Source: Salpingoeca rosetta
Lineage: Eukaryota; Protista; Choanoflagellata
Length of the DNA stretch: 64,000 nucleotides
Assembly: GCA_033442325.1 (NCBI GenBank)
Contig: JAWQFM010000002.1
Span: 2,252,602-2,316,601 of the forward strand
Direction of reading: 5' to 3'
Below, piece after piece: positions 1 to 64,000 of this stretch (its first letter is position 1; every line of letters begins with the position of its first letter). Made by a program: the position numbers and the translations under genes. Below the pieces are notes generated by a model that was not told where the DNA came from, did no database searches, and worked only from the letters and a program-made list of their open reading frames with translations.

Positions 1-1018
1 GACCAAGCACCACCCGACCAACGACAACAACAACCGGCCCAGCAACAAGGCCGGGGCCAGGCACAACAGCGAGGCCAGCACAGCAACCACACCTCCACCA
101 CCTCAACAGAGGTCTCGGACGAGGATGGCAGTGACACGCAGTCCCAACACAACAACGGCAGTGCTCTCACGGGCGGCCTGCCCAGCGAGGACACCCAGCT
201 CGACGATGAACGCGACGTGCTGTCGCTGCTCACACGCGCACGCACACGCGCGGATGCCATCGACAGCTCCCCTGCTGCACAGCAACTCAGCACAACCGCT
301 GCGGCACCCACGCCCGCAATGACAGCGGCAGCGGTGGGGACAGCGACACCGGCAACGAAGAAGATGCGTGCTGCTGCTCTGGCACCACACACGCAGCAGC
401 AGCACGCCCTGAACAATGTCGAAAACAGCACGGTGAATACGCACCAAACAAGCATTCCCCGCATCTCGACAATGCCGCCACCTGCCCACACCCACCAGTC
501 CAAGCATGGCCATCATGGCCATCATGGCAGCTGCAATCACCAACCACACCACCCCGTGCTTGTGGTGGTTACACCGCAGTCACACGCGCCCTTCACCGGC
601 GTGCGCACGCCTCACAAGGCAGCAATGCGTCTGCCAATGGGCACACGATCACTCCTCCGCTCACATCTCTCCGCAGTGCCGCTGTCTCGGCGCCAGTGCC
701 CGCCCTCGCCCCGCACAGTGCCGTCCACGCCACCAACACCGTCGTCCCCTCAAGCACCCCACCCTTCAACCAAATCCCAGCAGCAGCAACAGATGGATGC
801 GAGCACGACCTCTAGTGGGGTAGCGGGACCCCGTGAGCAGGGCACTCGCAAGGACACGCGTCGAACACAGACGGCATCCCATGAGCAGCAGAAGCAGAAG
901 CAGCAGAAGCAGAAGAACAGTCTGCCCCAGCCACAACCAGAAACCACAGCACCTACCTTACGCGTACCAGCGAGGATGCGCTCGCCAGCCCAAGTGACCG
1001 CATCACCGACTGTGTCTC

Positions 1019-1095
<77 letters not shown>

Positions 1096-2069
1096 CCCCA
1101 GTCGGCCACTTCTAAACAAGAGGACGTACGCTCGCCAACACCAGCGCCAGCACCACCTGTGCAAGTTCGCTCCCCGATGGATCTCTTGTTTGAGGCCATC
1201 AAGCAGCAAGGCGATGACGATGACGATGATGGTGACGACGACAACGGCGAAGATGATGGTAGCGGTCGTCAGCGACGAGGTGGTTTGCACAGCAGACGGC
1301 GGAAGCTCGGCCCAGAGTTTGCGCAAGAGGTGAAGGCGAAGGAGGAGGTGGACGAAGAAAACGTGAGGAATGAACTGGATCGCGGTGGAAGAAGGACAGC
1401 CCAGCCATCAGCGGTAAGGGGCTTGGGCCACAGAATTGCACCCCGCGGTGGGGGCGGTGCGATGGCGCCCTTGCAGATGGACGCAGCGGCAGACGACGGT
1501 GACGTGACGACCGGGGATGAAAGCTGGACAGACCATGGCGGCGGATACACGAGCAGCCAAGACGTGGGCAGCATGCTCAGCCACGACGCACACGCATCTG
1601 CGCTCTCCCGCACCTCTACCGTGACATCACCGACTCCGTCAGCAGACAACACCGCACACGCCCAGCACGGCCGCTCGGGCAACAGCAGGCGGCGGTCCCG
1701 GCGGCGTATGGGCGAGCTGCCCCAGGACCAGCAGCAGAGGATGCGTGAATTAAACCGCAAGGCGGCACAGCGGCACCGGCAGCTGCTGCGGAAGCGAAAA
1801 CAGGGCATGCAGCATTGCATGCAGGCTGTTGCCCAGCGCAATGCAGAGCTGAAGGTGCAAGCGCGCATGCTTGCGTCGGAGCTGAAACGGCAATTTGCGC
1901 TGCTGTGTCACCTCAACTCCACGGGCCAGCTACGAACGGGCCTGAAGCGGGCAGCGAAGATCCGCGAGAGGAGGAGGAGGCAGCAGCAGTCGGCCGCTAG
2001 CGATGGCGAGCGGGAGGGCGGGGGTGATGGGGATGTGAAGGATGTGGAGCGGCTGGACGATGCTGGTAG

Positions 2070-2164
<95 letters not shown>

Positions 2165-3501
2165 CGAAAAGTGAGCCGCCAAAGGCCAAGACGGGGCGGC
2201 GGAAGCGGAAAGCGAGCGCAACGCCGGCACAGGAGCAGGCGCAGCAACGCGAGGGACACAGCGGGGGAAGACAGGGACAGACGACTGAAGCACGTGACGC
2301 AGGCAGTGGCGTGGGAGATGTTGATGGTGGTCGTGGTGGTCGTGGTGGTCGTGGTGTCAATCGGGTAGAACGGGGAGCAGAAGGAAAAGCCGGTGGTGAC
2401 ATGGTCACTGCCAAAGAAGCGAGCTCACTCGCCCAAGGAGAAAGGCAGATTGAGAAGAAGACGGAGAAGAAGGCAAACGCGAACGAAGAAGTTGAGGAAA
2501 AGAACCGAAAGGAGGGCAAGGGGCGGGCTGCACACCGACAGCACGACGAGAGCCCGCGTCGGCGCAGAGGCAAGGCGGCAGGACCTTCGTCAGCAGCGAC
2601 ACACACGCGTCGCCACCGCCACGCATCGCCACAGGCGGAGCGGAGCATGGCGCGAACACTGGCATGGGTCCAACAGCAAGCACAGCAGCAGCAGCAGCAG
2701 GAAAATGAGCGGCAAGAGCAGATGGCGCGGGGCGGTGATAACACGGGCATAACGTTTGCCTCAACACCGACCGGTTGGCCGATGGGCGCTTTTCAAGGCT
2801 TGCCTGCAGTAGCAACGACAACGCCACCAACAGCAACAGCAACGACGGGGTTAACAATAACACCGACAACGGCAGCACTGACGAGCGCATCAGCACCAGT
2901 GACACCGTTTGCCACGTACGCGCCCACGATGGCCATGGTGGGCTCTTCCCCTTCGCTGCCGTCTGCGTCGTTTCTTCCTGGCGGAGCGCTGGCAATGCCA
3001 TACGTTCTTCCCACATATGCAGGCGGATATGACCCCACGGCGATGCCAGTGCCGCCATACTTGTACGCGTACCAGCTGCCGCTGCAGAACGCCATGCTCA
3101 TGCAGCCCACACCCGAGACACAGCAGGGCCAGCAGATGCAGACACCGCCAGGGCCCGCTCCACCAGCAACACCCCAGTCCTCGACAGCAGGGATTGCGGC
3201 TGGCAGTAGCAGTACCACGGCACCGCCACCGTTCATGTTCATGCCTGCAGGCAGCTTCACGCCAAGCACAACTGCGGCCATGAACCCTCTGGCATATGTT
3301 CCGTTCCAAGTGTCCACCGCACTTGGCCTTCCGATGCCATCACACTCATCGCTGTTCTCGCCTGCAACGACACTGGCGCCTGCTCCTACTACAACAACAG
3401 CCACCACCGCCACAGCCATATCGGCGACCCCGCGGCCCTGTGACGGTGTACCACCAACGACGTTCCCATCCAGCCAGCCCTCGCAGCCCCCACCGTCGTG
3501 A
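1..3501 (+). CDS. bZIP transcription factor, low-complexity (Q/D/P-rich), 5'-truncated at the window edge
   Basis: Frame is open from base 1 to TGA at 3501. Basic region RELNRKAAQRHRQLLRKRK (N-x7-R) is followed by a heptad repeat MQHCMQAVAQRNAELKVQARMLASEL at about 1740-1900. Contains polyQ and polyD tracts. Confidence 0.8.
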
Positions 3502-3741
3502 GAAGCAGTGAGGCCTGCCTCCCACGGGGTATTAGTCTTTGCATCATCCGTGTGGTGTTAGGGTAGTAGGGTGTTTGAATTTACTCTACCCGGCACGCCC
3601 ACGCGGCCCAGACATGATTAACGGGCATTGAGACTTGTGACTTGAATGTACATACGTTTGCATAGCGCTTGGCACCTTGCCCTTATTCGCCGCCGCTTTG
3701 TTCATACATACTTCACCAACCAAGCTACATGTGCTGTGCGG

Positions 3742-3782
<41 letters not shown>

Positions 3783-4618
3783 GCTGTTGTTGTCTCAGTT
3801 GTTGTTGTTGTCTCAGTTGTTGTTGTTGGTCTGTTTGTCGCTTACTTGCTTGCTTGCATCAACGTGCTCAGGCTCCCAGAAAGACTCTGTTGTCATCCCT
3901 CAAGCCCTCAACTTGTTCAATCTGTGTGTGTGTGTGTGTGTGTGTGTCAGGGCTCATTCTTGTACTGATGTACGCTGGCTGGTGAAAGAGACTAGAGGCT
4001 TCTCCACTCCACAGCTTGCACGCGTGTCACTTCTTCACTTGCTTGCCACCTTTTTTCGTGCAACTCACTCACGTCACGCACATGCTTGCTTGCTTGCCTG
4101 AATGAATGAGCACATGGTTCTCTTAACCTCCCTGTGTTCTGTTCTGCTGAAGAGAGGTCTTCATTTGTCATTGAACCTTTGAACATTTTGTCCTAAGGTC
4201 CAAACGTGGACTTTCCCACTTTCCAGCCTTGTCCTTCCCTTTCCCCCAGTCCTACTGTGTGACGAACGAGTTTGTGTGTGTGTGTGTGTGTATGTGGTAT
4301 GGAAGAAAGCGCATTTGCAAACAATGGGGGAAGTGGACGTGTGCTGACGCTGGTGCTCGGCACTTGTAGGCTTGTGCATGGCTTGTGCCCCGTAGGTTGC
4401 CATGTTCTTTCGTTGGCACGGATGCAGGGTGGAGTGCGAACGCGTTTTGCTTTCGTCGTGGTGTGGTGTGGTGCGGGTTTGGCGAAATTGCACACAATAG
4501 ACCCATGCCGCTCGCGATGAGTCATTCACTCTCCAGCCACACGACAACGACACACAACCACAAGAGGCAAGAAGCAGGCACGCTCAACAGAAGCACAGCC
4601 AAAGCGGGATCGGGGAAG

Positions 4619-5080
4619 ATGAGCGCACCACCACCGCCCTCGTACGAAAGCGCAGTGGCATCTGCGCCACCACCACAGCAGCCAGTGCAACCACCGACTG
4701 TGCCGCAGGCACAATACCCCCCACCTGCTGCACAACAACAACAACAGCAACAACAACACCAACAACCGCAGTACATGCCTGGCCCTGTGCCACCTCCAAA
4801 CCCGCCTTCGTACAGTCAGTCGACAGCGGGCTTCTCCACCACGCCGCCGCACAGTGGCGCTGTGATCACATCCCACTATCCACCGGCACCCTCGCAGGCA
4901 GGCCCTTACACGAGCCGTGCGCCGCGCGGATACCAGCGACTGCCTTCGCAATATCCGCCTGCAGGCGCCGTCATTGTCCGCACAGACTACGCGAGGCGGA
5001 GACGAGCCATCATTCGCTTCACATGTTTCTTCATCTTCCTCATCGCCCTCTTCTTCATCATCTACTACAACATTGTCTGA
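4619..5080 (+). CDS. Small proline-rich protein with two PPxY motifs and a C-terminal transmembrane helix (tail-anchored)
   Basis: Starts MSAPPPPSYESA, second motif NPPSY, ends RRRRAIIRFTCFFIFLIALFFIIYYNIV*. Single exon, 153 aa. Confidence 0.7.
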   Translation: MSAPPPPSYESAVASAPPPQQPVQPPTVPQAQYPPPAAQQQQQQQQHQQPQYMPGPVPPPNPPSYSQSTAGFSTTPPHSGAVITSHYPPAPSQAGPYTSRAPRGYQRLPSQYPPAGAVIVRTDYARRRRAIIRFTCFFIFLIALFFIIYYNIV

Positions 5081-5464
5081 GTTGCGGGGGATAGAGAGAG
5101 TGTGTGTGTGTGAGTGTGTGTGTATATGTGTATGTGTATATGTGTATGTGTATGTGTATGTGTGTGGTTTCATGGGCGAGACGTTCAGAACATATCTTCT
5201 AGTGTGGTGGTGTGATGCGAGTTACAACATTTGTGCAGAAACTGCTTGCTACTGGGCGATGGAGCTGAAGCGTTAGATCCGGATGGACTGTTTGGTAGCC
5301 ACGTGCCTTGCCTGTTTGACATGAGGGGAAGCAGCACCTTGCCCGCCCACTTATGAGTGTTGTTCTTCATTTCATATTCCTCCTCTCCCGCATTATGTGC
5401 GAGAGGTCGTTGCTTTCTTCCAATCAACAAACATTCATTCATTCATTCGCATAAACGGACCCAT

Positions 5465-8416
<2,952 letters not shown>

Positions 8417-8527
8417 CGATTCGTTGCTTCTGGGAGGTGTTGTCAGCGTCGTTTATGATTGGAGTAAGCCCCTGCCCTCTTTCGTGTTTTGCCCCCCCCC
8501 CCCTCAACACACACACACACACACGTG

Positions 8528-10218
8528 TCACTGGCCCCACGTCTCTGCTGTCTCCAGGTACTTTGCTTCCTCCGCCGTTGTCTCACGGCCCAGGGCCTTG
8601 TTCCGATGCGGATATCGTCCAAACTGCTCCAGCACCTGCACAGTGTGTGTGTGTGTGTGTGTGTGTTGGGGGATGAGAGGCTTAACAACACCTCGTTCAT
8701 CTCCTTCAAACGAATGCATAAGCACCACGCACGCACGCATGCCTGCAAGCAAACACAGCCACAAGCAGCCACAAACGTGCACGCATACCTTTGTGTGGGA
8801 TTGAAGATAGCCGTATGCTGCGTCAATAAGCTTCACGGCCCCCTGGCCTTCGTCGCCATAGCTTTCTGCCTCCTCCTTCATCTGCTGCAGCTCAGCTGCC
8901 ATGCGCTCGTGGTGGGCGAGGTCCTCGCTGTGCTCCAGAGGCATCAGCGCAAACATGCGCTCAACAGGCCGCAGCTCACGCATCCGCCCATCATCTGTGC
9001 AACAGCACAACCACGGAGAGTGTCGGTGAACGACAGTGGGTGAGGGGTGAGAGAGAGTGTGTGTGTGTGTGTGCGTGTGTGTGTGTGATTAACAAAGTGA
9101 AGAAGAGGCAAGGAAGGAAGAAGGAAGACGAAGGGCAGAGCATATGTAGCACATGTGTATCATGGTGGGGGAAGGGGGGGGTTCTGTGCTCTGTTGAAAG
9201 CAAACGCACGTGAACACACACACTCTCTCACTCTCTCTCTCACACATACACACACAGAGCACACTCTCTCACTCTCACTCCCTCTCTCACTCTCTCTCAC
9301 ACAGAGCACACTCTCTCACTCTCACTCCCTCCCTCACTCACTCACTCACACTCACACGCACCAAGGAGTTGTAGCGTCGTGTTCAGAGCCAAGCTGTCGT
9401 AGGAAAAGCACTTTGCGGAACCGCGAAAGATGTTGCGGGTAAACTGGTCGGTGAGCAGGATGAGGGCAAGTGACGCGCGCGGGTTCTCGCACGCAACCCA
9501 GCTGTCATATGCCTTGTTGTCGTCGTCCAGCTTGGCCAGATCCCCAGCAAATTCAGACCGGATTTGCTGCATCGCACAGAGCACATGTGATACGTGCCAA
9601 TGTGTTGTGTACAGCATGAATTGTGGGTGCGAATGTATTTTTTGTGAGCGTGTGAGTAACGGTCAAAGCACCCATCCGCTTCGATGCATCAAACAAGCAC
9701 ACACGCACGGACACACACACGCACGGACACGCACACACACACGCACCACACGCACCACACACACACACACTAACATACACACACCTGCACACACACACGC
9801 ACCACAGACGCTGGTGACACAGCTGTGGACCAACCTCGTCCACTTCTTTGCCGCCAGCAAACCACAGCTTCATTTGGTGCGGAAGAGAAGCAAGGTACGC
9901 TGTCCTGGCCACGACCTCCTATTAAGCAGTGACAACAATGGCGTTGAGCACTGGGACACGTGGTTGGACTTGAACACGATGAGGCGCAAGGCACCACAAG
10001 CCACAAGCTGTGATGAAAAGAAGAAGATCACACTTCATCTTGCACAACCAACCAAGCAACGAGCACGAACGTCACGCCATGCTCAATCAGAGTCTCACCG
10101 TGGTCGACGGTGACGCTGGCCAGTGTGGGTCCTGCCCAAACCAGAAGGTGAGGATGGCGCTTGCTCGCGCAGGTAGTGCTTGTCCAGCAGCCGTCGCTCG
10201 TGCGAGGAACGATGCCAT
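8528..10218 (-). CDS. DUF924 family protein, multi-exon
   Basis: Motifs ILTFWFG, LWFAGGKEVDEQIRSEF, LALILLTDQFTRNIFRGS, ERMFALMPLEHSED and FGRYPHRNKALGRETTAEE. Confidence 0.85.
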
Positions 10219-10435
10219 GGTGATGGCGACGATGAGGGAGGCGACACTTGCGCGGTGGTCGATGATGGTGATGGTGATGGTCTGCACTGCTTCCGCTGCC
10301 CTTGTTTGGGTTTGAAAGCTAATTGAAGATATTGCGAATCCTCCCTTTCTGCAGCCAGTATTTTTTTTTCTTGCCAACCACCAGCGCCAGACAACAAGCA
10401 CCACCAACCACCACCACCAGCCAACAACCAGAACC

Positions 10436-11194
10436 ATGGTGCGTGTGCATGCCGTGTGCGTGTATGCTTGTGTGTGCATGCTTGTGTACGTGTGCGTGTG
10501 CGTGTGCGTGTGTGCGTATATGTGTGCTTATATGTGTGTGCGCTCTTCTGTTGCCTCACGAAACCGTGGAAAACGCTGTGGTGTGTGTGCAGAGCGCCGA
10601 AGTTGAGGAGACACTCAAGCGCATCTCCGGCCACAAGGGCGTCGAAGGCATTGTGATTCTCAACAAAGAAGGTTCGTGAGTGTGTGTGTGTGGGGAGAGG
10701 GAGGGAGTGTGCGTTCGATGTTGTGTGTGCGTGTGTGTATTTACGAGGGGCATGGGTTGTGTGCGCGCCCACATTACCACCGCCTGACGTTTCCTTGAAC
10801 ATGCTTTGCCTTGCGCAGGCATTGCCATCAAGTCCACGTTGGATCAGACAGCCACAACACAGTATGCAGGCCTCATTTCCTCGATTGCTGCACAGGCGAG
10901 CCACGTCGTGCGGGAGCTTGACCCACAGGTGTGTTGTTTCGCATGCGCACTATTGCTGCTGCTGCGCTCATGCATGTCGCGTGCTAGCGATGTGGGTGGA
11001 TGTATGTGTGCGTGATTGCGTGTGCGTGTACTTTCGTGTGTATGTGTGTACTTTCGTGCATGCGTGCCCTTCAGTTTCATCTTAGTCATTGCGCCAGCTG
11101 ACACCTTCCACTTGTGGCTCCCCTTTTGCATACTATAGGATGGATTGACGTTCCTCAGACTGCGATCAAAGAAACACGAGATCATGGTGGCACC

Positions 11195-11245
<51 letters not shown>

Positions 11246-11474
11246 TGCGAGCGAACTTTGTGTGCGTGGGTTTACGTGTGTGTGGTGCACCTGCATACTC
11301 AGTGCTGATGCATTCAAAGGCCCGTTGGGGCGTTCGTTCCCACGCGTGCATGAACCCCTTGGTTTTGTTGCACCCGTTTCCAACTCACACACCCCTTGTG
11401 CGTGTACTGTGGCACTGCGTTCAACAGACAACGATTATCTGCTCGTCGTCATCCAAAACCCAACTGACGCCTAA
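10436..11474 (+). CDS. DYNLRB: Dynein light chain roadblock-type (LC7), 5 exons
   Basis: ATG-only first exon, then AEVEETLKRISGHKGVEGIVILNKEG / IAIKSTLDQTATTQYAGLISSIAAQASHVVRELDPQ / DGLTFLRLRSKKHEIMVAP / DNDYLLVVIQNPTDA*. Confidence 0.92.
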
Positions 11475-11909
11475 GCTCAAGCTCCCCTTCATCTCCACAC
11501 TTCCTCATCCTCGTTGTTCTGCGCTTGCTTCTTTCCTTGATATGTGTGTGCATGCTGCATGCTGAACGGTTGATGTCCTGCTGTGCAATCGTGAGTCTTG
11601 TGACTTGGTGTGTGTGTGTGTGTGTCTGCCTGCCTGTCTGTTCATCTGTGCTGCGTTGCTTTTTTTTTTGGTTACAGTTACGACACATGCCTGTGTGTGA
11701 TGGCCATGTGCATGTGTGACTTGTTGGTGGTAATGTTGTCGCAGCTTGTTGTGTAATAGACGCTCCCCGACACACCTCGTCATCGCTGCCAAGTTTTGTG
11801 TATGTACATGTGTGTGTGCATGTGTGCGTGGATGCGTGCATGCGTGCGCGTGTGTGCGTGTGTGTGTGTGTGTGCGAAGTGAGTGTGTGTGTGTGTGTGT
11901 GTGTGCGAA

Positions 11910-11991
<82 letters not shown>

Positions 11992-12109
11992 AACCCCCTC
12001 TGATCGTTACGTGTGGAAATGTAGCCTCTGATTCGTTGTGCTGGTGATACCCGGATCAGCAAGCACGCTCGTGTGGGGCTGTGTGGTTGGTCGTGTATAG
12101 ATATCCATA

Positions 12110-12211
<102 letters not shown>

Positions 12212-12467
12212 GCGCGCGCACACACACACACACACAGCGCGGAGATTTCGTTCAGTATGTACACACGCATGTCAAGTCGGCATTGGATCAGAAATGAAGG
12301 AAAGGGGCATATGCCCATGCTGGAAGCTCTGGATAGAATGGAAGGAAATCTAGTGAACAGAAGCAAAAAGCAGAAGAGCACAAGCGGTCGTGGGTGGTGT
12401 GCACCCTTGCACTGTGCCTGGTCTGGTGGTCGTAGATGACACTGGCACAGCACATGAGTTGCGTGCT

Positions 12468-13810
12468 TTACTTGCGATCCGTCGTTTGGAACACCATCAG
12501 CATGTGCTTGTCGTCTGCGCACAGGGTGGATGGGATGCAGATGCACACGATGGGGTTAGCGTGCGTTGAATGTGCGTTGAGTGTGCGTGAGGTGAAAAGA
12601 AAGGTGATACGTGCTGTGGAAAGGTGCAGAGGTCATACGTGATCAGGTTGGCTGAAGACGCCACGCCAAACACACAAGCACGGACTTTGACCAGCTGTCA
12701 CCCTTCACACTTTCACACTTCAGCTGTGAACTGCTCAGTGTAGTGTACACACCCTTCTCCCTCGCTCGGGAGCACACAAGGCAAAAAGACCAGTCGACAG
12801 CGCACACACCAGGCGTGATGAGGATCTCGCGCTTCTTCGTGCGGATGCGGAGCACACTCAAGTCGTTCTGGCATGGGGAAGAAAGGTGAGGGGTGATGGG
12901 CACTTTCACACTTTTCACAGTGAGACCATGCACGTCAATGAACGGCCGCCTCACAGGCAGTCACTCTCCAGAAGATCTCGTAGTAGATAGATGAAACATG
13001 ACACTGACAAGGGCGCACGGTAAGGCACACCCAGACTCCCATCACCCAGCACACCGCCTCCACATCGCAGAGCTCAAGGAGGCCCAGCTTCACGCACACT
13101 GGTTTGGGCTCGATACTACTGCCGTACCGTTGGGTCGACTTCGCGCACGACGTGCTTGGCCGTCCTGGTCATCTGTACCCAGTTCTCTGCGCTCTTGAGG
13201 GAGCCTTCCATCGTGGAATGCATCACCATCCCTGTTGCATCGTGGTGCGACGTGACGTGGCAGCAAGCAAGAGCTAATGTGTGAGTGTTGGTGTGCATGC
13301 ATCCAAGGAAGACGCACAACAAGAGGTCTAGCGGTACTCTTGGGATTGGGAGGTGCTGGCTCTTGGAGGTGCGCATCGCTTCATGACAACAAGTGTGTAA
13401 GGACGCACACCCTTACGCACACGCACGCACACTCATACCCTTGTCGCCAACGATAACAACGCCTTCTGTGCCGTCACGCTGGGATATGCGCTCGAGGATG
13501 TCTGCCGTCTCCTTCTGCAGACATGGCGCGTCGCAGAGCAAAGGCAAACAGAGCGCACACCAAGCACGGAAGTGCAGATGAGCCCACCGACAGCGGTAGA
13601 GCACACGCGCAAGTCTACATCTCAACAGTACTGTTGCAAGTGACATCGACGAGAGCCCACAACACGCCGATCGCAGGAGCAGCGCGGTGACAGCATGTCT
13701 ACAGCAAAGGCCAGATAACACACACGCAACAACACAAGGTGTGTTTGACCGAGACAAGGGTACTGCATCACTCCAGCATTCCTGCTGCCGACACGCACCA
13801 CAGCCGACAT
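12468..13810 (-). CDS. Divergent second roadblock/LC7 paralogue, 5 exons (start could be 13831)
   Basis: Exons read MSAV / KETADILERISQRDGTEGVVIVGDKG / MVMHSTMEGSLKSAENWVQMTRTAKHVVREVDPT / NDLSVLRIRTKKREILITP / DDKHMLMVFQTTDRK*. Intron positions match the first copy. Confidence 0.82.
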
Positions 13811-14274
13811 GTCTGCCTTTCCGTTGCTCATCTTTGACGCGCGTGTGTTGCGTATAGCGTGTCTTGTTGTGTCTATGAAGAAGCGAGGAGGTGGGTGGTA
13901 GGGTGGTGTAAGAAGGTCTGTCGCAGTGTTGCAGTGTTGCGAATGTACTTGTTGTGCCGTATTCGTCGTTGCCAACGTGAAAAATCAACTGATATCAAGG
14001 AAAACCTGAGCAAGGTCATGTCACGCGCATGATGTGTGTGTGTGTCAGGGCACCTGGCCGCAAGTTGGTTGGGACAGTGCTCAGTTGCACGTTTTGTCCC
14101 GCAACGCGGTTGCATGTCGATGTGTATGTCTGTGTGTGCATGCGAATGCAACAGGAGAACAGGGGTGGGTCGACTCTCACTTGCGTGATCTGGGTTTAAT
14201 CATTGAGTGGCTGTGGTGTGTTCCAGAGCTTTTCGTGTGCATGTGTGTACAGAGGGGTGGCGGCATCAGCCAAA

Positions 14275-14359
14275 TCATTGTGCGTGGGACTTGATGTTCC
14301 GAGCAAACCACAGGGGGATTGCACTCAACTGTAGGCATGTGCGTGGGTGTGTGAGTGTG

Positions 14360-14429
<70 letters not shown>

Positions 14430-16306
14430 GGTGGGTAAGGGTGGGAGTGAGTGTGTGTGAGTGAGCATAGGGTGAGTGAGCTTTGATGTGTCTCGCACTA
14501 CGAGTACTCGCGCACACACGCACGCACGCACGCACGCACACACGCACACATTACAAACTCTTTATCTTACGATGGCTGTGAAGAAGAAAAACGCCTCATA
14601 GCCCATGTGCTCTGCAAACACGCCGGAGAGGATGCTTGCTGCGCTCTTGCCCACCAACTCCACAGTCGTCAGTGTCGTGTAGAATGTCGCCGTGTTTGGC
14701 GTCCCAGCGACGCCTGGCTGGCTCTGAGGGGCACGCACATGCATGAGTATACGGGCCACACAGCAAGGAAGGAGAACAAAAATTGAAGTGGCAGTGGTGG
14801 CGACGGAAATGATGAGGAGGGTGAGAATGAAGGAAGGACATGCACCCACTACCAACGAAGCAGTACACACTCACAGAGAGGAAGAGGAACAAGCAAGACA
14901 GAGAAGGCACACCCTCACAAACATACGTTCACCCACACACATACATTCACCCACACACATACAGTCACCCACACACATGCATTCACCCACACACATACGT
15001 TCACCCACACACATACATTCATCCCCCCCCACACACACACACCTGCGCCATCATGAGGGTAAAGACTGCGGTGGTGACAACCCCGCCAGTGATGGCTTCG
15101 GTGGCGATGAGAGTCAATATGGGCAGCGGCGAGTCTGCAGAGACGGTGAGAACAGCAGCAAGCGCACGGCCAAGCTGTGCTGCCACACGTAAGACGCCCG
15201 ACACCAGCAGCGTCGTGCGAGCACTGAAACGACCAGAGCAGTAGCCACCTGTAGCACGGCGAAACACAGGTACAGCATGAGACAAGCGGGTGAGGAAGGG
15301 AAGGAAACGGAGGGAGGCAGGAGGAGCCGAGAAGCAAAAAGAGAAAGAAGAGGAGGAAGAAGATACAGACACACACACGCGCGCGCGCACGTACAGACAC
15401 ACACAGGCACACACACACACACAGACACACACACGTACAGACACACACAGACACACACACACGCACGCACGCGCAGACACACACACACACGCGCGCGCAT
15501 ACGCACACACACACACACACCTGCGAGAGAGCCGACGATGGAAAACGCACTACCGATGACGCCGGTCCAGAGACTGACCAGGTCGGCCTCCACCCCTTCG
15601 TCAAGCAGAAACGGCTTGAACATGACATCCGCCATCACCTCGCCGCTCTTGTAGGTGAGCAGCAGCAGCAGCAGCGGACGAACAGCCGGTTGCTTGAACT
15701 GGCGAAGGATCATCCCAAACACCTCCTTCATCTTGTGCACAATGTCCTCCACGTCGTGCGCCACCGCAGGCCGGGCTGCTGCTGACGTGGCAGACGCTGT
15801 GTCGCCCTTGTCAGCGGATGTGGCTGGAGCCGACTCCGTGATGGGCCCTTTGTGCATGAGCAGCAGGGCAGCCAGCCCCATTGTGACGACGGCGATGACA
15901 CCAAAGCACCCGAGCCACGGGTTGTCGGCAAAGTACCACGGCACGAGCCCACCAGCCAGCATCATGCCGGCCTTGAAGCCCACGACTTGTGCGGCGTTGC
16001 CAAAGGCGAGCGACTTCTCGTCCGTGAGCACGTCGATGGCCAGGCCATCTGTGGCAATGTCTTGAACGGATGCCGCCAGGTTCATCACAAAGATGACAAC
16101 CAGCATGTGTGGGATTGACCGCGATGGCAGTACAGTCAGCGCCGCACCACCTAATGTCGGTATGGGAGAGAGAGAGAGAGAGTGTGTGTGTGTGTGTTTG
16201 TGAGTGTGTGTTTGTGAGTGTGTGAGTGAGTGAGTGAGTGAGTGAGTGAGTGTGTGTGTGTGTGTGTTTGTGTGTGTTTGTGTGTGTGTGTGTGTTTGTG
16301 TGTGTT

Positions 16307-16350
<44 letters not shown>

Positions 16351-16799
16351 AGTGAGTGAGTGAGTGAGTGAGTGAGTGAGTGAGTGAGTGAGTGAGTGAG
16401 TGAGTGAGTGAGTGAGTGAGTGTTTGTGTGTCTCCCCGCATTCTCACTACCTCCTCCGTTTCCGCTGTCTCTCTCCCCTTCTCATTCCACAGTCCTCTCC
16501 AGAGACTGACCGATGATGATGAGGCAGGGCACAATCCATGACTTGCGACGGCCGAAGCGAGGCCAGTAGTATGAGTCGACGAGCGGCGCCCATGCCAGCT
16601 TCACCAGCCACGGCAGCGAGAGGATGCCCAGAGACGAAATCGCCGACAGGGACACGCCTTCCTGGCGAAGGAGGATGGGCAACGTCTTCACTTGCATGCC
16701 AAACGGCAAGCCCTGCACAAGATACAACATCAACAACAGCACCAGCTCACCCCACCGCACACCGCCACCGCCAGCACCACCAGCACCACCACCTGCCAT
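14275..16799 (-). CDS. MFS transporter, AmpG/MFSD3/SLC33 family, 5 exons
   Basis: LYLVQGLPFG, LSLPWLVKLAWAPLVD, FGRRKSWIVP, ASVQDIATDGLAID, KPFLLDEG, TTAVFTLMM, FYTTLTTVELVGK; last exon LSAIPLWFARNIKSHAQ*. Confidence 0.88.
14920..15022. repeat. 18-bp minisatellite (CACCCACACACATACATT-like, about 5-6 copies) in an MFS intron
   Basis: Tandem units with period 18 are directly visible. Confidence 0.8.
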
Positions 16800-16999
16800 C
16801 TTGCTTGCTTGCTTGCTTGCTGCTTGCTGCTTGGGTCGTCCTTCTTTCTCTGTCAGAGTGCACGACACACAAAAAAAAACACACAAGAAGCAAGCACACC
16901 ACAACAACAACAAGACGGGCACTCCTTTGTGCATCGAATCAAATTTTTGTTGGCCCACGAACAGCCGCCAAAAGAAGAGAAAAGGGACAGACAAGCACG

Positions 17000-17037
<38 letters not shown>

Positions 17038-17618
17038 AGAGAAAGAGAGACAAGCAGACAGAGACGACAGGGGAAGAGACAAGAGGCAGCGTGAAGGGCA
17101 CGATCAGGTGCAGTCGGCGAGGGTGACAGTCGGCAAATCCAGAGTCCAAGTAGAAACGAAGAAACGAGGAACCAATGTGCATGCGTGGTGTGTCTGTGAG
17201 TAAGTGTGGGTGCAAGCATGTGCATGTGCATGTGCATGTGCATGTGCATGTGCATGTGTGTGTGATCATTGGAGTGAGAGGAGTTGGTGTTGTTGCAAGG
17301 TAGCAAGGTGCTTACCTTCCTCGCCGAGGCGAGGATGGCTCGTTGGTTGGGACGCCAAAAATGGCACCATACCAACTCACCAAAACAAAAAAAGGAGGGG
17401 AAAAAAGTGAGTGTCAGCCGTCCACTTCCGGGACTGACTGGTACCTAAGAGAGAGAAAAAAAAGTGTGAGGGTGTGGGGGGCTTAGTACATGTGCATGTG
17501 ACCGAATGTACATGTGTGTGGTGGTGGGGGGGGTTGTGTGCGTGTGTCTTACCTTAATCAGTGCTGAAAGCACTTTTGGGAGGCCCGCGATGTGTTGCCA
17601 CCACCACCACAGCGGTGG

Positions 17619-17718
17619 NNNNNNNNNNNNNNNNNNNNNNNNNNNNNNNNNNNNNNNNNNNNNNNNNNNNNNNNNNNNNNNNNNNNNNNNNNNNNNNNNN
17701 NNNNNNNNNNNNNNNNNN
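17619..17718. other. Assembly gap (100 N)
   Basis: Run of n characters. Confidence 1.
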
Positions 17719-17792
17719 GTGTATGTGTGTGTGTCTGCGGTGGTGTTGGTGTTGGTGGTGAGGGAGAAAAAAAAAACAAACTCTTTTCTTCG

Positions 17793-17865
<73 letters not shown>

Positions 17866-18399
17866 ACAAACAAACAAAACACACACACACACACTGGCTG
17901 GCTGCTGGGGTTTTCTCAGCAAAGTTTCTTCCCCCATTTAACCAATCACCTGCGACAAGACAGAAGACACGCCCATCTGTCGAAAGTTTGCCAATTACAA
18001 AGCGGCAAGCGGGAGCGGCATTGACAGATTATCGTCAACGCGCCATTCACAGCCACGCCCCCTTTACCAACATTTTACCACCTGTCTTTCGGTTGGAGGT
18101 ACGCCACTGCCTTTGCACAAAAGCCAAAGCTCGAGCTGTCGAGCTTTGTCAGGTATTGTTGTGGTGTCCCATTCTAGCATTCTGAGCTTTCTGTGCATTG
18201 TGTGTCAAATCATGTCACATCAACACGTTGCCTTTCATCTTTACTCAAGGACCTAAGGACACAAGGCACATGCAGAACCACAGTGCAGCAGCAGTAGCGG
18301 TAAGTTTAACACACGCCTACACAACAACACAGGCAACCAGGGTGCACTGAACGGCCCGCCAACTGCAGCGCGCACTCGCACAACGCACAACGCAGCGGA

Positions 18400-20541
18400 C
18401 GGCCACAAGAACCCATGACAACAGCGTACACCGCATCGTTCCCGGCGAGCGGCAGCCACTCAAACAGGCAGGCCGTCGCGTTGACGCGCACATGCACCTC
18501 ATTTAGCGCTGTCACCGGTGCAGCCGGCAGCGTCGTCACCAGCGCAGGTGCACTGAACGGTCCGGCCACGGCACTCGTCACACCGTGCACGCTCACGTTG
18601 TACGGCGTGGCCGGGCGAAGGTCACTGCTCGTGTATTCCCTGGCGTTGGTGTTGGTGTTGGTGGTGTTGATATTGCGGGTGTTAGTGTTTGTGTTGCTGG
18701 TGGTGTTAGGGTGTGGTGCCATTGGTGGTGAGTGTGATGATGCGGTTGAGGGGCCGGCGGCCAGGGGTTTCCATGCGCGTCTCCACGATTTGCGCATCAT
18801 ACGCCACGATGCGGCCGTTGGCGGGGGTCGGGACGCTGATGTTCACCCGCACAGCGCGCTGCCGCACCTCCAGCACCAGCGGAGCGGCGGGTCTGCTCGG
18901 CACATCCTCCGCAGTCACAACACCTGCTGTTGTAAACCCGCTCACCCCGCGACCGTGCACAGCGCGCACACGCACGTCGTAGGCGGTGAACGGAAGCAGG
19001 CCCGTGATTGTGGCGTGCAGCGGTGTTGCCAACTCGTCCATACTCGCGGGCTCGTGATCAAGATAGCGACTGCACATGGGGGAGGGGTGCGTGGGTGTGA
19101 TTTTGGGGGAAGGGAGGCGTGTGAGGCCAATAGTAGAGAGAGAGAGAGAGCAAAGATGAAGGAGGCGTACTGTGTGCATGGATCAGGTTTGGTGTGGATG
19201 TGTGCAGCAGAAATGACGCACAGTGGAAGTGCACACATGATCGTTGAGATTCGAATCGGATATGAACGTGCTCTGACACACACACACACACACACACACA
19301 CATGCGTATATACATACACACATACACACACAACACACACTCAAACTCACACTCCCCTTCACCACACACACACACACTGAGCCTCTTGTCACATACTCGC
19401 CACTGGTTGTGCGGGAGCGGTGTGCGCGTGTCACCAGGAGGGAACGAGGTATTGGTGCAGGTGACGGGGAGCCACGCGTCCGTGGTGTTGTGAAGGCGAA
19501 CATCGAGCGTGTAGTAGTCGATGGGAGCAAAGTTGCCGTGGGGCCGCGTCCACGCAGCGGTGGCACTTGTCGGTGCTGCCGATGTCACGTTGAGTGTGGA
19601 TGGCGCATCAGGATCAACTGCACGTCGCGGCATGTGTGTGTGTGTGTGTGTGTGTGTTGGGTGCGTGTGTGTGTGTGCGTGTGCGGGTGGGGTTACGTGT
19701 GAGTGTGTCAATGTGCGCACGTATCTGTGAAGGGATGTGTGACGCTGGTGCTCGCAAGGACAAACCCCATGAGTAAAGGCGTGTGCATGCGTAGTCTGTC
19801 TGAGCAAGCAAGTACACGTATCATGTCCTCATGCAGTGCGTGTGTGCGGGCGTGTACGTGTGTGTCGTGTGTCTCATGCGGGTAGGTGTGCCACACCTCG
19901 GGTGCAAATGGTGATTGGCCCCATTGTATCTGCGATGAGGTGACCAGCCACCCTCTGCGGGGCGGCGCATGCGACAAAGGGGAGGTCTTGTACAATGGAA
20001 ACCGCGTCCCGGAACCACTCCATGCCACAGCAGTACCACGGGTTGTCGCGCAAGTACCTGCAAGGTCGCAAGTAGCCAGCCGTCATCATGTCCACATGCG
20101 TGTGAGTATGTGAGTGGCTGACGAAGCAGACAACGTGGCAATGGCGGAGTGATCCAGGCACGCAAACTGTCGAGGTGCAACGTACAGTTGTGTGAGGTTG
20201 GCCCAGCGCGTGTCGTTGTTGTACACCAGCATCTCCAGCGTGTTGTTGTTCAGTCGCCTGTGTGTGTGTGTGTGGGGGGGGGTGTGTGAGAGTGTGTGTG
20301 AGAGGCTATGATATGAATGCAGATAGGATGAGCAAGGAAACTTGGTGCAAGGCTGCGTTTGTGGACGTGGATGTGGACGTCGGTGTTTAGGGGGTGTGCA
20401 CGCACGTGTGCCATGTGTGTGTGTGTTCAGTGAGGGGTGCTTTCGTTCTCGTCGTCTTCATGTGCACGTACAGGATGCTGAGTGGATTGTTGCCGATGAT
20501 GTCAATGGAAAACGATGCCAGCCGGTTGTCGGCCAGTCTCC
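18400..20541 (-). pseudogene. Fragment of an LRR + LRRCT + fibronectin type III cell-surface receptor gene
   Basis: Short LRR exons (LADNRLASFS, LNNNTLEML), LRRCT YLRDNPWYCC...VACAAPQRVAG, and FN3 motifs GLLPFTAYDVRVRAV and DLRPATPYNVSVHG. Frameshift/stop at about 18706. No start, TM or cytoplasmic part seen. Confidence 0.7.
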
Positions 20542-20629
20542 TGTCATTTGTCACGCAGGCGCACGTGTTGTGAAGATGAAGACACGTCAGCACATGCACA
20601 TGAGTAAGTTTGTAGCAGAAACGTACACA

Positions 20630-21540
20630 AAGCGAGTGTGCAGGGGTTAGGAAGGTGTGGGCAAGGAATGACGTCGTGCTGAAATACACGCGCATGTACA
20701 CACACGCATACATGCAGGGGCAAACACACACACACACACACACACATACACACGGGCGCGCGCACACACACCTTTGTTGTGCCATGCGCCACTTGGAAGA
20801 TTCCTGCCACGTAGCGCCCGCAAGCGTCTGACGTGACTGTCCGTTTGATGTTGCGGCAAGTATGCACGCCGTGCTGATTGACTGCAAACCGCTGGGATGC
20901 ATCGTGCTGGTACGGCAGAAGTGATGTGTCACCCAAGTGGGAGCGGGACGCTAGTGTTCATGTTCACGGCCCCGTTGCTGCACAGGACATGAATGGCGAA
21001 AGTGTCTGAAGCGTACACCTGCGAGCATGGAAGAGGAAAGAAGAAAAGGGGGGGGGGGTGAAGGACGAAGAAGGTTGAGTAGGTGGAGCGAGAGAGTAAA
21101 TGAGAGTGTGTGTTGTGCTGTGCTGTGTAGTGTAGTGTAGTGTAGTGTAGTGTAGTGTAGTGTAGTGTTGTGTTGTGTTGTGCGCGCGAGAGAGAGAGAG
21201 AGAGTGTGTGTGTGTGTGTCTGTGTGTGCGCGCGTGTGTGTTTTCTTCTTGCTTGCATGCAAGCACGCGCACTGATACGAGGAGTGCATGCAGACGCACG
21301 CAGTGAGTATAGATACAGACACCAATGCAAACATTGTGGGGTCAGTGGCAATGAAAGAGGCAGAAAACGGAGAGAGAGACTCGTGCACACGCTTGCACAC
21401 ACACACACACACGTACACAGACGTGTAGAGGCTCACGCTCACACGAACAAGCACAAACACACACGCGCGCCTGCATGCATGTGCCTCACTAACCAGGACG
21501 TGTCGTGAAATTCGTCACTGGCTGGGCAACTCAATACGGT
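20630..21540 (-). mobile_element. MuDR/MULE transposase remnant (N-terminal DNA-binding region), inverted homologue of 44680-46250
   Basis: Exon 21018-20772 (VYASDTFAIHVLCSN...RFAVNQHGVHTCRNIKRTVTS) matches 45629-45903, and the flanking intron sequence is also homologous. Frameshift near 20935. Boundaries approximate. Confidence 0.65.
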
Positions 21541-21772
21541 GCTCCGATGTTGGTCGCGAAATAGATGCAAGTCTCGCAGAAGTCAAAACGGTGCTGGACT
21601 CAATAATTTTACCAATCGCCAACAGCGGCAGCAGCTCATGCACTTGCCATGTTTGGCAATGACGCCATGTGAGTGTGGCAACGATCAGTTGGCAGGGTGC
21701 ACCATCACATTTCACGGTGAACAGTACACGCAACACGCATTCCAACACCAACACACTGTTCTGCAATCAACG

Positions 21773-22508
21773 ATGGGTGTACGTGGCTTCTGGTCTCTGT
21801 TTGCAGACAGCACGGTGAGTGTGCACCTCGCAGAATTCAGCGGAAGCAGGGTGGGGGTGGATGCAATGATATACCTGCACAAAGGGGTCGCGGTCGGACG
21901 CGGAATTACGGTCTGCACAGACCTTGTTGGGCGTTGTTCCAGGTTGAATATTGTGCCCGTCCTTGTCCTCGATGGTCAGGCACCGGTTATCAAGGCACCT
22001 GTACAAGCGAAGCGGCAAAGGGCAGCTTACCAACGAGGGATTGCCAGGCCGAGCCAGCACCAGTTAAAGGAATGGGCCGCCAAAAATGGAATCGGTGAGT
22101 CTGCTGGTGATACAAACTTGCCTTTGTTATGTTGGTGTTGTACAGCATTCGCACCGCACCAATCCTGTCGAAAACCTTCCCACACGTTTCACGACTCCGT
22201 CACTGACGCCACCACACCCCTACAAGCAAACGCACAGTACACCCCGCCCTAATGCAGTTCATGCACGCACCCATGTCTTGTGTACGTGCGGCGAAGAGGT
22301 GATACAGGCGCCCGGCGAAGCTGATGCCATGCTTGCCCACCTTCAACTTGAAGGCCAAATTGCAGCCATACTCACTGAGGATAGTGACCTGCTGGTGTAC
22401 GGCGCAAGGTGAGAACTGGGCGCACGCATGCACATGTAAACAATAACACACACACTCACTCATACACATACACAAGCAAACGCCCACGCATACATTCATA
22501 TCCACACG

Positions 22509-22542
<34 letters not shown>

Positions 22543-22643
22543 AGCAAACACCCACGCATACATTCATATCCACACAAACACACACACACACACACAAGCA
22601 AACACCCACGCATACATTCATATCCACACGAACACACACACAC

Positions 22644-22694
<51 letters not shown>

Positions 22695-25623
22695 AGCAAA
22701 CACCCACGCACACACATTCGACCACTCACCCGCGCACTCGCATACACACATACCCAGCAATGTGGTGTCACAAATAAAAGGCAATAGAGGAAGACGCCTC
22801 TCTGACGCCTTCGATGCTGCAAATTGCAGCAATACTGGCAGGCTGTGACTACACCAAAGGCAGGGACAACGTTGGCTTATTGACAATACTGGCAGGCTGT
22901 GACTACACCAAAGGCAGGGACAACGTTGGCTTATTGACAGCACTTCAAGAACCGTTGGCTCAAGCCAGAGCCCACGCCCACGCCCACGCCCACGCCCATG
23001 CCCACGCCCACGCCCATGCCCACGCCCACGCCCACGCCCACGCCCACGCCCACGCCCACGCCCACGCCCACACCTCCGTAGACGAACCCGAGGTAGACAA
23101 CAATTCCGAGGCCGACACCAGTCATCGCGCGCACCTTCGTACGTTTTCCTCCATCGGTCTCGGCGTACCACGCGCGAACGTAATCCAAATCTGCAGGTGC
23201 GTGAGTGTAAGCATAAGTGTGAGTGTGCTTGTGTGAAAATATGTGTGCATGTGTAATATGTGTGTATGTGCAACAGTGTGCGTGTCGATGTGATGTGCGA
23301 GAGTGTGAGAGAGAGACACGCACCAACTGCCACCTCACATGCACACGCGCGCATCTCTATATGACAGACCATTCAAAGCTTGTTCCACTCACCCTTGCCC
23401 GTTTGACGCACGCCTTGCAGATACGTGGGGGATATGCGCTGGGCGGTGACCGAAGCTATTCGGGATATGTACCTGAAGTGCGCGGAGGAGCACGACATAC
23501 TTGGTGAGTTACAGGAGCTCGCACAAACAACGAGGAAACGCTACGTTCAAGCCAAGATCGACTTTCGCAAGACAGGCAAGTGGGACAAGGAAGTCAAAAC
23601 GCCCACCGAGCCAGCTACGTTTTCAAGCAAGGTCGTTGAGCTGTCAGCCCACGGCATGGGCAGGGTGTGCACCCGCATGCGCCAGCATGCACGCAACAAG
23701 GAGGCTCGCCAACCTGACCCACAGGGAATCGAGCGTTTCTTCGGCGACCGAGTGCCAACACGGCCATCATTCATGTCTGCCACTGCGGTAAGCCATATTT
23801 GCACACTTGAAGTTGGCGATGTTCTAAACGTAAATGTACCTCGGTGTCTTGTGCGTATGTGTGTGTGTGTGTGCAAGTGGGTGAGAGTGAATGTGTGTGT
23901 GTGTGAATGAATGTGATGTGAACGGGCGTGAGTGTATGCGCTAAACGTGCATGTGTGTTTGTGCAACAGTGCGCATGTTGATGCAAGAGTGAGAGTGAGA
24001 GACATGCACCGACTGCTACCCCCGCTTCAGCTTACCAGCCACCACGCGCCACATGTTCTTTTGCTTGCAGGCTCACACTCTTCTCAATCTGCAGTTTCGC
24101 CTCATGGAGGGAAACTGCCGGCTGTACCTTCGAGTGGCGGCCCGAAAGGCAGCAGCGCGCAGTTCGCGAGCCGGTGGCGGATGTCTTGGTATTGATGATG
24201 CCCGGCTTGCTTGTGTGTCTCTGGCGGAACAGGCGCTGTTCGTCGCCGCTTTGACACACAAGCAAGGTGGTGACACTTCAGCAGTTTTCCCGCGCTTCGC
24301 TGCTCGGCACCCATTCATCACGATCGACAGTTGTGCATGTCATGCACTGAAGTGCCAAGCCAGCGTGCTGTCCAAGAACGTGCGCAGCATCCGCACAAAC
24401 GGACACATCGCATACCTGATCCAGAAGAAGGCACCTGCGACCTCCACCGCGACCTCCAGTTCCCGCAGCACTGGCACATCAAAGAAGGCGGGGAAGACTG
24501 AGGCAACTGATGTGAAGCCCGATGTGTGTCGAGTGGTGGGGTTGGACCCTGGTACACGTAAGCCGCTCGTCGCCGTAAGGCTGGGAGACGGAAAGAAGTA
24601 CACAGTTAGCCAGGCGCGACTAGTGTCTGAGTGCGGAGTGAAGGCTGGCAGAACTTCAGCTCGTGGTGCCACGTCGACAGATGGTGACGATGGTGACAAC
24701 GATGGTGACGATGACGAGGGTGACGACGTCAATTGTGATGATGATGATGATGGCGCCATCAAAGACAGTAAAGTAGGACACGGCCACCCTGAGGACAGGG
24801 GCGGTGATGATGCAAAAGGTGCTTGTGAGGACGCAAGCTCAGGGGACGACGGGCGCGGGCCTCCGGCTTTGTCCGGTCGGCGGCTGAAGCGCAAGCTTCA
24901 CACCCGGATGAAGGCAATCCGACCGTATCAGCAAAGAGCTTTGGCGGCGGCTGGGGCCAAGTCAGATTTTCTTTGGAGCCTGGTGCGTTTCATGCCCCGC
25001 TAGCTAGCGACATTGTTTGTCTGATGCCTGCGTGGTGGCGCTGTTCTAATGAAGGTTCTGTCGCGGCTTGTTTTGGTCAACGTGTGCAGTGTGCATCGTG
25101 GTCGGGGTGGTGGCGCAAAGTCCAGCACCCTTCGGCTCAGAAGGATGCTGGAAGCTCGCGCCCCTTTGCAGACAGTCGATGAGTTTCGAACCACGCGCTA
25201 CTCCCTGTGTTGCGCGTGGCCTCGCGACATTGACGCGTCCAGGCAGTCCCGGTGCAAGTCTTGCGGCGACACCCGCGATCGCGACGCGGCAGCAGCGGTC
25301 ACCATCGCGTGCAGGTAATTCTACGCTTCACACTCACTGTGCCTGCTCGCTTGTGGCTGCTTTGTTTGATTCTGACAGCTCGGTGTCTCGCTTTCCCTCT
25401 GGGACCATGCTGTAGAACCCTGACGGCGCAAGCGGGGGGGAACCTGGGCGTGTGGCAGCGGCGTACTTGCTCGCCGCAGATACCAGACCGCCACAATGCC
25501 TTGCGTCGCACGCATCGTCGTGTGCAGCGCATGTGGTCCGTCCGCATGCGAGCTGCCACCGTCGCCAACCGTCTTCTGAAGCTGAACTCCAGGCTAGGGA
25601 AGACCTCACCTCACCGGCAGTGA
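21773..25623 (+). pseudogene. XPG/EXO1-type 5' nuclease fused to a Fanzor (TnpB-like RuvC) nuclease; 7 exons, one frameshift
   Basis: Exons 21773-22094, 22297-22408, 22758-23196, 23421-23787, 24071-24982, 25055-25314 and 25416-25623 are all GT-AG and phase-compatible. XPG motifs: MGVRGFW, VGVDA, VLVLDG, IQAPGEADA, LTEDSDLLVYG, AILAGCDY. Fanzor motifs: SIRTNG, VVGLDPG, VDEFRTTRYSLCC, CKSCGDTRDRDAAAAVTI. Frameshift at about 22800. Confidence 0.85.
22830..22937 (+). repeat. Exact 54-bp tandem duplication (ILAGCDYTKGRDNVGLLT x2) in the H3TH motif
   Basis: caatactggcaggctgtgactacaccaaaggcagggacaacgttggcttattga occurs at 22830 and again at 22884. Confidence 0.95.
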
Positions 25624-25648
25624 CGCAGTCGTGTACCTTTCTTGCGTG

Positions 25649-25769
25649 TTAGCATTTGTTTGGGTATCACTGGCCCGCAATGCGATGTACTTGTTGGTGC
25701 GCGTGTTATGCATACACATTCCACAAGTCGTCACGAAGAGACAGATACATCGTGTACAAGCAAAGCTGG
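25649..25769 (+). ncRNA. Candidate Fanzor omega-RNA scaffold
   Basis: Nested complementary segments lie just after the Fanzor stop: 25651-25661 with 25758-25767, 25662-25665 with 25673-25676, 25680-25689 with 25746-25755, 25690-25697 with 25721-25727, and 25703-25706 with 25714-25717. The position matches the 3'/right-end location of TnpB and Fanzor guide RNAs. Confidence 0.55.
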
Positions 25770-28700
25770 GATGGTGGAGAGCCAAGCGCAAGCGCGATGC
25801 TCACGTCCAGGAACACGTCCTCATACACGGGCTGGCAGTTGTGGTCGCGGAGGCCGGCGAGCGGGCGCGTGGTTGGGCGTGACAGAGACGCTGTGGTCGT
25901 CGACGCAAGGGGAAACCACACACGCACATCCACGGATGCAGCAACGGCCGTGCCAGACACGCGCACCGTCACAGACACCCGTGATTGGCCCTCAATCTCC
26001 GTGCCCAGCAGCACCACGGCAGTGCAGTCCGCCGCAACACGCACAACGCTCTGCTTGCCACTCTCACATGCAAGTGCTGTGGTTGACGGCGACACGGGCG
26101 CGATGGTGCCTCGTGCTCCGCCGACCACAGAGCAAGCGCACTTGAAACAGTGTTGCCGTCCAGCCTTGCCGTGTTGATGAGCTCCGCTTGCGCCAAGTGC
26201 GGAAGAAGCGCAACAAGCGTGTTGGCTGCGACGGGGACATACCCAATGCTCTTGGAGGCGAGCACGCCGCGGTTGCGATGCAGGTGCAGTGCGGGGCTGG
26301 GCAGTGGGTAGAAGCCCTCCAGCTGCAGGTTGCGGCCCTGCAGGTCAACAAAGCCCACCACCGTTGCCTGAAGCTCAGAGAAGCGGCCCTCCACGGCCTG
26401 TGGCATCACTGCCATCTCAATCGTGCACAGCACCTCGGGGCTGGCGTAGCTGCTGCTGCCACCGCCACCCGACTGCTGCACCTGGCGCTGCAAGCTGATG
26501 GCGAGGGTGGTGTTGCCGCTCGTCGATGTGCGGGCGGACCAGCCAGGCGCCGCAACCACGCGCACGAAGCGAAGCGCGTCAGAGTCAATCATGTCCATGC
26601 GCAGCACAACAGCAGACACACCGCGGTCGGCTTGCGCATACACGGCCAGCTGTGTCGTATCCTCGCGATACACCGGTGCAAACGGCACCAGCACAGCCAC
26701 GGTGTTGCGCACCCTCGCTGTAATGGCGGGGCGTGACGCAAGCTGCAGCTGTCCTGGCAGCTCTTGCATGAACGCAGAGGCAGAAAGAGAAGCGCCAATG
26801 CCGTACGCGACCGTGACTGCGCGCATGGCAGCCGGTGTGCCGTCGCTGTTCTCAAGGGGGAACCATGACTGAGGCACACTCGTCCACGTAATGCAGCCTG
26901 AAGAAGCGGCGCTCATCTCACACCACGCCTGTACGCTCACGTCCTTCTTGGTGCCGTCACCATCAGTGTCCACACGTGCGCTCAGCGTGATGCTGACAGT
27001 GGTGGCAGCAGTGCGCATGTTGAAGCTGGCGTCGCGCGCTTGCAGGTGCACCCACACGTGCGGAGCGTCAAACCACACCGTGCTGGCAGACAGCAGCGTC
27101 GCCACCACGTCGTGCGCTGGCTGGCGAGGAACATCAACGTCCTCCTCCGCTTGCAAAGATGCCCACGCAGCGCTCAGCCGCGTCGTCACCGTGTCAGTGG
27201 TCGCACTGTCGGTGATGACCTCTGGGTTGGTGCCTGGCAGCAGCAGGTACGGCTGCGTGAAGGCGACAGAGGACACGCGAACGGGCTGCTGCTGGAACAG
27301 CGCTGAGTGCTCGACCTGCATCTGTGGCACGGGATACACGCTGGAGATGTTGCAGGTTGGGCCCTCAAACTCCACCGGGCACGCGCACATGTAGTGGCGC
27401 GCCTGCGCGTCCTGCACGCACGTGCCGCCGTTGGCGCAGAACGCATCCGAGCCCTCGTTGCAGTCGCACACGTCGCCGATGCCGTTGCTGTCGCTGTCGC
27501 GCTGCTGCGGGTTGAACACGCGCGGGCAGTTGTCCTTGTCGTCAAACACGCCATCGCCGTCTGTGTCTGCGCGCTCGGCGGGGCAGTCGTCACGAGCCAG
27601 CATCACGTCTGGGAACTCCTCGCTGTCGCTGTTCACTTCCAACGAAGCAATGTTCTCCAGCAGGAACGGGCCAATGAAACACAGGTTCGAGTTGTTGGCA
27701 ATCACCCACGAGCCACCGTACGACTGCAGGCTCGCCAGTGCACCCACGTCCAGCAAGACGGTGTTGTCGCGAACGAGGATGTCACCGTCCACGCGCGCAA
27801 GGTTGGAAGGTCCATCGAGCGTCATCAGGCGCAGGTTGTTGCGAACAATCACATCGCCTGCAATCTGCAGTACTGCAGCCAGGCCGTTGACGCGAAGCAG
27901 GAAGTCGTTGTTCTCCAACACAAATGATCCTTGCAGCCACATGGGCAGGTTCACTGCTTCCAGCGACACGAGACTCGAATGGCGAATAATCACGCTGCCG
28001 CACGTGCTGGGCTCCAGGCCCTGCAAGGTGGAAGGGCCAGCATCGGCCACCACCAGTTTGCCATCGATGGTGGTGAGCGCAGAGAGGCCGGACACGGTGC
28101 GCAGCTGTGCGTTGTTCTCAAGCACGAGGCCGCCAACCCATGTCAGGTTTGCAAGGCCACGCAGAGACACAAGATGGTCGTTGTTGCGCAGCGCAAGCAC
28201 GCCCGCGACACGCTGCAGGTTTGAGAGCGAAGCGAGGTGGGCGATGGTGGCGTTTGCTGTATCGTCACCCGTGGCGTTCGCAGGTGCAGCCGTAATGGAG
28301 ATGGTGACGTTGCTGTGGAAGACACGACACTCTGCAAGCAAGGCCAGGTCTTCGTATGTGGTCACGGTGGCAGTGGCGCCCGCTTGGTCGAGGAAGCAGT
28401 CGCGTGCAAATTCGCATCTGTCACCCGAGAACCCGGATGGGCATTGGCAATAGAAGCCAGCCACGCGGTCCTCACACAGACCACCGTTGAGGCAGGGCTC
28501 AGCCAGGCAGTCGTCAGCATCAATGCAGGACGCCGTGCTGGAGACCATGCCATTGTCCTGGCACACCTCCGTGAACGTGGTGGGCCCGTCCACGAGTCCG
28601 TTGGTCGTGTATCCTTGCAAGCAGGCCACGCCCACTTGCTCCATGAACGCGAGCTGCTGCGATGCGTCGTCGCCATCAACAAGGCTGCCGTTGACGACCA

Positions 28701-30750
28701 AGGCCGCGTTGGGCGGCGGCACAGCCGTGCACATCACGGGCTCGTCGCACACATCGCCACGGAAGCCGGTGCCTGTGCAGTTGCACGTGTACTCGTTAAT
28801 GCCGTCCACGCAAACGCCGGGGCCGCAGGGCTCCGCCTGCTGTGCGCACTCATCCACGTTGATCTCGCACCGCGCGCCATCGTACCCGGGTGGGCACATG
28901 CACTCAAACCCTTCACCTGGGACGTCGACACAGTCCCGCCGTTGAAGCAGCGCGTTGCGTCGCAGTCAACCTCGTTAATCACGCGCACTGTCAGCGTCTG
29001 CGTGAGTGTCAAGGGCGGGCTCACCGCGGTGTCCTCCACGCGGATGGTGATGTTGTGGGACCGCTGCGTCTCGTAGTCCAGCCGCCGTGACAGCACGAGC
29101 GAAGTACCAAACACGAAGAAGGGAGGATCGCCAGCAGAAAGCGCCACAAAGCGGTGGAAGCGCGCAGCGTCAGCATCCTCATCCTCAGCCCACACATGTG
29201 CAACTGTGCTCCCGACGGAAGCAAACTCGCTCACAGCGGTCGGGCTCAGCGCGATGCGCGTGGGCGGGTCGTTGGCGTTGGTGACGGTGAGAGTGAAGGT
29301 GGTCGTCGTCTCACGTTGCGGCACGCCGCTGTCCACACAGCGGATGGTCACAGAGGCCGTTTGCGCCTCCTCAAAGTTGAGCGGCTCAGCTCCCGCACGC
29401 AGGACAACCTCGCTTCCGTTGGCCATGGATGACGACGATGACGCTGAGGAGTCGATGGCAAACTGCGACTGCGGTGACACAACCTCACACGTTGCCGTCT
29501 GGTCGGCTTCGTCCGTCACAAGCACGCGTGCCAGCTGCTCGCCCTCTGGCGTGTTCTCCTGCACCGTGGTTGTGATCAGCGCCAGCGTTGGCGGCTCGTT
29601 CACGTCCTCCACCACCAGCGTGACGTTGGTCGTCGTTGTCGTCGTTCCGTCAGAGACGCCAAGCGTGTACGTGCGCTTGTTGTCGTTTGTGGACGCGACG
29701 AGACCCTCGTAGTCCTGTGCAGGCAGCGTGAACGTTGCGTTGCACGGCGTGAAGGGGGACGTGCGACCTGCGCAGGGCGTGATCTGCACCGCTGTTGCCT
29801 CTGGATCCTCCACCAGGAACAAGGTCAGGTCATCGCTCAGGTCCTCATCAACCACACCCACATCCACAGGTACGGGCTGGTTCTCGGGTGCTGTGATGAA
29901 CGCGTTGTCCTGCGCTGGTTCCGTAAACACGGGTGCATCGTTGGCGTCCGTGACGCGAATGGGGATGCGCGCCTCAGTCTCCAGTCCCGTTGCATCCACA
30001 GCAACCACGCCGAACCACTGCACACCGTCAGCGCCACCACTGCTTTCCTCAAAGTTGAGTGGCGCAACAAGCGTAACGTTGCCATCGCTGGTCACAGCCA
30101 GCACTGCCGGTACACCAGACCGGAACGTAACTGGACCAGACCCTTCAGGGTCAAGCGCGGAGAGTTGGCCGATCCGTGTCGTTGGCACCGTGTTCTCAAC
30201 GACGGTGGGCTGTGTCGGTGTGAGTGTGACGTCCACCGGGGGCTCGTTCACATCCTCCACGGTGATGTTGACCAGCTGCTGCACAAACTGACCAGCAGAG
30301 TCGATGGCCACCAGGTGAAGATGCAGCAAGGGCTCCGTCTCGTAGTCGAACAGCGTCGCCGCATCATCGCGCACGTACAGCAGATTCCCGCGCAGTTGCA
30401 GCCGCGTGTCCATGCCAACGCCGGCAATCGTGTGCGTGTCGTTGACATCTGGGTCTGCAACGACAAGCTCACCCAACAGCATGCCTGCCGCTGCATCCTC
30501 ACGCAGCTCGCCATCAAACGTGATGCCTGTTGGTGGCTCGTTCACATCGCCAATGCGCACCGTCACGCCCTGTGTGACGTTCAGCCGCTGCGGCGTGGTG
30601 TCTGTGCACGTCACCACCACCTCCACAGTTGGGCTCGTCTCAAAGTCAAGCACTCCGGCTGCATCACTGCGCAGCACAAGCTCGTTGTTGTCTGTCGTCA
30701 CGGAGAACAGTGCACTGCCAGTGGCCGAGGTGTCAGTTACTGCGCACGAG
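25770..30750 (-). pseudogene. Intronless fragment of a giant cadherin/EGF/receptor-L/TSP3-repeat surface protein, truncated at both ends
   Basis: About six cadherin repeats (LDFE, DVNEPP, DANDAP, LDYE), EGF repeats, receptor-L-like repeats (LSNLQRVAGVLALRNNDHLVSLRGL) and TSP3 [35 protein letters not shown]. Single-base frameshifts near 28934 and 26130. Confidence 0.8.
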
Positions 30751-30771
30751 TGCTGTTGTCCGGTGGTGTCT

Positions 30772-31833
30772 TCACACGCCGTCATCGTCCCCCTCCTCAC
30801 ACTCTTCGCCCTCTTCTCCATCTTCACCCTCATCCATCCGTTCGTCAACCCAATCAACCTCCTCATCGAGCACGACTGCGGCTGCCTTTTCAACGTCCAT
30901 CTCGTCAGTGCTATCAGCGCTCGCAGCTCGGGTGGTTGTACATGGTGCTGCTTGCTCTACTGCCTCCTCTTCGCCCCTGCCATCGATGATGCGCCGCTGC
31001 CGCTCCAGCTGCTTGTCGATCGAGTCAATAATGGCTTGCACGCGCGTCTTGCCATCTTTGCGGTACTGCCCGCGATCCTCGGCCAGGCGTTGGATTTCTT
31101 CCTCCAGACGCCTTCCAACATCCTCGAAGGTTGTATCGAGGCTGTATCTGCGGCCGACGTTGCCCTGATCAGCGCCCACACGAGCTCGATTGGGTTGAGG
31201 TCGCTGTAGCACGGAGGGGAGAAGAGCACCTTGTGGCCCTTGCGCCTCGGCCAGCTGCACCACCTCGGGTTGGACGTGGTTCTTCACCCACAACTTCAGG
31301 CGGTCTTTCAGCTCGCAGGAGAAGTCAGTCTCGCTCACGGTCAGGTTCCTGGCTCGCAGAGCTGCAATGACGTCCGCTTTCTTCATTCTCCCCGGGACTG
31401 ACGTGTCTGGTGGGAGGGTGCAGTGGTACGCTGCGTTGTCCATGATGATGAGCGACGGCTGGTGCAGGTTCGGCAGCAACGCATCCTTGAACCAGCTGAT
31501 GAAGTTGTCAGAATTAAAGGCTTTATGATAGTCCCCTGTATGGAAGCTCCCACGAGGGGGCTTCCGGGGACGGCCCTGCTGTTGCTGTGGTTGCTCAGGA
31601 AGGTCTTCGTCAGCGACGGGGCACTTCTTCCGCGTGTGCCCTGGCTGCTTGCATCGACCACACTTGCGTGTGGATGGTTGCTTCTGTGGTTGTTGAGGCA
31701 GGTCTTCTTCAGCGACGGGGCACTTCTTCCGCGTGTGCCCTGGCTGCTTGCACCGTGGTGGTGGTGGTGATGATGATGGCGGCGGTGGCGGTTGAAGTGA
31801 CGATGATGGTGGCGGAGGAGGAGGTGGTGGTGC

Positions 31834-31884
<51 letters not shown>

Positions 31885-31937
31885 GTTGAAGTGACGATGA
31901 TGGTGGCGGAGGAGGAGGTGGTGGTGCTTGCTGCTGC

Positions 31938-31982
<45 letters not shown>

Positions 31983-32327
31983 CGTTGTTGTCGCCGCTCA
32001 CGCTGCAGTGCGCTGCCAGGGTCGAAGATCCAGCTCGTGCCTGGAACAGGACCGGCGAGGGCGCGGTCGTTGCGGTCACTGACGGTGCACACGCGCGGAT
32101 CCGGGCCCTGAACTGCGAGGGCAAAGCAGTAGCGCCGACCCCGCTTGATCTTGCGATGACTGTGCATGTCTTGACCGTCGTTGGGGTCATACAGGGAGTC
32201 TCTGTTCCTGTTGTAGTTCCTGTCAATGTATGATTCATCGAGATACACCTACAGGCAATTGAGCCACGTGAGACACGAAAAGGGAACATTGCACATGCGA
32301 AGAAACATCGACAACACAGCAGCATGG

Positions 32328-32365
<38 letters not shown>

Positions 32366-33275
32366 CTCTGAGGCGCTCGTCAGGTGGCAACCTCCTGTTT
32401 GCATCAAACTCCTTCAGATACTTCGCCAGCAGCTGCTTGTGCCTCGGGTTCTCTTGAACAACGTGCTTGTTGCCGCGAAGGTAGCCCGCACGACGAAGAA
32501 ACCGCTGCACTGCCCGCAGAGCCGCCGCCCTGTCCAGTTCGTCGTCACCATCGCCAGCAAACGAAGGTCGTACGTCCACATGCCTGTGCTTGCGTAGGAA
32601 GTCAAGCACCTGTACGGCCGTGATGCGGTGTCCACCTTCTCTCTGCATGCGCACGTGATCGCGAACCTGCCTGAGCACACGTTTTGTCGTGGGCACACGT
32701 GTCGGCAGCTGTGTCGCCTTCCCACGGCGGTTCTCAACAGAAAGTGTCTTAAGGCCCTGCAGACACGAAGCACATGGAATATGAGCCAACATGAACAGAT
32801 CTAAGACAAACAGCACGCTGGTGTATGAGTTGACCACAGCAGGTACATCTCCTCAACTCACATCTATGCCGTGCTCTTGCAACAGCTTGTTGAGCATTGC
32901 ATACTTCCGACGCACAGTGCTGAGGCCAACCCTGTGTTGTTCCAGACCGAGGTAAAAGAGTGAAGTGAGGTCGGCCATGCGAATGAATCATGTCACAGTT
33001 GACACATGCAAACACGTCAGCTTGCACACTAACAAAAGAGTGTCAACATACCCCAACTGCTTAGCAGCACGTTCATCGACCTGGCCATTCGAGCGCTTGC
33101 CCTTGGACTTCCTCCGGTTCTCCAAGTGTGCCAATTTCAACTGCATGTACACATGCAAAACCAGAAGCGTTTCCTTCTCTGTCAGGGTTCCCTGACCCCT
33201 CATGTTCCTCAGGCACGCACATATCTCCACGATCTCCTGAGGAGTCACGTGCTTCTTGGTTACCGGCTTGGGCAT
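30772..33275 (-). mobile_element. IS630-Tc1-mariner transposase with long spacer (about DD83E, Sailor-like), spliced, degenerate
   Basis: VYLDESY, GDYHKAFNSDNFISWF, IIMDNAAYH and FSPPCYSDLNPIELVWA; 83 residues between the second D and E after correcting a frameshift. Three GT-AG introns in the N-terminal part. Frameshifts near 31238 and 31165 and in the repeat insert. No TIR identified. Confidence 0.82.
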
Positions 33276-33591
33276 GTCTTGTCGTGCCCGCTTTGGTGAG
33301 TTGGTGGCAGCTCGCCTTCATCGTCGTCGCTCACCACCTCGGAATCAGGCACAAACTCATCGTCGGTGATGGTGGTTGAAAATTTTTATTTTGCCGACGA
33401 TTTGCACGAAAGATGCAACTTGACAGCGGTCGCTTGGGGCGTGTGCGTCACCCTTGCACCCCAAACCAGCGCAGATGCATGTGCAAGGCCGACGTGGTGC
33501 TGCCGGTCAGCTTTCAAACGACTCAAATCCAACCACAAACGAGAAAAATAAAACCCTACCATTTCGTGTGTCGGGCACTGTCACGTCAGCA

Positions 33592-33629
33592 GTTTGCAAA
33601 TTGAGGTCATGCTGTTGCAATTTGCAAAC
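33592..33629. promoter_or_regulatory. Perfect 12-bp inverted repeat (GTTTGCAAATTG-N14-CAATTTGCAAAC) about 130 bp upstream of UTP14
   Basis: Directly visible. Function unknown. Confidence 0.4.
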
Positions 33630-33760
33630 GTCAATTTGTGGACCTCGGCGGAAAAGCACACGACACACACGTGCACCACCCAACAAGTCAACAAGCTCAA
33701 CAAGCAAGCAACAAGGCACAAGCAACCAACAGCGATCTAGCGAGCGTCGGACCAGCCACT

Positions 33761-34323
33761 ATGGGAAGGAGGAAGCAGCGGGGCCGCTCTGGCGGCTCAA
33801 CCAACAAGAAGAAGGGATCTCGCAAGCAGGCCATTGACACCGACGAAGATGTGCGTTGTCGCCGGGGAGGGCTAAACCATGCTTGACTTGCCTGCATGTC
33901 GCGCACGCACGTGCACACGTGCACACGTGTGTGCGTGGCTGCATCGTCTTTCCCTTTGCTGCGCTCATTCTGTGGGTCATCCTGCCTTGGGTGCATGTCT
34001 TTCTTGATGTTCTTGTCACAGTTCCAGCGTCGGGACGTGTACAATGCAGATGCCATCGACTTCTCCAAGGTCAAGCCTGTGGATGAAGGCGACTCTGACC
34101 AGGAGTATGCCGTCGGCTCTGGCGAGGACGAGGATATTGACTCCGATGCCGTGAGTATCCTTGTGCCACCACCACATTACATAGCACATGTCCAAGGGCA
34201 AGCGCGCCGTCCCCTGCACGTAGCCATGCACATGCACAAATACACAAACACAGACAAGCGGCACGCATGCAATACTGCCGCTCACCACATCCACGCACAC
34301 ACACTCGCCCACACGCACTCACT

Positions 34324-34364
<41 letters not shown>

Positions 34365-35107
34365 ACACTCGCACACGCACACTCACACGCACACGCACAC
34401 TCACACGCACACGCACACACACTCTCTCACCCACACATACACACTCTCTCACTCACACACTCGCTCGCCGCACACACGCGCTTTGTACTCCTAGGCGCTC
34501 GACTCCGAAGACGAGCAGATGTTCGAGGACATTATGCAGGGCAAGAAGCCGGCCAAGGCCGCAGCCCGAAAGCAGAGCAAGAAAGCGTCGCTTCGCCCAC
34601 AGCTCGACCTCTTGGACGAAGATGACGACAACATGGCCATGCACGCAGACAACGCAGCCTCCGAGGTATTTGGTCTTTGTTCCATTCCGTGTGTACGGCA
34701 ACCACACTGGCACAAGCGCAAACATTATCGTGCGTTGGCATTGTGACAGGCCACCTTGGGTCCACGTGATCAGCACCCTTTAAGGCCTGTTGCTCGTCAC
34801 TAAGCACCCACCACTCATCTGCAGACGTCTGACCTTGTTGTGTGCGGCAGGATGACGATGATGACGCCGATGACTACATGGACCTGTCTGAGATGCTGAC
34901 ACGCGGTGACGGTACGCGCTTGTGAACGGGGTGCATGCTTTGGGGTGGGCCGACGTCGTGTATCAACCAGATTTGCACGATTTGCTCGTTGAGTGCGGAA
35001 CAAACAACAACAGCAGTGCTGGTTGCACCTCTGTATCCATTCCCAAAGTCGCACACGTACTGACTACAACATCCCTTCATCCCCACCAATACATGCCCAC
35101 TCACATG

Positions 35108-35182
<75 letters not shown>

Positions 35183-35528
35183 TCCCACTCACATTCCCAC
35201 TCACATGTCTACACACGTTCACGCTCTTGTCCATGGCACAGGCGACGACAAGCCCGCCAAGGAGGGAGGCGAAGCCGCTGCTGGTGGTGTGCCCGCTGAT
35301 GCTGACGACGATGATGATGACGACGACGGTGACGCTCTTGATGATGACGAGGCGCAGGAGAAGTACCAGCAGGTTGTGGACGGCTTTCTCAACATGAGCA
35401 AGACCCTTGTTGACCGCCACGGTGCGTACGTGTGTTTGTGTGTGCATGTGTGTATGTATATGTGTGTATGTGTTTACAGTGCACTCGTTCATCACACTTC
35501 ACCGCATTCCAATTGCTTGCCGTCCTAA

Positions 35529-35621
<93 letters not shown>

Positions 35622-35656
35622 CATCACCATCGTCATCATCATCATCATCACCATCG

Positions 35657-35708
<52 letters not shown>

Positions 35709-35884
35709 TGCGTACATGGTCGATGCTTGCAGAGCGAACGGAGGCCGAGGCGCCGAGCATGGCAAACGTGACCGGCACTGCCGCCACAGACAAGGTCTCC
35801 CTCACAGACCTCCTGGGCACACTCGGCGACGGCGGCGCAAAGATTGGACGTACGTGTGTGTTTTATGTATTGTGTGCTGTGTGT

Positions 35885-35919
<35 letters not shown>

Positions 35920-37092
35920 TTGGTTAGGAGGGGAAGGTACATGTGGGACGAGGAATTAAGGGCTGTTGCGGCTGTGTAATGTCGTGAAATGGGCTCAAGG
36001 CAACGTTGTGATGAGACGTTGTGCTGCGCGCACACGAACTGCATCTGCCAAGCTAACCACCCCAAGTACAACTCAACCCATGTTTGCATGTCTCCCTCAC
36101 ACCCCATCCCCCCTCGCTCTCTACCTGTACCTCGTCCCTGTGCTGCTGTGGTTGCTCAACAGGCCTGAAGCAGGCGCTGGCGCCCCTCAGCGCTAAACAG
36201 AGCACGATGAAGCTTGACACGCCGCTTGGCCGCGCTGCAAAGGAGAAGATTGCCCGCCAAACGGCATTCACACAGGCAGCAGAGAACGTTTCCCGATGGG
36301 TATGTGTCGTCTGGCCAAGAGAGGATGTATGGATGTGCGTGTGCGTGCGTGTGCATGCGTGATTGCGTGTATGTGTGTATGCATGGGTGTGCGTGCGTGT
36401 GTGCGTGTGTGCGTGTTGCTTTTGACACCCTTGCAACCGTGACTCCGCATCCACGTCGTTCTCACCACCACCATGATGACGACGATCACCACCACCACCA
36501 CCACCACCACCACTGACAGGAACCGATTGTGCGGGAGAACCGGCGTGCGGACTTTGTGTCGTTTGCGGGCGACCCGACAGCCAAGCGTCTCATGTCCACT
36601 GTCGCCGCCCTTGCAACCAAGTTCAAGCCAAAGTACGACGTCGAGAAGCAGGTAACGGCTCGCCCTTCCATTGCACCACCATGTGCTTTGTGATGTTGTT
36701 TGTTTGTTTGTTTGGTTGGTTGGTTGGTTGGTTGGTTGGTTTCTTTCTTGCAATGTCCTGCTTGTGATTGCGCGTTCTGCCCACAGCTGCCTGTGCTCAC
36801 CTCCAACCGCTCTCGCTACCTCGCCTCTTCCTCATCTCACCTCTGCGTATGTGCCTGTGCATGTGGACGCGTGTATCAGATTGAGCAAGCGCTTCAGGCG
36901 AGCAAGGCGGTTGAGTCCCAGAAGAAGGCGTTGACAGAAGGAGAAAGCCTTGCCCTCAAAGGTATTATCAACATGTCGCGTGTTGGTGCTGCACATGTGC
37001 ACACATTTGCACGCGGATGTGTTTTCACTCCTGTTCACGAAGCGCACGCTCAGCGTTTGGCCACCGTCACCATTCTCAACACACACGCACGC

Positions 37093-37138
<46 letters not shown>

Positions 37139-37386
37139 ACACACACACCAATGACAACAGCGCTGTCGCCAAAGGAGGCTGAGGCGCGCGTGCGTGAACT
37201 GGCGCGCATTCGGGCGCTCAACTCGTACTACGAGGCAAAATGCAGACGCATCAAGAAGATCAAGAGCAAGAAATACAGGAAGATCCGTCGCAAGGTCCGC
37301 AGCGTTGTTGCTGGAGTGTGCACTCTGCCTCTCGTTTGCATGTGTATGTGTGGTCATGTGTGCACGTTTGTTGTTGTTGCTGCTGC

Positions 37387-37419
<33 letters not shown>

Positions 37420-38320
37420 GGTTGTGGTTGTTGTTGATACTCTTATTTGCAGTTTGAAGGCACACATACACACACGCAACCACGCACACGTGTCACACAC
37501 ACATACACAAAAACGTGATCCAATTCTCGCGTTATGACCGGCCAGGCTGCGCAGCGGCTTGATGACGAGAGCCTTGAGGAGTTGGACGAGGATGAACGGA
37601 AGCAGCGACTGCTCAAGCAGGAACGCAAGCGCGCAGAGGTACGTGTGACAGTATGGCCGTCATGGCGCTTGGTGTGATGGTGGTGGTGGTGGTGGTGGTG
37701 GTGGTTGACGCGACCACGGGCGATGATGCCCGCATTTGTTGCCTCACGTGCACCTCACTGGTGTTGCATGCATTCTAGCTGAACGTTTGTCTTCCTCACA
37801 CACGTGCACAAACGCAAACAAAACCACCAACACACACACACGCAACCACACGCACGCGTGTACACACGCTGAATAGGAACGCCTGACGCTGAAGCACAAG
37901 AACAAGGGCAAGTGGGCCAAGCGAATGATGGCACGCGGGAGCATGGACGTGGACACACGCCGTGCCCTCAACGAGCAGCAGCAGCTGAGCCAGCAGCTGC
38001 TGAAGAAGGCGACGATGCAGGAGTCGGACGACGAGCAGGGCGGCGACTACGACATGAACAGCGACTTTGACGAGGAGGAAGAGACGGTGGAGGACGCTGT
38101 TGCCGGTCTGGAGGAGGAACTGCGTGCGGCGCCGGCGAAGCAGACGGCCACGGGGATCGAGGGCATGAAATTCATGCAGCAGGCCGTGCAGCGGCAGCGC
38201 GAGGAGGCCGAGCAGAGTACGTTGCGATGCGTGTGCTGGCGTAATGCTTGTCGTTGTGTATGTTTGTGTGTTTCTGGTTGTTTGTTGTGTGGGTGGTACA
38301 CGTGTGTGTGTTTGGATTTA

Positions 38321-38369
<49 letters not shown>

Positions 38370-41300
38370 AAAACGGCTTGCTGGCTTGTTTGTGTGATCG
38401 CTGCAGTCATTGACAGCACCACAACCTCGCCACCTCCCTCACTACTTCAATCACCATCACCGCCTGCGCAGTGCTGCGAGAGCTGAAGGCTGAGCTGGCC
38501 GGTGGTGCGGCGGAGACGGACGACGTGTCGACGGCGCACAGGATGAAGCTTGGACCGTCGAGCAGCGGCAAGACAGCACGCGCCCGCAAGAACAAGGCAG
38601 ATGCAGCAGCGGCAGCAGCAACGGCAAAGGAGAAGCGCGCAAGCAAGAAAGGTGGCGCTGACGACAGTGACGACGACGATGACAATGACGGCGTTGGTGG
38701 TGGTGTTCGCGATGGCGCTGTTGCGAGTGACAGTGACAGCGCGAGTGACGATGAGAACGCGGACAGCAGCGCAGTTGTTGGTGGCGGCGATGACAGTGCA
38801 GCACCGCGATTCAGGGGCAAGCGCACGGTGCGGGCACGTGGTGCTGTTGAGGTGAAGATTGGTGCCAGTGGCGAGGATGTGGGCGACATGCAGGTGACAA
38901 GCGTGGAGACGCACGCGGAAGCCGTGCATGGTGGTCTGGGTGGCACCACCACCAGCACCAGTCAGAAGAAGCAAGCGCGCGCCTCTGATACGCAGCAGGG
39001 CGGTGCAACCAAGTCAACGGGCGGTCCCAGTGCAAAGAACCAACAGCAGCAGAAAGGGAAGGCAGGTCAGGGCCAGCAGAAGCAGAACAAGAAGCAAGAG
39101 AAGAAGCAGGCGGCAGCAGGCACCACAACCAAGGAGAAGCAGAGCACCAAGAAGGCTAAGCAAGGCGATGATGCCACAGCAACAAAATCATCATCAGGAG
39201 CAGCAGCAAAGTCGAAGGCGAAGGCGAAGGCGAAGGAAGCCGCCCCGACGGACGCTGGCGAGACCAACCTGTTTCTTGCTGCCATGTCGCGGAAGCCTGA
39301 GGACAACAGCAGCAAACGCAAGGGCAAGAAGGGCAAGAAGGGCAAGGCAGGTGCTGCCAATACTGATGCTGAGAACCCCTGGATTCAGGCCGCTGCAGGC
39401 AACAACGCCGGTGGGTTACCGTGGTGCTTCTGCATGACTGTGTATGTATGACTGTATGCGTGCAAGAGGGGAGAGAGAGAGAGAGAGAGAGAATGTGCGT
39501 GTGTATGTGTGTATGTGTAACTGTGTGCGTCTGCCTCTGTGGACGGAAAATACGCCTTCGTCTCTGGCCTGTTTTCCAACATTCGCACGTGTGCGTCATG
39601 CTCATCACCACAACGTGTCACCATGATGGCAGGCCTGACACCGCAGATGGTGATCACGGACAAGTCGACGGCGAGCGAGAAGCGCATGGCCAAGCTGCAG
39701 ATGCTGCGCAGCAAGGCGCACAAGAACAACGGCGCACCGCAGCTCAAGGACGTATGTGCTCGTGTGGCCGTTGCGGCGGTCCTCAGGGCTGCAATGCTGT
39801 GTCGGCTATGTTTGTATGCTCAAACTTGGCCTCTACCTTCACATACATGTGATACATATGCATACATACACTTGCACACACATTTGCACGCGTGCACACG
39901 CTGACACGTGCACACACACGGTCAAATGCACACACTTATTCGTACACGTTCATGTACACATTCTCTCGCATGCACATACACATACCGCGCATTGGTATCA
40001 GTTGGAAGCGGCTGTGACGAACACGACCGCGAAGCAGGCGGAGCTTGACGCAATCAAGAACGACGTTCTGGATGAAGACGAGGCGACCGCTGACGCAACG
40101 CAGGGACACACGCGCCTTGATCTCACCAAGTCCAACAAGGAGCTCATTGCACAGGTATGTGTGTATGTTGTGTGTGGTGTGTTGTGTGAGTGAGTCGTGT
40201 GGCATGTGGTGTGTTGTGCGTGTGCGGGTGCATGTTGCACATGCTGTTGGGTACATGCCCGTGTATGTGTTCTCTTCTCATGCGTGTGTTTTGCGTGGCT
40301 GGCAGGCGTTTGCATCGGACGATGTATTGGCACAGGAGTTTGAGAAGGAAAAGGCCGCAATTGCAGATGCAGAGACGCCAAAGGTACTTGCGTGTGTGCG
40401 TACGTGCGTGCATGCGTGTGTATTGCGTCTGTGTGTGTGTGTGTATTGCGTGTGCACGAGTGCATAGTCATGTACAATTTGTCATACATTGTATTGATGA
40501 ATGCGGTGGTATAATTTGCAGGACAAGGTGACATTGATGCCTGGTTGGGGCGAATGGGCCGGCGTTGGGATGAAGTCCTCGACCAAAGTCAAGTGCGTGT
40601 TCGTTCACAAGTGGTTGGAGCGGCGCCAACGGGGGAGGAGAGTGAAGAAAGGGGAGGAACACTTGCCGTTAACCCTCATGTTTCACTGGTACATTTGACG
40701 TTGTTGAAGCGGATCTTTGGCGTCTCTTCTCGATACCTCACCATTCATCAACGCACACACACACACACGCACGCACACACACACACACACAACGTGGCAT
40801 GTGTAGGCGGATTGTGAAGAAAGCGCCGCCTGCGAAGAAGCGGCGGGATGCGCAGCACAAGACGGTCATCATTACAGAAAAGGCGAACAAGCGACTGCAG
40901 GAGAAGAAGATTGCAGCCATTCCGCACCCGTTTGTCAACCCGGCTCACTTTGAACAAGTCATGCAGGCGCCAGTCGGTGCGTCATCGCTTTTGTGTCTGC
41001 GCGTGTGTGTGCGTGCGTGTCTGTGCGTCTGTGCGTGTGTGTCTGTGCGTGTGTGTCTGTGCGTGTGTGTCTGTGTGTTCTCAGAAGTGCAATTGCTCCC
41101 GGCTGATCGTGTGTTGTTTGCCATGCATTGCATGTCGTCGCTTGTTTACAGGCCGCGAGTGGAACACGGTGCGCGTGTTCCAGAAGAGCGTGCGTCCTGC
41201 TGTGGAAACCAAGGCTGGCATGTACATTGAGCCCATGAAGATGACAAAGGTCAGCACAACCATGTGTGCGTGTGTGTATGTTGGACGGCTCGTCCGAGAA

Positions 41301-41477
41301 ACGAACCCTGCTGGCCCACTGCCCCAAGACCTGCTATTCGTTCGCCCACTCACTAACTCATTCTTATTCATGCCATTCGTTTACATGCCTGTTTCTCCAA
41401 CACATCATTGACGTGTTCGCCACACCAGGGTGCCATTGCCGAGGCAACGCGCAAGTTTGAAGAAAAGACTGGGGGAG

Positions 41478-41508
<31 letters not shown>

Positions 41509-41647
41509 GAACAACAAGAACGGCAAGAACAGCAAGAACAACACGGCGGTATCAGCAACAGGGAAGGGGAAGCGCGGTGCCGGTGGCAACCAACGCCCGC
41601 AGAAGCGAGCAAAGAAGGGTGGTGCGTCTAAGTCACACAAGCAGTAG
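33761..41647 (+). CDS. UTP14: U3 snoRNP-associated protein 14 (SSU processome), many exons
   Basis: SRWEPIVRENRRAD, YYEAKCRRIKKIKSKKYRKI, RAEERLTLKHKNKGKWAK, GMKFMQ, AFASDDV..EFEKEK, MPGWGEWAGVG, IPHPF...APVGREWNT, KAGMYIEPM. Confidence 0.95.
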
Positions 41648-41693
41648 TCAGTGCAGCAGCAAACGACTGCGTTGCCGTCCTTGGCTGCTCTCG

Positions 41694-41770
<77 letters not shown>

Positions 41771-42224
41771 CCTGCTTAGCCACGGCTGTTGTTTCACTGT
41801 TGGAGGGCTTGAGGAGGGGGAACGCGATTTGCTCTAGTTCAACACCCCCCCCCCACGCATGGCAGCGGTGTTCGCTCAATACATACGCAATGACAGCGCG
41901 TGCAGAAGAACCAGAGATGAAGCAACGTTGACACGTGGCCTGTGCCAGTTGATGTGAACGCAGCTGCGTGCTTGGCACCTTGAAGCGTGCTTGGCACCTT
42001 GAACCAGGTTCACCTGCAGCACGCTGTCCTTGTTGCTGCTGTTGTCACTGTTGATGGTCTGCTCGCGGGCACAACCGTGATGCATCCCTTGGTCCGCGGG
42101 GGTTAGGTGGATGGCAGGCACTGTACGCGACAGACGCACAGCGTCCTCTTTGTCTGCGTGAACTTGATGCGCAGCGGAGCTAGGCGAGCCTTGCGTTCAA
42201 CAAGGGCGAGTGGTATTGAGGCAA

Positions 42225-43392
42225 TCACTGGCATGGTGACTCTTGGATCGCGCGACACAAGGACAGCTCTGTCGAGGTGCGAACAGGGGATGGCACAAGA
42301 AACACCCGAGCCCTGGCCAAGGCGGCATCCTGCGAGGGTGCAGGGTGGCCACGACCCACGCCGGCGTCCTCCACGTTGTTGATGCGGTTCCTGCTGACGT
42401 GACATGCCTGCTCTTGGGCTGCGAGGCGCGCGTGCACCAGGCCCCACTTCATGCGTTCTGATGCAGGGAAGGCGTGCTGAGCAAAGTACCCGGGCATCTC
42501 TGGCGTGCCTTCGTATGTGCGCTGTTTGCGGCGCTCTTCGCACACGAACTTGGGTGTAGCCAACAGAATCCAAGTTGACACGATGGAGTACAGTTCAGGC
42601 ACACCCGCAAGCATGCTTCCTTCGACCAACACAACCTACCACAAAGAGACCAAGCGGCCACCAACATGAGGCTGACAGTGTATACTTAGTGTGGCATGGG
42701 GAGGGACCGCAGAGATAGAGAGGAAGCGAGGGAGGAAGGAAGGCAGAGATAGAGAGAGTGTGTGTGTTGTGTGTTGTGTGTGTGTGCGCGCGCTGTGTGT
42801 GTTGCCGTAAAGGGAAGTCATGGAGCTGCATGTGCACAGGGTTTGCCGAGCTGCACTCGGTTGTTCTTCGAACTCACTGGGTGGGAAGACAGGCGTTGGA
42901 TGTGCTCAACCAGTGTGTCCACGAGAAGAGCAGCTGGGCTGTCCCAATCATGGCAGGCTTGTCCGTTTACGGTGATGCGTGAGATTGCATCAACGTTTTG
43001 CTTGTAAAAGTCATCCTGCATTTGCGTGTGTAACATACATGTGTGATGTGTATACGTCGTGTGTATGGGGTGTGCATATGCTTGTGTGTGTGTGTGTGTG
43101 TGTGTGATGTGATGTATGTGTGTGTTGGTGTTGGTGTGTGTCAGGGCTTGATGCGTGAACCCAGTTCGGAACCACACATCATGGCATGTGTTGCTGTCAT
43201 CACCAATGAATACATTGTTCACCATTGTACCTGATGCACGATGACGCAGGCTGCTCGTTCCTTATTCGCCCTGCTGCCTTCCTGTTGCTGCTGCTCTTGA
43301 CGCTGCACCAGCCGTCGCTGCAGGGCCTGTGCAAGCCTTGTCTTGCCACTGCATGTGGGCCCGTGGATCGCAACCACCACCCCCATGGCCAT
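42225..43392 (-). CDS. NMRK1: Nicotinamide riboside kinase (NRK/uridine kinase family), 3 exons
   Basis: Exon 1, 43392-43231: MAMGVVVAIHGPTCSGKT (Walker A). Exon 2, 43015-42878: (HQ)DDFYK...DWDSPAAL. Exon 3, 42635-42225: VLVEGSML...CEERRKQRTY...PGYFAQHAFP. Confidence 0.88.
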
Positions 43393-43975
43393 GTGGTGGC
43401 GGAGAGAGGAAACACGTGTGTGTGCTGTTGGTTGGCTCGCTTGTGGTTGTTGGTTGGCGGTTGGCTGCGGACGGCGTTAAATCGTCAGCGCGGGCGTGCA
43501 ATTTGCAACGCAAGCAACAACTGTGAGTGCACGAAATTTTGTGGGCACGGTTGCAAAACGGCGGACGCAAGCCAGCAAGGAAGCAAGCCAGCAAGCCAGC
43601 CAGCCAAGCCAGCGATGATTTGCGATTGTTGACATGACTCACCACAGAAGTTCCCAGCAGCGGTGCTTGCACTGTGTCACAAGTAGACAAGTACTCACAC
43701 CGCCGGCCCACTTGTTCAGCACGCAGCCTTGGGCCGTCAAACCCTCGAAACGGAGGGGAAGGCCACAAGTGCTTACGCGCGCTGCATGGATGTGCTGGAC
43801 AAGCGGTGTCTGCAGCAACCCTGAGGCTACCACGTCGGGAACCCTGCTGACCACCGCCAAAGAGATTGCTCTGCTTTGACGAGGGTCGGTGACACCAAAG
43901 CAAGACCGCCGACGAGGCAGATGCCCAGAGGGCTGACTGCCACGAGGCTGACTGCCAAGACTGCCACCAAAGGCG

Positions 43976-44049
<74 letters not shown>

Positions 44050-44679
44050 CAGACAAGTAAACACTAGAAACTCAGTAAACAAGAGCACTAGAACTAGAGC
44101 ACATGTAAGGAGGAATGATCGCTGGACCTGCAAGAGAAAAGAGAGACAGGGGCCAACACAAGGGGGGGGGGACAGTTGAGTGTGAGTTTGAGAAGGAGAT
44201 ATCCTGTGACATGACAACAAGCACACAAGCACCTCCTACTCCTCCCTCTTCTCCTTCTCCCTCTTCTCCTTCTCCCTTTCTCCCTCCTGTCGCGTCGATT
44301 GGAAAATGAACAAGTGAGAGAGCTAGAGAGAGAGAGTGTGTGTGTGTGGTGCTTTGCGTGTGTTGTTCTGTTGATGTGAGTGCTAAGTTACTGAGTGAGT
44401 TGCGGGGGCGTGGGTGTCAGTTGCCACAACTGGAAAGTCGCCCACAAAGTGCCACACCCACACGTCCAAATAAGCATCTAACACAAAAAAAAACACACAC
44501 ACAAAACGGAAACACTTCTTTCGCCTCTAACTTTCGTCAACAATGAAATGGTTTTTGTGTGGACCAGTTGAAAAAGGTTCCCGCCCACCACCCTCCGCCG
44601 TTTGACGTGTAAACGCACTCACATTCGAGCTCATCCCCTTCTTGACCCCCACCTTTGAACATCATCAAACTGCACACTT

Positions 44680-44711
44680 TTGAGTTGAGCCAGCAGGTCA
44701 GTGCTGTTGGT

Positions 44712-44743
<32 letters not shown>

Positions 44744-45956
44744 CTGTGCGTGTGTGTGTGTGTCACTCACTCTCTCACTCTCCTCCGCTCTCTCACACTC
44801 ACTCTCCTTCACTCCCACACACTCTCTCACACTCACTCTCACTCTCACTCGCTCTCTCACTCACTCTCTGTCTCTCACTCACTCACTCACACAAACACAC
44901 TCACTCTCTGTCACACACACACACACACTCTCTCTGCCCCTGTGCACGCACACCTGTCTCTGCCACTGTCCTCGTGCCTCACCTCCTCCGCACTGTCAAC
45001 ATTGGAATCTCTGCCCAACTGCGTGCGTTTGCATGCTCTCTTCTGCAGGGCAGTGATCTCTGTTCTCATGACGATGCAGCGAACTGCAGAGGCGGCACAC
45101 CAAGCAACCCAGCGGCGCATCTCGCAGATGCTCCAGCAGGCATATGTGGACTTGAAACCGGGAACCATGTTCAAGAGCAAGGATGGCGTGTTACGTGCTT
45201 TGGCAGCCGTCGCTGTGTTCCATGAGATGAATGCAGCCACCGTGTGAGTGCCTTACCTTGGTGCATGCGCATGCGCCCACGTCCTGTGTTTGTACGTGCT
45301 TGCATGCAAGCAAGGAGAAGGAAGCACGCGCGTCCACTCACTCTGTCTGCCTTTCTGTCTCTCTCTATACTCACACACACCACACACACTCACTCTCATT
45401 CTCTGTCTCTCTGTCGCTCTGTTTCTCCTGTCACTCACTCTCTCACTCAATAACTCTCTCCCACACACACGCTCACTCTGTCTCTCTGTCGCTCTCCCAC
45501 ATACACACACACTTTCTCTCTATCACCCTCTCACCCACACACTCTCTGTCTGTCTCTCTCTCCCACACACACTCTCTCCGTCTACAATTCTCCTTCATCC
45601 CCTCTTCTTTTCTCTTCCATGCACGCAGGTGTACGCTTCGGACACTTTCGCCATTCGTGTCATCTGCAGCAACGAGAAGAGGCGCCAGGATGCGCTTAAC
45701 ATGAACGCAAGTGACCCTTCCCCGCTTGGGTGTCTCTACTGCTGTACCAGCACGATACAGCCTTGCGGAAGGTTTAGAGTGAATCAGCTGGGCATACATA
45801 CTTGCCGCAACAGCAATCGGACAGTCACATCCCAGACGCTTGCGCGCGTTGACCAGGCCATCCTTGGTACTGGTCTCCAGATGGTGCAGGTGGCACGAGA
45901 AAGGTGTGTGTGTGTGTGCGTGTGCGTGTGCGTGCGTGCGTGCGTGCGTCTGTGTG

Positions 45957-45991
<35 letters not shown>

Positions 45992-46560
45992 GTGAGTGTG
46001 TGTGTGTGCGTGTGCATGCGTGTGTGTGTGTGTGTGTGCATGCGTGTGTGTGTGCATGCGTGTGTGTGTGTGTGTGCATGCGTGTCTGTGTGTGTGCATG
46101 CGTGTGTGTGCGTGTGTGTGTGTGTGCGTGTGTGTGCGTGCGTGTGCGTGTGTGTGTGTTTGTGTGTGTGCACGCATGCTTTGGATGTGTGTGTGTTGTG
46201 TTCTGTGTGCATACCCACTTTGGTGGGTTCGCCCTTGCTTGCCTGCTCTTCCTGACGCTCGCACCAAACCTACCCACTGTCTTTCACACCCGCATGAAAC
46301 CGATGACTGCCCATCAACACGTACCCCGTTGCAATAGTTTGGGCCGGTGTCTATAATGGTCGCGATCACGCACTGGATGGCACGGCGACGTTTGGATGTG
46401 CTGGCGCATGCCGAGACACACAGCTCTCCTCTCACAAGTTTTGCTGCCGAGGAGGTTGCTGCGAGCTGGGGCGCTGCTGCTGGACCGGCGGCTTTGGACA
46501 TTGAACACGGTCGAGTGCACGTCCACAGACCCAATGTGCAACCCCACCAACCGGTATGAC
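44680..46560 (+). mobile_element. MuDR/MULE transposase remnant, internally deleted (no DDE core seen)
   Basis: Exons 45068-45241 and 45629-45903 give LKPGTMFKSKDGVLRALAAVAV...VYASDTFAIRVICSN...C...FRV...HTC, the MuDR N-terminal pattern. A further exon-like piece lies at about 46337-46553. A second copy is at 20630-21540. Confidence 0.65.
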
Positions 46561-46849
46561 AGAGGGTTGCGCGGTGGTGGTGTCGTGACATCCATATGTT
46601 TGAATACACGCACGTGCATGCGTATGTGCATGCGTATGTGCATGTGCGAGTCTGTGCGTGTCTTTATTGTGCACATGTGTTGTGTTTGAGTGTGCGCATG
46701 TGTACTGTATGCGTAGTGTGTTCACGTACACGCGCATGCGTGTATCTCGGTTACGTACCTCCGTGCCTATCCAGCCCTACCGCCCACAACCACCCTTCCA
46801 TTTGCCATGTGTCATCCCCATACAGACAGTGACTGTAGCTTGCTCGCTG

Positions 46850-47341
46850 CACTCCCCCCCTCACCACCTTCCAGCTTACCACCACTACTGCCATCGCCTC
46901 CAGCTCTTCCGTTGTCATCACCATCCCCATCAGCACCGTCACCATCCCCATCAGCACCTTGACCTCCGCCGTCACCACCGTCATACCACGTGCTTGCTCG
47001 GCGCGCGCCGGTGCGGCACCGCAGGCACAGGTCACAAAAGCGGACGGTGGATCCAAACTTCCCGCGCTGCAACGAAAGCTTGGCCAGCGTTGCGTAATGG
47101 TGTGCGGCGCGCGTGAGCACCAGCTCCAGCAGCTGCCGGCTGTGGCCGTCCTGCCGCTGGCTCCAACAGGTCCAACACCGCTGGCTCCAACAGGTCCCAT
47201 CAGACGGCATGGGGATGGCGCCCGTGTCGGGTGGCCGACGCGGTGGCGGTGATGATGAAGATGTTGGTGGTGTTGCTGTTGATGATGACGAAGCACTGGC
47301 ACCAGCACGACTACGCCCCTGCCCCTGCTGCCCCTGCTGCC

Positions 47342-47382
<41 letters not shown>

Positions 47383-49071
47383 TGTGCGCTTGGCGAATGC
47401 GACGTGCGGGCTGCACCACGTCTTCCATCACTGCCATCACCACCACCATCACTACCACATCACTACCATCACGACTGCCACCATCGCCATCGCCACGATG
47501 ATCAGCGAGGTTGAGCCGGGCGAGGACGTGCGGTGGCATCTGGCTCAGGTGCAGGTTGATGGCGGCTGCAAGCTTCGGATACCGCTCTGCCTCCACCAGG
47601 TTACGTGCGTTGGCCAGGAGTCGACACACCGTTGCATCATCGTCGTCCGTCTGGGGCTGGTCGTCCTCCAAAATGCGGATGGCAATCTTGTACAGCAGCA
47701 GCGCGACCGAGTGCGAAAACGGGTTGGTCACGTTTGAGTTTGGGTCTGTGGACAAGGACCGCGATTGCTCAATGAGGGCGGTGAAGTCGTACAGCCGCAC
47801 AATGTCGTCATCCTCGCCCTTGTACAGCCAGTAGGTGTGTCCTTCCTCCGTGCAGTTCTTGTTGAGGAAGGTCTTCATGGATTGCGCAATGGCCACAACG
47901 GCCTCTGGATCAAACCCGCTCATCTCGGGCAGGTCCTCTGTTGTGATTGTCTCGTAGCGTGACACAGCACCGTTCTGTGTTGGCGGTGGAGGGGGGGGAT
48001 GTAATTGGGCCGTGTTGTGTTGTGGTGGTTGGGCGTGATGTGTTGGTTGTGTATTTGTGTGTGGGTGTGAATGATGTGTTGGTTGTGTGTGTGTGTGTGT
48101 GTGCGTGCGTGTTGGGAGTGGAAGATGAGGACGCGCGTGGGACAATTAGCAACACAGACACGCAAGCAAGCAAGCAAGCAAGCAAGCAACAAACAGAAAA
48201 CAAGCAAACACATAAACACATACACACACACACAAACAAACAAACACAAATACACACACACAAGCGAACACAAACTCTCTCTCACACACACACACACACA
48301 AACTCACGCACCGTGTGGTAGCACATCATAATCTCTGGGACGTTGCACATGAGGTTGTCCAGCCAGAGATCCATGCCAGTGAGCACGTTGATTGACTGTC
48401 CGTCCTCCCGCAGCTTCAGGCTGATGGCCGGCACGGGCTTCTCGCCATCGCCAAAGATGGCAAGGTCAGACGTGACGACAGAGCGGATGTCGTGGAAGGA
48501 CCACAGGTGGTCGTGTGTCTGCCAATATGAGCGAACAGGAAGACGCTGCTCCGCCTGTCCAACAACCGTCGACAGCAGCAGTTGGTTTGCCTCATGCCCA
48601 CCACTACCGCTACCGCTGTTGCCACTGCTGTTGTCAATGCTGGCGCTGGTGGTATTCGTGTCCTCGTTTGATGGGGGAGGTGGCAGGGAGAGCGATGCCG
48701 GAAGGTGTGCAAGCGACGTGGATGTCTGTGACGACGAGTTGCAAATCGCTGATGGCGGTGTCGCTGTTCCCGACGACACCGCACCATCGTGCACAGCGCT
48801 GCTGCCGTGATCCAAACTACCATTACCACCACCACCATCATCGCTACCAGTGCCATCGTTGTTTGAGTCATTGGCATGATACAGCGGCGTGAATGGAAGA
48901 GGAATGGGGACTTGGTCGCGCTGGCTCACGTGTGAGAGAGGAAGGTACTCCAGCTGTGGCAGTGCCGGCAAGACATCTCCCGCCCTACTCACCACAGTGG
49001 TGGGCGGTTTCATTCAAAAAGAAAGCCCACGATGGCCAGGTACCATTGGGCGCTGCACACACACACACACA

Positions 49072-49123
<52 letters not shown>

Positions 49124-49436
49124 CAGCGTGAGGGTGTGGATTGGAAAAGCTCCAACAAGAGGCAGCGCAGGCTGTCATGCACAGCGCACAGGCAAGCCAC
49201 TCACAGACAACCAACGCGGCTCGCCATCCTCGTTGATTCAATCTCGAATCACCAGCAGATGTCTACGGGATAATCCAAACCGTTTGTTGGATGGAGCTTC
49301 TCGCTTCGCCCAGCATATCAGGCTGTCGACCCCCTGTACCGCCAACACAGAATGTGACACAGTCGATGGGATGAGTTGTGGGCGACCGCGGTCGGTTGGA
49401 AGCCAAGACCTGCATATTACGAAGCGAGGGCATGTG

Positions 49437-49490
<54 letters not shown>

Positions 49491-49844
49491 GCATGAAAGC
49501 ACAAGCAGGAGCCAGACAGTACAAGCCCCCCCCGCCCAAGCCACACACCTACATCGTAGGAGCTGGTGGCGAAGTCAGACGTGCGCTGGAGACGCACCAG
49601 CCAGAAGTTGACCAGCTTGTCGTCAAGAAGCTAGTTGCCATGAAGTCTGGCAATGGATGTGTTGGACGTTAAGGCGGAGATGACCACAAGGCAGCCACGA
49701 TCGCGAACAAGGGGGCAAACAGAAAACAAGACATGGGCTGATGAGATGACGCAAGCACCGTGACCCTAGCTCGAACCTGATGTAGCTGCGGTCGAGGGTC
49801 TGCGGTTTGCTAACACCAACAACGACCATCACTTCCTTGCTCAT
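46850..49844 (-). pseudogene. EDRF1: EDRF1 (erythroid differentiation-related factor 1) homologue with several frameshifts, 3' truncated
   Basis: LWSFHDI...IFG...ISLKLRE...INVLTGMDLWLDNLMCNVPEIMMCYH, FLNKNCTEEGHTYWLYK...VRLYD and NPFSHSVALLLYKIA. Apparent frameshifts near 49380, 49015 and 47460, and a 24-bp duplication at about 47154-47197. Start and end approximate. Confidence 0.75.
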
Positions 49845-50472
49845 CCACCGGGTGTGATTGCGGCCCAGCTTCTCGTTATGGCGCGGTGCTGGTTGCGTGA
49901 GAGAGAGAGTGTGTGTGTGTGCGGGTGAGAGAGAGGGTGTGTGTGTGTGTGTGTGGGTGAGAGAGAGAGTGTGTGTGTGTGTGTGTGTGTGGGTGAGAGA
50001 GAGAGAGAGTGTGTGTGTGTGTGCGTGAGAGTGAGAGAGAGTGTGTGTGTGTGGGTGAGAGAGAGTGAGAGAGTGTGTGTGTGTGTGTGTTCATGTTTGT
50101 ATGTGTGCGCGCGATGTGTGGTGGCGAGTCTATCAACCACAACCTCTGTGCAGAGTGCAGGTGGGTGTAACACTTGTGCGGTTGGTTTTTGCGGAACGAA
50201 CCTCTGTGGTCTGCGCTGTCGGGCTCAGCGGCGTTTCCGCCTCAGCATTAGTGGGGCGAAGTGCGCGCGCTGCTGCCGTTGACGTTGCTGTCTCGCTGCA
50301 ACAGTTTTTTCGCGTACACACACGTCCTGCGGTTGTTGGTGATGCCTTCTTCTAATGCATAGCCCGCGCCGTGCTTCCCTCGGGCGAGGGTGTGCATGCT
50401 GGCTGTAAACTGTTCGAATCAAACCATGCACACGTGCACAGAGACACAGAAGGAGTGACGGGAGTGCCGCGC

Positions 50473-51596
50473 TCATGCAGGTGAATTCAGGAGCACACCA
50501 CCGTGCAAGCGAGGTGCTGGCCGGATCCAAAGCCTCACCTCATCCGGTATTGGGATGCCAAGGACACTCAGGCTATGAGTGTGCTCCTTGAACAGCTCAG
50601 CCCGCACTCGGCCACACTCAGGCAGCGTCACGACACACCGAGCTGGACAGTACCCAACGGATTTGGTGCCTCTGCGTCGGTTCACCGCGAGTACACGCCG
50701 ATACATCCAACACGTGAGTGCATGCACATTGGGGAAACAAAAAAAAAAAAAGGAACATCAAGATACAGGCAAACGAAGGTCACAGCACCCTAAAACAACA
50801 ATGCAGCGCACCCCAGGTTGTTGGTGTCCTCCGCTTGAGATCAGTCCATGGCTCATTCGTGTAGGACGCATATGTCGTCTCCTGTTCATCGAGCAGCCAC
50901 GCCGCGAAGGCGTTCAGGGTTCTGAAATGGCGCATATCCACCACTGACACAAGCACAGCGATGGGCGTGAATGAGTGGGAGGGGTGCATCGGATGCGCAT
51001 GTATGTGGCCCGACACACACAAGCACACAGAAACCAGGGTGACATGAACGAGAACACGAGAGCAGTCAAAGGCGGCAAAGGACGCACCCGTTTCATGGTA
51101 TGAAGGATGGTTGCTTTGGATATGTGCCACAAGCTGTGCGCAGCTCGGAAACCCGCCACAGTCACAGTTCACGCAAACAAACGTGTCCCTCGTCTGTTGT
51201 GAACAGCATATGCAACGCAACATGCAAAGGAGTGCCAGTTGTGAGCACAACAAGGTTGTGTGACTGTGCCAGCAGAGGCAGCGCCAACATAAAACAGGCA
51301 TTGGGGGGACAGAGGCAAGCGCGGGCAAGTACCTTGTACTCGTCTTCATGCGCCTTTGACTTTCGAATGTGATCCTTGAGGTGTCGAACAGACCTGCACG
51401 TCTTGTTGCACTTCTCGCAGCGGTGAGGACCAGAACCACTACCAACGTTGACAACTTGCACCAAGGCCAGAAGGGATGGGATTTCGGTGAGGTCGTGTGT
51501 GACCTTGATGTGGTCGATCAGCCGTGAGACATTGCCGGTGGCCTCAGTGAAGCTGCAAGCGACGTGGGGACATTGCCTCGTCAAGGTCGTGCTCAT
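50473..51596 (-). mobile_element. C2H2 zinc fingers plus WRKY/GCM1-like domain, probable N-terminus of a second MULE-type transposase (degenerate)
   Basis: Three C2H2-like fingers (CPHVAC..HIKVTH, CEKC..HIRKSKAH, CVNCDC..HIQSNH), then FRTLNAFAAWLLDEQETTYASY and GTKSVGYCPARCVV...GRVRAELFKEHTH. Frame breaks present; no DDE region follows. Confidence 0.55.
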
Positions 51597-52244
51597 TTTG
51601 GGTGGTGGTGTGCAGTGGGAAATGGCCGTTTCAAGAAGGAAGCGCGAGTTGGCGGGTGGTTGGAGGGGGCCTTTGCAAGTGCAATTCAGCGCTGCAACAT
51701 GTGCCGTCGCGAGCTACAGCGGTTCTTGGCATGCCACAGCAGTGCTCAAAACTCCCAATTTGGCACTAGGGTCCCCCGTTGGCTGCTGAATTGGCCGCGA
51801 ACTGCACCACAAGATGTATTTTTTTGCTTGTTTGTTTGCTTCTTGCTTGCTTCTTGTCTGTTGTGCATGCAAGCAAAGCAACGCGCACCCGAACACAGCA
51901 ACCACACACAACACGCCAGCACAGCCCGCCACTCACCCAGTTCCTCCACTCGACTTTCTCTGGTGGGTGAAGGTGCATTGGCACATCATTGGATTCCCGC
52001 CCTCTTGTCTCTCAGCTTGTCTCTCTCCCTTTTCTCTCTCAAGGATCAGGTTGTAGGTCTCGAGCTCGCTCGCTGTTGCTGCATCTTGTATTCATCACAC
52101 TCTCCCGACCACCTGCCACAGCTCGACCAGTTGAATAGGCTGCTGCCAGCGAGACAGGCAGGCAAGAGAGGCGAGCAAGACGCAGGTGTGCATGTACGAC
52201 AGCCTTCCAGCCAACCAAACACTTTGAGCGCATCCAGACAAAGG

Positions 52245-56046
<3,802 letters not shown>

Positions 56047-56409
56047 TGTTGTGACATGTGTGATGCGTGCGATGTGCGACTCACGACTTGATTTATTATT
56101 GTCAAATAAACGCGCTGGCTTTGTGCTCATGTAGGTTCTCTCGGGCATGAAGGCACGCCGCATGCCCGATTGAAGTATTGCATCCACCAAAAGTCACAAC
56201 CAGCAACACCGAGGTGGTTGGTTTGCGTGCAGCAAGCGCCGACCCACTTGTTAGTGGCTATTGCGTGCGTTTGGGTCAAGCCAGATTTCTGCTCACAAAC
56301 ACTCCCCTGTGCCTTTACCCCGTGCGTGTGCCCGTGCATTTCGCGTACAAAGTCCCCAGCTGCTCGCTTTTTCAGCCCCTTGTATCTCAGGGCCGGCAGA
56401 GCGCGAGAC

Positions 56410-59400
56410 ATGGATCGAAATCCGCCACAGCCGCCGCCACCCACACAAACCTCGGCACCACGACCGCCACCCACGGCAGGCGGCCAGCTTGCGGGCTTGT
56501 TTGCTCTGCAACAGCACAGTGGCTTTGTGATGCCACAGCTGGACCCCAGCGTCCAGCAGATGATGATGCACCTTTCTGCCGGCAACCACCACCACAGCCA
56601 CCACCACCACCACAGCCACAACCAACAGCAACAACATGCATCTGCGGCTTTGCAACAGAACCAACACCAGCACCCAATGTTGATTCAGGGCCAAGGTCGA
56701 TCTCAGACCCAGCAGTCACAACAACAACAATACCAACACCAACACCAACACCAGCAAGCAACACAACAGCATGTTCTTCAGCCTTTACAGCCTCCTCCAT
56801 TCAGCATGCATGCTTTGTTTCAGGCACAACAACAACAACAACAACACCAACAACAATACGGTGTTGCGAGACCAACTGCCCCTCCACTACAGGATGGACG
56901 CCACCTCGTTCAGCAGCAGCAACAGCCTGTGCATGAACAGCAGCAACAGGCGCCAAGCACCCTCATGCACCCACACCATGCATCCTGGCTACAGGCCCTC
57001 ATGTTTGCGGTTCAGCCACATTTACATCAACAGCCCCGCTCATCCGGCCCTCTGACCACCTCATCCTCATCTACCCCCACCTTCTCGGGTCAGCAAGGCC
57101 AGCGCCAGTTGTTAGCGCAGATGTACCCACAAGGTGATCAGCAACAACAGCAGCAGCAACAAGGCCCAGGCACGCTGGGAGCTAACAACACTGGAACCGG
57201 CACCTCAAATACAACAGGAGGAGGACAGCCTCAGTCATCTCTACAAGCGCCTCAACTTGTAAGTCATGGTCTCGGCACAAGCCTCCTCTCCCCCCCCCCC
57301 ACGATGAAAGGGGCACGGCACATTGTCGACGGAACGATCGAAGCAACATGGTGTTCTTCTCTTGTTCCAGAGTGCACATGCACTTTGCGGCAAGCCTGCA
57401 ACCCTTCACTTATTTGCATGGTTACCTGGCTGTACCCTTACCTTTACCCTCGTTTCAATGTGGTTGCCTCCTCCTCCTCCTCTTCTTTCCTTGGGCTCCT
57501 TGGCTTTCGCTGTTCTCACTCCACCACTGCCATGTCCTTTACTCGCTTAGCCCGCCCATGCTATTCCAAGACTACTACAGGCGTATGTGCAAAGCATCTC
57601 AAGCAACAGCACCTCAGCCAGCACCGCGACTGCAGCAAGGGCGTCCCAACCACAGACTGCGCCCTCAACGTTACCAGCAGGAAGCCCTGCCATCCTCACT
57701 CAGATATCAAACCTGTTGAGTGCGCACCCACACCTGATGTCGCAGGTTCCAAGTCACATTGCGGCCCAACTCCGACAACATCAGCAACAATCCCAGCAAC
57801 AGCAACAGCCAGCAAACAGCGGCAACGGTGGGTCGTCTCAACCACCCGCCCTTGCGAGCAGTGGGACGCCTTCGACCAGGGCACCCACCAGCGCGCAACA
57901 CACGACCAGTGTCACCACCCCGCAACCCGGAGCTTCGAATCGGCCGCAGTCCTCATCCATCACATCAACACCACCACCGCCAACAACAACACCAAGCTCT
58001 TTCTCGTCTTCGGTACCTCAGGACCAGACGCAAGCCCCGCCCTTCTTCCAGCAGCACACGGCGGCGCCGGGCGGACGTAAGCGTGGCACGCTTGTGTTTC
58101 GTCCTGTCTTTGCATCTTTGCAATATTGGTCAAGGGAATGCGGCAGCGGCAGAGGGGGGGGGGGGCGGCGTCTTGCGTTCTACGTCTTTGGGGGTAGTGT
58201 GGTGAGGTGCCTGTTGTCAGACTGGCTGTCAGTTGCCGCAACGTACTCACAGCATCGCATTACACGTGTGCAACAAATCACACCACCCAACAGTCATTCC
58301 TTTCACGTTCAACAGCATCCCAGCGATGCTTCAGTCCTCATTCTTTGGCGTGGTACGTTTCCCAGCCAACGGCACTATGCCTGGAAACAGTGGCTAGCAT
58401 GTGTGGAGTCATGGGTACGCGCGTGTTTATGGGATGCATGTATGATAATGCGCATGCATGAATGTGTGTGCGTGTAAGAGCAGGTGTATGTATATGTGCG
58501 TGACAGAGCATGTGTACACGCGCACGAGTGCCAGGGTTATTGTTGCGTGCGTGGGTGCTCCCTCGTGTGCATATCTGAAGTCTCAATCAGACAGCAATCC
58601 GATGTGCTGACGGCTAACTGTTCTGCCTGACGGTGCAGGCACCGGGGCCACACCCTTCATACATGCCGGCGCAGTATCCATTTGCAGTTATGCCCGTTAT
58701 GCACGTGCCAAATCAAGCACAACAGAAAGAGAAGTACACCTGCGAGAAGTGTGGCAAGTGCTTCAGCTGCAGCAGTAACCTCCACCGTCACCGTCGCATC
58801 CACACAGGTACGCACATGTGCACGTGTGTATGCGTGTGTGTGCGTGTGCGTGTGTGTATGTGTGTGCGTGTGTGCGTGTATGTGTGCTTGTTGAGGGTAG
58901 AGACGGGGGTAGAGATGGGGAGGGAATCCACGTGGGCTCGTGTTACTCTCTCAGTTTGTGTGTGTGAGTGATGGCAAGCAATGCTGTCCTATTGCACTGC
59001 TGCATACACCACGCCAAGACTTGTGCACCGCCTACACCCCACCTTGTCTTGGTACGGCGTGCCTCCTCCCTTCCCTGCTCTCACATGCATGCCATTCCAC
59101 ATGCCGCGCTCAACCCCACGCTTGCATGCAGGGCAAAGACCGTTTCTGTGCCAATACTGCAACTTTGCCTTCAACAACAGCAGCAACAGAAGAAAACATG
59201 AACGGCTGTACTGCAAGAAGCGCCCAACGGCACACAACGAGATGCACGTGGACGAGACACCGCCGCCATCCAGCTCTTCAAACGGAACAGGGTCGCCGCA
59301 GACTCGGGCAAATCCTGAAAACTCACCACCACCACCATCACCACCAACAACAACACCACCAGGCAGAAACAACACGTCCCAAGGTGCGTCTGGAGCTGAA

Positions 59401-59946
59401 ACCAGACCTCGGCGCAAGAATGCACAGCCCGCGTTTAACGAAGATGACGACGGGGATGGTGATGACGGCTACGATGGGAGTGGCAACGGCAGTGGCAGTG
59501 GTGGTGGCAGTGGTGGCGGTGACGGTGACGGTGGTGGTGAGGATACAGATGAGGAGGCACAGCTGCAGCGCAGCACACGGGATGCCGCCACGACGCTTGT
59601 GTCCATGTGGGAAGGCAGGGCTGAAGGCACACGGAGCTACAAGCACGGCAGAGGTAATGGACAGCGTCACCGTGGCGGCGGCGGTGGCGGCGGCGACAGC
59701 GATGGTGCGAGGAATGGCGGTGTCAACATGACAGCTGAGAGGGAAGATGGCCCACATCATGACAGGGGGGAAAGTGCCGAAAACGGGCGGGAGTCGGGCG
59801 CCAGCACGGGCAGCGAACGTAGTGGAGGCAACAAGCTCAAGGTGAGCAAGCAGTCAAAGGTGAAGAAGGTTCGCAGCTCACACAGCTCCGCTTCTCCACC
59901 GTCCATGACTGACGGTAGCGTGCAGAGCAAGACGGCCCAGGCGTGA
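56410..59946 (+). CDS. Gln-rich transcription factor with two C-terminal zinc fingers (C2H2 + C2HC), multi-exon
   Basis: [25 protein letters not shown] / [27 protein letters not shown] joined by a canonical TG(E/Q)RPF linker. Q/H/P-rich N-terminus. Confidence 0.85.
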
Positions 59947-60621
59947 TATGGCACATGTCTGTTTGTACATGTGTGTGTGTGTGTGAAAAGGCGCGCGCGT
60001 GTGTGATTGTAGTGTGCATGTGCCTGTGTGATTGTCGTGTAGATGTGTGTATGTGCATGTGCAATGTCGTGCAACAATGCAGCCTGTTCATTTTTATTGA
60101 GAGTGTAATTGTTTGATTCAGGAAAGGTGTGGATGGAGGGTGGTTGGGGGGGGGGGGTGTTTGAGGGAAGAGGACGTCATTTCAAGGCATAAACAAGACT
60201 CCTGTCCAATCCGAGGTGGCATTCTGCGTTGACTCTGGGAAGGCTGTCCTGTTTTGTCCACTACGTGTGTGTGCGTGTTTGAAGGAAATCGGATATGCAG
60301 CTGGCCACTCGTTGTTCGTTTTTGCTTCCAGTGCGATACATGCACACTGCGCGTGTGCGTGTGCGTGCAGTCGGTGCATTGCGATGGTTTAATCTGATAA
60401 ATGGAGGAACATCACCATGTGACATGACACCACATGGCAAGCAGCCACACTGAGCAGCATATGGTGCACCAACAACGCTGACGTGCAGCTCAGAGCAACC
60501 AAGTCTGAGGCGGGGGGATGAGACATCGAAGGCAGCGAAGATCGACGAAACAAGTCTTTGGCAGCGAGATAAACCAACAGGCCACATGAGTGAGGCGGTG
60601 TGAGAGTGTGTGCATGAATCG

Positions 60622-62833
60622 TCAGGCCAGATATTTGTAGGTTTGCGGGTCGTTGGGATCACGCTCCAAATAGTCGCGCTCAATCAGCGTCTCAACTCGC
60701 TTCTTGATATCCACCGGCTGTGCGCGTGAGTGAGTTGAGTTGAGTTGAGTTGAGTGAGTGAGTGAGTGTGTGTAAAGTGTGTAAATGTGAGTGAGTGAGT
60801 CAAGTGAGCGTATTTGTTTGTTGCGTGTACGTGCATGCATCGCGAAGACGCGGCGGCAACATGTAAGCTTGCCTTGCAAGGGAACTTGAGTTGTTGGAAG
60901 AGTTCCGTGAGAAGAAAGTTGTGCTTCAGCGTCTTTCTCGCTTTCATCACTCGCACAATCGCAGCATCAATCTTTTCGCAAGAAACACGAGGCACACGCG
61001 GTGAGGGACTTGTGAAAGTTGGGTGACAGCGGCGCAGATGTGCAAGCGCAAGTGCAAGTGCAAGTGCGTGTGCAAGTGCATGTGTATGTGCAGTGTGCGA
61101 GCGCGGGGTGGTGTTGATGATGAAGGCGTGCTGAGTTGCTTACCGCAAACACGCGATCCTGGAACACTTTCTCGGATGTCGCATCGGTTTCCGCTTGCTG
61201 CAAGTTTTGGTCGACACACAGACACATTACAAAGGACAGACATGGACATGTACACATATGTACACAGTATCGCGGCATGACACGAGGGTGAGCCTAATAA
61301 TGACCGGGAGACATCAGCATGACGTTTTCACACAAGCTGGCAGCAGCAGTGACAACAAGAGCAACAAGAACAAGAACAAGAGCAAGAACAACAATGAGAC
61401 ACTCTTGTGAGGGTTGCGTTGTCGTCGAGTGTGCGTGGTTCCTACCGTCTGTTTCATCTGGATTTGGTTGATTTTCACGCGTCGCCTCTCGTTGGAGAAC
61501 TTGTAGTTGACAATAAACTTGTCCGTCTCATCGACCTCCTTGCCCTGCTCACGCACGCACGCGCATCACAGCATGATCAGGGTTCAAATGCACATGCGCA
61601 CTGTCAGGATGCAAACACAGACACAAATGTGGGCCAGCACAAGCGTGCGCACACACACACACACATAGGCAGGCAGACAGGTAGACACACAACCATACAC
61701 CCACACACACCAATCACACACACCAATCTCACCCACACACACACACACACCCACACCCACACCCACCCACACACACACCAATCACACCCACACACACCTA
61801 CCTTCGGGCTCTTGGCAAGGACTCTGATTTTCCCGCACGCAAGCGATTGCAGCGTCCGCTTGAGTGTGGGCATGTCTGTGGCGCAACATACGAGATCGTA
61901 CAAGTGCGTGGTTGTGTGCGTTTGCGTTTGGCGGGCGGTGGAGGAGGCGGTGGTGAGGCGAGTATGAGCACCCAATTCACATGCGCATGTGGCAAAACAA
62001 GCGCGGCACAAGACAGCCCAGCCCGACGCACCAATGCCTGTGGCTTGCTGGATTTCCTTGCATGTGAGCTTTTGGCTGTCGTTGAAGAGGAGCAACACAA
62101 TGGCCTGGAAGAGGGACACAATCAACTCTTTGTTTCCCTGTAGTGAAGATTTGAACAACAGCGTGAAGTGAGGTGGGAGAACAAACAGGCGAGTGAAACA
62201 AAACAGAGGTACGACGAAGCAGATCGGGAGTAAGAACACAAACACGCGCACAGGCACACCGGAACACAGCAACAGCAAAACACCCAATGGCCGCACGCGT
62301 TGGAAGGAGGCGCCAAGGATGCACTGCCCCTGTGACGGCTGCCACTGCAGCTTGCGGTTCTTGTGTTTGTTGCAGTAAAACTGGCTGAACAGCTCTTGCA
62401 TGCGCACAACCTGTGAGAAATGACATGCCGTGAATTATCAAACACGGTTGCATGTGGAGGAATCCGTGGCAAAATGGCGCCTGGTTGTTGAGTAGGGCTT
62501 CTCAAAGATGTCAAGTATAAGAAGAAGCAGAGCAGCAACAAGCAGGGGCGGTAGCATATGCGCGACTGACATCCGGCGGAAGGGTGACGTTGACTTTGGG
62601 GTATGTTGGCCAGTTGGATGTCGTGAGAACGTTCACATACAGCTCCATGCTGGGCTGCTGTCGAGTCACTTCCAGATGCTGTTGACATGTGTGTGTGTGT
62701 GTGTGTGTGAGTGCGTGTGTTGTGTGTGCGTGTGTTGTGTGTGCGTGTGTTGTGTGTGCGTGTGTTGTGTGTGCGTGTGTTGTGTGTGTGTGTGTGTTGC
62801 GTTGTGTGCGTGCGTGCGTGCGTGTGTGAGTGA

Positions 62834-62874
<41 letters not shown>

Positions 62875-63116
62875 CGTGACAGTAGCAGTGTCGTCAACAT
62901 CCCAAGTAACAAAATCACAGGGTTACAGGAGCTCGAATGGAAAGCACCCTTGCAGCCGCACATACAGCAGGCCCCATTCACAACACCACGCAAGAATACT
63001 TGTGTGAGCAGGTGGGAAACACGCACAGTCTTGAAGTCTGCGTTGAGTTGAGCTGAGATGTCAATGTCCTTCAGCATTCCCTCCAAGTGCGATGTGAAGT
63101 TGGCTCCACATTCTGG

Positions 63117-63167
<51 letters not shown>

Positions 63168-63879
63168 CGTCGTTGTTGTTGTTGTTGTTGTTTGCGAAGC
63201 GTGAATGCAAGTGTGTTGATGAACAGATCACGCTCCGTGCAGACAAACACATGTGCCCAAATACATACACATCCATACCCAGCGCACCCCCTGCCATACC
63301 CACAGCCACATGCCACTCTTGCTTCCCGCTGCCGCATACCGAGCTTGAGCTTGGAGACGAGGAGCTTCTCGTATTCCGTGGATGCCGTCTTCTGGTGCAG
63401 CAGGCGCCGGCTCAGGCTGTCCTGGTAAAACGCCTCAAACATGTCCTTGCCTTGCACAAACCGGAAGAGATCAAGCACGCGCTGGAACGTGCGTTCGACT
63501 TCGTCCTCCCGCTTGCCCTGGTGATGCGGTGCCGCGCACGCACGTGAACAGCGTCCAACGTCAGTGCAATGGATGTCAGTGGTGAGAAAGCGGAAACAAG
63601 ACAGAGGATGTGAAGGCTTGTTGGTTGATTGGTTGATGGGTTGGTGGGTTTGCTCGTTCGTGTGCGCGCATGCGTATGTATGTATGTATGCATGTATGTA
63701 TGTGTGTGTATGCGTGTGTGGAGCAAAGCATACGCATAGCAAAACGAGTGCGGCGCAACACACCTTGAGGCCCTTGCGCAGGAACGAGTCAAGATAGCCA
63801 GCAATCAGCTCTGCAGGTTTGTTTGACCGCTTGTTGATAAAAGTCGAAAACGCGGACTGTACAGCAAGAAGCAGGGTGG

Positions 63880-63974
<95 letters not shown>

Positions 63975-64000
63975 TGTGTCTCCCTCCGCGTCTGTCGGTG
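60622..64000 (-). CDS. CUL4: Cullin-4, 3' portion (gene continues beyond the window)
   Basis: [87 protein letters not shown] (neddylation Lys), ERDYLERD...YKYLA*. Confidence 0.93.

What the first reader, a model, noticed from the sequence alone, without database searches (positions are those of the whole stretch)
21773..25623. Natural fusion of an XPG/EXO1-family 5' nuclease with a Fanzor (eukaryotic TnpB/Cas12-like) RNA-guided nuclease
Seen: seven exons with phase-compatible GT-AG introns join into one reading path of about 870 aa, with a single frameshift near 22800. The N-terminal part has the full FEN1/EXO1 acidic set (VGVDA, VLDG, PGEADA, TEDSD, GCDY) and a short helical arch. The C-terminal part has RuvC-I D (GLDPG, codon 24545), RuvC-II E (VDEFRTT, 25181), a zinc finger (SLCC...CKSC) and RuvC-III D (RDRD, 25283), plus SIRTNG. 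Known: a catalytic E just before the zinc finger is the Fanzor-type RuvC arrangement, and Fanzors are omega-RNA-guided DNA endonucleases carried by transposons. Inference: one polypeptide could cut at an RNA-specified site and then resect 5' ends or cleave flaps, biasing repair towards homologous recombination (element homing) or deletion, like engineered Cas-exonuclease fusions. The ORF track splits this gene into six unrelated-looking ORFs, so it is easy to miss. I cannot verify from here whether this architecture has been described.
Basis: partly seen in the sequence, partly recalled or inferred. Interest (0 to 1): 0.96.

Follow-up and report, generated by a model that had tools for sequence, protein, structure and literature searches.

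The report
Decayed EXO1-like nuclease–Fanzor fusion gene
This stretch of the choanoflagellate Salpingoeca rosetta is a broken copy of a transposon-borne gene that joins an EXO1-type DNA end-resection nuclease to a Fanzor (TnpB/Cas12-like) nuclease in one reading path, an architecture that also occurs elsewhere and that I could not find described in print.

Summary

The fusion reading is supported by four lines of evidence:
- A paralogue family only 35–58% identical, on contigs C8 and C12, keeps the same order of parts.
- The exon before the junction and its intron phase are conserved between the two families.
- Public gene models PTSG_12556 and PTSG_03380 already cross the junction.
- An unrelated metagenomic protein family (P0016, 1139–1177 aa) has XPG_N–XPG_I–HTH–OrfB_IS605–TNB in one intronless ORF.

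- The gene has six exons and ends at 25318, not 25623.
- This copy is a pseudogene with three lesions: 56 nt missing at 22800/22801, a 54-nt tandem duplication replacing unrelated sequence, and 8 nt missing after 24921. The sister copy on C7 lacks the first two lesions where it is readable.
- Stranded RNA-seq shows only antisense, minus-strand-spliced RNA and none of the predicted sense junctions.

The gene is cargo of a 16.7-kb TIR-bounded transposon (window 16853–33584). RNA guidance and cut-then-resect are inferred, not shown. Other first readers of this scan flagged EXO1–Fanzor fusions on other pieces of this genome.

The parts
16853..33584 (.). Family-A DNA transposon (about 16.7 kb) that carries the gene. 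A second copy lies at G000:C7:1823270-1842349.
   Evidence: Homology between the two contigs starts and stops sharply here, with unrelated flanks. The termini are inverted, 16 of 18 identical at the same offset (score 14 against a maximum of 8 in 500 shuffles). The right end resembles the common right end of family B (TGAC...CGACAC).
21773..22096 (+). Exon 1: XPG_N domain, holding the first two acidic sites (VGVDA, VLDG) and the start of a shortened helical arch.
   Evidence: Pfam XPG_N, E 1.2e-9. Best solved relative is human EXO1 3qea, E 5e-4. Identical in the C7 copy.
22299..22408 (+). Exon 2: first half of XPG_I (PGEADA, TEDSD).
   Evidence: Pfam XPG_I, E 5.7e-12. 50% identical to the paralogue's exon.
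22758..23196 (+). Exon 3: rest of XPG_I with the H3TH motif (GCDY), an (AH)n microsatellite and the conserved pre-junction segment. It is broken in this copy.
   Evidence: The C7 copy and the RNA reads carry 56 extra nt between 22800 and 22801, which keep the frame. A 54-nt tandem duplication at 22831-22938 replaces unrelated C7 sequence. The exon's tail is homologous to the exon before the Fanzor part in family B.
23421..23787 (+). Exon 4: first Fanzor-family exon (LAQTTRK motif).
   Evidence: 44% identical over 50 aa to the paralogues on C1, C10 and C12. The acceptor phase is the same in both families.
24071..24982 (+). Exon 5: N-terminal Fanzor part and RuvC-I (GLDPGTR, D codon at 24545), with an acidic low-complexity insert. 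An 8-nt deletion after 24921 shifts the frame.
   Evidence: The only hit in 1.84 billion representatives is the paralogue PTSG_12014 (E 4e-7). DPG.R matches invariant columns of a 32-member Fanzor alignment. Run X1's contig has AGCTTACA after 24921, which restores the ...IFFGA frame shared with family B.
25090..25318 (+). Exon 6: rearranged RuvC-II Glu (codon 25181), zinc ribbon (CC...CxxC), RuvC-III RD (D codon 25283) and stop at 25316-25318.
   Evidence: Pfam Cas12f1-like_TNB, 29.2 bits. A profile search of solved structures hits mimivirus Fanzor2 9b0l_P best (E 4e-4), with the Glu aligned to its E467; ISDra2 TnpB and Cas12f follow. 58% identical to family B.
21500..25900 (-). Spliced antisense RNA, the only transcript seen. 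Exons are <=21500-21642, 21875-22025, 22271-22388, 22754-22842, 23135-23190, 23393-23472, 23723-23857 and 24128->=25900.
   Evidence: Every listed joint with canonical ends reads CT..AC, and all listed joints are carried by first-mate-on-plus reads of three stranded runs. I checked the intron ends in the sequence. The spliced product has no ORF over 185 aa. Allele letters at 23165, 25117 and 25336 show that most reads come from the C7 copy.
30772..32837 (-). Putative transposase of the element, with CCHC knuckles and an ...IIMDNAAYH... segment.
   Evidence: Only a weak DDE_3 match (E 0.025, below the cut-off). Nearly the same ORF lies at the left of family B.
25969..30893 (-). Captured fragments of host adhesion genes (EGF, Recep_L, TSP_3, cadherin). 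Further fn3 fragments lie at about 18300-19800 on the minus strand.
   Evidence: Pfam results. These ORFs lie upstream of the antisense RNA, on the same strand.

Best explanation
Shown:
- Window 21773-25318 (+) is a degenerate copy of a six-exon gene in Salpingoeca rosetta.
- Its intact reading is about 799 aa. An EXO1-like XPG/Rad2 5' nuclease domain (exons 1-3) is joined through a short linker to a very divergent Fanzor (eukaryotic TnpB-type RuvC nuclease, exons 4-6).
- The gene is cargo of a 16.7-kb TIR-bounded DNA transposon, alongside a putative DDE-type transposase and captured fragments of host adhesion genes.
- The window copy carries three disabling lesions. The nearly identical copy on contig C7 lacks the first two where it can be read.
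- The same architecture is kept in a second family in this genome and, with another Fanzor clade, in an environmental intronless ORF.
- The only RNA seen here is a spliced, non-coding antisense transcript.

Inferred:
- In an intact copy the Fanzor part, loaded with a transposon-encoded guide RNA, would cut DNA at a guide- and TAM-specified site, as shown for other Fanzors and for TnpB.
- The tethered EXO1-like domain would then load on the break and degrade the 5' strands, or trim 5' flaps.
- The resulting 3' tails would favour homologous recombination over end joining, so a transposon-bearing copy would be used as the repair template (retention or homing of the element).

My odds are about 0.8 that this is a true fusion architecture and about 0.35 that cut-then-resect is its mode of action.
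For: Domains and catalytic residues. For the paralogue PTSG_03380, EXO1 is the best solved relative at 1e-34 over residues 1-313, against FEN1 at 3e-24.

Fanzor identity: TNB above the Pfam cut-off. The best solved-structure profile hit is mimivirus Fanzor2, with the Glu aligned to E467, which Jiang et al. mutated to give a catalytically dead enzyme (PMC10530073). Language-model neighbours are eukaryotic and giant-virus PF07282/DUF8286 clusters. hhalign gives probability 84%, E 7e-6, over the C-terminal 52 columns. The top 50 Foldseek hits are all Cas12f, Fanzor, TnpB or other Cas12 structures.

Fusion: colinear paralogues. Conserved junction segment and intron phase. Public models PTSG_12556 and PTSG_03380 cross the junction. 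Identity to family B is even across XPG (36%), linker, and Fanzor (39-58%). The single-ORF family P0016/P0126/P0133 occurs in two ENA samples and one GenBank metagenome contig.

Mobile element.

Lesions.
Against: - No sense-strand splice junction or appreciable sense coverage in three stranded RNA-seq runs; only antisense RNA.
- The public gene models may be ab initio predictions.
- On C8 the models are split in two, and the C1 copy lacks the XPG part where it can be read.
- The C-terminal half of the C7 copy is masked, so its intactness is unproven.
- No omega-RNA was identified. The 3' region folds no better than shuffles (z -0.73) and shows no nucleotide similarity to family B.
- In family A the Fanzor lies 8 kb from either transposon end, unlike canonical TnpB/Fanzor loci.
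- Only the C-terminal third of the Fanzor part is linked to known Fanzors by statistics. The fold model is weak (pLDDT 60) and was built on an alignment that included true Fanzors.
- The first zinc knuckle reads CC instead of CxxC.
- Family A's helical arch is about 25 residues shorter than EXO1's.
Confidence: 0.65

Rival explanations
1. Two adjacent but separate genes. An EXO1-like nuclease gene and a Fanzor gene travel together as transposon cargo and are translated separately, with the Fanzor starting at the conserved Met of RY(V/A)G(D/Q)M.
For: A Met is conserved five residues into exon 4 in both families. On C8 the annotation has two models, PTSG_03380 and PTSG_12014. The C1 copy seems to hold only the Fanzor part. 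No sense transcript links the parts.
Against: The residues upstream of that Met, and the whole preceding exon segment, are conserved at protein level with the same intron phase. In family A that segment is in the same exon as GCDY. The split on C8 follows a frameshift within exon 4. PTSG_12556 and the intronless P0016 family are single ORFs.
Confidence: 0.15
2. A relic only. All Salpingoeca copies are dead, and the locus now matters, if at all, as the template of a non-coding antisense RNA or 3' UTR driven by the captured adhesion-gene fragments.
For: The window copy has three frameshifting lesions. The C8 copy is frameshifted. Sense coverage is a few per cent of antisense coverage in the two deeper runs. 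The antisense RNA is abundant and spliced.
Against: C2 and C7 are about 99.9% identical outside indels, so the element moved or converted very recently. The C7 copy reads through wherever it can be seen. The catalytic residues of both nucleases are kept in families only 35-58% identical. Three RNA samples do not cover all life stages.
Confidence: 0.3
3. A true fusion, but the XPG domain has another job: processing transposition intermediates of the carrier transposon, trimming the displaced non-target strand or flaps at the R-loop, or maturing the guide RNA, rather than long-range resection.
For: XPG-family enzymes are structure-specific flap and bubble nucleases (established knowledge). Family A's helical arch is shortened. 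Bao and Jurka report other nucleases (GIY-YIG, restriction-like) as co-cargo with Fanzor in Mariner elements (PMC3627910).
Against: The family-B domain matches the EXO1 catalytic domain over its whole length, ten orders of magnitude better than FEN1. Nothing in hand tells these roles apart.
Confidence: 0.2
4. An artefact: chance ORFs, an assembly chimaera or contamination.
For: The region is rich in microsatellites, and the C2/C7 pair could be an assembly duplicate.
Against: Three Pfam domains pass their cut-offs. The arrangement occurs at four or more loci with different flanks. Public reads and contigs from several studies hold it.
Confidence: 0.02

Closest known systems
Fanzor (eukaryotic TnpB homologues; Bao & Jurka 2013 PMC3627910; Saito et al. 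2023 PMC10432273; Jiang et al. 2023 PMC10530073)
   Same: It is transposon-borne in a eukaryote and has introns. It has RuvC-I DPG.R, a Glu next to [TS][TS] just before the zinc ribbon, and an RD motif. That Glu aligns with mimivirus Fanzor2 E467. It is carried as cargo of a TIR transposon together with other captured genes, as reported for Fanzor1 in Mariner-type elements.
   Different: It has an N-terminal EXO1-like nuclease domain, which those papers do not mention (no library paper holds both 'Fanzor' and 'XPG'). The sequence is so divergent that only its own paralogue is found among 1.84 billion representatives. Its first zinc knuckle is CC. No omega-RNA was found, and in family A the gene is far from the element ends. 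Bao and Jurka list only two Fanzor2 families for this species, probably the C14/C29 genes.
EXO1 (XPG/Rad2 family 5'->3' exonuclease / flap nuclease; human EXO1 catalytic domain, PDB 3qea)
   Same: It has XPG_N, XPG_I and the H3TH motif with all acidic metal ligands. The family-B domain aligns to EXO1 residues 1-304 at E 1e-34. A host EXO1-like gene on C20 is 39-63% identical per exon.
   Different: It lacks the EXO1 C-terminal tail that binds MSH2 and MLH1 and has a Fanzor in its place. Family A's helical arch, and the region after the H3TH motif, are shortened.
Metagenomic XPG-TnpB/Fanzor2-like proteins (P0016, P0126, P0128, P0132, P0133; 1139-1177 aa)
   Same: They have the same N-to-C order: XPG nuclease, a long linker with basic NLS-like stretches, then the RuvC nuclease, all in one ORF.
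   Different: The Fanzor clade differs: HTH_OrfB_IS605 and OrfB_IS605 are recognisable, and the RuvC part is about 42% identical to the other Salpingoeca Fanzor on C14. The XPG part is only 23% identical to PTSG_03380. They have no introns, and the organism is unknown. The fusion therefore probably arose more than once, or is old.
Engineered Cas9/Cas12-exonuclease fusions
   Same: The concept is the same: a programmable nuclease tethered to a 5' exonuclease to change the repair outcome. This comparison rests on my own knowledge and was not checked here.
   Different: This one is natural, transposon-encoded, and untested.

Membership tests
XPG/Rad2 (FEN1/EXO1) 5' nucleases | XPG_N and XPG_I domains above Pfam's curated cut-offs | tested here: met
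   39 bits against 22, and 46.3 bits against 24.9. For paralogue P0003: 61.4 and 73.3 bits.
XPG/Rad2 (FEN1/EXO1) 5' nucleases | Full set of acidic metal ligands (EXO1 D30, D78, E150, D152, D171, D173, D225) | tested here: met
   VGVDA, VLDG, PGEADA, TEDSD and GCDY align with EXO1 and with family B.
XPG/Rad2 (FEN1/EXO1) 5' nucleases | Intact H3TH region and helical arch | tested here: inconclusive
   The H3TH exon is broken in the window copy (56 nt missing plus a duplication) but intact in C7. Family A's arch is about 25 residues shorter than in EXO1 and family B.
EXO1 subfamily | Closer to EXO1 than to FEN1, XPG or GEN1 | tested here: met
   P0003: EXO1 1e-34, FEN1 3e-24, XPG 4e-15, GEN1 2.5e-13. 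Window exon 1: EXO1 is best but weak, at 5e-4.
Fanzor / TnpB (OMEGA RuvC nucleases) | TNB (OrfB_Zn_ribbon, PF07282) domain | tested here: met
   29.2 bits against a cut-off of 26.3 for the window. The paralogues score 24.5-25.7 bits, just under it.
Fanzor / TnpB (OMEGA RuvC nucleases) | Motif D-X(125,275)-[TS][TS]-X-X-[C4 zinc finger]-X(5,50)-RD (Bao & Jurka) | tested here: inconclusive
   D at codon 24545, TT after E 25181 (about 190 residues on) and RD at 25280-25285 are present and align with invariant columns of 32 Fanzors. However, four residues rather than two separate TT from the first Cys, and the first knuckle is CC, not CxxC.
Fanzor / TnpB (OMEGA RuvC nucleases) | Catalytic Glu in the rearranged position seen in Fanzors | tested here: met
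   The Glu of (D/E)EFRTT aligns with E467 of 9b0l_P. The canonical position reads FFG(A/D).
Fanzor / TnpB (OMEGA RuvC nucleases) | RuvC/WED/REC fold | tested here: inconclusive
   The AF2 model built on alignment A6 has pLDDT 59.8. The top 50 Foldseek hits are all Cas12f, Fanzor, TnpB or other Cas12 structures (best E 5.7e-5), but TM-scores are 0.27 or less and the alignment included real Fanzors. The single-sequence model failed. hhalign covers only the last 52 columns.
Fanzor / TnpB (OMEGA RuvC nucleases) | Guide (omega/f) RNA encoded at the 3' end of the gene, next to a transposon end | tested here: inconclusive
   The fold of 25175-25770 is no better than shuffles. There is no similarity to family B's 3' region. 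Sense reads over 25175-25762 appear in one run only. In family A the gene is internal to the element.
Fanzor / TnpB (OMEGA RuvC nucleases) | Residence in a eukaryotic mobile element | tested here: met
   Family A is TIR-bounded with two copies. Four family-B copies share one right end with different flanks.
Fanzor / TnpB (OMEGA RuvC nucleases) | RNA-guided DNA cleavage | not testable with these tools
   This needs biochemistry.

The most novel reading that the evidence does not exclude
XPG/EXO1-Fanzor fusions form a recurrent, functional class of eukaryotic RNA-guided nucleases that carry their own end-resection module. After the guided cut they force repair by homologous recombination, which gives the transposon a homing or retention drive in cells where end joining would otherwise erase it. 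The intronless metagenomic member (P0016) and the Salpingoeca C7 and C12 genes would then be natural templates for compact editors that favour templated repair.
Probability: 0.3. Interest if true: 0.9.

Novelty: new variant of a known kind. Interest (0 to 1): 0.78.

Why it matters
The biological role of Fanzors is an open question; Saito et al. state that it remains unknown. A Fanzor that has repeatedly acquired an EXO1-type resection nuclease points to what happens after the cut: repair is channelled into recombination, which parallels the homing role proposed for bacterial TnpB. This makes the idea directly testable with natural proteins, one of which has no introns. It would also be a natural counterpart of engineered nuclease-exonuclease fusions used to shift editing outcomes. 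The public Salpingoeca proteins hide the architecture: PTSG_12556 lacks the XPG N-terminus, the C8 copy is split into two models, and Pfam sees only a zinc knuckle and a near-threshold TNB domain.

Tried and rejected
- **HMMER search of 1.84 billion representatives with 24071-25003.** It found only the paralogue P0001. A word-indexed search with P0001's C-terminus found only P0001 itself. The family therefore has no recognisable outside relatives by these routes.
- **Structure prediction.** AF2 on P0001 alone gave pLDDT 46 and was unusable. phmmer of P0001 and a profile of the N-terminal Fanzor part against solved structures gave only CCHC-knuckle noise.
- **My first gene model.** It used a 72-nt intron (24983-25054) and gave an 808-aa path with no stop. 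I rejected it because it reads an out-of-frame stretch. The 8-nt variant from run X1, with intron 24983-25089, restores the conserved FFGA-C-VHRGRGGG frame.
It is not needed. The stop at 25316 matches the end of the paralogue.
- **Transposase assignment.** Only a sub-threshold DDE_3 hit (E 0.025), so the superfamily is left open. Apart from UTP20_N fragments, the family-B left-hand ORFs I tested gave no convincing Pfam match.
- **Omega-RNA.** Fold z-score is -0.73 and there is no conservation between families A and B.
- **IMG/VR scan with P0016.** No relatives found.
- **The look-up of encoding contigs for P0001.** Nothing on record.
- **Literature searches.** Fanzor or TnpB with XPG, Rad2, PIN domain, exonuclease, FEN1 or EXO1: no paper describes such a fusion.
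- **Masked sequence.** The C7 copy's 3' half, parts of C1 and C10, and the XPG_I exon of C12 read N, so their state could not be judged.


Full report
**Organism and locus.** The window is G000:C2:2252602-2316601 of a 55-Mb eukaryotic genome. A paralogue of the gene in question is the NCBI protein PTSG_12014 of Salpingoeca rosetta, so the organism is this choanoflagellate.

**The observation.**
- Pfam places XPG_N on 21773-22096 and Cas12f1-like_TNB on 25049-25318. XPG_I scores on the ORF 22086-22412, with the match inside exon 22299-22408. All three are above their curated cut-offs.
- The best solved relative of exon 1 is the human EXO1 catalytic domain.
- A two-sequence profile of the C-terminus hits mimivirus Fanzor2 (9b0l_P, E 4e-4) first, then ISDra2 TnpB, LaTranC and Cas12f. 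The Glu of VDEFRTT aligns with E467, the residue Jiang et al. mutated to inactivate that enzyme (PMC10530073).

**Copies in the genome.**
- A second copy of the whole neighbourhood (window 16853-33584) lies on contig C7, with sharp ends and unrelated flanks. The termini are inverted repeats, 16 of 18 identical. This is therefore a transposon of about 16.7 kb, not a plain segmental duplication.
- Besides the nuclease gene the element carries fn3, EGF/TSP3 and cadherin gene fragments on the minus strand and a putative transposase with CCHC knuckles. That transposase has only a sub-threshold DDE_3 match.
- Within 21396-24470 the C2 and C7 copies are almost identical except for indels. C7 has 56 extra nt between 22800 and 22801. 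It also has unrelated sequence where the window carries a 54-nt tandem duplication (22831-22938).
- With the C7 version, exons 1 to 4 read through in frame.
- Run X1's contig has 8 further nt after 24921. With them, the end of exon 5 reads ...ELWRRLGPSQIFFGA and joins exon 6 (25090-) as FFGA-C-VHRGRGGG. This matches family B's FFGD-C-VHKGRGGG residue for residue.
- The window copy is therefore a pseudogene with three lesions. The intact reading is six exons and 799 codons, stopping at 25316-25318. I computed this reading only in scripts, as a test of frame.

**A second, divergent family.**
- Own-genome searches with Pfam XPG_N and with the Fanzor piece both hit C8 and C12, about 4 kb apart on the same strand.
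- tblastn shows the same order of all six parts there, at 29-61% identity.
- Four family-B copies (C1, C8, C10, C12) share one right terminus (...GTCGCCCGCGGTCA) followed by unrelated flanks.
- C8 and C12 are homologous over about 15 kb, including a transposase-like ORF almost identical to family A's and a UTP20 gene fragment.
- The C1 copy holds only the Fanzor part where it is readable.

**Is it one gene?**
- Cluster look-up of PTSG_12014 revealed PTSG_12556 (948 aa). Its model starts in the XPG H3TH region, passes three linker exons and runs to the Fanzor C-terminus. Where I checked, its exons are 100% identical to C12.
- PTSG_03380 (531 aa, on C8) has the complete XPG domain (EXO1 1e-34, FEN1 3e-24). 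It uses the same linker exons and runs on into the first Fanzor exon, where C8 is frameshifted.
- The exon preceding the junction is conserved between the families: A has LRTFSSIGLGIPRANVIQIC|RYVGDM and B has LMPFKRLGVELERSKVLEMC|RYAGQM. The intron phase is the same. In family A that segment lies in the same exon as GCDY.
- Identity between the families is even along the protein: 36% in XPG, 35-40% in the linker and N-terminal Fanzor part, and 58% in the C-terminus.

**Independent confirmation of the architecture.**
- I searched with the other Fanzor of this genome, a 761-aa ORF on C14 that is probably one of Bao and Jurka's two 'Sal' Fanzor2 families (PMC3627910).
- Among 120 listed relatives, this returned one cluster (P0016) with XPG_N (1-109), XPG_I (156-247), HTH_OrfB_IS605, OrfB_IS605 and TNB in a single 1139-aa ORF.
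- Full-length members of 1139 and 1177 aa come from ENA metagenome contigs. The two whose contigs I fetched lie in different ENA samples, and a GenBank metagenome contig holds another.
- Its XPG half is only 23% identical to PTSG_03380, and its Fanzor half belongs to another clade. The combination has therefore arisen more than once, or is old.

**Fanzor membership.**
- The family is extremely divergent: only its own paralogue is found among 1.84 billion representatives.
- Supporting evidence: the TNB hit; the solved-structure profile hits; language-model neighbours that are PF07282/DUF8286 clusters of eukaryotes and giant viruses; and hhalign over the last 52 columns (probability 84%, E 7e-6).
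- The motifs DPG.R, E..T, CxxC and RD also fall on (nearly) invariant columns of a 36-row alignment.
- An AF2 model built on that alignment has Cas12f, Fanzor, TnpB or other Cas12 structures as all of its top 50 Foldseek matches.
- That model is weak (pLDDT 60) and leans on true Fanzors in its alignment, so I rate the fold test as inconclusive. The N-terminal WED/REC part is unverified.

**Expression.**
- Three stranded RNA-seq runs of the species cover the region. Every listed splice joint with canonical ends reads CT..AC on the plus strand (one minor variant read CT..CC and one C7-form joint TA..AC), and the reads have the first mate on plus.
- The RNA is therefore minus-strand. It is spliced at 21643-21874, 22026-22270, 22389-22753, 22843-23134, 23191-23392, 23473-22722 corrected to 23473-23722, and 23858-24127, and it runs unspliced through the antisense of the Fanzor exons.
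- It has no ORF above 185 aa. It lies downstream of the captured EGF/cadherin fragments on the same strand.
- Allele letters at 23165, 25117 and 25336, and the 56-nt insert, show that most of these reads come from the C7 copy.
Sense coverage is a few per cent of antisense coverage in the two deeper runs.
- The exception is run X21, where about 4-7x of sense reads cover 25175-25615. This is a weak lead for a 3' sense RNA.

**Mechanism.**
- Shown: two nuclease domains with complete catalytic sets in one conserved reading path, on a mobile element.
- Inferred from what is known of Fanzor/TnpB and of EXO1: a guided cut followed by 5' resection or flap trimming, which biases repair towards recombination and so towards retention or homing of the element.
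- Rivals: separate genes; a dead relic; or a different job for the XPG domain.

**Novelty.** No paper in the searchable library holds Fanzor together with XPG, and none that mentions Fanzor with Rad2, PIN domain, FEN1 or EXO1 describes such a fusion. The three main Fanzor papers do not mention it. The scan's own first readers noted EXO1-Fanzor fusions on other pieces of this genome (s1-435876, s1-438621, s1-440257). These are unchecked notes and not independent evidence.

Noticed in passing
window 25175-25762 (+): In run X21 only, reads from plus-strand RNA reach 3.6-7x over the last Fanzor codons and about 300 nt beyond, then fade by about 25760. This equals or exceeds the antisense depth. 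In X19 and X20 the signal is at leakage level. It could be a guide-RNA-like sense transcript or noise.
   Followed up: partly
window 24921/24922: Run X1's contig carries 8 extra nt (AGCTTACA) here. RNA depth drops sharply at this point, as expected if most reads (from C7) carry the insert and fail the 95% identity filter.
   Followed up: yes
L028 (G000:C14:434500-439499) 918-3203 +; L029 (C29) 2527-3732 -: A second, conventional Fanzor with a 761-aa single-exon ORF, a coiled-coil repeat N-terminus and TNB at 57 bits. It has hundreds of relatives carrying HTH_OrfB_IS605 and OrfB_IS605. These are probably the two 'Sal' Fanzor2 families of Bao and Jurka.
   Followed up: partly
L030, L031, L032 (metagenome contigs): An intronless XPG-Fanzor2-like ORF of 1139-1177 aa from an unknown organism (GC about 52%). 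It is followed on the opposite strand by a 342-355-aa ORF with a protease-like GMCGGPVV motif.
   Followed up: partly
window 18300-19800 (-), 25969-30893 (-); L020 2546-3446 (+): Both transposon families carry fragments of host genes. Family A has fn3, EGF/Recep_L/TSP_3 and cadherin. Family B has UTP20_N. This points to gene capture by a large TIR element.
   Followed up: partly
P0001 residues 120-141; window 30772-32361 (-): CCHC zinc knuckles occur both as an insert in the family-B Fanzor (absent from family A) and in the putative transposase.
   Followed up: no
L023 (G000:C20:305000-314999), about 6850-8530 (-): The probable host EXO1 gene, 39-63% identical per exon to the transposon-borne domain. 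It is a candidate source of the captured nuclease.
   Followed up: partly
G000:C1 about 3208500-3208650 (L017): The Fanzor-only family-B copy on C1 abuts a Ty1/copia-type reverse transcriptase fragment (...VYVDDLLIF...).
   Followed up: no
own-genome XPG_N hits C2:2452034-2452204 (-, one TAG), C27:79478-79756, C38:73-246, C9:247614-247787: Further XPG-like fragments, some with stop codons. I did not check whether a Fanzor lies next to them.
   Followed up: no
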